NCBI RefSeq assembly: GCF_963921235.1
Contig: NC_086097.1
Coordinates: 83,454,001 to 83,514,000, forward strand
Origin: Mobula hypostoma
Taxonomy: Eukaryota
Length of the DNA stretch: 60,000 nucleotides
Direction: 5' to 3'
Part shown: piece after piece, positions 1 to 60,000 of the stretch
Numbering within the stretch: the stretch's first letter is position 1
Layout: every line of letters begins with the position of its first letter
Notes under the pieces: generated by a model
Databases searched by the model: none
What the model was told of the DNA's origin: nothing
Seen by the model: only the letters and a program-made list of their open reading frames with translations
Translations under genes and position numbers: made by a program

Positions 1-625
1 AGAGGGGCTCAGGCATGTATCGGGGCAGTCTTACGATGGTTGTGGGGGATTCAAAATGCAGGCAAATTGGGAAAGTCAAGTTGATTACGGATCCCAAGAG
101 AGGAATTTGTAGCACGCCAATGAAATGACTTTTAGAGCAGCAAATGCAATAGGGAAAAGGCAATTCTGGATTGGATGTTCCGTAATGAACCAGATTTTCT
201 TAGGAAGCTTAAGGTAAAGAAACCGTTAGGAGGCAGTGATCATAATGCGATAAAATTCACTCTGAGTTTGAGAAGGAGAAGTTAAAATCAGATGTATCAG
301 TATTACAGTGAAGTAAAGAGAACCTCAGACGCATGAGAAAGAAGCTGGCCAAAGTTGATTGGAATGGGACACGAGCAGGGATGACGGCAGTGCAGCAACG
401 GTTGGAGTTTCTGGGAGTCATTCGGAAGACATTGGATCACTTCATCCCAAAGAAGATGAGGCTTTCTAAAGGGAGGATGAGGCATCCATGGCTGACAAGG
501 GAAGTCAAAGTGGCTTTTAAAAGCCAATAGAACACAACTAAAAAAAAATAAGGATAGAAAAGATGAAATATGAAGGTAAGTTTGCCAATAATACAAAATA
601 GGATACAAACTTTTTCAGATATATA
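1..625 (+). mobile_element. CR1-clade LINE fragment (ORF2 endonuclease/linker region, frameshifted)
   Basis: Broken frames show VVGD and LGGSDHN motifs plus MRKKLAKVDW...HPWLTREVK; similar to the start of the CR1 copy at 41360-43700. Confidence 0.8.
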
Positions 626-1244
626 CGTTCAAGTTTATTGCCGACTGACTGTACATATATACAACCAAACAAAACAACGTTCCTTCAGACCACAGTGCAC
701 CCATAAAAGATATATCACACACAACACATAAAATAAAATAATATCACAAATAAGTTAATAAAATATAATGCAAAGTGCACGTGATAGTCAGCTCAGATAA
801 ACATTAAACAGTAAACAGCTTGCTGTCCCAGTAACAAGAGCCTCGGTTATGGCAGGGTATTTATAGTCTTACAGCCTGAAGGTTCAATAGGTTCGATAGG
901 TATATTTAATGTCAGAGGAATGTATACAATATACATCCCAAAATTCTTTTTCTTTGCAAGCATCCACGAAAACAGAGGAATACCCCAAAGAACGAGGAAC
1001 AGTGAAAATATTAGAGCCGCAAAGCTCCCCACAGCTCCCCCTCCCACGCACATGCAGTAGCAAGGCAATGACCCTTCCCCACAAGCAAAAACAGCATTGG
1101 CGCCCCCCCCCCACCAAGCACTCAGGCGTGCAGCAAAGCATCAATAAAGACACAGACTTGCAGTACCCCAAAGACTACTTGTTCACTCAGTAATTCGACA
1201 TGCCATGGGCTCTATCGAACCTATTGAACCCTTAGGCTGTAAGA

Positions 1245-1935
1245 GAAGATGGCCGTGCGACGCAGCACACGTGGCCTCTCCGAATTGATATCGTATTTGT
1301 GAAGTAGGATGCCATGCACAATCCTGATTTGATGGAGACAGCCGTGAGAAACACGGAGGAACATCTGGAGAAACTTCTGAAATGCCTGCTTCGCTGCTGC
1401 TGCTACTGTGCAAATCGAGAATCTCCAGAGGGGAAGGCCCCAAATCCTCGGCTTTGCCTATTGCCTGTTGCCAGGGCCGGGGTCGAAGCGCTCAACAGAG
1501 ATGGTGCTCGGTGCTTGGTGTCGGAGAGCTGGGCAAAGGCTCGAAGTTTTCCGACGGACTCGGAGTCGGACTGTGGTCGGGTGCTTCCAGGATGCTGCAT
1601 CGGCAAGTTTGTGGTGCTGGAAGCTCATGGTAGGAAGAGTTTTCTTCCTTCAACCATCTGCGTGAGATAATGGGACTTTCAAGAGACTTAGAAACTTTTT
1701 TTACCGTGCCCATGGTCTGTTCTTCTATCAAGTTATGGTATTGCTTGCACTGTTGTAACTATATGTTATAATTATGTGGTTTTTGTCAGCTTTTTTTAGT
1801 CTTGGTTTGTCTTGTGTTTCTGTGATATCATTCTGGAGGAACATTGTATCATTTCTTAATGCATGCATTACTAAATGACAATAAAAGAGGACTGTGTGTC
1901 CTCATAATCTAATCTAATCTAATCTAATCTAATCT
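1245..1935 (+). mobile_element. Non-autonomous retroposon (SINE-like) with (AATCT)n tail
   Basis: GC-rich 5' part, T-rich 3' part, AATAAA near 1880 and an (aatct)n tail at about 1906-1935. Confidence 0.5.
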
Positions 1936-2219
1936 CTCTCTCCCCAATAAGGGGAACAAGGTGTCCCCGTTTCACAGCAAGAGCGGAGACATAACAAACA
2001 CCTCGCTGATTTACAAGTCTGCTGCTGCGTCGCTTTTTCCAAACTCTCCGCCCAGAGGGTCGGCCCCAAGTCTCAGCTCTCTCGACACACAACCCCCGGC
2101 AGCTAACCCGCTGCTCCCAATGCTCCGTGTTCTCCCTCGACGCCTCAGTCAGGGGCACTGGCCTAGGATTAGCCCGTCTGCAGAGCCACGAAAGTCCGGC
2201 ACCCTGAAGGCACAATAGT

Positions 2220-3904
2220 AAGAGACAGAGGGTCCAGTGAGATGGAGGAACTGAGTGAAATACAAGTTAGTAGGGAAGTGGTGTTAGGTAAATTGAAGGG
2301 ATTGAAGGGATTGAAGGCAGATAAATCCCCAGGGCCAGATGGTCTGCATCCTAGAGTGCTTAAGGAAGTAGCCCAAGAAATAGTGGATGCATTAGTGATA
2401 ATTTTTCAAAACTCGTTAGATTCTGGACTAGTTCCTGAGGATTGGAGGGTGGCTAATGTAACCCCAATTTTTAAAAAGGAGGGAGAGAGAAACCGGGGAA
2501 TTATAGACCGGTATAGATCGGTGGTGGGGAAACTGCTGGAGTCAGTTATCAAGGATGTGATAACAGCACATTTGGAAAGCGGTGAAATGATCGGACAAAG
2601 TCAGCATGGATTTGTGAAAGGAAAATCATGTCTGACGCATCTCATAGAATTTTTTGAGGATGTAACTAGTAGAGTGGATAGGGGAGAACCAGTGGATGTG
2701 GTATATTTGGATTTTCAAAAGACTTTTGACGAGGTCCCACACAGGAGATTAGTGTGCAAACTTAAAGCACACGGTATTGGGGGTAAGGTATTGGTGTGGG
2801 TGGAGAATTGGTTAGCAGACAGGAAGCAAAGAGTGGGAATAAACGGGACCTTTTCAGAATAGCAGGCGGTGACTAGTGGGGTACCGCAAGGCTCAGTGCT
2901 GGGACCCCAGTTGTTTACAATATATATTAATGACTTGGATGAGGGAATTAAATGCAGCATCTCCAAGTTTGCGGATGACACGAAGCTGGGTGGCAGTGTT
3001 AGCAGTGAGGAGGATGCTAAGAGGATGCAGGGTGACTTGGATAGGTTGGGTCAGTGGGCAAATTCATGGCAGATGCAATTTAATGTGGATAAATGTGAAG
3101 TTATCCACTTTGGTGGCAAAAATAGGAAAACAGATTATTATCTGAATGGTGGCCGATTAGGAAAAGGGGAGGTGCAACGAGACCTGGGTGTCATTATACA
3201 CCAGTCATTGAAAGTGGGCATGCAGGTACAGCAGGCGGTGAAAAAGGCAAATGGTATGCTGGCATTTATAGCGAGAGGATTCGAGTACAGGAGCAGGGAG
3301 GTACTACTGCAGTTGTACAAGGCCTTGGTGAGACCACACCTGGAGTATTGTGTGCAGTTTTGGTCCCCTAATCTGAGGAAAGACTTCTTTGCCATAGAGG
3401 GAGTACAAAGAAGGTTCACCAGATTGATTCCTGGGATGGCAGGACTTTCATATGAAGAAAGACTGGATGAACTGGGCTTGTACTCGTTGGAATTTAGAAG
3501 ATTGAGGGGGGATCTGATTGAAACGTATAAGATCCTAAAGGGATTGGACAGGCTAGATGCAGGAAGATTGTTCCCGATGTTGGGGAAGTCCAGAACGAGG
3601 GTTCACAGTTTGAGGATAGAGGGGAAGCCTTTTAGGACCGAGATTAGGAAAAACTTCTTCACACAGAGAGTGGTGAATCTGTGGAATTCTCTGCCACAGG
3701 AAACAGTTGAGGCCAGTTCATTGGCTATATTTAAGAGGGAGTTAGATATGGCCCTTGTGGCTACGGGGGTCAGGGGGTATGGAGGGAAGGCTGGGACGGG
3801 GTTCTGAGTTGGATGATCAGCCATGATCATAATAAATGGCGGTGCAGGCTCGAAGGGCCGAATGGCCTACTCCTGCACCTATTTTCTATGTTTCTATGTT
3901 TCTA
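2220..3904 (+). mobile_element. Young 5'-truncated CR1-clade LINE (HER1-like), reverse transcriptase region and 3' UTR
   Basis: ORFs 2242-2862 and 2869-3807 are in one frame, separated by a TAG replacing Trp; motifs KSPGPDG, YLDFQK, GVPQGSVLGP, FADD; tail (tttctatg)n. Confidence 0.95.
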
Positions 3905-4109
3905 GTCTTCCAGGCTGCGTCCTTGGGGTATCAAAAAGCGGCCGGTGGTGAGACCCTGAGAGCGGGTCCCATTCCAAAGTCAGTATGCAACTCCAGGTCA
4001 GTGTCTTCAAAATAACCTTGAAAAGGAAAAAAAGAGATATCAAAGATAGAAATAGAGCTGTTTCCGAAGATGCAAGCAGAGGAGTCACCATTTAGCGCCA
4101 ACATGACTT

Positions 4110-5420
4110 TGCTCCGCCACTGTTACACAGTCTGGCAGTCCTAGTCCTGATGCTCCTGTACCTCTTTCCTGACAGTAGTAGGTCAAAGAGATTGTTGGAT
4201 GGGTGGTGGGAGTCCTCAATAACACCTCGGGCCCTTCTGTATACAGTGCTCCCAATAAATGTCGCAAAGAGGAAGGAAACCCAGTGATCCTCTCTGTGGC
4301 CTTTACTATCCTCTGTAGGGTCACATGGTCCAATGCCTTGCAGCTTCTATATCACAGAAGACAAGTTACTGATGAGGACAACCACTCTTGTATCATCGGC
4401 GAACTTGATGCAATTTGAGCTGGATTTGGCAGTGCAGTTGTAATTCAGCATCATAAATAGCAGAGGGCCAAGCACACAACCCACCAGAGCACCAGTGCCC
4501 AGTGTGCTGGAGCTTGAGATGTTGCTGCCAACTCGGACTGACTGGGCTCTTTCTGTCAAGAAGTCCAAGATTCAGTTACAGAGAGGGTATTGAGTCCCAA
4601 TGAGGACAGTTTACTCACCAGCCTTTGAGGGATGACTGTGTTAAATGTTGAGCTGAAGTCAATGAACAACACCCTCATGTATAAGACACTATTTTCTAGG
4701 TGGGACAGGACGGAGTGGAGGGCTGAGGTTATGACATCATCTTTGCACCAGTTTGAGCGGTAGGCGAACTGGAGAGAGCCCAATATATCCGGAAAATGGG
4801 ATTTTATATGGTCCAATAGCAGCCACTTCATGATTGTTGAGGTCAGTGCCACTGGGAGGTAATCGCTTAGGCCAGTTACCATCACTCTCTTAGGCACCAA
4901 TAATGCTGCTGCCTTGCAGCCTGCAGGAACAGTGAACTGTTGCAGAGAAATCCTAAAGATGTTGGTTAAGACCAGACCTCTATTAGCTGGGCCATAAAAT
5001 CCCTCAGCACACGACCAGGTATGTTGTCCGGAGCCGCAGCTTTGCGTGGGTTCACCCTAGCTAGGGTCCTCCTCACTGTGGCTGTGATCAGATACCATGC
5101 CTGTTCCAAAAGGGGGAGAGGGGGCTTTCCTCAATGTTACATCATTCATCACGTCAAATGGTGCAACGAAAGCATTCAGCCTATCCAGGAGGGACGCGTC
5201 GTTGTCGTTGACTCGCAATCTGTTGTGGTTTGTATACGTTGCCACATGCACCACATGTCCCTGGTGTCACAAAGGGTCTGTCAACTTTCTGCGAGTACTC
5301 ACACTTTGCCTTCCTGACGGCTCGGGAGAGCGCAGCTCTGCTGACCTCAGAGTTGTCCCGTCCACCGGTCTGAAGGCAACATCCCGATCCCTAAGCAGCC
5401 CACCAACCTCGGCGGGTCAC
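4110..5420 (-). mobile_element. Rex1/Babar-clade LINE fragment, degenerate
   Basis: YLPVALTSTIMK, LQFAYRSN, LFIDFSSTFNT, GCVLGPLLF, KFADDT in broken ORFs. Confidence 0.85.
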
Positions 5421-5423
5421 CAA

Positions 5424-5615
5424 GCAGCACACACAGAATGCTGGAGGAACTCAGCAGGCCAGGCAGAACTATAGAAAAAGGTACAGTCGACGTTTCAATG
5501 TTTTCAATGGTCCGAAACGTCGACTGTACTTTTTTCCATAGATGCTGCCTGACTTACTGAGTTCCTCCAGCATTTTGTGTGTGTTGCTCGGATTTCCAGC
5601 ATCTGCAGACTTTCT
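5424..5615. repeat. Inverted pair of Penelope-like terminal repeats
   Basis: Arms of about 73 bp (5424-5496 and 5514-5587) are near reverse complements; same unit as 30150-30290 and 44160-44291. Confidence 0.75.
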
Positions 5616-5689
5616 CTGGCTTCTCTGTGGGTCACCCATGATTTTTGGTTTGCTGTGGCAGCATAATGTTTAATCACGATAAATAAAAA

Positions 5690-6072
5690 GTAAACTGGAG
5701 GCAAGAGTGGGCATTGATCCCTGGAACATAATGCTGGAGAGGTAGTAAGGGGAACAAAGAAATGGCAGGTGAACCAAATATGTGAATGTGTGAAACTGAA
5801 TTTATCAGTCTTCACTGTGGAACACACCGGCAGTATGTCAGAAAGCCTGTGCGTGTCGGGGCAGAAGTGGGTGTAAACGTTGTTACTAAGGAGGAGCTGC
5901 TTGGCAAACTGAAAATTCTTAAGATAGGTAAGTACCTGCAGATGAACTACATTCCATGGTTCTGAAAGAGGTAGCTGAAGAGACTATGAAGGCATTAGCA
6001 GCGACTTTTCAAGAATAACTACATTGTGGAATGATGCCAGAGGACTGGAAATCACAGGTGTCACTCCACTCT
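5690..6072 (+). mobile_element. CR1 LINE fragment, degenerate
   Basis: Homologous to the GNKEMA...LHPxVLKEVA...PEDWK region of the other CR1 copies. Confidence 0.75.
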
Positions 6073-7178
6073 TGCATTTCTCACCACCGACTCAACCTGC
6101 AAGTTAACCTTTAGAGTGTTCTGCACAAGGACTCCCAAGCTCCTTTGCATCTCAGATTTTTGGATTTTCTCCTCATTTAGAAAATAGTCTGCACATTTAT
6201 ATCTGCTACCAAAGTGCATGACCATGCATTTTCCAACATTATATTTCATTTGCCACTTTCTTGCTCATTCTCCTGATTTGTCTAAGTCCTTCTGTATCCT
6301 TCCTGTTTCCTCAACACTACCTGCCCCTCCACCAATCTTCGTATCATCTGCAAACTTGGCAACAAAGCCATCTATTTCATCATCTAAATCATTTATATAC
6401 AGCAAAAAAAGAAGTGGTCCCAACACTGACACCTGCAGAACACCACTAGTCACCGGCAGCCAACCAGAAAAGAATACTTTTATTCCCACTCACTGCCTCC
6501 TACCAATCAGTCAATGCTCTAACCATCTTAGTAACTTTCCTGTAATACCACTGGCTCTTAACTTGGTAAGCAGCCTCATGTGAGGCACCTTGTCAAAGGC
6601 CTTCTGAAAGTCCAAGTATACAGCATCCCCTTTATCTATCCTACTTGTAATCTCCTCAAAGTATTCCAACAAGTTTGTCAGGCAGGATTTTCCCTGAAGG
6701 AAACCATGCTGGCTTTGTCCTATCTTGTCCTGTGTCACCAAGTTCTCCATCACCTCGTCCTTAACAATTGAGTCTAACATCTTCCCAACCACTGAGGACA
6801 GGCTACCTGGTCCATAACTTCCTTTCTGCTGCCTTCCTCCTTCCTTAAAGAGTGGAGTGACATTTGCAATTTTCCAGTCCTCTGGCACCATGCCAGAGTC
6901 CAGTGATTTTCGAAAGATCATTGCTAATGCCACCACAATCACCAATGCTACCTCTTTCAGAACCCAAGGGTGCAGTTCATCTGGTCTGAGTGACTTGTGT
7001 ACTTTTAGATCTTTCAGCTTTTTGAGCATCTTCTCCCCTGTAATAGTAACTGCACTTTCTTCTCTTCCTTCACACACTACAACATCAGGCATACTGCTAG
7101 TGTCTTCCACAGTGAAGACTGATGCAAAATTCTCACTTAGTTCATCTGCCATCTCCTTGTCCCCGTTACTATTTCTCC
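6073..7178 (-). mobile_element. CR1 LINE fragment (RT domain)
   Basis: ORFs 6511-7260, 6265-6489 and 6061-6249 carry PEDWKIANVTPLFK, YLDFQKAFDKVPH and FADDTKIGG. Confidence 0.92.
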
Positions 7179-7654
7179 AGAGGATTTTTCCTGTAATGCA
7201 TTGGGCTGTATTCCCCACCTTCTGTAGACTTTTTATATTCTTGAGCATTGGTATTTCCATTCCAGACCATGATACAATCAGTCAGGAAATGTACACAACA
7301 TCGATCTCCTCCTGATCACCTCCTTAGTTTGTGGCTGGATCAGGCTGTGTATGGATCCAAAGTTCATGGGCACCAAGATATACTACATCATGAGGGGTAT
7401 AGTTAGGGTTAATGCAGATGGACTTTTTCCACTGAGCTTTGGTGAAGCTAGAGCTAGAGGTCATAGGTGAATGGTGAAAGGTGAAATATTTAAGGGGAAC
7501 CTGAAGGGGAACTATTTCACCCAGATGGTGTCATGAGTGTGGAGCATGAACTAGTGGAAGTGGAGGAAGCAGTTTCAATTTCAATGTTTAAAAGAAGTTT
7601 GGATAAGTATGTGAAAGGGAGTAGTATGGAGGGCTGTGGTTCAGATGGGACCTT

Positions 7655-8535
7655 AGCCGTCCATACCCCTCCCTTCCATGTTGATGTAGACATGTTTGAA
7701 CACAAACCCATCAGGCAGTGGTCAGCAGGAAATGTACTACAGGCACTGCAAGACAGGGACACTATTAATTCTGTGGGTTTGTTCACTCGACAAAAGGGTC
7801 CAAACCACCTGGCAGAAAACTTCATCGCCAGATTTGACTGACAAGCATCAATGCCTCACTTTGCTGGTGGCAAGTGAGGCCCTCCCAATCAGAGCCTTCC
7901 TGTACAGATGACGTACCACCACCAATGTACACCACCCTCAGGATGGCTGTGATGAGGATGAGACAGTCACCCACCTCCCTGCAGACTGTGGATTTGCCAA
8001 GTGCGTGTTGTGCCCAATGCAAGTGTTGTGTCCCAGTTTATCCCAGCAACTGCATAACAGAGGATTCTAATTTATGGACTGTTCCTAGGTCACACACTGA
8101 GTCAGACATCTAGTACTGCTGGAAGGTCATCAACTCAATAAAAGATGCCCTTTAATCTGTCTGAAACTTGTTGGTCCTCCAGCACAGCAAGATATCTGAG
8201 GGAATGCAGCAGATTGGGACAGTTCAGGCTGCAGGAGTACATGCTGAGGGATGCACTGACACTTAGTGAACCAATGCTGAGGCTCTGAGGGAAAGGACCA
8301 CAGGCTAGGTTCCTTCCACACAGATGGCAGAGTTGGGCGGGAAGCCTCTCAAACAATAAAAAGGGTATCACCTCAGGAAGCCAGGTGAGTGACAATGGTG
8401 CAACCTTTATTTGTGATCTTTTTGCTACTACTGAATGTAATGATCTTGAATGTAAAAGTTTTTTTGCACATCTTTTTCCTTTATATATAATCTTTTTATT
8501 ATGAATAAATTAATTTTTGAAATTAAAAAAGAAAT
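7655..8535 (+). mobile_element. Tx1-like LINE 3' fragment, degenerate
   Basis: 8116-8270 reads CWKVINSIKDAL...NLLVLQ...RLQEYMLRDAL, resembling a Tx1 ORF2 C-terminus; AATAAA at about 8504 followed by an A-rich tail. Confidence 0.6.
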
Positions 8536-9199
8536 TAGCAACATCATAAGATTTACAACATTCAGCAAATCCCAGGTGTATTCTTTATCTTCTAAATGCC
8601 TTCCTTAAATTCCATTTCCAGTGACATCTGTATTTGAAATCAGTGCCCAATAACAATAATTCAGCCATACTTCCTAGTTGCATGCTTGCTTCAGCACAGA
8701 ACTCACCAACCCAGGAAACTGCACACCTGGCCAACTGCGACAGGCCTATTTATTATGTTTTGACATGTATTTGTTGACAAGAGCAAAGAACATGGGGTAA
8801 TTTTCTTGGGCCTCTTTCATTCATGCTCTTAGTCTACAAATTGCACCAGATGTTGTTTTAAACAGAAAGTGTCCTGTATGTTCTTAAATCTTGCTGTTGC
8901 TCATTTACCACATGTGACATGGCCAGTGTTTATTGTCCATTCCTAACTGGTTACTGAACTGTGATATGTATATTAGAGCGCAATTAAGAATCAAACATGT
9001 TGGTGTGTCTGGATGCACACATAGGTCAGACATGGTAAGGGTAGCAGATTTATTCCTTGAAAGATGCTGGTCAACCAGACAGCATGGCAATTGGATCATT
9101 TTACCTTCATCATCATTAATACTAGATTATTACACTTAATTTTATTTGATTACCTTCCTTAATTGCAATGGGTTTTGAATTCATGGCCCTAGGTTTGAG

Positions 9200-9530
9200 C
9201 AGCACAGTAGAGAAGTTAATGGAATGGCAGCTCACAGTGCCAAAGACCCGGCTTCCACCCTCACTGTGAGACCATATCAATTTCGAGTTTGCATCCCATG
9301 TGGGGTTCTTCCTGATGCTCCAGTTTGCTTCCACATCCCAAAGGCTGGTAGGTTAACTGACCAGTGTAAATTCCCCTTGCTGCATAGGTGAGTGGTAGAA
9401 AGGTGATGAGAACGTGGGGAGAATAAAAAATACCTGTGATGAATGTAAGATTCATTTTAATAGGCAGATGGTGATCAGTGAGGACTTGTTGGGCCAAAGG
9501 ACCTGTTTGCATGCCATAAGACAATATCAC
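9200..9530 (+). mobile_element. tRNA-derived SINE (HE1/V-SINE-like), degenerate
   Basis: tRNA-like head, gagtttgca...tgctccagtttgcttccacatcccaaag core, and CR1-like tail gggccaaaggacctgttt. Confidence 0.6.
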
Positions 9531-12500
9531 TGTGTGAAAATGCCATGCTTCTGGCTATTAGTTCAGGCCACTAACCCACATGGCGAGTATTGAACATTGT
9601 TGCTGGCAGAGAAAGGGAAACAGGACATTCAGCATGAAATTGTGCCATGGTTTTAAGAGAATAACACATTTGTAAATGTTAGAATCAGAATCAGTTTTAT
9701 TATCACCGGCATGTGATGTGAAATTTGTTAACTTAGCAGCAGCAGTTCAATACAATACATAATCTAGCAGAGAGGGAAAAAAATAAACAAGTAAATCAAT
9801 TATATATATTGAATGGGTTATTAAAAAATATGCAAAAACAGAAATACTGTATATTTAAAAAAGTGAGGTAGCGTCTGTTGTGTATGTGGCCTGTTTACAC
9901 AACTATGCTATTAATAAAAATGCGGGAGACAGGAGCTAAGTTTCATGGTTCTTTACTGGTGGAGTCCGAACTTTTACTCACACACATACAGATCCATACA
10001 TGCCTAATAGTGCATGCAATGACGTGTTACTACAACATAAAGTAGTCACTTATTATAAAGCTTCAGAGTCCATTCAGAAATCGGATGGCAGAGGGGAAGA
10101 AGCTGTTCCTGAATCGCTGAGCATGTGCCTTCAGGCTCCTGTATCTCCTACCTGATGGCAACAGTGAGAAAAGGGCATGCCCTGAGGTTATTTAAGCAAC
10201 GTTGAATTTCCTGTGTTACTGTGTTTGTAAGAATACTTTATAATGAGTGTTGCAACATAATTTTCTGATAATTTTATCATATTAATAATGCCTTGGAGGA
10301 GGTATTATCTCTGAAGCAGAAGATCTAGCATTTCTGCTAAAGGTTGGGTTGACTAGAACACACTGCTTTGACCAAAGAAGCATTGATCAATCATCACAGG
10401 AAAAAGAGCAGAACAGTTGTCTTTTCTTTTTGTGACCTTAAGGTCACCAAATCTAAAGGCCTTGCAGCATAGTGAGAGATGGTAAAGTAATTAATAATGG
10501 CAGTGCTTTTTCCAGAACCGGGCTAGAGTGCAAGAGAAAAAAAACCCTATTGGCCTCAAAAAAGGAGAAAGGTAGCCAACCCACATTTTATAATTAACTT
10601 TAGTGTGACAATATTTGGTAAACAAAATAAATAATCTCCAAAATGTGGATTTTCTCCTCCTTGTGCATTTCATCTCCATATCCACTAGAAGTCACAAGGT
10701 TTTTTCACAAGTTGACCCTCACTTTCTAATTTTGTACAAATCAAGCCCCCCATTGTCTTTGCCTAAACTTAATCATTATCTTTTTATTCCTTCGTCATTT
10801 ATAACTCGAACCCTTTTCAATTTACCACTAATCAATTGTCTATGTGAAATTTCATAATTATTGTTCATTAAAAGACATATGGTTTACCAGTCACAAAGAG
10901 TGACTGGATCTTGTGGGAGAGTAATTTTCATAATGTTACCTTGTTCTACCTAGTTGCAGTTCACTTCTAGGTGTTTACAGAATATCTAGCAGTTGATTTA
11001 GTTGTACTGAAACAGAATGGACTGTTCTGGTAGGGTAATTAGAGAAAACAAGAAACGGCTGCCTTTGCAATCTGCAGCTAGATCCAGAGAAGAAATAAAG
11101 GAAATGTGATATTTCAAGCATCTTTGAAATGAATTAGATGCAGTTTATCACAAGATCCTGATTTTTAAAAAGTTATCACCCTGAAAAGCCAAGTCTGTTT
11201 CTCTCTTCATAGCCACTGCCTGACCTGCGGAATATTCCTGGCATTTTCAAACTTTATTTCAAATTTTAAGCATATGGAGTCTTTAGTTTTTCAAGAACTG
11301 CACAAACCTATAGAGAAAAGGGAAAGGGAAAGGAATCCCTTGACAAATCCCTCTGCAGAAAATGATCCCTTTTGTATTCCTGATAATACCTGACAGGCCA
11401 ACCTTTATTCTGCTCAACTTCAGAATCTTTTCATCAATAGGACAAGAAAACATAGTGACAATAGAATGTTGCTGCTATAGAGATTTATTTTTATCCTCTC
11501 CTACCAGGTAACTCTGGAACTTCAAATTGGTCCTCCACGCTAAAACAAGTATCCTCCTTGCCCACATTAGATACAGAGTTTTCCTATCTGTGCAGTGAAG
11601 CATAATGATTTTCACTATTGGACTCTGCATAGCATGGATTCTACAAGACCAGTAAATTTAACGTACTACGTCTCAGTCAGGATTATTCTTAAAGCCTATT
11701 GAAGATAATCTCACTTTTGGCTGAAATGAACCCGAAAAATCTCCTTTGATACAAGTTCAACCATTGTTGTGCATCTATATATGTAAATAAGTCATGTGGG
11801 TATAAAGCGTAATGATGTCATCACAAATATCGCACATACACATGTTATTCTGTGTGACAAGAATAAAATACATAGTCCTGTTTATAAACTCCTGATGTTC
11901 AGGAGACATTATTGCACTTGGAACTTGTAAGTATTCCCAGCATAGGGCAAGTTTAAACCAAAATATACTACGATTAGCTGTAAGGATAATCAGGTGTTCT
12001 GTTATAGATCAGCACCAGTAGGAAAATGATCCAAAAAAAATTGTTGCTCCTCTAAGGGATTGCTTCTTCATTCCACTCCACTGCAGCACTCCAAAAAGCA
12101 ACCGCTGTTGCAAGGTGGAAGCAGCAGAAAAGGCGGAAAATGGCCATGAACTTTGATGCTTCTGTGCAGATGATCAGTGAGTTCAGAAAGTAGGGTCAGA
12201 GAGAGAACTGCAAGCAACAGCAGCTTTTTTTTCTGAAGCATTACAGCAGCTGCTCTTAAAGCTTCACTGAATGCTTTTAAAGTAAAATTCCAGTAGGAAA
12301 CGCATTGCAAGTCTGCACCATCGTGGAACTTGCTGGGTGTGAAGTAGAAGTTGACTATTATGATGCTATTTTGGAGGGATGAGAGAGAAAATGGCAGTTC
12401 AAACTGAAATATCTTTCACAGCCTGGGATAGATAACAAAGCTTTTAAATCATCTACATTCTATGTGGAGACCTATTCATGATCAGTAATATTACTTGAGG

Positions 12501-12697
12501 TGAAGTAGAGACATTGAGAGATGCAGTGGGGGAACAAAACAATTTAAAAGCAAGCAATCAGCTTCGAAGTATCTCATTCACTAGCAGTAGCTCAACAGAA
12601 AGCTAAGGATGGCCTATTGGCAGAGAGAGTTAATGAGAACTTCAACCACCTGAGATAGTGCACAGCCATAAATTTGACAAATGAAATGAGAGATGGG

Positions 12698-15600
12698 CAG
12701 TGGCGTATCTAAGGTATGGCAGATATGGCACGTGCCCTGGGCGCCACTTGAAGGCGGGGTGCTACTGAACAGTTTCTATTAAAGTCAGACAAGCCATCCT
12801 CAGATAGTAAAAAAAGAATTTTCTTCAGATCAATCTGTCTTTGACTATCATGGGTGAGAAGCACTAGGATGGCCTTATTTCAGAGCATTGCGTAAGAAGA
12901 CCATGAAATATTTCTTCACAAAGAAGAAGAAAAGTGGAGCTAAAGGATGGAAGAGACGAAAGTTGGAGGCGGAGGAAGCCAAGAATTCGAGCAAGTTCTT
13001 CATGCCCTTCTTTGAAAAGCCCGGAGCAGTAGTTCAACACGTTCCATGGAGTCGCCTGCACCTGCTAGAAGTTTGTTAGAATCCGAAGATGAATCAAGTA
13101 CAAATGCGTCACAAGCCGAGGAGGAAGTCAAGTCAGATAAATCCAAGCCTGTTGGATTAAGAGTAAGGCTGCCACAGAGAATGTGGACATGACAGGAGGG
13201 GAAGACGATGGTGGTGGTGGTGATGTTGAGTTTATTGACGAGATTTTACCTGATGAGATTGAACCTGACGACACTGAACCTAGTGAACCAGATGGTGTCA
13301 AAGAGCCTCGAACTGTCATACCAGAAGTGATTGAACAGCATGACATTGGACTTCTGAAGTTCGACAAGGATACCGAAAAAGCAATTCTGCCTGACGCGCT
13401 GAGAACAGAAATAATAAAGCTGGGTTCAAAGTATTTCCAGAACAGTGAGGGGCCTTTCCTACCAACAAATAACCGCTCAATGAACAAAACTTGGTTCAAG
13501 AGGAAATTGGGAAATGGTCGTGGTGAGGAAGTGACTCGCTCATGGCTGGTCTATTCCCCTTCTAAAAAGTCTGCATTTTGTATCTGTTGTCTTCTCTATT
13601 CCCGGTCAGACCATCAATCCTCACTGGAGCAGGAAAGTGGATTCAACCAGTGGAAAGCACCTGAAAGGATTAGTGTTCATGAAAATGCCAAGAATCATCA
13701 GGAATGCTTCACACAGTGGAAAGAAATAGAAAGAAATTTAGCTGGAAACAGAGGAGTTATTCATGCTGTATTTCAGTCACAGATTGAGAAGAAAAAGCAG
13801 AAGTAGCGTGATATCTTGACGAGAATCCTTCATTGCACAAAATTCCTTGTGACTCAGAACCTGGCTTTGCGAGGACACAGGGAGTCACTTCAGCTAGACG
13901 ATGACTCCAATGTGGGAAACTTCCTTGGCTTACTGAAACTACTGGCCATCTTTGACCCTGTCATAAAAGAACATAGGAACATAGAAAATAGGTGCAGGAG
14001 TAAGCCATTCGGCCCTTTGAGCCTGCACCGCCATTCAGTATAATCATGGCTGATCATCCAACTCAGAACCCTGTGCCTGCCTTCTCTCCATACCCCTTGA
14101 TCCCTTGAGTCACAAGGGCCATATGTAACTCCCTCTTAAATATAGCCAATGAACTGGCCTCAACTGTTTCCTGTGGCAGAGAATTTCACAGGTTCATCAC
14201 TGTCTGTGTAAAGAAGTTTTTCCTCATCTTGGTCCTAAAAGGCTTCCCCTTTATCCTTAAACTGTGACCCCTTGTTCTGGACTTTCCCAACATTGGGAAC
14301 AATCTTCCTGCATCTAGCCTGTCCAATCCCTTTAGAATTTTATACGTTTCAATAAGATCCCCCCTCAATCTTCTAAATTCCAGCGAGTATAAGCCTAGTC
14401 GATCCAGTCTTTCATCATATGAAAGTCCTGCCATCCCAGGAATCAATCTGGTAAACCTTCTTTGTACTCCCTCTATGGCAAGAATGTCTTTCCTCAGATT
14501 AGGGGACCAAAAATGCACACGTCATTCATCTGGAAAGTCATCCTGGATCCACGTCTTAGCTTTCACCAGGTGTCCAGAATGAATTCATCCACATGATGGC
14601 AACCATGGTTCGCCAGAGTTTACTGAGAAGCATTCATAAAGCCAAGTACTGATCAGGCACACCATGAGCAGATGTCAGAAGTAGTGAGGTATGTGGAAGT
14701 TGATTTTGAGAGGAAAACAGTCTGTGTTAGAGAGTCCTTCCTTGGTTTTATCCAGATAAACCAGAAGGATGCTGAGAACTTGGTTAAAGACATCTTGAAA
14801 CAGCTAGAGAAGGATGAAATAGAGCTACAAGATTGTCTATGACGGTGCTATGACAATGCTGCTGTGATGGCTGGACACAGAAGTTGTGTTCATAAAGAAT
14901 AAGTGAGAAAAACAACCTGGCAGTGCTTGTGAATTGCAACAATCACTCACTCAACTTGGTGGGTGTACATGCAGCCAAGCAGGGTACAACAATGGTCACG
15001 TTTTTTGGAACCATCGAAGCTCTCTACGTGTTTTTCTCTCATTCAACACAGCAATGGGAAAAACTCAAAAACGCTGTGCCTGTGGTTGTTAAGTCAGAGT
15101 CCAAAACCAGGTGGAGTGCAAAGACAGAAGCAGTGAAGCACGTTAACAAGTACCTTGAGGAGATATTTCTAGTTCTCCAGGACATGATAGACAATGAAAA
15201 TGAGACCAGTGAAACAAGAAGTGACGCAAGGCAGCTGTATAACCACATGTTGAGTTACGATTTTCTGATTTTACTAGGATTTTGGAACAAAGTACTCATT
15301 CGCATTGACCGTATTCAAAAGAGGCTGCAGGACTCTAGCATGAACTTCTGCGATGCTGCCCTGGATTTGAAAGCCCTCCGAGATCATTTTTATGATGAAA
15401 GAGAAGTGTTGGTCAGTGAGTCACTCAAAGAAGGAGTTGGTCTCTGTCAAGAATGGAATATTGAAATTGAAAGACGTCAGAGATGAAAGAAACGAATGAC
15501 CGAAGAGAACTCAAAAGACACTGGGTTAACAGCTAAGGAAGAAATGGAAGAAGTCATGAAGGGAACACTCAACCGTCTTCACCGAGAAATGGACAAAAGG

Positions 15601-16252
15601 TTTGCTCATTTGCATGACACTGACGCCAAGTTTGGGTTCCTTCTTAATGCCCGGGGACTGTGTTACGGCGCCGACAGTAATGATCTAAAGAAGAGGTGCG
15701 AAAATTTGGGCGAACTGTACAGCTCTGATGTTGATGGATAGCAGCTATATGAAGAAATTTTGGATTGCAGAATGTTGCTATCAAGGTGGGTCAACATGAA
15801 AATATCAAGACCTGAAGAGCTTCTTGAATTTATTGTTCAGTATGGAGATGAGAGCGCCTTCCCCAATCTTCGCATGGCTATTCAGAGAATGCTAACCATC
15901 GCAGTTTCCATCGCCAGCTGTGAGAGATCACTCAGCAAGTTAAAACTAATACTTACATATTTGAGAGCCTCAATGGGTCAAGGCAGACTCTGTGATCTTT
16001 TCTGCTGATTGTAGAAAGAGAAGAAACTGAAAAAACCGACTTTGATCACATCATAGACCAATTTGCATTAGTGAAAGCAAGAAAGGTACAGCTATAATTT
16101 TCATGTAGTGCCATAATTTGTTAATTAAAAGATTAACAAGCTTGACTTGTATTTTTGAGCTGATATTATGGTAAAGTTATCTAAAAAATGGGTGTCAGAT
16201 GTTTGGACAGGGGAGCTTGCCATAAGCGCTATTTTCTGTAGATACGCCCCTG
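12698..16252 (+). mobile_element. Full-length decayed hAT DNA transposon (ZMYM1/TTF-zinc-finger type transposase)
   Basis: TIRs cagtggcgtatcta / tagatacgcccctg (13/14 match); perfect 8-bp TSD gagatggg (12690-12697, 16253-16260); transposase pieces RSWLVYSPSKKSAFCICC, NLALRGH, GNFLGLL, CNNHSLNL, TRWS, SCERSLSKLKLI with stops and frameshifts. Confidence 0.95.
13974..14518 (-). mobile_element. CR1 3' fragment inserted into the hAT transposase
   Basis: ORF 14186-14518 closely matches the C-terminus of 2869-3807; hAT frame DPVIKEH resumes as VIHLESHPGSTS after the insert. Confidence 0.93.
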
Positions 16253-18749
16253 GAGATGGGAGGAATAGTCACTGATTACATTGTTGACCTGAAGAGCCAC
16301 TGTAACTTCAAAAAGATTTTTAGATGGTCCACTGAGAGACTAACTCACATATAGTTTAAGAGGCTAAAGGATACGGCAAATCTGTTGGACACAAAAAACT
16401 CAACCTTTGATTTAGCTTATGGGATTGCAACTTCACTGGAGATGGTTGTCAAAAACGCAAGGAAGCTCACAGCACAGATAGCTCTGAAAGCTTTAGTCTA
16501 GAAAGATCATCATATGATTGCAAGAGATGCAACTCCATGTGGACATTGTAGCAGCAGCCATTCACCGCGCAATTACCATTTTAGCATCCAAAAGCTACTC
16601 ATGCTGGGAAGGAATAACACACAGGGGCAGCACATAAATCAAAATATAAAGTAACAGATAACAGCTTTACTTTAAATACAACACCAACATGAATGGGAGA
16701 ATTCTCTCATAAGTAATGACAAACAGGAAATCAGCACAGCATTACAATTGTAGCAGATGAGAAAGAATTTAATTTGTATAGATATACTATATGCAATTAT
16801 ACACATGGACAACTGGACTTTCAGGGCAAGATTCTGGATGATACAGTTCCAAATTGCTCCTAAGAGGAGTTGAAGTCAGCAGAGATCAGCTGTGATCATA
16901 CTGAAAGACAGGGCAGGCTTCAGCAGCCAAATGTTGTATTCCTGCTCTACTTTCTTGTGATTTTTGTATTGCTACAGCGGGTACAGAGGATAATCAACAT
17001 ATTTCGGAGGAAATGCTGAAATAACTTCACTTCTACACACAAAGTTGAAAGAGTTTAAATGTGTCTTTGCAATACCTGGGGAGATGCACCTCAGTATGAA
17101 GATAGATGCTAAAATGCTGAAACCTAGTAAAATCAGTTTGATTCTATTGTGATAGCCAAACATTCTGAAAGTGTTGCAGAACTTTGTTTCATTCTGCAAA
17201 TTACCCAAATTATCACCTAAGCAACAATCTTTATACTTCTTAAATATTAGAAACAGAATTGAAGTGATGCACCACAGAATGATCATCACTAGCACCATCA
17301 GTGTAGCGAATCTCTCAGTTTACTATGATTCAGTAAGAAACACTTTATTTGGAAGTAAATTGTGATGAACTATCACTGCAAACAGTGAAGAGGCGAACGA
17401 AGGCGAAGCAAGTTCAGAGATGTGCCGTGTTGGTGTGCTGCAAAATCAACGCATTGGAGTTGGAGCCGTGCTGGATGGAGTGAACGACTCGGAAAGGAAA
17501 AGCCAAGGCAGAGGAGTTCCGATGCCCATCCAACTAACCTGGGTGCAAGGGCGGATCACTCTAAGTGCCAGGCTGACTAGGAGAGGTTGAGAACAACAGT
17601 GGAATCTAGGCCTTAAGTGAATCACTGGGTAGTGTGTTCTAGGTCTGGAGCGATTCGCCACGGGTGAGCCCAGGTCCTAATGCAATGCAGAGAGATTCAA
17701 GATTGTTTAATACCATTTCCACTATTCAAGTGTAAAGAAGAACAAAATAATTGTTACTTCAGATCCAAGATAAATAAGATAAAGAACACAATAATGATAA
17801 AAAAAATGATAAATTACTCTTCCAAACAAGTACTGATTTCTAGTAAATCTGCTTTGCACCTTTTGTCATGTGTCCATGATCGTATTAAATGGACATCGCA
17901 ACTGTTCAGAAAACTGTGTGATCCTGATACAAGTTCAAAATGCCATACATAGAAACATAGAAAACCTACAGCTGAACATGTCCTTACCTGAGAAATTACC
18001 TAGGGTTACCCATAGTACTCTACACCTCCAGTGCTTAGTTCAGGATTTTATTAATCTGCATTACTTTGTTTAGAGATGCATAATGGACAAGAGAAAAATA
18101 AGTTTAAGCATTTGGAATGCTTGTCTTGTACAAAAACTCACAATGTGAACAGACATCTTACTTGGCTCAAGCAGCAGTGCAGGTCTGGAACTGATGTACA
18201 GAAATAGGCAGCCTTTGCTTTGATTGACTGACCCAGAAAGTTTAACAGCTCAGACACACAGCTGCGAATTTTGTTAAGATTTATTTGCAGGTTGGCGTTG
18301 TAAAGGAAGCCAGAAACTTCTTCTAGTGTCATTTATTTTTCTGTAAGTTCCTTTTATCTTCACAGAACTAAAATTCAACATGACCCCATGGGATGTCAAA
18401 CTGGAGGTCATGAATCAGTAACTGTTACAAGCTCTGCATCTCCAAACACACATTTGTTACCTGCGAGGCATGGTGAGACAGCTTGGATTTGTGCCTTAGA
18501 CCTTTTTCCCTTTTGGTTCTCTGGTAGTAAGGACCTTCTTAGGTTGAAGGAAAAAGGATTGGTTGGTGTGTTAGGCATAGTGGTGTGGAGATAAGTATAA
18601 AATCCAGCTGCTCTCCTTTTGATAGATGTTAGTGCCATAGAACAATATGACTGAAAATGATGGATAGAAGATGTACAGAGCCTGAGTTGAGGATGTGAAG
18701 TGGATTTGTGCAACATTACAAACTTTTTGCAAAGAAAGCAAATTTAAGA

Positions 18750-18960
18750 CATCAGGTCAGTTGGTCACATGGTATCCTCTGAGTCAGATGGTCATGGGTT
18801 CAAAGGCAACTCCACAGATTTGAGAATAAAACCCCAGATTTTACTCAAATGCTGAGTAAAGAGTGCTGCATTGTCCAAGTTGCTTCTTTCAGATGACAAG
18901 TTTAACCAAGGCCCCTTCTGCATGTAACAGCACAGGCCTATTTACTCAAGGGAAGCTTAA
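18750..18960 (+). mobile_element. Ancient tRNA-derived Deu-domain SINE (SacSINE1-like) remnant
   Basis: tcagttggt...ctctgagtcagatggtcatgggttcaa tRNA-like head followed by gagtgctgcattgtc...tttcagatga...aaccaaggcccc. Confidence 0.55.
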
Positions 18961-20224
18961 GTTATGAGTGCAGAGAAAGGGAGGGTCAGAGAACAAAGAT
19001 GACATCTGTTTGGATGCAGACCAAAGTTGTCAAAGTAACATTTGCTTAGGACGAAAAACATAAGTTGGATAGAAAGAAAAGCAAATTTAAACAGAAGTGT
19101 GGGAGCCTATATGTGAAGAGTAGAAAAAAAAAGAGCTTGGCTGAAATTATTAAATTGCATATTAAATTCCAAAAGCTGTAACATAACAGATGTGATGCTG
19201 TTCCCAGAGCATATGTTGGAATATATTGGAAAACTGCAGGACACTGAAGATAGCAGTCAAAGTGGGAATGGGATGGTGAATTAATGTGACAGGGAGTAGA
19301 AGCTCAGGGTAACCCTTGAAGATTGAGTGGGGATGTTCTGCAATGGACAGAAAATGGGCAGGAAATCACATTGCAGGTTCAGAATGCAACACCCTAAATG
19401 ACAATAGGAAACATTTAGTATAATATTTTTCTTCCTTGTATTGATGTACTCTGTGCACTGATACGTTTCCAACGTTTAATGTCTACACTTCAGAAGTACT
19501 TCATTGGCTGCATGGTGCTTAGGACATTCTGATGGGGCAATAAGTGATGCCACGTAAATCTGCGTTTCATTCCTTTGGAAGGATCTATTATTTTTGTGAG
19601 TTTTGCATAAGGTATAACAATCAGATTTAGTGCAATATTTAAGGCCAAGCATCATAAGATTTAATGCCTCATAGGGCATGAACTTAAGATGAAAGGAGGG
19701 AAGTTCAAAGGAGATGAGTAGGACAAGTTCTTTTTACACGGGGAGTGGTGGGTGCCTGGAATGCAATGACAGGGGTGGTGGTGGAAGCAAATAAAATAGA
19801 GACATTTTAAAAGGTGCTTCTGTAGGCACATGATTTTGCAGCAAATGGGGGGATGTGGACCATGAGCAGGTAGAAGGGGTTAAGTTCCATTACCTTAATT
19901 CATGCAGAAGAACATTGTGTCTCAGTGCTGTATATTATATATTGTTCTCTTACAACCCAGCATTTCAGTCCGCATGACAGCATTCTGTGACCCTACAAAT
20001 GTGTCATGACCTACTCACCTTCTATATTCTGATAATTACTTGTTATTAGATTGAGGCTCAGGTTATAAACCAACAAGTTTATTGACCACAAATACATTTT
20101 TTCATGCAAAAATCTCTCATCTCTTCAGGAGACTGTTTACTCCCAATAAAGTGCTTCTTCAAGCCAAGTTACGACTGTAATGTTAATAAATTGACAGCCA
20201 AGTTGTGCCAACAAGCTCAGATAT

Positions 20225-21330
20225 AACCCAGGTTAATTAAACCCAAAGATATAATGCTAGAAAGCTCCACCTGAGGAGGGATGAAGACAAGGTTACCAAA
20301 CTTTTTTGCAGAGCCGTGGCTGACGCAGACGCAGACACAGACAAGCGAGAGAAACGCAGCAAACTATGAGAAACTAAAGATATACACTATTAAAGGTGGA
20401 ATTATTAGTGAGTATCTCTAACCTGCTTACTTGAAAACCTCAGGGTGAGACCCCCAGAGGAGAGATGATAGCGATAACAATCTGTTGAAGCTGCAGTTAT
20501 AACACGCAGCAGCTATAACGACACAATATTGGCAGAGACAAGTGTCCAAGATCTCCCCCGTGTAACCGGGAATTAGTTCTTCAAATCACAACAAGGTATT
20601 TGGTCAGGTTTTCTTTTTTGTGTAAGTATTGTGAATTGACTTTCCATGGATGATCAACTATTTCATCCAATGAATCAAAAAGATGGCGAGCCTCCAAGAT
20701 TAGGACCCAGCGCAGAACGAAATGTTTAATGACATAGAGCATTTAATAAGGTTGGATGTATATTTTCATTCGAAGGATTTGAATCTGCAAGAACTGAATT
20801 TTTTGCAAGGACTTTGATAAGTTACTGCACGAGATTTACTTTGTTTAAAAGTTGTGATGCCAGAGAATTGTCGTGAAACGAGTAAAGCTGTATATATATA
20901 TATATATATAATTTTTGAATTTGTAGACATACTGACTGGAACTGAAATGGAAGTTAAGAATGGGAATTGGATTAGTTTTCTAACTAACCAGGGATAAATA
21001 AAAAATGAAAGGTTAGCCTGTAAACCTTCAAATAGGGAACAACACCAGATCTAATTAGTTAGAAAAATTGGAGTAACTCCTCATGTTTGGATATTCTAAT
21101 GAATATCACTGATTCTAACTAAACAGGAATTTAGTTTTTGATTGGAATCTGAGATTTGGAACCTGAACAGAGTGTTGGTATTTTGAATTGTATATATTCA
21201 TGTAAATATTTTGTATATGTTGCCTTTTTAATAAACAAAACTTAACTCCGGAAGTGTTTGTTTTCTGTTCACTGCCTCCTTTCCATACCTAGAGCTTTTG
21301 ATGGCCTACTAGCACCTAGTGTATTATGTA
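20225..21330 (+). mobile_element. Possible solo LTR, about 1.1 kb
   Basis: Non-coding block with AATAAA at about 21230 some 100 bp before its apparent end and an internal (TA)n run; termini are degenerate and no TSD was confirmed. Confidence 0.25.
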
Positions 21331-23049
21331 ATTTGTTTTTCTGACAAAGAGTGCCACAACCAGTCACACTAGATAAGACCAGCGCTGCACAGGTATTACA
21401 CCAACAAACTGCAATATGATAAAGCCATGTCATTTAGTTTAACTGTTTTGGTTGCTGGAGAATTATAATTAAGTCAGCAAGTAGAGCTTCCCCTGTCTTC
21501 CAAAAAGCACATGGGATTTTTTAACGACAACTCACAGATGATGCAGCACTCAGTCTTACGAAAGATGGCACACATAATCCTTCACTGTGAAAATCTACCC
21601 TTTCCTCACATACTCTCCTTTCTGTTGTGAAACCAGCCAGCATTTTCTTAAGGTACTTCTCTCCGGACTCTACCTTCTCTAACCATATTGATTAGTCTGG
21701 TACAGGATACCTTATCAAAGGCCTTTTGAAAATCTAGGTAAACAACACCTACTTTATTTTTTCTACTTCTCTGCTACTTCTTCAAAAAGGAAATCAGTGC
21801 GTGGTTAAGCAAGGACAGGACAGGACACGACAGGCTTCCAGCCGCTAGCAACCAGGCTCTGGCCTTCAGGATTTGACTTCTGGACTACCAATCGACCTTA
21901 GGGCTTTGATCATCGATATCAACCCCTGCACTAGCCAATGAAGGGACCCAGAACTGCAGGCTTGCCGACTCACCAAACCTACCTTGTTTTTTTGGTAATA
22001 TTTCCACTTACATATCTTGGTTCCATATTCCTTAGTAAACCCTTTTTAAAAATCTATGGAAATTTTCATTATGATGCATAGTAAAATTTGAAAGTCTGAA
22101 GAGTGTTTCCAAAAAGTTAACTTATCAGAGGCTGAAAACATCTTTATCCACAATTACCTCATGAACACTGAACTCCAGGATACATTCATCAATGATGCCA
22201 GCATTAAACCTAATTTTCCATCTTTCAGTCTTCAGAGGCAAGGTGAAAGGCATGGTTTTTGATTATATTTGCTAAATATGGATGCAAAAATACCAATTAA
22301 AATTTACCACTGGGAAACAGAATTTAAGCTCTCCATTGGTTGGAGTCATATCTTGTACACAAATTGTTGGAGGCCAGCACTACAGCAGCTCCTTAGGACA
22401 AGGTCTTGAACCTAAACATCTTCAAATGTTTCATCAATGATAATTCTTCCATCATAAGATCAGAAACTCCTACCCTCTGTTCCTAAGAAGGAAAGAGCAG
22501 CTGGTGCATGAGACCACTGCCACCTGCAGGTTCTTCTCCAAGATGTGTTTCAGGTCAAATGGCAGGGGCATCAGTAAAACTGCACACCAATCATCAAACC
22601 TTCAATCTTAACAAACTTATTTAATGGACTTTGCCTTCTTGTCTGCCCCTAATATCTCTTAAAGAATGTAGAATTTTAGCATCATTAATAGTAAATTAAA
22701 AATATTAAAAAAACAAAATTACTCTGACTTCTGGCCTTTCTGAGTCCCAAGCTGAGCCGGAAACCTGTTCCTTCCCAGGGCCGCACTCAGTCTGAGGCCT
22801 CTTGCTTTCAGAGTGATCCATATGGTCAAATTGGGCAGAAGGGCCTGCTTCCATATCGTATGATTCAATGACGCTCATGGCTCAGCGATCCAGGTATGCT
22901 GCAAACCCTTGGTGGTCCGTAGGTTACTGCACCCAAATGTCACATACTGACAGAGAGGTTAGGAGCGTCCAAACTACAAGTGGTGCAACAGTGGGCCAAT
23001 GAGCTGCTGATCAGAAAGTGGCTGGATTGGTGAGACCCACAAACTCCAC

Positions 23050-24070
23050 CCCAGATGGGGTGGGAAGGTTGATGGTTTGCAACATGCTGCACTTTTATTC
23101 TTCTTCAATATTAAGCTTCCATGTGCTGCCAATGCCTGGACTCAAGGTTTTCACAGTCATCCTGTTCAGCTGCTGCTAGATTTTGAAAGGACACAGACCA
23201 CAGATTCCCAAGTGTCAGTGGGAAGGTTGCAATTTGTTTTCAAGGAGATTTGAAAGACATTGTTGAATCTTTTCCTCTGAACATTAGCTGATCTTGTCCC
23301 TTGATAGAGCTCAGAATACAGCGTTTGCTTTTGGAGTGAATGTCAGGCATGCAAAAAAGTAACCTATCCAATGGAGCTAACTGAATATAATTAGACCATC
23401 CAGGCTGAGGATGTTGATGTGGGAGAGGAGACTGACATTGGGTTTGCTCATCCTGTCAGTGAACAAGAAGGATTTTGTAGAGACATGGTTGGTGATGTTT
23501 CTCCAGTATCTTGATATGTACAGGGCATCCCCAGATGGCGTTCCTGAGATCTGTCCACAAACTCATCTTTCTGTAAGTCAGAAACAAATTGTTTCTCCCT
23601 AAATGATAATGTAAAATCTTTACCTTGGGTGACAAAAGGAGGTGTAAGACGCTCCTTCACACTAGCTTGCAGGTCACCGTTGGGCAAGGTGTGTATGGCG
23701 GCTGCAATTACCAGCCGCACCATCAACCGGGAATATTAAAGTGTCCTGTAGCCAACCATCCTCCTGATAATCCAGCAAACGACCAAGCTGTTGTATTACA
23801 CCAACCTCAGTCGATGGGGTTGGATAATTGGATTGTGCTGTTCTGCTACAGTCAGAGGGGTATTCTCTGGAGCTGCTTCACTTATGCCGTATCTTTTTAA
23901 GGAGGGGAATGTTTTCTCTCCCCTGCAATTTACTATGGACTGGCCAGCATTGAATATAAACCCGCAGTCAGGAGATAGTGGTGTCTCTTGGTTTGAGGAG
24001 TATTTACTCTGTTGTTGTAACCAAGTTCTGTTTAGCTGATTCAAGTTTAGACTCTAGAACAGTTCTGCTG
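23050..24070 (-). mobile_element. Degenerate RTE-like LINE remnant
   Basis: Weak resemblance of the reverse strand to RTE ORF pieces; heavily broken. Confidence 0.4.
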
Positions 24071-24779
24071 AGTTTGTAAACATTTTGGGTAAATAAAACC
24101 CCTCTTTTTTTTCACCTTTACCTGCTCTCCCAGTTTTATGCTTACCCTGCTCCTTCATAGTGTGGCACCTGCTTAGTCCCCCCACCTCCACACCCACCGC
24201 CCCAATCAGGGTCACGTGAAGTCATGGGACCAGGGGGTGGATGGTCGTATGAATAGCTGGTGCAGATCACAAGTCCTGGTTATGAAACCACTGACACCAG
24301 GCAGACAATCTCTGAAGAATTTTGATAATGGCTGGGGCTAACCATCTTGTAAAGACACTGCCCAGAATAAGGCCATGGCAAACCACTTTTGTAGAAAAAT
24401 TTGCCAAGAATAATCATGGTCACGGGATAAACCAGTATTACCTATATCATACAACACATAACAAAAGAAAATCTTTAGTCTCAACAGTCCTGAGGAACAG
24501 ATTTGTCGAGAGTAGACTGAAGGAGGTCAGCAGGCAATGCAGGTGATAAGAGTTGTTCCCAGCAAATGAACTGTGACAAATGTTAGTCTGAATGCAGCCA
24601 TCCAGGCTGGGTGATGGAAGGGGCTGATTTTCTAGTTTGCAAAATACTGTAATCGTCTTAATAAAAGAAAGTGTACGTTAATGAGAGGTGCTTAGTGTTC
24701 ACAAAATTTGAGCATACCTAAGGGAGAGTTTGGAGAAGATACTGCTTGTTTTCTATGGGTGATTTCTACATTGTTTCTT

Positions 24780-26495
24780 GGTGAACTCATTGCCAAACTC
24801 TTAGACATGGGACTCAAAACCTCCCTTTATAACTGGGTCCTTGACTTCCTCACTAACAAACCACAATCAATAGGGATAAACAACTATATTTACACCATGA
24901 ATACCAGCACAACACTGGTATCCCACAAGGATGCAACCTCAGCCCCCTACTCTACACCAATCTGTCCATCACTGTGTGCCCAGACTTTGCTCGAACTCCT
25001 TCTACATTTTTGCAGATGACACTACTGTGGTGGATTGAACCTCAAACAACAATGAGTCCGAGTACAGGAAAGAGATAGAGAGACTAGTGGCATGGTGTCA
25101 TAATAACAAGGTCAAGGTCGGCAAAACAAAATGACTAATCATTAACTTAGGAACAGGCACAGTGCGTACATTCCTGTTTACATAAGGTGGATGAGACCTT
25201 AAATTTCCCGGGAGCAAATTTCACCAATAATCTGTTCTAAGCCAACCACACGGATGCCATGGCCAAAACAGTTAAGAATCCGAATCAGGTTTAATATGGC
25301 CAGCATATGTTGTGAAATTTGTTGTTTTTGTGGCAGCAGTGCAATGATAATAAAAACTGTGAATTGCAATACATAAAATAGTTAAATTACATAATAAGTA
25401 GTGCAAAGAAGCTGTAAAATTGTATTCATGGGTTCAATGTCCATTCAGAAATCAGATGGCAGAGAGGACGAAGCTTTTCCTGCACCACTGCTTCTACAGA
25501 AAGCTAAAGAAATTGGCATATCCCCTTTGACCCTCACCAGTTTTTATCAATCAATCATTGAAAGCCCCTGGGCACGCTTTCCATCCGTGCTGGGTTGAGC
25601 GTCGAGCTAGCAACTGGACCTCGTAAAAAAGAAATTGCCTGCTACAGAAACATCAACAGCAAAAAGTTGATGGCCTATGCTCTCTCATGAGTTTAAAGGC
25701 AATTTCTCTCTCTTTCTTTCATAGAAAGCATCATGGCTTGATATGGCAACTGCTCTGCCCTAAACTGAAGGAAACCAGTCTCTGTCAGGCCTTCACGGGC
25801 AGAAACCTCCCAATCTCCACCCAACTAACACCTGCCACTCATTTCCAACTTATTATCTGCAGCCTATTTAAACCCAGCTCTCATCCACAGTCCATGATCA
25901 TCCATTGAACCAGCCAGCCTCAACCAGTTGCTCCTAGCTTTCAATTACCTTGTTGCCTGTTGCTTATCTGTTCTCCCTTGTTTTGTAGCCCCTCGTGGCT
26001 TGTCGTCTTGGAGTTTATTAATAAAGAGTCATTTACTCCGAAATAATTTCCACTGCTCTGCTTTTGGGTCAAGCCTACTCTGCAATCCCTGACAACCTCC
26101 CCTCCATGGAGTATGTCTGCACTTCTCACTGCCTTAGTAAAGCAGCCAACATGACGATCCATCCCCCCTGAACATTCTCTCTTCTCCCCACTCCCATCCG
26201 GCAGAAGCCAGAAGAGCTTAAAATCCCATACCACTTAGACTCAAAGACAGCTTCTATCCTGCAGTTATAAGAACATGCAACGTACCCGTTGTATGTTAAG
26301 AAGGACCTTTAACATTACAATCTACTTGCACATTGTTGTCTGCCTACAATGTACTCTCTGTAACTGTAATATTACATTCTCCTTTCTATTATTTTTTGTA
26401 CTACTTCAATACACTTATGTGATGAAATTATCTGTATAGAAGGCATGCAAAACAGTTTCTCCACTGTACCTCATAACATATGATAATAATAAACC
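24780..26495 (+). mobile_element. Degenerate Rex1-like LINE 3' part with nested inserts
   Basis: NWVLDFLTNKPQ, FADDTTVVG and a 3' end agactcaaagacagcttctatcc...aataaacca; paralogous to 39690-40545. Confidence 0.7.
25783..26094 (+). mobile_element. Solo LTR (Gypsy/BEL-like), 312 bp
   Basis: Termini tgtcagg...cctgaca, TATA-like tatttaaa at about 25865, AATAAA at about 26020; interrupts host gaaaccag(c)ctc|ccctccatgg with a degenerate 5-bp TSD. Confidence 0.7.
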
Positions 26496-26719
26496 AAGTT
26501 ACCAGTTTGAGGAGATTCGAATAGAGTACCTGAGAGTTGAGTCAGGGAGATTATGTGTAAAGTTGAATTTCTGTAAGTCAGGTCTTTCAACCCCTTATTC
26601 CAAGTCTCAGAATCACATAGACAAAGGCTGCCTGATATATTATAAGTTTTTTTTTGCTGGGTTTTATGTCTCGACACCAAACATTGTTTTCCTCAGTATA
26701 TAAGAACTTTGTTACACAG

Positions 26720-27612
26720 GTGAGATCATATAGTATGCTTAGAATAAATGATGTTGAAATTGATAAGGTATCTGAAACAAAATTTTTAGGAGTGGTAATA
26801 GATAATAAATTAAACTGGAAACCACATATAAATTATGTCAAAGCAAAAATATCAAAATGTATTGCAATACTGTACAAAGCACAAGATTTCTTAAATCAGG
26901 AATCTTTGTATACACTATACTGTTCACATATAGTCCCATACATGACTTACTGTGTAGAGGTATGGGAAAATACACACAAAACAATTACAAACTCAATTTT
27001 TCTACTCCAAAAGAAAGGCATATGAATTGTAAATAAGACAAGTTATTATGAGCCAACCAATCCACTATTTATTCAACTAAATACATTAAAATTCAGTGAT
27101 TTCGTAGATTTTAAAATAATACAAATTATGCATAAAGTTTAAAATGGACAGCTACAACAAAGTATCCAAAGGTTGTTTAAAATGAGAGAAAGTCAACATG
27201 ATTTGAGAGGAACATGTACATTTCAAAACCAAAGGATCAGAAAAATGTAAAAAATCATTGTATTTCAGTCAGAGGGATGAATCTATGGAACAGTTGTAGT
27301 GAGAATTTAAAAGCATGCACCACACTTAAGTTTAAAAAATTAATTAAAAATAATTTAATGAACAAATATAAAATACATGATTTAAAAGGAATGGGAATAA
27401 TGTAAATAAATGATACTTGGAATTGGATTTTGTGTTAAAAGATCATGAAATTTTTTTTGATGTGATGATTGACGCCAAATATGTTGTTGTATAAGTAAGA
27501 GGGGTAGGCGTAATAAGCTGTAGCTTCAGCCTACACCCTTTCGGTCTGTTTTAAAGAATATCTATGTTTTTTGTAGTAATTTTGCATTTATTAATAATTT
27601 AATAATAATAAT
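26720..27612 (+). mobile_element. AT-rich Crack/Daphne-like LINE 3' fragment
   Basis: TKFLGVVIDNKLNWKPHI...LYTLYCSHIVPYMTYCVEVW; 3' stem-loop gggtaggc...gcctacaccc and (aat)n end. Confidence 0.75.
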
Positions 27613-28461
27613 AGTTCAATCTCACCATCCACGCCTGCCTTCACAGAGTGGTGGCACCCAAGACTGACAATGTGGTCCTTCTTTTACAGGGTTTCCCTGT
27701 GAACCTTTATTGACAGGGAGAAGTGCTGCAGAATGCAAACAGTTGGTATGGGATCTTTGTTCAACAGATATTGATTTAAGCTACATCTCCTTTTTGCTTC
27801 AGTGAACCAGCTGACAATGATTTGATGCTCATTCTCCTATGAAAAAGAGCTTTGATCAGCAACCAATTGGACCATCAGATGTTTGGAGGGGAAGGGAATT
27901 CAATGAGGTCCACTGACCAAGGATAAAAGGCAACAGCGGGTCAGAGGAGCAAAAAAGAGCTTTGACCAGCAACCAATTGACATTTGGGATTGATTAGTAA
28001 GAGCAAATTAAAGGAAGGCAAAGGCATGTGGTACCTGTTGTCTGAGTGGTGATCTTGTAAACTTAAATTCGCCGGACCAATAACCACACCACGCCATTCT
28101 TTACTTTTTTCTTTTTACCAGTTTATTTGTTCGAGCTCAGCCGGCGAGAGGCTCCAGAGCCAAAACACCTAGAGGGACAGAATTCCTTCTCTCCCTGGGG
28201 GCTCGTATCGGGCCTCTGTCTAACATTCAGAAACACAATTTACACAGCTAGCGATACAAAGAGCAATTAGTTCAACAGATATTCCAGCCAAGTCAGTTAG
28301 AGCAAAACTTAATTACTTAGATAAGAGAGTCCACTAAATCACGGTTTTAATTACAGACAGATTCTTGCCTTATCAATGAGTTTTCCCTAAACAAAGGAGA
28401 GAACTTAGATCAGTGATGTATGTAACCTGTATGAATTCAGCCCCCATGTCGTTCTCAAGAG

Positions 28462-29211
28462 CAGGGGTCCCCATACTTTTTGGCACCGCGGACCAGTTTA
28501 ATATTGACAATATTCTTGCGGACCGGCCAACCTGTGGGGGTGGGGTGTTCAAGTAGGGTTAAACTCACCTCAACATGACTTTCACAGTTAGGGTTGCCAA
28601 CTTTCTCACTCCCAAATAAGGAACAAAATTAGCAATCAAATCCTGGGACACTTGTATTTACCCCAAAGAAGACTACCATTACCATGAAGCCTTGCACGGG
28701 CACCTGTGTGCGCATGCGTAACGTGCGCATATGTGACGCGCGCATGCGCGTACATGCCAGTTTTTTCCCACAAACCAGTTTTGGCCTAATCTTCCCGACT
28801 ATATTGTACATACATTATTTCTACTTTATATAAGCTGTATATTTATCATAACATTCCTGCTTTTACTATATGTTAGTGTTATTTTCGGTTTTATGTGTTA
28901 TTTGGTAGGTTATTTTTGGGTCTGGGAACGCTCAAAAATTTTTCCCATATAAATTAATGGTAATTGCTTCTTTGCTTCACGCCATTTCGGCACGAAAGGT
29001 TTCATAGGTACACTCTACCTTAGTGGGGGAAATACGGGACAAGGGCGGTCCTGTATGGGACAAACCAATTTAGCCCAATATACGATATGTCCTGGCAAAT
29101 ACGGGACAGTTGGCAACCATATGTTCAAGTCCAGCAGTGAATGACAGGGAATGAGGAAAGGTGCAGCTGACTCATATTGCTTCGTCGCGGTCTGGTGGCT
29201 GGGGACCGCTG
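28462..29211. mobile_element. Non-autonomous hAT-Charlie-like MITE carrying a nested element
   Basis: TIRs caggggtcccca / tggggaccgctg; perfect 8-bp TSD ctcaagag. Confidence 0.9.
28554..29121. mobile_element. Non-autonomous hAT element nested in the Charlie-like MITE
   Basis: 8-bp TSD tgttcaag (28546-28553, 29122-29129); ends tagggtt.../gttggcaaccata; repeated subterminal gggaca motifs. Confidence 0.85.
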
Positions 29212-29784
29212 CTCAAGAGAACATCTGAGAGTTAATCAAAACAAGTTGCAGACAGATTCCACAGCGAAGGACAAACAGTAATTGGACCCTGTTCAGAACA
29301 GAGCACACATAAGTTGGCACTTAATTTAACCCGTTATGTACAAGAGTTCAAGAATCATTTCTTACATCCCCAAATACCCTTAAAACTTCATCAATCTTCT
29401 GGCTTTAGCTCTTCAAGGTTTCAGCAAAGAGAGGCTTCAGTCAACAAAAGTAAAGGGAAGAAAGCTCAAGCTTTTTTCCCATCTCTTCTTTATATTTGCT
29501 CAGCTAGGAACAGTAGAGATGCCAGGCAGGATAGTGAAATGCTCCTCCTGTGGGACGTGGGAAGGCAAGGTGACCTCCAGTGTCCCTGACGACTACAACA
29601 GCGAGAAGTGCATCAAATCAAATAAATAAAGGCACACACCTGGAGAAGTTAACTTGTATATTCACTTTGCAGAGAGAACAATAGATCAATGCACATGGAT
29701 AAGTTATCAGTCAATAATTAATGCTAAGGGGGGAGTCATTGCACTAACAGAAATAGATCTGTACACTACACTGGAAACCCAGAG

Positions 29785-30505
29785 TAACATACACAAAATG
29801 ATGGAGGAATTATGGAAAGGAATAAATAGTTGATGTTTCAGGCAGAAAACGTTCAGCAGGATGGGTAGAAATGTCCTTGCAATGACATTTACTATTCTGA
29901 TGAAAGATTTTTAAAATCTGAAACGCAGGTTCTGTTTCCACCTTCCGCAGTTGCTACCTGACTTGCCGCGTGTTTCAATCACAAACAAGAGAAAAGCTGC
30001 AGATGCTGGAAACCCAAGCAACACACACAAAATGGAGGAGGAACTGAGCAGGCCCGCAGCATTTAAGAGTACTGTCGACATTTTGGGCTGAATTCCTCCC
30101 TCATTTTGTGTGTGTTGCTGAGTGTTGCAGGTGTTTTTTTTTTAATTTCAAACGCAAACAACAGGAATTCTGCAGATGCTGGAAATTCAAGCAACACACA
30201 TCAAAGTTGCTGGTGAACGCAGCAGGCCAGGCAGCATCTGTAGGAAGAGGCGCAGTCGACGTTTCAGGCCGAGACCCTTCGTCAGGACTAACTGAAGGAA
30301 GAGTGAGTAAGGGATTTGAAAGCTGGAGGGGGAGGGTGAGATCCAAAATGATAGGAGAAGACAGGAGGGGGAGGGATAGAGCCGAGAGCTGGACAGGTGA
30401 TAGGCAAAAGGGATACGAGAGGATCATGGGACAGGAGGTCCGGGAAGAAAGACAAGGTGGGGGGGGACCCAGAGGGTGGGCAAGAGGTATATTCAGAGGG
30501 ACAGT
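29785..30505. repeat. Cluster of Penelope-like terminal repeat copies upstream of ACOT
   Basis: At least four copies, in both orientations, of the ctgcagatgctgga...gcaggccaggcagcatct...gtcgacgtttc unit. Confidence 0.75.
30253..30290 (-). ncRNA. Minimal type I hammerhead ribozyme motif (Penelope-like element associated)
   Basis: Minus strand reads UAGUC-CUGACGA-A-GGGU-CUCG-GCCU-GAAA-CGUC-GACUG: conserved core, stem I UAGUC/GACUG, stem II, palindromic ACGU helix III, GUC cleavage triplet. Confidence 0.7.
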
Positions 30506-30544
30506 TTTTTTTTATTTTTAATTTCATGGTTTTCCATGCAGTGG

Positions 30545-31206
30545 ACTTGGGCCCCCGGTTTCCCAGTGACAGATTTTCCCACCTTTGGCCGCAGTACTAC
30601 AGTATTCGCAATCCCGTTGTCAGGTCCGTCATGCGCAGTACGCTGGCCTTTACTTGACTACCGGCAGGATGTTTATTGCAGCAGTGAGTTTAGCTGTGCG
30701 GTTCCTGCGGATCCCTGGCTGCAGCCCGTGTCGCTGGGCCGGCATGTCTGCGAGTGCGTGGCTGGAACCGGGCGCCAAATGCCTCTTCGATGAGCCGGTG
30801 CGGCTACGGGTGAGTGGTCTGTCGGCCCTGCAACAGGTCACCCTGAAGGCCTCCCTCACTGATGAGAAGGACGTAACTTTCAGTTCGGTGGCTTTCTACC
30901 AGGCGGATAAGCGGGGCGAGCTGGAACTGTGCCGCTCGCCGTCCCTGGGCGGCTCCTACACGGGCACCGAGCCCATGGGCCTCTTCTGGTCGCTCACGCC
31001 AGCCACTCCGTTAAAGCGTCTGGTGAAGAAAGATGTGGCCACTTCGCCGCTGCGGGTCCGCATCGAAGTGTTTGATGGGCACAGCGGCGATCCCCAGGGG
31101 CTCCCACTGGCCGCCTGTGTCAATGAGCGCTGGTTCATGAGTGAAGGGGTGACCAGGATCCCAGTGAGAAAGGGCAGGATCCGCGGGGTACTCTTTGTCC
31201 CACCTG
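30545..31206 (+). promoter_or_regulatory. CpG island / probable promoter of the ACOT gene
   Basis: GC- and CpG-rich relative to the CpG-depleted flanks; spans the first coding exon. Confidence 0.65.
30669..31206 (+). CDS. acot1-like: Type I acyl-CoA thioesterase (ACOT1/2-like, ACOT/BAAT family) exon 1; in-frame ATGs at 30669 and 30744
   Basis: LEPGAKCLFDEPVRLRVSGL...ASLTDEK...SLGGSYTGTEPMGLFWSL...RIPVRKGRIRGVLFVPP; phase-1 donor G|GTAAG at 31206/31207. Confidence 0.93.
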
Positions 31207-31399
31207 GTAAGAATGGCACTTGTATGTATGTAATTGAGCCAATTTATTGTGTGTGTTTACCTTGCACTAAACGTAGAACATTTTTGGCTTTATAAAAGTT
31301 TTTTTCCTAAAGTAATATTGCACAGTTTGAAACAATAACAATGTATTAGATAGGTTGCCGTAGCCAGTAGTTCAGTCTGCAGAAAGCTTTGGAAGGTAC

Positions 31400-31540
31400 A
31401 GGCAAACACGAGGGAATCTGCAGATGCTGGAATTTCAAGCAACACACATAAAAGTTGCTGGTGAACGCAGCAGGCCAGGCAGCATCTATATATAGGAAGA
31501 GGTACAGTCGATGTTTCGGGCTGAGACCCTTGGTCAGGAA
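31400..31540 (-). repeat. Penelope-like terminal repeat with a mutated hammerhead core
   Basis: Near copy of 30160-30290; minus strand CUGACCA-A-GGGUCUCAGCCC-GAAACAUC-GACUG. Confidence 0.75.
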
Positions 31541-32102
31541 GATACAGGCTTTGGGTTACTCAGGTTGGAATGGGTCGTTGTCATCATTATCATCATCAGG
31601 TGCCGTGCCCAGATTGAGCTTTGACTGCCATGTAGTTTATCAATGCCTTCTAAATATCGACTGTTTACTTTATCTAAAGCACTTATTACTTCTCCAAAGA
31701 ACTAAAATAAAGTGGTCAAATATGATTTCTCTTTCTCAAAACCATCTTGACTTTATCTAATTATTTTCGAAGTGCCCCATGCTACTCTAATGCCTGTAAT
31801 AGCTTTTGTTTGATACATGTTAAAGAAAAATAGTCCATGTTTTTCTACTTGCTGACTTTTTGAATAAAGGAGTTTTTTTGCAATATTCAAAACTATTGGA
31901 GATTTCCCCAAATGTGTGAAATTTTGGAAGATCATAATTTTCTTTGAGATTCAATGATAATGTTCATCAGGACTTAGGAAGTTGACAACCTGTAGCTCTG
32001 TATGCTCAAAATACTCAGTATTGACTCTCTGATGATTACAATTTCCTGAGTTCTTCCTCTTAATTCCCAATTTATCATTATTTCTGGAATGTGGTATCAA
32101 CT

Positions 32103-32368
32103 AAACATAGAAAATAGGTGCAGGAGTAGGCCATTTGGCCCTTCGAGCCTGCGGCATCATTCAGTACAATCATGGCTGTACCAGTCTTTCCTCCATACCC
32201 CCTGATCCCTTTAGCCACAAGGGCCATATCTAACTCCCTCTTAAATATAGCCAATGAATTGGCCTCAACTGTTTCCTGTGGCAGAGAATTCCACAGATTC
32301 ACCATTCTCTGTGTGAAGAAGTTTTTCCTAATCTCGGTCCTAAAAGGCTTCCCCTTTATCCTCAAACT
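32103..32368 (-). mobile_element. CR1 3'-terminal fragment
   Basis: Closely matches the reverse complement of about 3608-3890, with an internal deletion. Confidence 0.92.
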
Positions 32369-32864
32369 AAAATTACCTATTTAATTCATCCGTCATTTTA
32401 CTATATTGTATTATTAAATCCCCGGACACACTTTCTATGGCCTAAAATTCACTTTGTTAATACTTTTCTTTTAAAAAATGTGGAAAAAAACTTTTATCTG
32501 CTTTTTACATTTTTAGCAAACTTTATGTCACACTCTAGTTCTTTTTGTTAATCTTTGACAGACTCTTTTTGCTGTTCAAGTTAAGTTTATTGTCATGTGC
32601 ACAAGTATGCTGAGGTACAGGTACAATGAAAAACTTGTTTACAGCAGCATTACATAGGTTTACACAACAAACAGATAAATTATACATAAGTTAAACATAT
32701 TATATAGCACAGTAAAAAGAAAATAAAGATCGTGCAAACCAAGACTTTATTGCAAAAATAAATCACAATCAGTGACAAGTCAAGTGAAGTACAAGAGGTG
32801 GCCCAGAGTGTTCCATTGCTGAGGTACGATTTGGGTTACACTGGTTGATTCAAGAACCTGATGC

Positions 32865-33625
32865 TTATCGTCATCGTCATCAGGTGCCATGCCCGGATTG
32901 AGCTTTGACTGCCATGGCCCACTGACTCCTGTTTCGGGTCAAGTGGATCAATTCATTGGTATTCATTTCCAGTTCTCTGGCTGCTGTCATTTGTCTTTGC
33001 CTTCCTTTTGCTTTCTTCCCTTCAATCTTTCCCAGAATTACTGTGCATTCTAACTCCTCTCCTAATCACATGTCCAATAAAGTTACATTGCCTCTTCATG
33101 ATCTCATACATTATTTCTCTTTTTGTGCTTGCTCTGTTCATGACATCCTCTTTAGATATTCGTTTCATCCATGATATTCTTTGCATCCTCCTCAAAAACC
33201 ACATCTCTGCTGCTTCAATTCATTTCCTCATGTTACTAGATATTGTCCAACATTCTGATCCATATAACATAACTGGATAAACGTAACATTTCAGTACTCT
33301 GAGGCGGGTTGTCATGCCTAGTTTAGTGTTGGTCAGTATTCATTCTCGTAAAGGTGTCTTTAGCCATCCCTATTCTTCTTTTGATGTCCATGTCGCACCT
33401 GCCATCTGATGTCACCCAACTTCCTAAGTAGCAAAAGTTCTGTTCTTGTTTTATGTCTTCCCTGTTTATTTTTAGGCTGCAGATAGGATTCTCCTTCTTT
33501 TTGGATATCACCATACATCCTGTCTTTTTGCGATTGATAGATAGACCCATTTTTGTACTTCCTTCAACAACTATATCAATTAAGTTTTGTAGTTCTTCCT
33601 CCATACTTGCAATTAACACAGTGTG
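32865..33625 (-). mobile_element. RTE-clade LINE 3' fragment
   Basis: GLSINRKKT..MVISK, FCYLGS, DIKRRIGMAK, MWFLRRMQRISW; (gat/gac)n tail; a short copy of the same 3' end lies at about 31575-31632. Confidence 0.85.
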
Positions 33626-34244
33626 GGAACGGGTATGATCTCAATAGCCACCCAAAAGGTACTAAATGTTAAAATCTCCTTTGACATGATCAGGCATTGA
33701 ACGCTTGTGTAAGTACATTGAAAACCTGCCACATTCTGATCTGGAGTTTAATTGTAGGGATAGACTGTTGTTCCTGACTAAATACCTCCTGCAATTTTGA
33801 AGATTTTCATCGGACTGCCTTTGGCAGTAATATTTCTCGAATGATCTTCATTAAAAAAGACACAAGCACTTAGTCAATGCATTGCTTTTCACGTAAGCTT
33901 GTTTCAACTGCTATCAAAGTAGTGTATTACATTAACAATTTTCCGTCATGTTGATTATTTGTGTAGAGATACAGTAGGGTAATAGGCCCTCCTGGCCCAG
34001 AGAACCCACATGCCCAGGAACACCCATGGAAATCCACATGATCACGAGAGAAAGTACAAACAGCAGCTGAATTGAACTCAGGTCAATGGCACTATAATAG
34101 CGTAATGCTAACCGCTATGCCACCATGCTGCCCAAAATGTACTTTCATGTTTCAAAGTACATCCTTATACAATGTAAATATAACTTTTTAAGAGCTTTTA
34201 GTTTCAAGTGGACCATTGAAACCAAGCAATCTATAGATTTCAGT

Positions 34245-35885
34245 ACAACGCACAGAAGATATGGGAGGAACACAGGCAGCATCTGTGGGAATGAATAAGC
34301 AGTTGACGTTTTGGGGTGAGACACTTTCAGGACTGAAAAGGAAGGGGGAAGATGCCAGAATAAAAAGGTGGGGGGAGGGGAAGGAGGTGGGCTAGAAGGT
34401 GGTAGGTAAGCCACATGGGTAGGAAAGGTAAAGGGCTGAAGAGCAAAGAAATTGATCGGAGAGGAGAGTGGGCCATAGGAGAAAGGGAATGAGGAGGGAA
34501 GCTGGGGGGGGGGAGTGATGGGTAGGTGAAAGGAGGGGGTGAATAGAAGAGGGGACGACGAGGGAAATTTCTACCAAAAGGTGAAATCAGTGTTCATGCC
34601 ATCAGGTTACCCAGACAGAATATAAAGTGTTACTTCCTCACCCTGAGAATGGCTTCATCGTGGCAAGAGAGGAGGCTGTGCACCATTGTGTCAGAATGGG
34701 AATCGGAATTAATATGTTTGGCCAACGGGAAGTTCCGCTTTAGGCAGATGGAGCAGAGGCACTTGACGAACAGTCCCCCAATTTATGACAGACCTTGCCA
34801 GTATAGAGGAGGTCTCAGTGGGAGCACCAGAAACAATAGACAATCCTAGCAGATTTGCAGGTGAAGTGTTACATCATCTAGAGAGACTGTTTGGGGCCTT
34901 GAATGGAGGTGAGGGAAGGGAGGAGGTGAATGGGTAGGTGTAGCACTTGGGTCACTTGCAGGGCTAAGTGCCAGGAGGATGATTAGTTGGGAGGGATAAA
35001 TGGACTAGGGGATTACGGAGGGAGCGATCCTTGCAGAAAGCCGGGGGGGGGGGAGAGGAGGAGGGAAGGTAAAGGTATGTTTAGTGGTGGGATCCCTTTG
35101 GCGATGACAGAAGTTTCAAAGGATGATGTGCTGGATGCAGAGGCTCATGGGTGATAGGTAAGGACAGGATCACTGTTGAGGCAGCGGGAAGGATGGGTGA
35201 GCGGGGATGTTTGGGAAATGGAGGAGATGCAGATATGGGCAGTATCAATAATAGAGGAAGGAAAACCCCGTCCTTTGAAGAAAGAGGACATCTGTCCTAG
35301 AAAGAAAAGCCGTATCCTGGGAACAGGTGCAGTGGAGGCGTAGGAACTGAGAAAGGGAGATGGTGTTTTTTCAGAAGATGAAGTAGTAAAAGTACCCATG
35401 GGAATCGGTAGATTTATAAAAGATGTCAGTTGACAGTTTGTCTCCAGCAATGGAAACACAGAGACTGAGAAAGGGGAGGGAGGAAATGGACCAAGTGAAT
35501 TTAAGGGCAGGGTGGATGTTAGAGGCAAAATTGATGAAATTGACAAGCTCAGCATAGGTGCATGGAGAAGCACTAATGCGGTTGACAATGTAGGGGAGGA
35601 AGAGTTGGGGAGTATGACCAGAGAAGTCTTCAAACGTGGACTGTTCTATGCAGGCATAGCTACGCAGGTGCTCATGACTACACCTCGAGTCTAGAAAATG
35701 TGGGAGGAGCTGAAGAAAAAATTGTTGAGGCCGAGAACTAGTTCTGCTAGACAGAGGAGGGTGCTAGTAGAGGGGAATTATTTGGTTCTTTTGTTAAGAA
35801 AGCACAGAGCTTTGAACCTTTCTTGATGGGGTATAGAAGTGAACATCCAGGGTGAAAATGAGGCATTCAGAGCCAGGGAATTGAA
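34245..35885 (-). mobile_element. Degenerate Penelope-like element (RT C-terminal part, GIY-YIG end and terminal repeat)
   Basis: MSSFFKGRGFPSSIID..., PVLTYHP, PDGMNTDF C-terminus at about 34580-34610, then a purine/pyrimidine-biased tract and the hammerhead-bearing repeat at 34300-34335. Confidence 0.7.
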
Positions 35886-36949
35886 AATTACTGAGGAGAT
35901 TAAGATTTCAGTGTCATTGTTAACCGTTTTGTAGCTACACCATAGCACATTAATCATACCTTTTGTATAATAGTACAATTTTACTCACAGCATTAATTAC
36001 CATCGGGCAGAGCCTAATCTCCAGTTGCCTTGTTCTTCTATGAAACTAATTCTGTGAAGCTATGTGGTAGCTGGTATGCAGTGGCTAACCATGCTAAAAG
36101 AATTCACATGCAGACAACTTCCACACCACAATATAGATTTCAGAGCTGGAATGCCAGTGCACTTCATGGGCAATCACAACCTGAATGCTGCTTGGCTATC
36201 ATAGCTCAGGAAATAAAATGTTTCAGCTGAAGGAGCACAATGAGGAGGAGGGCAAGGGGTATATCTTCTGGAGGGACAAATCAGAAAAGGAATACACAAT
36301 TTACGGAGTGAACTTCAGCCCAATTAAGTTCATCTGGCATCTCAGCTACTTCCTGTGAAATGGGTGAATACCAGATCATTCCAATATGGAATGAACACAT
36401 TCTGGCCATGGTGCATATGTTCCTTCTCCAAAAGCTTCAGATGAAGCTTAGGTGGGCATCAAATTCCTACTCCATATCCTAAAGAGAAACTGATTGACCC
36501 TACCTGACTTTAACATATAGCTTTGAGGTGAGAGCAGAAGTGTTTAAAGATTTATGAGACTATTTTTCATTTTGCAGAGGAAATTGTAGACAATGGGTGG
36601 GCGGCCAGGAGAGGTGGTGAAAGCAGATACAGTAACAACATTTAATAAGCATTCAGATAGACACATGAACACGGACTAGAGGGATATAGACCATGTACAG
36701 ACAGGCAGGATTAGCTTAATTTGACATTGTGGTCAGCACAGATCTCATGATCTGAAGGGCCTGTTCCTGTGTTGTACCGTTCTATGTTCTAGCAAGGTGT
36801 AATTAACAAGTCATAAGTACAAGATTTCAGTATAGATTTCAGGTCATGCACAATCTTGATGAGGATGTGTTGGTAGACAAGATCCATATAGATTGCCTCA
36901 GTCTTCAAGGAGATCAGTGAGGCTTGTCTAGGATAGGGGTGGAAAGAAG

Positions 36950-38702
36950 AACAGAGAATGGATACAAAAGGAAACATGGACAACCTTAGAAGAAAGATGG
37001 AAAATTAAGAAGCAAGTGTTAGATGCAAAGTCAATATGAATTATGGTGAAATTTCAACCAGCACGCACCGAAGCTAACAAGAAGGTGAACAGGCTTTTAA
37101 GAAAGGATGAGAGGGTCTAAATGAAAGACCTTGCAGAGGAGGCCAAAGCAGCAGCCAGTCAAGGAGATCAGGGATTTCAGAATGGGTATGCAGAAAGTTC
37201 CTGGCCAGATCCAGTTATCCCGTGAAAGATAAGAATGGTCTGCTTTTGACAACTGAGGAAGAGCAAAAAGCACGAGGGACAGAGTATTTCAGAGAATTAC
37301 TGAATAGGCCACTATCAGATGAGAGTCAGCAGAGGACCTCAACATCAGCATATAGATCCACCATGAAAGAAGAGATTGTTGCTGTGATTAAATCATTAAA
37401 CAACAGCAAAGCTCCACAACATGACAATTTGAACATCAGACTGTTCAAAGCTGAAACAGAAGTTGCAGCAGCAATCCTGCAGCCACTGTTTACTGTAATC
37501 TGGGAATGGGGACAAGTACCCGAGAACTGGACAAAGGGAGTTACTGTTAGGATCCTCAGGAAAGCAGTGCTAAATGATTGTAACAACTGCCATGGCGTCA
37601 CACTTTTATCAGTGCCCAGCAAGATTCTCACCAAAGTCATTGACCATGCTGGCTTCAGGAAGAACAGAGGCTATGTCAATCAGATTTTCACGTTGCGTAA
37701 CATCATAGAACAGTGCACAGATTGGCAAAAACAACTGTGTGAATTTTGTGGACTTCAACATCCACGTGGAGACCCTTTGGCAAATTTTCAGATCATATGG
37801 GATTCCTTCCAACTTATCCAGAGTTTCTATGCTAATTTCACCTGCACAGCTGGGGACTATAATCTGAGCTCTGAAGTCAAGTCAGGTATCAGGTATAGCT
37901 GTGGGATGTCAGCAATATTGTTTAACCTGGTTATGAGACAAACAACGAAAGATAGCAGAGAGGCATTAGGTGAACTCTATTGTCTACTTTAGAAGACCTT
38001 GACTTTGCAGATGATCTCATATTATTACCACATACACACTTGCATGTGCAAGAGAAAACTCAGTGCCTGTGCACCTTTGGACAGGTTGGACTCACTCTCC
38101 TAACTGAAACCACGACCCTCAATGTAGAGTCTCCTCCTCCCATTAAGGCATACGGCACTGACTTGCCCATCTCCAACAGATTCACCTAGTGGGACCAAGG
38201 ACAACATCCAGTGCAAATTCAGCAAAGTTAGAAATGTCTTCAGATCTATGAGCAATGTATGGGGATCAACCAAGTACAGTATCCATACCAAGGTGCTCTG
38301 TGCAGACTCTTGTATGTGTCAGATGACAAAGCAACCTTACCAAGCCACCGTCATTCCATACCATGAAACTCCAGAAGATCCTCCATATTTTCTGGCCAAG
38401 AAAGATCTCCAAGCATGCACTAGTCCTTCAGTGTCACCTAGAGGACATAGCTACAATCATCATGAGGAAACATTTGGGGATGGATTGGGCACATGATGTG
38501 AAGAGGGGTCACCTCCATCATCAAGATAGCACTTTATTGGGCCCATGAAGGGCGGAGGAAACATGGGAGACCAAAGTCATTTTGGTGTTGTAGAAATGAG
38601 GACCCCGAACCATACCTGGGGCGCAATAGGAAAAATGGCCAAGGACAGACAGAGATGGAGGAGCTTCATTGCTGCCCTAAATGCCAGCAGCAGTAAGTAA
38701 GC
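36950..38702 (+). mobile_element. RTE-clade LINE, degenerate
   Basis: GVTLLSVPSKIL, AGFRKNRG..QIFTLRNIIEQC, LEDLDFADDL; tail agtaagtaag. Confidence 0.85.
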
Positions 38703-39250
38703 ACAGTTCTGCAGATACTGAAAATCCAGAGAAAAATGCTGGAGGAACTCAGAAGGCCAGGCAGCATCAATGGAAATGAATAAACAAACGAGGTTTAGGG
38801 CTGAGGGCCTTCATCAGGACCGAAAAGCAAAGGGGAAGAAGTCAGAATAAGGTCGGGGGAGGGAAAGGCGTAGAGTCTGGGTGAGCATGTGGTAGAAGAG
38901 TTGGAAAGCAGCAGAAATCAAAGAGGGAGAACAGTGAGAGGGTTTCACTGAACTCCCATTGAAGAGAAGATTTAAACTTCTTTAGAGTAGGCGTTTCTCG
39001 AAGAGACTTTGCAGTGGAGCAGCAAATCATAAACACAAGATTCTGCAGATGCTCACTTCTCCCCTTTGTGATCTCTGCTGCTGCTCTGACCATGCACTCA
39101 ACTGAGCGGTGCTCCTTCACCTCTACTCACCTTATTGTGGCTTCTTCCCCTTCCTTTCCAGTCCTGATGAAGGCTCTTAGCCTGAAACTGAGACTGTTTA
39201 TTCCGCTCCATAGATGCTGCCTGACCTGCTGAGTTCCTCCAGTATTTGTA
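38703..39250. repeat. Penelope-like terminal repeats in opposite orientations
   Basis: Hammerhead-like motifs at 38785-38822 (-) and 39159-39196 (+) within the shared repeat unit. Confidence 0.7.
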
Positions 39251-39699
39251 AATTCGCAAGTAGGTTTTAAGGGTGACTAACCCCAACAGAGTTTTCCTTT
39301 TGGGGGATAAAAAGGGCTTGGAGCTTGGTTGTGACATATTAAATCAAGAACATAGAGTCATGAAGCAATACAACACAGATGCAGGCTCCTTAGCTCTGAA
39401 TCCATCTTTACCCTCTAAGCCCTTCTTGTACAATTCCTGGTGCACAAAGATAATATGCAACCCCTCCCCTTTGTCCAAGCATTGGCATCTATTAGATTGT
39501 GTCATTGTCTGGACGAGGGGTTGCAAAGACATTTACATCAGCCAAATTGCAACAGCACTGATGACTGCTAAACTGATCACTGCATAATCCACCTGTATTC
39601 AACCTTGCCCCAAAGTCTTAGCATCAGCAAAGCATTGCAATAAGGTGATCAGTGCTAAAGTTCTCAAGAGCACCATAAAGGCAATGTTTTAAAAACATA

Positions 39700-40535
39700 A
39701 AGAACCTGGTGTCATGACAACAACATTTCCCTCAATGTCAACAAAACAAAAGAGCTGGTGATACGCTACAGGAAGGTGGAGGGTGCAATTGCTCCTGCTT
39801 ACATCAATGGCTCTGATGTCAAGAAGGTTGAAACTTTCAAGTTCATAGAAGTGATTGTCACCAATAGCCTGTCCTGGTCGAACCACGTAGATGCCATGGC
39901 TAAGAAAGTACACCAGCACCCCTACTTCCTCAGAAGAGACTAAAGAAGTGTAACATATTCCCTTTGATCCTTAATCCTTTATCACTGCACAACAGAACGC
40001 ATCCTATCAGGATGCATCACAGCTCTGTACGGCAAGTGCTCTGCTCAAGACTACCAAAAACCGCAGAGAGTTGTCACCTCTCAGCACATCACAGAAACCA
40101 GCCTCTACCCTATGGACTCAGTACATAAGACACTTCTCCCTGTCTCGATAAGGCAGCCAACATAATCAAAGACTCCATACAATCTGGACATTCTCTGTTC
40201 TCCCCACTCCCATTGGGGAAAAGATACAAAAGCCTGAAAGCACATACCCCCAGGCTCAAAGACAACAGCTACCCCACTGTTATAAGACTTAACGGTTCCA
40301 TAGCACAATAAGACTTTTATTGAGGCTCACAGTCTACCTTGTATGACCTTGCACCTTATTGGCTACCTGCACTGCACTTTCTCTGTAATGGTAACGCTTC
40401 ATCTTGCATTTTGTTATTTTCTTTCATACTACCTCAATGTACTGATCTGATCCCTCGATCTCGATGGAAATATGCAAAACAAAGTTTTCCAATCTACCTT
40501 GGTATGTGTGACAATAATAAACCAATTTACCAATT
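39700..40535 (+). mobile_element. Rex1-like LINE 3' fragment
   Basis: YINGSDVKKVETFKF...LSWSNHVDAMAKK; ends aataataaaccaatttaccaattt. Confidence 0.75.
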
Positions 40536-41359
40536 TCTGAGCTAATTTCCCAGTCTTCAGAAGCCATAGAACATTCATGAGCTATGGGCTGCCTTTGGTA
40601 TCAATAAGGAGTTTCCTAGCTTTCCAACAAAAGGTGTGTTCATTAGTTTGATAATATCTCAGAAATGTTATGCATTCCTGGATTCAGATATATACCTGTT
40701 ATTCAAGAGGGAGGTAAAGTACAGCTCTACAATCTGAACATAAACCTGGGCAGCCATTAAACTGCTAAAGAATGCTGACCACCTCACCTATCTCAAAGGT
40801 TGCTACTCTGCAAAAAAAAAAGCGCCACTCATCAGTGATATAATTCACCTTTAAGTCAGCATAGCCTTCGGTCCATTTAAACATCTGGACCGCATACCCT
40901 GTGCTTAAGTAAAGGTTACTATGTAGTATTAACCCCCCCCCCCCGTATGTAACTGTACTGATGCATTAGGCTTCTATCATGCAAATTTAAGTCGGTATCT
41001 ATCAAGAAACCACCCGTGAATATTCATTCAGGAAAATGGTATGGATTTATAACACGAGATTATGCTAATGCTGGAAATCTTGAGCAACACACACAAGTGG
41101 GCTGATACCCATTATCAGGACCGGTGAAAGTTTTCAGCCTGAAATGTCAACTGTTTATTTCCTTCCATAGGTGGACACATTACAGTTCTGTCCATCAGCT
41201 GGCATTTGTCCCTTTGGGCTTTGTCTTTCTCAACTGTGTGGAGGAAGATGCTATCATACCATATACATCCAGACTCACTGAATTATTAATCATGTCCCTC
41301 CCCTTGCAACTTTATAGTGTTGGCCTGGCCTTTCCCTCATGCCACCTTTTCCCTGTCCC

Positions 41360-43700
41360 AGTACCCTCTACATTAGGAGTAGGTATAACTTCTTTAGCTG
41401 GGATGGATGTCTCAAGGAAATCCTTCTCGATCCTTGAAGCTTCAGTGCAAAAGAATGCCGGAAGAAATGATCATGCAGAAACAAAAAAATTAATATCCCC
41501 AAAGGGGATTGAACAAAGGGAACTATGGTGCTATGGGGGAGGAGCTGTCCAAAGTTCAATGGAACAATACCCTAGCAGGGATGACAGTGGAACAGCAATG
41601 GCAAATGTTTCTGGAATAATGTGGAAGGTGCAGGATCAGTTCGTTCCAAAGAGGAAGAAAGATCCTAAGGGGAGTAAGGGGAGGCCGTGACTGACAAGGG
41701 AAGTAATGGACAGTATAAAAATAAAAGAGAAGAAGTACAACATAGCAAAGACAAGTGGGAAGCCGGAGGATAGGGAAACTTTTAAAGAGCAACAGAAGGT
41801 AACTAAAAAGGCAATACACGGAGAAAAAATGAGGTATGAAGGTAAACTAGCCAAGAATATAAAGGAGGATAGTAAAAGCTTCTTTAGGTATGTGAAAATG
41901 AAAAAAATAGTTAAGACCAAAATTAGGCCTTTGAAGACAGAAGCAGATGAATTTATTATGGGGAACAAGGAAATGGCAGACGAGTTGAACAGGTACTTTG
42001 GATCTGTCTTCACTAGGGAAGACACAAACAATTTCCCAGATGTAATAGTGGCCAAAGGACCTAGGGTAATAGATGAATTGAAGGAAATCTATATTAGGCA
42101 GGAAATGGTGTTGGATAGGCTGTTGGGTCTGAAGGCTGTTAAGTCCCCAGGACCTGATAGTCTGCATCCCAGGGTACTTAAGGAGGTGGCTTTAGAAATC
42201 ATGGACGGATTGGTAATCATTTTCCAATGTTCTATAGATTCAGGATCAGTTCCTGTGGATTGGAGGGTGGCTAATGTTGTCCCTCTCTTCAAGAAGGGAG
42301 GAAGAGAGAAAACGGAATTATAGACCAGTTAGCCTGACGTCGGTGCTGGGAAAGATGCTGGAGTCAATTATAAAAGATGAAATTACGACACATCTAGATA
42401 GTAGTAACAGGATTGGTCCGAGTCCGCATGGATTTATGAAGGGAACATTGTGCTTGACTAATCTTCTGGAATTTTTTGAGGATGTAACTATGAAAATGGA
42501 CAAGGGAGAGCCAGTGGATGTAGTGTACCTGGACTTTCAGAAAGCCTTTGATAAAGTCCCACATAGGAGATTAGTGGGCAAAATTAGGGCACGTGGTATT
42601 GGGGGCAGAGTACTGACATGGATTGAAAATTGGCTGGCTGACAGAAAGCAAAGAGTAGCGATTAACAGGTCCCTTTCAGAATGGCAGGCGGTGACCAGTG
42701 GGGTACCGCAGGGTTCAGTGCTGGGACCGCAGCTATTTACAATATATATTAATGATTTAGATGAGGGAATTAAAAGTGACATTAGCAAATTTGCCGATGA
42801 CACAAAGCTGGGTGGCAGTGTGAAATGTGAGGAGGATGTTATGAGAATGCAGGGTGACTTGGACAGGCTGGGTGAGTGGGCAGATGCAGTTTAATGTGGA
42901 TAAATGTGAGGTTATCCACTTTGGTGGTAAGAACGGGAAGGCAGATTATTACCTAAATGGAGTCAAGTTAGGAAAAGGGGAAGCACAACGAGATCTAGAT
43001 GTTCTTGTACATCAGTCACTGAAAGCAAGCATGCAAGTACAGCAGGCAGTGAAGAAAGCTAATGGCATGCTGGCCTTCATAACAAGGGGAATTGAGTATA
43101 AGAGCAAAGAGGTCCTTCTGCAGCTGTACAGGGCCCTGGTGAGACCACACCTGGAGTACTGTGTGCAGTTTTGGTCTCCAAATTTGAGGAAGGACATTCT
43201 TGCTATTGAGGGAGTGCAGCATAGGTTCACAAGGTTAATTCCCGGGATGGCGGGACTGTCATAGGTCGAAAGATTGGAGCAACTAGGCTTGTATACTCTG
43301 GAATTTAGAAGGCTGAGAGGAGATCTTATTGAAACATAAGATTATTAAGGGATTGGACACGCTGGAGGCAGGAAGCATGTTCTCGCTAATGGGTGAGTCC
43401 AGAACCAGAGGCCACAGTTTAAGAATTAGGGGTAGGCCATTTACAATGGAGTTGAGGAAAAACTTTTTCACCCAGAGAGTGGTGGATATATGGAATGCTC
43501 TGCCCCAGAAGTCTGTGGAGGCCAAGTCTCTGGATGCTTTCAGAAAAGAGATGGATAGAGCTCTTAAAGATAGTGGAATCAAAGGTTATGGGGATAAGGC
43601 AGGAACTGGATACTGATTGTGGATGATCAGCCATGATCACAGTGAATGGCAGTGTTGGCTCGAAGGGCCGAATGGCCTACTCCTGCATCTATTGTCTATA
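41360..43700 (+). mobile_element. CR1-clade LINE, 5'-truncated and frameshifted
   Basis: ORFs 41706-42323, 42274-42894, 42854-43264 and 43329-43616 cover RT motifs (GVPQGSVLGP, FADD); CR1 3' UTR gggccgaatggcctactcctg. Confidence 0.95.
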
Positions 43701-44149
43701 AATCAACGAAAACTCTGGCACCTTCCAATTCCCATTAAATTAAAAATTGATGAAGTGACACGTTTTGACTACTCCCTCCGGCGCTCTTGACATATTGAGG
43801 CCATCCTGAAAGGCTGACCAGATGCAATTGTGGGACATCCTGGCCCGAGTCCCTGTGGTAGCTGTTGGGGTGTCCTACATGCCCTAGCAAAATGACCTTG
43901 TTTCCCACAATTCTAATTTTTCATCTACCTTGGGTTTCCTGGGGCTGATCTCTTCTCCTTGCCTTAGGAGTGCATAATTGAGCGGGGAATCTTTGGTTTT
44001 ACTCCCCCCACTTGTAATCCCCCTCTTCTTTATTCCAGACTGGGATAGAATTTACACCTACCAAACAGAATCAATCTTACCATTCTCTTTAGGCTTTCTT
44101 ATTTCTTTCACCTCCTCTTCCCATGCTCTAGCAAGCCTTTGGAGTACCA

Positions 44150-44690
44150 AATCATAAACACAAGGGGTTCTGCAAAAGCTGGAAATCCAGAGCAACACAG
44201 AATGCTGGAGGAACTCAGCAGGTCAGGCAGCATCTATGGAAATGAATAATAAACAGTCAATGTTTTGGGCTGAGACCCTTCATCAGGACTGAAGAGGAAG
44301 AGGGAAGACACCAGAATAAAAAGTGGTGGGTGGGGGGAGGTAAAGGAGGACAAGCTAGAAGATGATAAGTGAAGTCAGGTAGGTAGGAAAGGTAAAGGAG
44401 GAATATGATAGGATAGGGGAGTGAACCATGGGAGAAAGAAGAAGGGGTACCGGGGGAGGGGATAGGCAGGTGAGGAGAAAGGGCACTCCTATTCCAAACT
44501 GTCAGTCCATGGCCGCCTCTTTTGTCATGATAAGGCCACTCTCAGGGTGAAGGAGCAAAATCTGGTATTCCATCTAGGTAATCTCCATCCAACCTGATGG
44601 CATGAACATCAATTTCTCCTTCCAGTAATTTTTTCTTTTTCCTTCCCCTTTCCCTCTTCTATTCCCCACTTCTGCCTCTTATCTCTTCTC
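44150..44690. mobile_element. Penelope-like terminal repeat (-) joined to a GIY-YIG C-terminal fragment (+)
   Basis: Hammerhead-like motif at 44254-44291 (-); 44500-44625 encodes KEQNLVFHLG..QPDGMNINFS. Confidence 0.7.
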
Positions 44691-45068
44691 AATGATGAGG
44701 CAGGTATATGAACAACATTTAGAAAGTACTAGGACAGGTACATGGATAGATCAGGTTTAAAGGAATGTGGGCAAAGGGGACAAGCTTAAATGGGAATCTT
44801 GGGCAGGTGGACCAGTTGGACTAAAGGCCTATTTCCATGCTGTATTATTCTATGACCCTGATTCTAGTTCCAGTGCCAAAATTATATATTTTGTGAATAG
44901 CTAGGACCTAAATACTGATACCTGTAGTTTCTCACTTGTCACCGCTAGCTATCCTAAGTAAGCCCCATTTATACCTATTCAACGTTTCGTGTGTAATCCA
45001 TGATGTACAGAGTCTTAATTACATTGTAAATTTCCATGATGAATCACTGTAATCTTTGAATTTGACAG

Positions 45069-45271
45069 GCAATGGTCCATTTCCAGGGGTTATTGACATG
45101 TATGGGTCAGTCGGTGGGGTGGTTGAACACAGAGCTAGTCTCTTGGCAAGCCATGGATTTCTGACGCTGGCTTTAGGATATTTTGGATTCGATGACCTTC
45201 CAAACCACTTTCTCAACCTTGATCTTGAATACTTTGAAGAAGCTGTGAACTTCTTGAGGCAGCATTCAAAG
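45069..45271 (+). CDS. acot1-like: ACOT1/2-like exon 2 (203 bp)
   Basis: Acceptor tttgacAG|GC, donor [60 protein letters not shown]; phases match exons 1 and 3. Confidence 0.95.
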
Positions 45272-45990
45272 GTAAGATGCTTCATGTTCCATTTAGAAAA
45301 TAATTTTGAATATGATTCTTTGAAAAAGGGAAGGACAATTTGTTCAATGCAAAAGAATGCAATTAATTTGCATATTTTCCTTGCCATCTTGTGATGTCAA
45401 GAAAGATCCTGGGGGAGGTAAAATAGCCAATTCACAAACATCTCGGGAATATCGATGTTGAATGCGGGGAATGAAATACTCAGATTTCAGTGCTTGTTAT
45501 AACTGGACAGCAATTGAACTAACTAGCAGGAACTCCTCTGCTCCTTTCCTGAGATGGAAATACACATTTCAGCAAACTATTACTGATGTTGAAAACTGGG
45601 AAGAAGTACTCCTGGGCATGTAATTTCCCTGCTGCCTCCTAAGAGTTCGATTAGGTGTTCAAACTTAAGGCTGAACGTTTGAGCTATCTCATGAATACTG
45701 TTCATTTTGGACAATTTTTGAGGAGAGTTGAGTTAAAGGAACAGGGAGGGATGAAAGAATGGAGGGAACAATAGAAGGGGATACCAAAATTCCATATTGG
45801 ATGGGATATTTCCTTTAATTAGAAAATTGCCCGCCTTATTCATTTTTACATCATTTTCACAATCTGAAACCTATCTTGCAAAGATTGGGATCCTAGATGA
45901 ATAATTCCAAGCTATTGTTCCAGGGACACCTGGTATGCACAACCACCCAGGAAAATGTGATTTGTTGCTGGTACTCTGATTGGTCTAGAG

Positions 45991-46191
45991 CAGTGGTCCC
46001 CAACCACTGGGCCGTGCAGAAACCATATGATTTGGCGATATCAAACGATATGAGTCAGCTGCACCTTTCCTCATTCCCTGTCACGCACTGTTGAACTTGA
46101 ACACCACCCCCCCCCGCCCCCATTGGCCAATCCACAAGAATATTGTCAGTATTAAACCGGTCCGCGGTGCGCAAAAGATTGGGGACCCCTG
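45991..46191. mobile_element. hAT-Charlie-like MITE, 201 bp
   Basis: TIRs cagtggtcccca / tggggacccctg; TSD gtctagag/ctctagag (NTCTAGAN type); same family as 28462-29211, in opposite orientation. Confidence 0.88.
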
Positions 46192-46196
46192 CTCTA

Positions 46197-46467
46197 GAGG
46201 CTGGTGGGGTGGTAGATGAGGACAAGAGGAATCCTATCCCTGGTAGGGTGGCAGGAGGATGGGATAAGAGTAGACATGCATGAAATGGAAGAGATACGGT
46301 TGAGGGCAGTATTGATGATGGAGGAAAGGAAGCCTCTTTCTTTGAAAAAGGATGACATCTCCTTCGTTCTAGAATGAAAAGCCTCATCCTGAGAGCAGAT
46401 GTGGTGGAGACAGAGGAATCGAGAGAAGGGAATGGAGTTTTTACAAGTGGCAGGGTGAGACGAGGTA
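46197..46467 (-). mobile_element. Penelope-like element fragment
   Basis: TSSHPATCKNSIPFSRFLCLHHICSQDEAF..EMSSFFKERGF..IPLVLIYHP. Confidence 0.75.
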
Positions 46468-48889
46468 CAGTGGCATGCAAAAGTTTGGGAACCCCTGGTC
46501 AAAATTTCCTACAGTTAGTTAAGTGAGTAGAAGATGAACTGATCTCCGACAGTCATAAAGTTAAAGATGAAACATTTCTTTAATATTTTAAGCAAGATTA
46601 CTTTTTTATTTCCATCTTTTACAGTTTCAAAATAAAAAAGGAAAAGGGCCTGAAGCAAAAGTTTGGGCACCCTGCATGGTCATTACTTAGTAACACCCCC
46701 TTCGGCAAGTATCGCAGCTTGTAAATGCTTTCTGTAGCCAGCTAAGAGTCTTTCGATTTTTGTTTGGGAGATTTCTGCCCATTCCTCCTTGCAAAAGGCT
46801 TCTAGTTCTGTTAGATTCTTGGGCCGTCTTGCATTCACTGCTCTTTTGAGGTCTATCCACAGATTTTTGATGATGTTTAGGTCAGGGGACTGTGAGGGCC
46901 ATGGCAAAACCTTCAGCTTGCCATGTGGATTTTGAAGTGTGTTTAGGATCTTTCTTTTCTAATCTTTTTATTGATATCAAAATGTTAACCATAACATAAT
47001 AATACAAAACAATTGGGATTACATTATTAATAATTAGCATATAAAAATATAAGGTCAGTTAACACACGGATATTAACCTCCCAAAATCTTACAAAATACG
47101 AATAAGATAAAAAAATGTAGAAGTAGCATAGAAAAAGAAAAAAAAACAAAATACCCCCCCAAAAAAACTAAACAATACTAATCAACTAAACTAAAGAAAA
47201 GAAAAAGACGTGGGCTGTTACGTTACATCAGATAGGACCATTAGTGTCATCAACTCCGCTCCTCTCTCCATATATTTGAAAGTAATAGAATAGGTTTGGA
47301 AAAGGTCAAATTACATCATATGGAAGTGTTGAATAAATAGCCTCCAAGTCTTTTCGAATAGAGGGATCATAAAGACACTTCTAATTTTTTCTAAGTTTAA
47401 ACACAACATAGTTTGAGAGAACCAATGAATTGTGGTGGGAGGATTAATCTCTTCCCAATTCAGCAAAATGGATCTTCTAGCCATTAATGTAACAAATGCA
47501 ATCATCTGACGAGCTGAAAAGGTTAGATGAATTGGTTCTATCATTGGTAACCCAAAAATTGCCATAATAGGGTGAGGTTGTAAATCAATACTTAAAACAG
47601 TTGAAATAATATCAAAGATATCTTTCCAATATTTTTTCAAGAAAGGACATAACCAAAACATATGAGTTAAAGAAGCTATCTCAGAATGACTTACATCACA
47701 TACAGGATTTATATGAGGCTAATTTATCCTTAGATATATGGGCCCTTATTTTAAACTTAGATATATGTTTAGGATCATTATCCTGTTGCAGAAGCCATCC
47801 TCTTTTCATCTTCAGCTTTTTTCATAGATGGTGTGATGTTTGCTTCCAGAATTTGCTGGTATTTAATTGAATTCATTCTTCCCTCTACCAGTGAAATGTT
47901 CCCCGTGCCACTGGCTACAACACAAGCCCAAAGCTTGATCGATCCACCCCCATGCTTAATAGTTGTGGAGGTGTTCTTTTCATGAAATTCTGCACCCTTT
48001 TTTCTCCAAACATACCTTTACTCATTGCAGCCAAAAGGTTCTATTTTAACTTCATCAGTCCATAGGACTTGTTTCCAAAATGCATCAGGCTTGTTTAGAT
48101 GTTCCTTTGCAAACTTCTGATGCTGAATTCTGTGGTGAGGACGCAGGAAAGGTTTTCTTCTGATGACTCTTCCATGAAGGTCATAGTTGTGCAGGTGTTG
48201 CCGCACAGTTGAACAGTGCACCACCACTCCAGAGTCAGCTAAATCTTCCTGAAAGTCTTTTGCAGTCAAATGGGGGTTTTGATTTGCCTCTCTAGCAATC
48301 CTACGAGCAGTTCTCCCATAAAGTTTTGTTGGTCTTCCAGACCTCAACTTGACCTCCACTATTACTGTTAACTGCCATTTCTTAATTACATTACGAACTG
48401 AGGAAACAGCTACCTGAAAACACTTTGCTATCTTCTTATAGCCTTCTCCTGCTTTGTGGGCATCATTTATTTTAATTTTCAGAGTGCTAGGCAGCTACTT
48501 AGAGGAGCCCATAGCTGCTGATTGTTGGGACAAGGTTTGAGGAGTCAGGGTATTTATAAGCTTTGAAATTTGCATCACCTGGCCTTTCCTGATGATGACT
48601 ATGAACAAGCCATAGCCCTAACAATCTAATTAAGGTCTGAGACCTTGTAAAAAGTTATCTGAGAGCTCAAATCTCTTGAGGTGCCCAAACTTTTGCATGG
48701 TGCTCTTTTCCTTTTTTCACTCTAAAACTGTACAAAACAAAAATAATACACTAATCTTGCTTAAAGTGTTGAAAAGAATGTTTCATCTTTAACTTTATGA
48801 CTTTTGGAGATCAGTTCATCTTCTACTCACTTAACTATTCACAGTAATAGAAATTTTGACCGGGGTGCCCAAACATTTGCATGCCACTG
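46468..48889 (-). mobile_element. Tc1/mariner transposon of IR/DR type with decayed transposase (about 48512 to 46683)
   Basis: TA flanks; TIRs of about 200 bp starting cagtggcatgcaaa with inner direct repeats gcaaaagtttgggcacc; motifs GEGYKKIAK, GRPTKL, VLWTDE, WPSQSPDLNIIKNLW; early stop codon. Confidence 0.95.
46951..47765 (-). mobile_element. 5'-truncated L1 fragment nested in the Tc1 transposase
   Basis: ORF 47311-47661 is homologous to the C-terminus of ORF2 at 51586; 11-bp TSD tgtttaggatc (46940-46950, 47766-47776); AATAAA plus A-rich end on the minus strand. Confidence 0.92.
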
Positions 48890-48991
48890 TATGGTACAAG
48901 TGGTTCCACCCAAAGGTTGTTCTAGCATAATTTACTAGAAGTATAGATAATAAAGTTGATGCTGTTAACATGCATAAATTACTGTTTTAAG

Positions 48992-49585
48992 GTAACAGGT
49001 CCTGGAGTTGGAGCAATAGGAATATCAAAGGGAGGAGACTTGGTTCTTTCAATGACTACGTTTATACCACATGTGACAGCAGCTATCAGTATTGGTGGAT
49101 GTAATGCTAACACTTTAGGTAACTTGCATTACAAAAACATCACTATTCCAGGCCTGGGTATTTCATTTGACCAAGCTAGGTTTCTGGAATCAAATCTTAT
49201 TGATATCTCTGAAACAACAAATAACCCAAGGGATGAAGAAAATAAAGATTGTATCATCCCATTAGAAAAGGCTGAAGGTCATTTTTTGTTTGTGGTTGGA
49301 GAGGATGACAAGAATTGGAACACTTCACTCTTTGCTCAGCAAGCTATCGAACGACTGAAGGAAAATGGAAAAGAAAACTATGAAATTCTTACTTACCCAA
49401 AGGCAGGACACTTACTGGAGCCCTGCTATTTTCCATTCTGTTATGCTTCTTTTCATCGGTTGGTAGGGCTTCCTGTGTTATGGGGAGGAGAAATGAAAGA
49501 GCATTCATTAGCCCAGATAGACCTTTGGCCAAAGATTCAAATGTTTCTAAGAAAACATCTTGAAAAACAACAAAGCCAATTGTGA
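48992..49585 (+). CDS. acot1-like: ACOT1/2-like exon 3 (catalytic alpha/beta hydrolase part; ends -SQL stop)
   Basis: Acceptor ttttaAG|GTA; GISKGG (Ser), GEDDKNW (Asp), AGHLLEP (His); spliced product 419 aa from ATG 30744 or 444 aa from ATG 30669. Confidence 0.95.
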   Translation, partial: VTGPGVGAIGISKGGDLVLSMTTFIPHVTAAISIGGCNANTLGNLHYKNITIPGLGISFDQARFLESNLIDISETTNNPRDEENKDCIIPLEKAEGHFLFVVGEDDKNWNTSLFAQQAIERLKENGKENYEILTYPKAGHLLEPCYFPFCYASFHRLVGLPVLWGGEMKEHSLAQIDLWPKIQMFLRKHLEKQQSQL

Positions 49586-50132
49586 AAATATCTAATACCT
49601 AATTCATGAAATGGACTGGATTATTTCATACATCATTTTTTTAATATTATGTATTTGATTCCATTTGTATGTGCATGTACTTTGTGGAGAATGATTTTAA
49701 AACTTTACCACTTTGGAACCAGTAACATTTTTCTTACCTTTCCCATATCTATGATGTAATATTTCCTGTCAATTTCATTATGTAATTAAAGTTTTCTGCG
49801 TGAATATTTTTGGTTTGCTTTTTTGCTTCTGTTCAATTAAGATTCATTATTGAGAACACGGGAACTTAAGAGGTGGACTGCTGTTGGTAAAGGCCCATTT
49901 TAAAGCAAACAGGTGAAGAAATACCAGCTATTATTGATCAGGTTAGATTACATCAGTACTTCTAGAATGCTGGTATCTAATTAATGGTAGGACAAGGGCA
50001 CTTTCACATCTTAGACAGCATTTGACCTTCACATGCCATACTATTAACCCAAAAGAGAAAAACAACAAAAAAATTATTTTGACAACTAATTCTGAACTCT
50101 TCCATTGTTCATTACTGGAGAACCCATTTCTT

Positions 50133-50138
50133 AATAAA
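50133..50138 (+). terminator. Candidate polyadenylation signal of the ACOT gene
   Basis: AATAAA about 550 nt after the stop, followed by a GT/T-rich tract; an alternative ATTAAA lies at 49785-49790. Confidence 0.45.
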
Positions 50139-51585
50139 TAGTCTTACCAATGTGGTTTCCTGGATTTTAACCTGAGTCACTGAACCACTGTCTTTTAGTT
50201 ATTAAATAGTGCATGTTTTATAGGAATTAATTTTATTTTTTTAAAAAGTACAAAACTCCAGGTGAAGTTTTTAAATATAATTTTGCAGATATCCCATGAA
50301 TTGCTGTGGGATATGGAATAGCTAGCAAAAGGAAGTCACCATCCATTCCTAATATCAACTGAATGCTACTGTTGGATCATATACCACAATAATGCACAGA
50401 AGCAAGCCCTTTGGCCCATCTTGTCCATTTCGGATTATTATGCTGACTTTCCATCAATCTGTCCCTGGACCACAGCCCTCCATAACCCTCCCATCCACAT
50501 ACCTATTCAAACTTCTCTTAAACTTGAAATTGCTTCCACCACTTGCACTGGCAGCTTGTTCCACACTCTCACTAACTTCTGAGTGAAGAAGTTTCCCTTC
50601 ACTTTCCCATTAAACATTTCACGTTTCACCATAAACCCATGGCTTCTAGTTGGAGCCTCACCCAACCTCAGTGGAAAAACACTGCTTGCATTTACCCTAT
50701 CTATACCTCTCACAGTGTTGTATACCTCTATCAAATTCTCCCTCAATCTTTTATATTCTCTGGAATAAAGTCCTAACCTATTCAATCTTTCCTTATAACT
50801 CAAGTCCTATAGTCCTGGCAACATCCTTGTAAATTTTCTCTGTCCTCTTTCAATCTTATTTACATCTTTCCTGTAGGTAGGTGACCAAAACTACACACAA
50901 TATGCCAAATTAGGACTCATCAATGTCTTGTACAACTTCAATATAACATCCCAACTTCTGTACTCAGTACTTTGATTTATGAAGGCCAAAGTGCCAAAAG
51001 CTTTCTTAACAACCCTATCGACCTGTGATGCCACTTTCAATGAATTACGGACCTGTATTCACAGATCCTTTTGTTCTACTTCTCACTGTGTAAAGCCTAT
51101 CTTGGTTAGTCCTCCCTCAGTGCACCACTTCACACTTGTCTGCATTAAATTCCATCTCCCATTTTTCCAACTGATCCAGATCCCACTGCAAGCTTTGATG
51201 ATCTTCCTCGCTGTCCACTACATCCCCAATCCTTTCTTTTTAAATCTTTTTATTGAGTAAGTATACAAAAAAGGTAAGCCATATAAACATTAATACAATG
51301 TTAAAGTATAATAAAATTCCAAAAGATAACAATACCAAAAAGAAAATACTACAAACAATGTAATTTAAGCATAAGAAACCAAGATAACATAATAGTATAC
51401 TAGATTTTATATATATCAATGGAAAAAAAGAAAAAAAAAACCCCCAAAAAAAACCCACCGTGCAACTAACTAAAAGCAAAGCAAAGCAATGGGCTAACTT
51501 GAAACCAAACAGAGTTAAACTTAAAATCACGTCCTCAATCCCGACCTCCATTAAAACAGTGAAAAAAAAACAAGAAGGGTAAATA

Positions 51586-54500
51586 TTACATTAAATGAAA
51601 ATATCGAATAAAAGGTCCCCAAATCTGTTCAAATTTAAATGAAGAATCATAAAGGTTACTTCTAATTTTCTCCAGATTCAAACATAAAATCGTCTGAGAA
51701 AACCAAAAAAAGGTAGTTGGAGCATTAAGCTCTTTCCAATGTTGTAAAATACATCTTTTCGCCATTAAAGTAAGAAATGCAATCATTCTACGGGCTGAAG
51801 GGGAAAGATTACTAGAAATTTTAGGTAGTCCAAAGATAGCAGTAATAGGGTGAGGAGAGATATCTATATTTAATACCTTAGAAATAATATTGAAAATATC
51901 TCTCCAAAAAGTTTCCAAAGTAGGGCAAGACCAAAACATATGAGTTAAAGAGGCTATCTGCCCCGAACATCTATCACAGAAAGGATTAATATGCGAGTAA
52001 AAACGCGCTAACTTATCTTTGGACATATGTGCTCTATGCACCACTTTAAATTGAATTAGGGAATGTTTAGTACAAATAGAGGAAGTATTAACTAATTGTA
52101 AAATCTGCCCCCAATCATCCACAGAAATGGTAAGCCCCAATTCCTGTTCCCAATCTACCCTAATCTTATCAAATGGAGCTTTCCTGAGTTTCATAATAAT
52201 ATTATAAATCATAGCCGATGCACCTTTCTGACATGGATTAAGGTTAATTATCGAATCTAAAATATATATAGGAGGAAGCATTGGAAAGGAAGGAAGTATA
52301 GTACTTAGAAAATTTCTAACTTGTAAATATCTAAAAAAAAAAAAAAAAAAATGTATTCTTGATAGGTTATATTTATTAGATAATTGTTCAAAAGACATAA
52401 GGGAACCATCTAAAAATAAATCCAAAAACCGTAAAATACCCTTAGTCTTCCAAGTTTGAAAAGCGCGATCCGTAAAAGAGGGAGGAAAAAATATGTTACC
52501 TAAAATAGGAATCGCTAACCCGAATTGATTAAGATCAAAAAATTTTCTGAATTGAAACCAAATACGCAAAGCATATTTAACGATCGGGTTAGAGACCTGC
52601 TTAAGGCGTTTCGAATCAAAAGGAAGAGATGAACCTAAAATAGAACCAAGTGTATAACCCTGAACAGATTGTAATTCCAATGCTACCCATTTAGGAATAG
52701 ATAGTATATCCCGGTCAAGTAACCAAAATTTCATATGTCGAATATTAATAGCCCAATAATAAAATCTAAAGTTAGGTAATGCTAAACCTCCATCTCTCTT
52801 AGCTTTCTGTAAATGTATTTTACCCAGTCTCGGATTCTTATTCTGCCAAATAAATGAAGAAATTTTAGAGTCGACTTTATCAAAAAAAGATTTAGGAACG
52901 AAAATTGGTAATGCCTGAAACACATATAAAAATTTTGGCAAAAAAAACATCTTAACTGCATTAATACGACCAATCAAAGTTAAATATAAAGGAAACCATT
53001 TAGATGAAAGTTGAGTAATATGGTCTATTAATGGTAAAAAGTTAGTCTTAAATAAATCTTTATGTTTACAAGTAATTTTAATCCCAAGATATGAAAGGTA
53101 ATTATTAATCAATTTAAATGGAAATTTATAATATAAGGGAAGATGTTTATTAATCGGAAAAAGTTCACTCTTACTAAGATTTAATTTATAACCTGAGAAA
53201 AGACCAAATTGTGCTAATAACTCTAAAACAGCAGGAATAGATCTCTCAGGATTAGAAATATATAAAAGTAAATCATCAGCATAGAGTGATAATTTATGGG
53301 ACTTTAATCCCCGAGTTATCCCAGTAATATTTGAAGATTCTGGAATAGCAATTGCAAGAGGTTCTAATGCAATATCAAATAATAGGGGACTAAGAGGACA
53401 GCCTTGTCGAGTACCACGAAAGAGAGGAAAAAAAGGTGAGTTTAAAGAGTTAGTACGAACCGAGGCTACAGGGGAGTGATATAACAGTTTAATCCAGGAT
53501 ATAAATTTCAGGCTAAAATTAAACATTTCAAGCACCTTAAATAAATAAGGCCATTCTACTCTATCAAAAGCTTTCTCGGCATCTAAAGAAATAACACACT
53601 CAGGAACATTTTGTGAGGGAGTATAAACGATATTTAACAATGTACGAATATTATAAAAAGAGTAACGACCTTTAATAAAACCCGTTTGGTCTTCCGAAAT
53701 AATAGAAGGAAGTACTTTTTCTAGTCTATTTGCTAATAACTTAGAAAAAACTTTAGAATCAACATTTAATAAAGATATTGGTCTATAAGATGCACATTGA
53801 GCAGGGTCTTTATCCTTCTTTAGTATTAAAGAAATTGATGCTCTATTAAAAGATTCCGGAAGTTTACCAAGTTTCAAAGAAGCCTCAAAAACCTTATAGA
53901 GCCAAGGAATCAATAAAGAAGCAAAACATTTATAAAATTCAACGGTAAACCCATCAGGGCCAGGAGCTTTCCCCAGATTCATAGAAAAAATAACATTCTT
54001 AATCTCATCCATTGTAATGGAAGTATCTAATAAAGAAGACATATCCTGTGAAATCTGAGGAAAGTCTAACTTATCTAAAAAATCATTCATATATTTAGAA
54101 TCTCGAGGAGACTCTGATTGATATAAAGAAGAATAAAAATCACAAAAGGTTTGATTAATCCCCACATGATCCAATATCAATCGATCATTTTGGTTATAAA
54201 TCTGATTGATTTGAGATTTAACATAATTAGATTTCAATTGATTAGCCAGCAGCTTGCCAATTTTATCACTGTGAACATAAAAATCACTTCTTGTTTTCTT
54301 TAATTGGTTTACAATCGAGGACGAGAGTAGTAAACTGTGTTCCATTTGAAGTTCAGTTCTTTGTTTGTATAGCTCCTCAGAAGGAGCCATAACATATTTC
54401 TTATCAATTTCTTTAATCTTGTCCACAATTGCCATCTCCTCCTGCTTCTGTTTCTTCCTCAAAGCAACGGAATACGAAATAATCTGACCCCGAATATAGG

Positions 54501-55374
54501 CTTTAAAAGTGTCCCAAAGAGTGTTAACCGAAATATCTTCTGTATGGTTAATTATAAAAAAAAGCTCAATCTGTTCATTCATAAAATTAACAAAGTCCGA
54601 GTCCTGAAGCAACAGCGAATTAAAACGCCATTGTCTATTGTTTGGTATATTGGCCATAATTTTAATAGAAAGCTTAAGTGGAGCATGATCCGAAATGGTT
54701 ATAGAATCATAATCACATTTAATCACTGAAGGAATGAGACGAGAATCAATAAAAAAATAATCAATTCTTGAATAGGAATGATGAACATGTGAAAAAAAGG
54801 AAAAATCTTTTTCCTGAGGATGCAGAAAACGCCAAATATCCGTCGACCCAGAATCAGAAAGGAAAAAATTAATCAAATTTGCAGATTTATTAGGTAAAGT
54901 CCGTAAAGGAGCCGAACGGTCCAAAGCTGGAGATAAACAGGTATTAAGATCTCCGCCCCAAATCAATGAAAACTCGTTCAAATTCGGAAACTGATCAAAC
55001 AATGATTTATAAAATTCCGGACAATCCATATTAGGAGCATAAACATTAACCAAAACTACTTTTTTATTAAATAGTAAACCACTAACCAATAAAAATCTAC
55101 CATTCGGATCAGAGATAATATCCTGTTGTATAAAAGTAACTGAGGAATCTATAAAAATAGAGACGCCTCGAATCTTAGCATTGGAGTTCGAATGAAATTG
55201 TTGTCCCTTCCAGAATTTGAAAAAACGTAGTCTGTCCCCCCTCCGTACATGGGTCTCTTGTAAAAATAAAATTTGTGCTTTAAGTCTCCGGAACACTTTA
55301 AAAACTTTTTTTCTTTTAATAGGATGATTAAGACCATTAGTATTCCAGGAGACAAAATTAATAATAGACTCCAT
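51586..55374 (-). CDS. L1 ORF2p (APE endonuclease, reverse transcriptase, Cys/His-rich C-terminus), 1262 aa from the ATG
   Basis: SWNTNGL, LQETH, VYAPN, GGDLN, SRIDY, SDHAP; KAPGPDGF, DAEKAFD, GTRQGCPLSP, YADD; CDRC...HMFWSC. Confidence 0.96.
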   Translation of the reverse strand: MESIINFVSWNTNGLNHPIKRKKVFKVFRRLKAQILFLQETHVRRGDRLRFFKFWKGQQFHSNSNAKIRGVSIFIDSSVTFIQQDIISDPNGRFLLVSGLLFNKKVVLVNVYAPNMDCPEFYKSLFDQFPNLNEFSLIWGGDLNTCLSPALDRSAPLRTLPNKSANLINFFLSDSGSTDIWRFLHPQEKDFSFFSHVHHSYSRIDYFFIDSRLIPSVIKCDYDSITISDHAPLKLSIKIMANIPNNRQWRFNSLLLQDSDFVNFMNEQIELFFIINHTEDISVNTLWDTFKAYIRGQIISYSVALRKKQKQEEMAIVDKIKEIDKKYVMAPSEELYKQRTELQMEHSLLLSSSIVNQLKKTRSDFYVHSDKIGKLLANQLKSNYVKSQINQIYNQNDRLILDHVGINQTFCDFYSSLYQSESPRDSKYMNDFLDKLDFPQISQDMSSLLDTSITMDEIKNVIFSMNLGKAPGPDGFTVEFYKCFASLLIPWLYKVFEASLKLGKLPESFNRASISLILKKDKDPAQCASYRPISLLNVDSKVFSKLLANRLEKVLPSIISEDQTGFIKGRYSFYNIRTLLNIVYTPSQNVPECVISLDAEKAFDRVEWPYLFKVLEMFNFSLKFISWIKLLYHSPVASVRTNSLNSPFFPLFRGTRQGCPLSPLLFDIALEPLAIAIPESSNITGITRGLKSHKLSLYADDLLLYISNPERSIPAVLELLAQFGLFSGYKLNLSKSELFPINKHLPLYYKFPFKLINNYLSYLGIKITCKHKDLFKTNFLPLIDHITQLSSKWFPLYLTLIGRINAVKMFFLPKFLYVFQALPIFVPKSFFDKVDSKISSFIWQNKNPRLGKIHLQKAKRDGGLALPNFRFYYWAINIRHMKFWLLDRDILSIPKWVALELQSVQGYTLGSILGSSLPFDSKRLKQVSNPIVKYALRIWFQFRKFFDLNQFGLAIPILGNIFFPPSFTDRAFQTWKTKGILRFLDLFLDGSLMSFEQLSNKYNLSRIHFFFFFFRYLQVRNFLSTILPSFPMLPPIYILDSIINLNPCQKGASAMIYNIIMKLRKAPFDKIRVDWEQELGLTISVDDWGQILQLVNTSSICTKHSLIQFKVVHRAHMSKDKLARFYSHINPFCDRCSGQIASLTHMFWSCPTLETFWRDIFNIISKVLNIDISPHPITAIFGLPKISSNLSPSARRMIAFLTLMAKRCILQHWKELNAPTTFFWFSQTILCLNLEKIRSNLYDSSFKFEQIWGPFIRYFHLM

Positions 55375-56097
55375 AAATCCTAAAGTCAACCCACGACAAG
55401 GAGGATTGACAATAGGCGCGACCCACAAACCCGGAGAGGAAACAGAACATACAAAAGATACCGGGGAAAAGGACGCAACCAGTACTTCAATAATGTATAT
55501 AGCCCAAAGAAAAACAAACTAAAACGTGAAGCCCCTCCCGCCACCCCCCAGCCCAAGACCCCAAGGCAAAATCTAAAGCAGACCCGCCAGAAAGAAGCAA
55601 GCGCTAAAACTACCCCCATGACTTCCGGTATACGCTCCCTAAAAAAAAAGGTATAAATATGAAAAGGATCAGCTAATTGTAAAACAGTAAAAAAATAAGT
55701 AAAAAAAGTTAGCTCAATTAGAATACACACAGAACAGAACAAAAGCCGGAAAATATATATTAAAAAAAAACCACAATAAACCTCAAACTCATGAATAGAC
55801 ACAGCAACAAAAAAAAATAGGATTATTAACATAAAGTGATTATAAAAAGCAAAACAGAATAAAATTTAAACAAAAACTACAAAATTTAAGGCCGCACAGG
55901 AAATACGTAAGATGACAAAAGGGAAGTAACCACCCAGAATCCCCTGGGAAAAGAAAGAAATGACGCAGTTAAAAAGAAAGTTTAGTAGCCATATTAAGAA
56001 ATCGAAAGTAAACTTTTCTGCCCAAATAGGGCACAGAAAAGTTAAAACCAACCAATTCACAGCCTCCGATCGACGGAGAAAATTAAAAAGAAAGCAA

Positions 56098-56997
56098 TTA
56101 AGATGTTGGAGATGAAAGTTGATCCAGATAACTCTGGGCATCCGATGGAGAATCAAAAAAACGAAGGGCTCCATCTGACATGCGAATCCTTAGACGTGCA
56201 GGGTACAGCAGCGCTGGTCTTAAATCCATCTTATAGAATTCCGACATCACGGATCTGTAACGGACCCGTTGGTCCCAGATTGGTTTACTGAAATCTTCCA
56301 CGAATCGGAACTTAAGATCCGAAAAATCAATGAAACCTTTAGATCGAGCGAATCGAAACAGTCTCTCCTTGTCTTGAAAGTAATGAAAACGTAAGATAAC
56401 ATGCCTAGGTCTATCTGACCTAGACGAGTATGATGGGATTCTGTGAACACGATCCAGTAGCGGTGGTTGGTCAGGAAATACAGTAGGGAATGCATCTTTT
56501 AAAAGTTGGGAGAAATATTTCATGGGGTTGTTACCTTCAGCGGCTTCCCTCACGCCAATCATTCGTAAATTCTGCCGTCGCATTCTAGATTCCAAGTCAG
56601 AGTTTTTAAAAGTCAAAAAGTCAAGTTTCTTCTTCATTACATTAATTGTTTCTTCGATTTTCCCCATCTTAAGCTCACTTTGTTGCGCGAATTTTTGAAG
56701 ATCAGATATAGCCGACTGATGTTCCGCAATACATGTTTGCATCTTATCAATTAAACCGGCAATTTTCTGGAAATTAGTTGAGATTTCCGTATGAATCAGG
56801 TCTTTAACAGGGCCTGCAATTTCCGTACGAATCATCTCCCTAACAGAGGTTGAAATTTCCCTCTGAATTAACTCCGATATCGCTTTCAAAGTCACCGGTG
56901 ATTCAGTCGGAGGGAGATCCGTAGCTTTCGGTTTAACCGGAGGTTTACCATCCTTGCCGTTTTTCCCGTTCTTAGACATAGCAGATCTAAGTATCAT
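56098..56997 (-). CDS. L1 ORF1p (coiled coil, RRM and CTD; Transposase_22-like)
   Basis: Heptad region, DLESRMRRQNLRMIGVRE, LDRVHR, PRHVILRFH, EDFS, LLYPARLRI. Confidence 0.93.
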   Translation of the reverse strand: MILRSAMSKNGKNGKDGKPPVKPKATDLPPTESPVTLKAISELIQREISTSVREMIRTEIAGPVKDLIHTEISTNFQKIAGLIDKMQTCIAEHQSAISDLQKFAQQSELKMGKIEETINVMKKKLDFLTFKNSDLESRMRRQNLRMIGVREAAEGNNPMKYFSQLLKDAFPTVFPDQPPLLDRVHRIPSYSSRSDRPRHVILRFHYFQDKERLFRFARSKGFIDFSDLKFRFVEDFSKPIWDQRVRYRSVMSEFYKMDLRPALLYPARLRIRMSDGALRFFDSPSDAQSYLDQLSSPTS

Positions 56998-57584
56998 CCA
57001 ATTGTCAGAGAATTCAGTTTAATTCAAAGTATTGTAAGAGTTGATGCCTTAATGGTTAATTAAAGTATAGCTGACCATAGAGAAAAAAAACTCAGAGGTA
57101 ATGGAGCGAGTCAAGAACGCGACTTCACTCCATGAGCGCTACCGGAAGTCTCCCCTACATCCCCAATCCTGGTGTCATCAAACTTGCTGATCCAATCAAT
57201 CACATTATCATCCATTTATTGACAGAGATGACAAACAATAATGGGCCCAGCACCGATCTCTGCGGCACTTCACTAGTCACAGAGGCAACCATCTACTAAT
57301 ACTCTGGCTTCTCTTCAAAGCCAATGTCTAATCTAATTTACTACCTCATCTTGAATACCAAGTGACTGAACCCTCTTGACCAACTTCCCCTGTGGAATCT
57401 TGTCAAATGCTTTGCTGAAGTCCATGTAGACAACATCAATTGAATTACCATCATCAACTTTCCTGGTAACTTCCTTAAAAAGCTCTATAAAATTAGTTAG
57501 ATACAACCTATTATGTACAAAGCCATGCTGATTATTCCTCATCAGTTCCTGTCTACCCAAATAATCATATCCAGTCCCTTAGAA

Positions 57585-57839
57585 CAGTGGTCCCCAATCT
57601 CCAGGCCACGGACCGATACCGGGCCGTGAAGCATGCAGGGGTGCAGCAGTAGCCGGAATGCACCCAGCACATCTTTAAGAAAAAAGCCGAAATAAACAAG
57701 CTAATTAATTAGGTGCTGCCCGGCACATAAATGTCGGCCCAGATCAGAGGCAATTAAAGATGTGCTGGGTGCATTCCAGCTACCGCTGCATTCTCTGTGG
57801 CCCCGTATCGGTCCCCAGCCTGGAGGTTGGGGACCACGG
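57585..57839. mobile_element. hAT MITE with long (about 90 bp) inverted arms
   Basis: cagtggtcccca...cacatctttaa versus ttaaagatgtg...tggggaccacgg; TSD ccttagaa/ccttcgaa. Confidence 0.88.
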
Positions 57840-58132
57840 CCTTCGAATACCTTCCAATAACTTTTCCACTACTGATGTCAAGTTCACCAGCCTATAATTT
57901 ACAGGTTTATTCTTAGAGCCTTTCTTAAACAGCAGAACAACATTAGCTATCTTCCAATCCTCCAGTAACTCACTTGTCACTAAGGATGATTCAAATATTT
58001 CTGCTAGGGCTCCTTCAGTCTCTGCAATTTGCATCCCACAATCTGAGGGAATACCTTGTCAGGCCCTGGGGATTTATTCACCTTAATTTGCATCAAGACA
58101 CCAAATACCTTCTGTGTAATCTGCATAGGGTC

Positions 58133-59383
58133 CATCAGCAAATACTTTGAGAGGCTGGTCAAGGACTAAATCTGCAGCATGCTACCACTCACACTGGACC
58201 CCCTACAATTCACCTACCGACACAACCAAACAACAGGTGACACAGTAGCCTCAGCTCTGCACACTGCCCTTACGCATCTGGAGAAGAAGGATGCTTATGT
58301 GAGAATGCTGTTCTTGGACGACAGTTCAGCATTCAACACCATAATTCCCTCCAGGCTCGACAAGAAGCTCAGAGACTTCAGCCCTCAGCCTTCACCCTGC
58401 CTTGATCCTGGACTTCGTGTCAGATTGCCAGCTGGTGGTAAGTGTGGGCTTCCTCACCTCTGACCCTCAACACAGGAGCCCCTCAGGGCTGTGTCCTAAG
58501 TCCCCTCTATCACTGTATACCCATGATTGTGTCGCCACCCACAGCTCCAATATGCTAATTAAATTTACTACTGACACTACACTGATTGGCCTAATCTCAA
58601 ATAATGAGGCAGCCCACAGAGAAGACGTCATTACCATAACACAGTGTGTCAGGAAAACAACCTCTCCTCAATGTCGCAAAAGCAAAGGAGCTGGTTGTGG
58701 ACTAAGGAGGAATGGAGACAGGCTAGCCCCTATTGACATCAATGGATCTGGGGTTGAGAAGGTAAACAGCTTCAAGTTCCTCAAGATAAACATCACCAAG
58801 GATTTCATGTGGTCTGTACATACTGGCTGTGTGGTGAAAAAGGTACAACAGTGCCTCTTTCATCTCAAACAGTTGAAGTTTGGTATGGGCTCCCAAATCC
58901 TAAGAACTTTCTACAGGAGCACTATTGAGAGCATCCTGACTGGCTGCATCACTGCCTGGTATAGGAACTGTACTTCCCTCGATCGCCAGACTCTGCAGTG
59001 AGTGGTGCGAACAGCCCAGCACATCTGTAGATGTGAACTTCCCATGATTCAGGACATTTACAGAGACAGGTGTGTAAAAAATGCCTGAAGGATTGTTGGG
59101 GACCTGAGTCACCCCAAACACAAACTGTTCTAGCTGCTACCATCCGGGAAATGGTACCGCAGCATAAAAGCCAGGACCAACTGGCTTCAGGTCAGCTTCT
59201 TCCACCAGGCCATCAGACTGCTTAACTCATGCTGACACAACTGTATTTCTATGTTATATTGACTATCCTGTTGTACATATTATTTATTATAAATTACCAT
59301 ATATTGCACATTTAGACGGAGACGTAACAAGGATTTTTACTCCATGTATACGAAGGATGTAAGCAATAAAGTCAATTCAATTC
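58133..59383 (+). mobile_element. Rex1/Babar-clade LINE, 5'-truncated
   Basis: [43 protein letters not shown]; tail aataaagtcaattcaattca. Confidence 0.88.
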
Positions 59384-60000
59384 ACTGCTGCTATACCTCA
59401 CTTCTATAGACTCTGTGTCCATCTCCCAAGTAAATACAGATGAAAAAATAAAACATTTAAGATCTCCCCCGTCTCTTTTGGTTCCCCATGGATTACCATT
59501 CCGATCTTCCAAAAGACCAACTTCATCCCTTGTAATTCTTTTGCTCTTAACATATCTGTAGAAGCCCCTGGGATTCTCCTTCACCTTGTCTGCCAGAGCA
59601 ACCTCGTCATCTCTTTGACTCCTTATGTCTTAAGTGTTCTCATGCATTTCTTTTACTCAAGTATCTCATTTGTTCCTACCTGCCAGTACCTGCTATGCAT
59701 TTGCTTTTTATTTTTCTCTTAAACAGGGTCTCAGTAGCTCGAAGACCAAGGTTCCCTAAACCTGTTATCCTTGCCTTTTATTCTGACAGGCATATACAAG
59801 CTTTGTACTCTCAAAATTTTACTTTTGAAAGTCTCCTACCTATCAAGTACACCTTTGCCGGAAAACAGCCTGCCCCAGTCCAAATTTGCCAGATCCTTTA
59901 TTATACCATCAAAATTGTCCTTTCTCCAATTTAGAATCTCAACCCATGTACCAGACCTATCCTTTTCCATAATTATCTTGAAACTAATAACATTATGTTC

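What the first reader, a model, noticed from the sequence alone, without database searches (positions are those of the whole stretch)
30253..30290. Intact minimal hammerhead ribozyme motif, one of a dispersed family in this window
Seen: the minus strand gives stem I UAGUC/GACUG, core CUGACGA plus an extra A, stem II GGGU-CUCG-GCCU, GAAA, a loopless palindromic ACGU helix III and a GUC site. Related copies lie at 31505-31539, 34300-34335, 38785-38822 and 44254-44291 (all -) and 39159-39196 (+), several damaged at CpG sites, and some adjoin Penelope-like RT/GIY-YIG remnants. Known: Penelope-like elements carry minimal type I hammerheads thought to cleave as dimers through a palindromic helix III. 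Inference: this abundant SINE-like repeat is a ribozyme-bearing Penelope terminal repeat or retrozyme-like element that may yield self-cleaved or circular RNAs. I cannot tell whether it has been described in this species.
Basis: partly seen in the sequence, partly recalled or inferred. Interest (0 to 1): 0.72.

Follow-up and report, generated by a model that had tools for sequence, protein, structure and literature searches.

The report
Young Penelope stub carrying hammerhead motif
The motif is real: it is the small hammerhead (self-cutting RNA) signature already known from Penelope-type jumping genes, here in a recent 364-base insertion, likely a cut-short end piece of such an element, beside a ray's fat-metabolism gene, where on its own it is predicted to cut rarely, so it is ordinary.

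Summary
Observation confirmed. 30290-30253 (-) is a minimal type I hammerhead: full core, extra A after A9, 5-bp stem I, 4-bp stem II, loopless ACGU helix III, GUC site (cut 30258/30257). It is the only full descriptor match in 60 kb (1 hit in 300 shuffles). One correction: pair 10.1-11.1 is G-U, not the conserved G-C. The five other listed copies are all broken.

It lies in a 364-bp insertion (30151-30514) with a perfect 12-bp target-site duplication; one contig of a related species shows the empty site. Sister copies follow a Neptune-type RT/GIY-YIG remnant in sense. So this is most likely a 5'-truncated end piece (pseudo-LTR) of a batoid Penelope-like element, not a SINE or tandem retrozyme. 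The link of this copy's own 5' part to the ORF is only suggestive.

Folding predicts a self-locked monomer; published relatives cut weakly as dimers or only with the element's protein. Cleavage was not tested. The adjacent acyl-CoA thioesterase gene carries the motif in antisense.

The class is published (PMC4209133). I found no paper on this ray family, but this scan has noted it in at least 23 genomes. New member of a known kind; low interest.

The parts
30253..30290 (-). Minimal type I hammerhead motif; core complete, G10.1-U11.1 wobble, predicted cut between 30258 and 30257
30151..30514 (-). 364-bp insertion carrying the motif: 10 A-rich non-family bases, 214-nt pyrimidine-rich stretch (likely 3' UTR), hammerhead, 102-nt downstream part with a hairpin
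30515..30526 (-). Target-site duplication, upstream copy (12 of 12 identical)
   Evidence: empty site in run X15 record 9
30139..30150 (-). Target-site duplication, downstream copy
31404..31536 (-). 133-bp sister insertion of the same subfamily (88% identical over 138 nt), starts at C3 of a broken hammerhead; 13-bp duplication (12 of 13) at 31537-31549 / 31391-31403
34273..35846 (-). Decayed Penelope-like element: RT thumb, zinc-finger linker and GIY-YIG remnant (35846-34564), 3' UTR, broken hammerhead (34335-34300) in the same sense
   Evidence: (tblastn of P0001, E 4e-64)
44150..44620 (-). Truncated copy: inverted piece of the endonuclease C-terminus (44475-44613, +), 3' UTR, broken hammerhead (44291-44254), downstream part
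   Evidence: E 2e-8
38700..38870 (-). Short truncated copy with broken hammerhead (38822-38785)
39112..39247 (+). Short truncated copy, core kept, helix III and cleavage triplet lost (39159-39196)
5414..5638 (.). Head-to-head fold-back of two downstream arms turning inside the hammerhead, with a 10-bp duplication (9 of 10)
29978..30121 (.). Older fold-back copy next to the focal insertion, also present in the related species' contig
29770..29872 (-). Decayed copy with remains of the hammerhead
41040..41173 (.). Decayed fold-back whose minus arm begins at the hammerhead's front edge
46197..46466 (-). Isolated internal piece of the same Penelope-like ORF, no hammerhead next to it
   Evidence: E 1e-33
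30669..49585 (+). Host acyl-CoA thioesterase (ACOT/BAAT family) gene, exons 30669-31206, 45069-45271, 48992-49585, 445 aa open; context only. The focal insertion ends about 155 bp before its first ATG, antisense; five listed copies are in intron 1

Best explanation
This is a real minimal hammerhead motif inside a recent 364-bp insertion with a 12-bp target-site duplication, likely the 5'-truncated end (pseudo-LTR) of a Neptune-type Penelope-like retrotransposon of rays, and this lone copy is predicted to cut rarely. How it likely arose: the parent element's GIY-YIG endonuclease nicked an A/T-rich target, its reverse transcriptase started about 100 nt downstream of the hammerhead, copied through it and 214 nt of 3' UTR, and stopped early (insertion, duplication and empty site shown; enzyme steps inferred from PMC11167929). 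How the motif likely works in the parent: helix III is only the palindrome ACGU, so an active site needs a second copy or the element's protein; alone, G5-G8 of the core is predicted to pair with C15.2-C17 and lock the RNA in an inactive hairpin. The motif is kept in the master elements and decays in inserted copies. The neighbouring thioesterase transcript would carry its reverse complement, which has no core.
For: Descriptor match, 1 hit in 300 shuffles. Perfect 12-bp duplication in an A/T tract. Empty site: record 9 of run X15 (organism C) joins 30515 to 30138 at consecutive record positions 1688/1689, skipping 376 bp = 364 + 12. Same motif and downstream sequence follow an RT + GIY-YIG remnant in sense at 35846-34564 (E 4e-64) and an inverted endonuclease piece at 44475-44613. 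Named stingray relatives P0001-P0003 have a C-x2/3-C-x2-C linker before the GIY-YIG domain, the Neptune/Nematis mark in PMC8557442; 34 of 44 relatives of 750 aa or more share it. The family runs on past the copy's 5' end (loose end at 30504: 69 contigs of X1, agreement 0.95; 54 of X9, 1.0), so the copy is truncated. The motif is a shared island between subfamilies: contigs stop fitting at its edges, 30253 and 30289 (464 and 473 contigs of 16,054 in X1; 519 and 530 of 17,656 in X9), while the upstream stretches of the two subfamilies are no more alike than shuffles. Core-blocking helix probability 0.98-0.99 in the 38-nt monomer; double-hammerhead fold -11.5 kcal/mol against -30.3 for the inactive dimer and -22.0 for two monomers. 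PMC4209133: no monomer cleavage, low dimer cleavage for a schistosome minimal hammerhead; PMC11167929: no cleavage without the element's protein.
Against: The focal copy's own 214-nt 5' stretch is not detectably similar to the 3' UTR behind the ORF remnant in this window (194 and 408 of 500 shuffles score as well). Its link to an ORF rests on the shared motif and downstream part, plus a weak match to the read-through tail of P0003 (best of 3990 window tiles, but 111 of 2000 shuffles reach the score). No full-length element with two terminal repeats lies in the window and no genome was held. The empty site rests on one contig of one run; X9 record 31 also starts to fit at 30515 but its first 75 letters were not shown. 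Folding energies ignore the tertiary core, so they cannot exclude cleavage. No cleavage or RNA-end data were obtained.
Confidence: 0.85

Rival explanations
1. A non-autonomous, SINE-like family that borrowed the Penelope end (hammerhead plus downstream part) behind a 5' stretch of its own and is moved in trans by the Neptune enzyme.
For: The 5' stretch does not align with the UTR of the ORF-bearing copy in the window; the copy is young and has a clean duplication; non-autonomous PLE derivatives are described (PMC8557442 passages; bioRxiv 10.64898/2026.07.22.740005).
Against: Same-subfamily copies differ in 5' end (364 vs 133 bp); the family sequence continues upstream of 30504 in other copies; the weak P0003 match places the copy's first 80 nt shortly behind an endonuclease C-terminus.
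Confidence: 0.09
2. A non-LTR retrozyme: monomer of a tandem, ribozyme-flanked repeat that is cut into unit-length RNA and circularised.
For: Unit length (about 360 nt) is in the range reported for retrozymes, 363 bp on average for the one cartilaginous fish sampled in bioRxiv 10.64898/2026.07.22.740005; type I hammerhead.
Against: No tandem array in the window (TRF found 3 unrelated short repeats); one motif per insertion; no arm of the 12 read begins at the cut site; retrozymes in PMC7229834 are defined by tandem units, mostly with canonical hammerheads.
Confidence: 0.04
3. A copy kept or recruited by the host: the motif cuts a divergent (upstream antisense) transcript of the thioesterase promoter.
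For: It is the one copy with a complete core and lies in sense to transcription running away from the gene, about 380 bp from the first ATG.
Against: Youth explains the intact core: the site is empty in organism C, only about 5% diverged in the flank (34 differences in 693 nt). At about one copy per 5 kb a promoter-near hit is expected. Stems I and II have pairing probability below 0.1 in the 146-nt and 356-nt contexts.
Confidence: 0.02

Closest known systems
Minimal type I hammerheads (min-HHR) in pseudo-LTRs of metazoan Penelope-like elements (Cervera and De la Pena 2014, PMC4209133; parts 1-2 of 4 read)
   Same: Conserved core, extra nucleotide between 9 and 10.1, short helix I (5 bp), no loop 3, palindromic 15.2/16.2, mostly solitary copies from truncated elements; reported there in fish Xena, Poseidon and Neptune elements.
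   Different: Helix II is 4 bp (7-8 bp in schistosome motifs); 10.1-11.1 is G-U in this copy; cartilaginous fish are not named in the parts read or in 2 of 3 supplementary files searched.
Neptune-clade endonuclease-positive Penelope-like elements (Craig et al. 2021, PMC8557442, passages; Arkhipova et al. 2013, PMC3846280, passages)
   Same: RT followed by CX2-5CxxC linker and C-terminal GIY-YIG; hammerhead in the terminal repeat; 5' truncation, inverted 5' pieces, head-to-head repeats, short target-site duplications.
   Different: No full-length copy or 5' pseudo-LTR in the window; Neptune versus Nematis not separated by a tree; duplications here 10-13 bp against 8-10 bp in the rotifer examples read.
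PAc Poseidon element of Anolis (Frangieh et al. 2024, PMC11167929; parts 1-2 of 4 read)
   Same: Hammerhead upstream of the point where inserted copies end; A/T-rich target (this target contains ATT); cleavage apparently not what defines copy ends.
   Different: Different clade (no zinc-finger linker); there the ORF starts inside stem II, which could not be tested here.
Non-LTR retrozymes of animals (PMC7229834, passages; bioRxiv 10.64898/2026.07.22.740005, parts 1-3 of 5)
   Same: Type I hammerhead, non-coding, a few hundred bases, related to PLE terminal repeats.
   Different: No tandem units, minimal rather than canonical motif, variable 5' ends, no circle shown.

Membership tests
Minimal type I hammerhead (min-HHR) | Core C3 U4 G5 A6 N7 G8 A9 and G12 A13 A14, A15.1-U16.1, H17 | tested here: met
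Minimal type I hammerhead (min-HHR) | [quoted passage not shown] | tested here: met
   A at 30278; 5-bp and 4-bp stems
Minimal type I hammerhead (min-HHR) | Palindromic, loopless helix III | tested here: met
   ACGU at 30262-30259
Minimal type I hammerhead (min-HHR) | Conserved G10.1-C11.1 pair | tested here: inconclusive
   G-U in this copy; C-G kept in 2 of 11 arms and the rest fit CpG decay; the genome-wide majority could not be read (one search gave no variant rows)
Minimal type I hammerhead (min-HHR) | Self-cleavage as dimer or with protein help | not testable with these tools
   Only contigs were available, which show no RNA ends
Minimal type I hammerhead (min-HHR) | Compensatory changes in the stems across the family | tested here: inconclusive
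   8 window copies: all 4 two-sided changes come from one decayed, probably misaligned row
Neptune-type Penelope-like element | RT followed by C-terminal GIY-YIG endonuclease | tested here: met
   Remnant 35846-34564 matches P0001 residues 6-443; P0001 and P0002 hit Pfam GIY-YIG at E about 1e-3, just under the curated cut-off
Neptune-type Penelope-like element | CX2-5CxxC linker between RT and endonuclease | tested here: met
   Present in P0001-P0006 and readable in the window remnant; shared with Nematis
Neptune-type Penelope-like element | Hammerhead in the terminal repeat in sense to the ORF | tested here: met
   34335 copy lies about 235 nt behind the ORF end on the same strand
Neptune-type Penelope-like element | The focal copy's 5' stretch is the 3' UTR of such an ORF | tested here: inconclusive
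   No DNA similarity to the other subfamily's UTR; weak match to P0003's read-through tail
Neptune-type Penelope-like element | Two pseudo-LTRs around a full ORF; placement in the Neptune clade by RT tree | not tested
   No full-length copy in the window, no genome held, no labelled reference set
Non-LTR retrozyme | Head-to-tail tandem units each with a hammerhead | tested here: not met
   TRF on the window; single insertions with own duplications
Non-LTR retrozyme | Unit-length circular RNA | not testable with these tools
   No raw RNA reads served
Rfam hammerhead families | Match to a curated covariance model | tested here: not met
   No hammerhead family at E<=5 in the window

The most novel reading that the evidence does not exclude
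A recently inserted, core-complete hammerhead now sits in sense to divergent transcription from the thioesterase promoter and is switched on by the element's own protein or a second copy, so that a lineage-specific retroelement insertion gives this promoter a conditional RNA cut site; its built-in lock (core G5-G8 pairing with the helix III palindrome) would be the switch that makes these ribozymes protein-dependent.
Probability: 0.05. Interest if true: 0.5.

Novelty: new member of a known kind. Interest (0 to 1): 0.15.

Why it matters
As it stands, little: minimal hammerheads in Penelope-like terminal repeats are published for fish and other animals, and this is one copy among very many. Its use is practical. 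It is a young, core-complete copy with a clean duplication and an empty site in a relative, so it is a good template for testing what these ribozymes do, which is still open (PMC8557442 calls their function unclear; PMC11167929 found cleavage dispensable for insertion in vitro). The predicted self-lock gives a specific test of why such motifs need a partner or protein.

Tried and rejected
Rfam scan of the whole window: no hammerhead family. Whole genome: none held, so no genome-wide consensus or copy count. Motif pattern in viral and metagenome contigs: 0 matches each. P0001 in those collections: 0 loci and 3 weak loci (38-42% identity over 36-60 residues), not used. Sequencing runs: no RNA holder listed; no evidence on expression. 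Second read lay on a 58-base stretch gave no variant rows, so the frequency of C versus U at 11.1 stays unknown. Summed contig depth is not a copy number and was not used as one; 95,894 contigs of X1 and 107,343 of X9 were laid on the 1751-base stretch. Covariation on 8 window copies looked positive (4 of 500 shuffles reached the score) but all four two-sided changes come from the row at 11150-11212, which is decayed and probably misaligned: rejected. Fold stability against shuffles: no signal for the focal copy. Pfam on the broken window remnants: no PLE domain; identification rests on tblastn. Target-site duplications for the copies at 44291 and 38822: nothing beyond 7-base chance matches. 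Search with the element's open frame found only two manta-ray proteins with an exonised piece of the repeat, no link to an ORF. A paper I recall on small Penelope-linked hammerheads cleaving as dimers (Lunse et al. 2017) is not held and is recalled only. Literature searches for this family in rays or sharks (supplements) found no description; one supplementary file of PMC4209133 and all bioRxiv supplements could not be seen, Repbase/Dfam were not available, and most subscription papers are not held, so absence from print is not established.

Full report
Observation. Position by position: stem I UAGUC/GACUG, core C3-A9 CUGACGA, an extra A, stem II GGGU/GCCU around CUCG, G12-A14, helix III A15.1 C15.2 G16.2 U16.1 with no loop, C17 at 30258. 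A descriptor scan finds only this site on either strand of the 60 kb, and 300 dinucleotide shuffles gave 1 hit in total, so it is not chance. Rfam has no model that catches it and its fold is no more stable than shuffles (z -0.16). One correction: pair 10.1-11.1 is G-U. PMC4209133 lists G10.1-C11.1 as highly conserved. Among 11 related arms in the window the two bases at 11.1/12 read C-G twice, T-G five times, C-A three times and C-T once, as expected from decay of a CpG. Whether U11.1 is fixed in the young subfamily could not be read.

Host and setting. The closest proteins come from Hypanus sabinus and Mobula, so the window is likely from a ray. The motif lies upstream of, and antisense to, an intact three-exon acyl-CoA thioesterase gene (Pfam Bile_Hydr_Trans E 6e-43 and BAAT_C E 7e-65; 445 aa). 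The other five listed copies are in its first intron. The plus strand of the insertion has no hammerhead core.

The insertion. The motif sits in 364 bp (30151-30514) between two identical 12-bp A/T-rich sequences (30515-30526, 30139-30150). Record 9 of run X15 (organism C) covers 30515-31207 and 29983-30138 at consecutive record positions, skipping exactly 376 bp, that is the insertion plus one duplication. This is one contig of one run; record 31 of run X9 (organism B) also begins to fit at 30515, which is compatible but was not shown further. Organism C differs by 34 of 693 bases in the flank, so the insertion is young, which is enough to explain why this copy alone is still complete. Other copies of the family continue beyond 30504 with one agreed sequence (69 contigs of X1, 54 of X9), so this copy is cut short at its 5' end. 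A sister copy at 31404-31536 (88% identical over 138 nt) is 133 bp long, has its own 13-bp duplication and starts at C3.

The parent element. At 35846-34564 (-) lies a decayed RT, linker and GIY-YIG reading frame (tblastn of P0001, E 4e-64), followed in the same sense by about 235 nt of pyrimidine-rich sequence, a broken copy of the motif and the shared downstream part. The copy at 44291 is preceded by an inverted piece of the endonuclease C-terminus (E 2e-8). The relatives P0001-P0006 carry a C-x2/3-C-x2-C linker before the GIY-YIG domain, as do 34 of 44 relatives of 750 aa or more; PMC8557442 (passages) gives this as the mark of Neptune and Nematis elements. Two subfamilies are visible. They share the motif and, after a variable spacer of about 15 nt, the downstream part (0 of 500 shuffles reach the score), but not the upstream stretch (194 and 408 of 500 do). 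In the sequencing runs many contigs stop fitting exactly at the motif's edges, 30253 and 30289 (464 and 473 of 16,054 laid for X1; 519 and 530 of 17,656 for X9). I read this as constraint on the motif in the master elements. It also means that the focal copy's own 5' stretch is tied to an ORF only weakly: the read-through tail of P0003, a stingray RT/endonuclease protein, matches 30477-30427 better than any other of 3990 window tiles, stop codon included, but 111 of 2000 shuffles score as well.

Mechanism. Shown: a target-site duplication, an empty site, variable 5' ends, similar 3' ends about 100 nt behind the motif, inverted 5' pieces and fold-backs (5414-5638, 29978-30121, 41040-41173). Inferred from PMC11167929 (parts 1-2 read): the endonuclease nicks A/T-rich DNA and reverse transcription starts inside the RNA downstream of the hammerhead, so most products are short end pieces. 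None of the 12 arms read by eye starts at the cut site, while 3-4 start within about 13 nt before C3; earlier notes of this scan explain this by an RNA start just before the motif, a reading I reuse and could test only on these few copies. For the ribozyme: with no loop 3 an active site needs two copies. In the 38-nt monomer the core bases G5-G8 pair with C15.2-C17 at probability 0.98-0.99; the double-hammerhead fold scores -11.5 kcal/mol against -30.3 for an inactive dimer and -22.0 for two monomers; in 146-nt and 356-nt context stems I and II have probability below 0.1. These energies leave out the tertiary core and cannot exclude cleavage. They agree with published behaviour: no monomer and low dimer cleavage (PMC4209133), cleavage only with the element's protein and not needed for insertion in vitro (PMC11167929). 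So this lone copy most likely cuts rarely.

Rivals. A separate non-autonomous family (0.09) stays open because of the unlinked 5' stretch. A retrozyme (0.04) fails its defining test here: no tandem units. Host recruitment (0.02) has only position in its favour; about 12 loci in 60 kb make a promoter-near copy unsurprising.

Novelty. The class is published, including Neptune elements of fish (PMC4209133), and a 2026 preprint (10.64898/2026.07.22.740005, parts 1-3 of 5 read) reports hammerhead repeats in one cartilaginous fish. Searches for this ray family (supplements 68, 69) found no description, with the gaps listed under Tried and rejected. This scan has met the family often: 67 findings in at least 23 genomes hold all my search words, and 1838 of 2891 notes on this genome fit 'hammerhead Penelope'; these are unchecked notes and did not set my score. 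What this locus adds is a dated, core-complete copy with an empty site. Verdict: new member of a known kind, interest 0.15.

Noticed in passing
window 29983-31207: Two contigs (X5 record 22, organism A; X15 record 9, organism C) stop fitting at 31207, the predicted donor of thioesterase exon 1, and carry about 1000 further letters, close to exons 2 + 3 plus a UTR. They reach upstream into the insertion (30446) or across its empty site (29983), so the insertion may lie in the gene's transcribed 5' region. Contigs show neither strand nor start, and the runs are not on record as RNA.
   Followed up: partly
window 30669-30745: The thioesterase frame has an upstream ATG that adds about 25 Arg/Ala-rich residues, like a mitochondrial targeting peptide (judged from recall).
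   Followed up: no
window 5414-5638, 29978-30121, 41040-41173: Three head-to-head fold-backs of the element's end that turn inside or at the front edge of the hammerhead; the first has a 10-bp duplication and folds at -129 kcal/mol.
   Followed up: partly
P0153, P0154 against window 30307-30173: Two annotated manta-ray proteins contain a translated piece of this repeat including the hammerhead, in sense (97% and 76% identity), i.e. predicted exonisation in host transcripts.
   Followed up: no
window 51586-57018 (-): Near-intact L1/Tx1-like retrotransposon by eye: a 306-aa ORF1 and a 1310-aa endonuclease/RT ORF2 without stops.
   Followed up: no
window 13141-15486 (+): Fragments resembling a hAT transposase (zinc-finger TTF-like and dimerisation-like stretches, by eye) interrupted by a CR1/L2-type LINE piece.
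   Followed up: no
window 48018-48494 (-): Tc1/mariner transposase fragment by eye, with 66-bp inverted arms at 46516-46581 and 48772-48837.
   Followed up: no
window 45980-46200, 28454-28554, 29122-29218, 57587-57837: A family of short inverted-repeat (MITE-like) elements; one interrupts the Penelope ORF piece at 46197.
   Followed up: no
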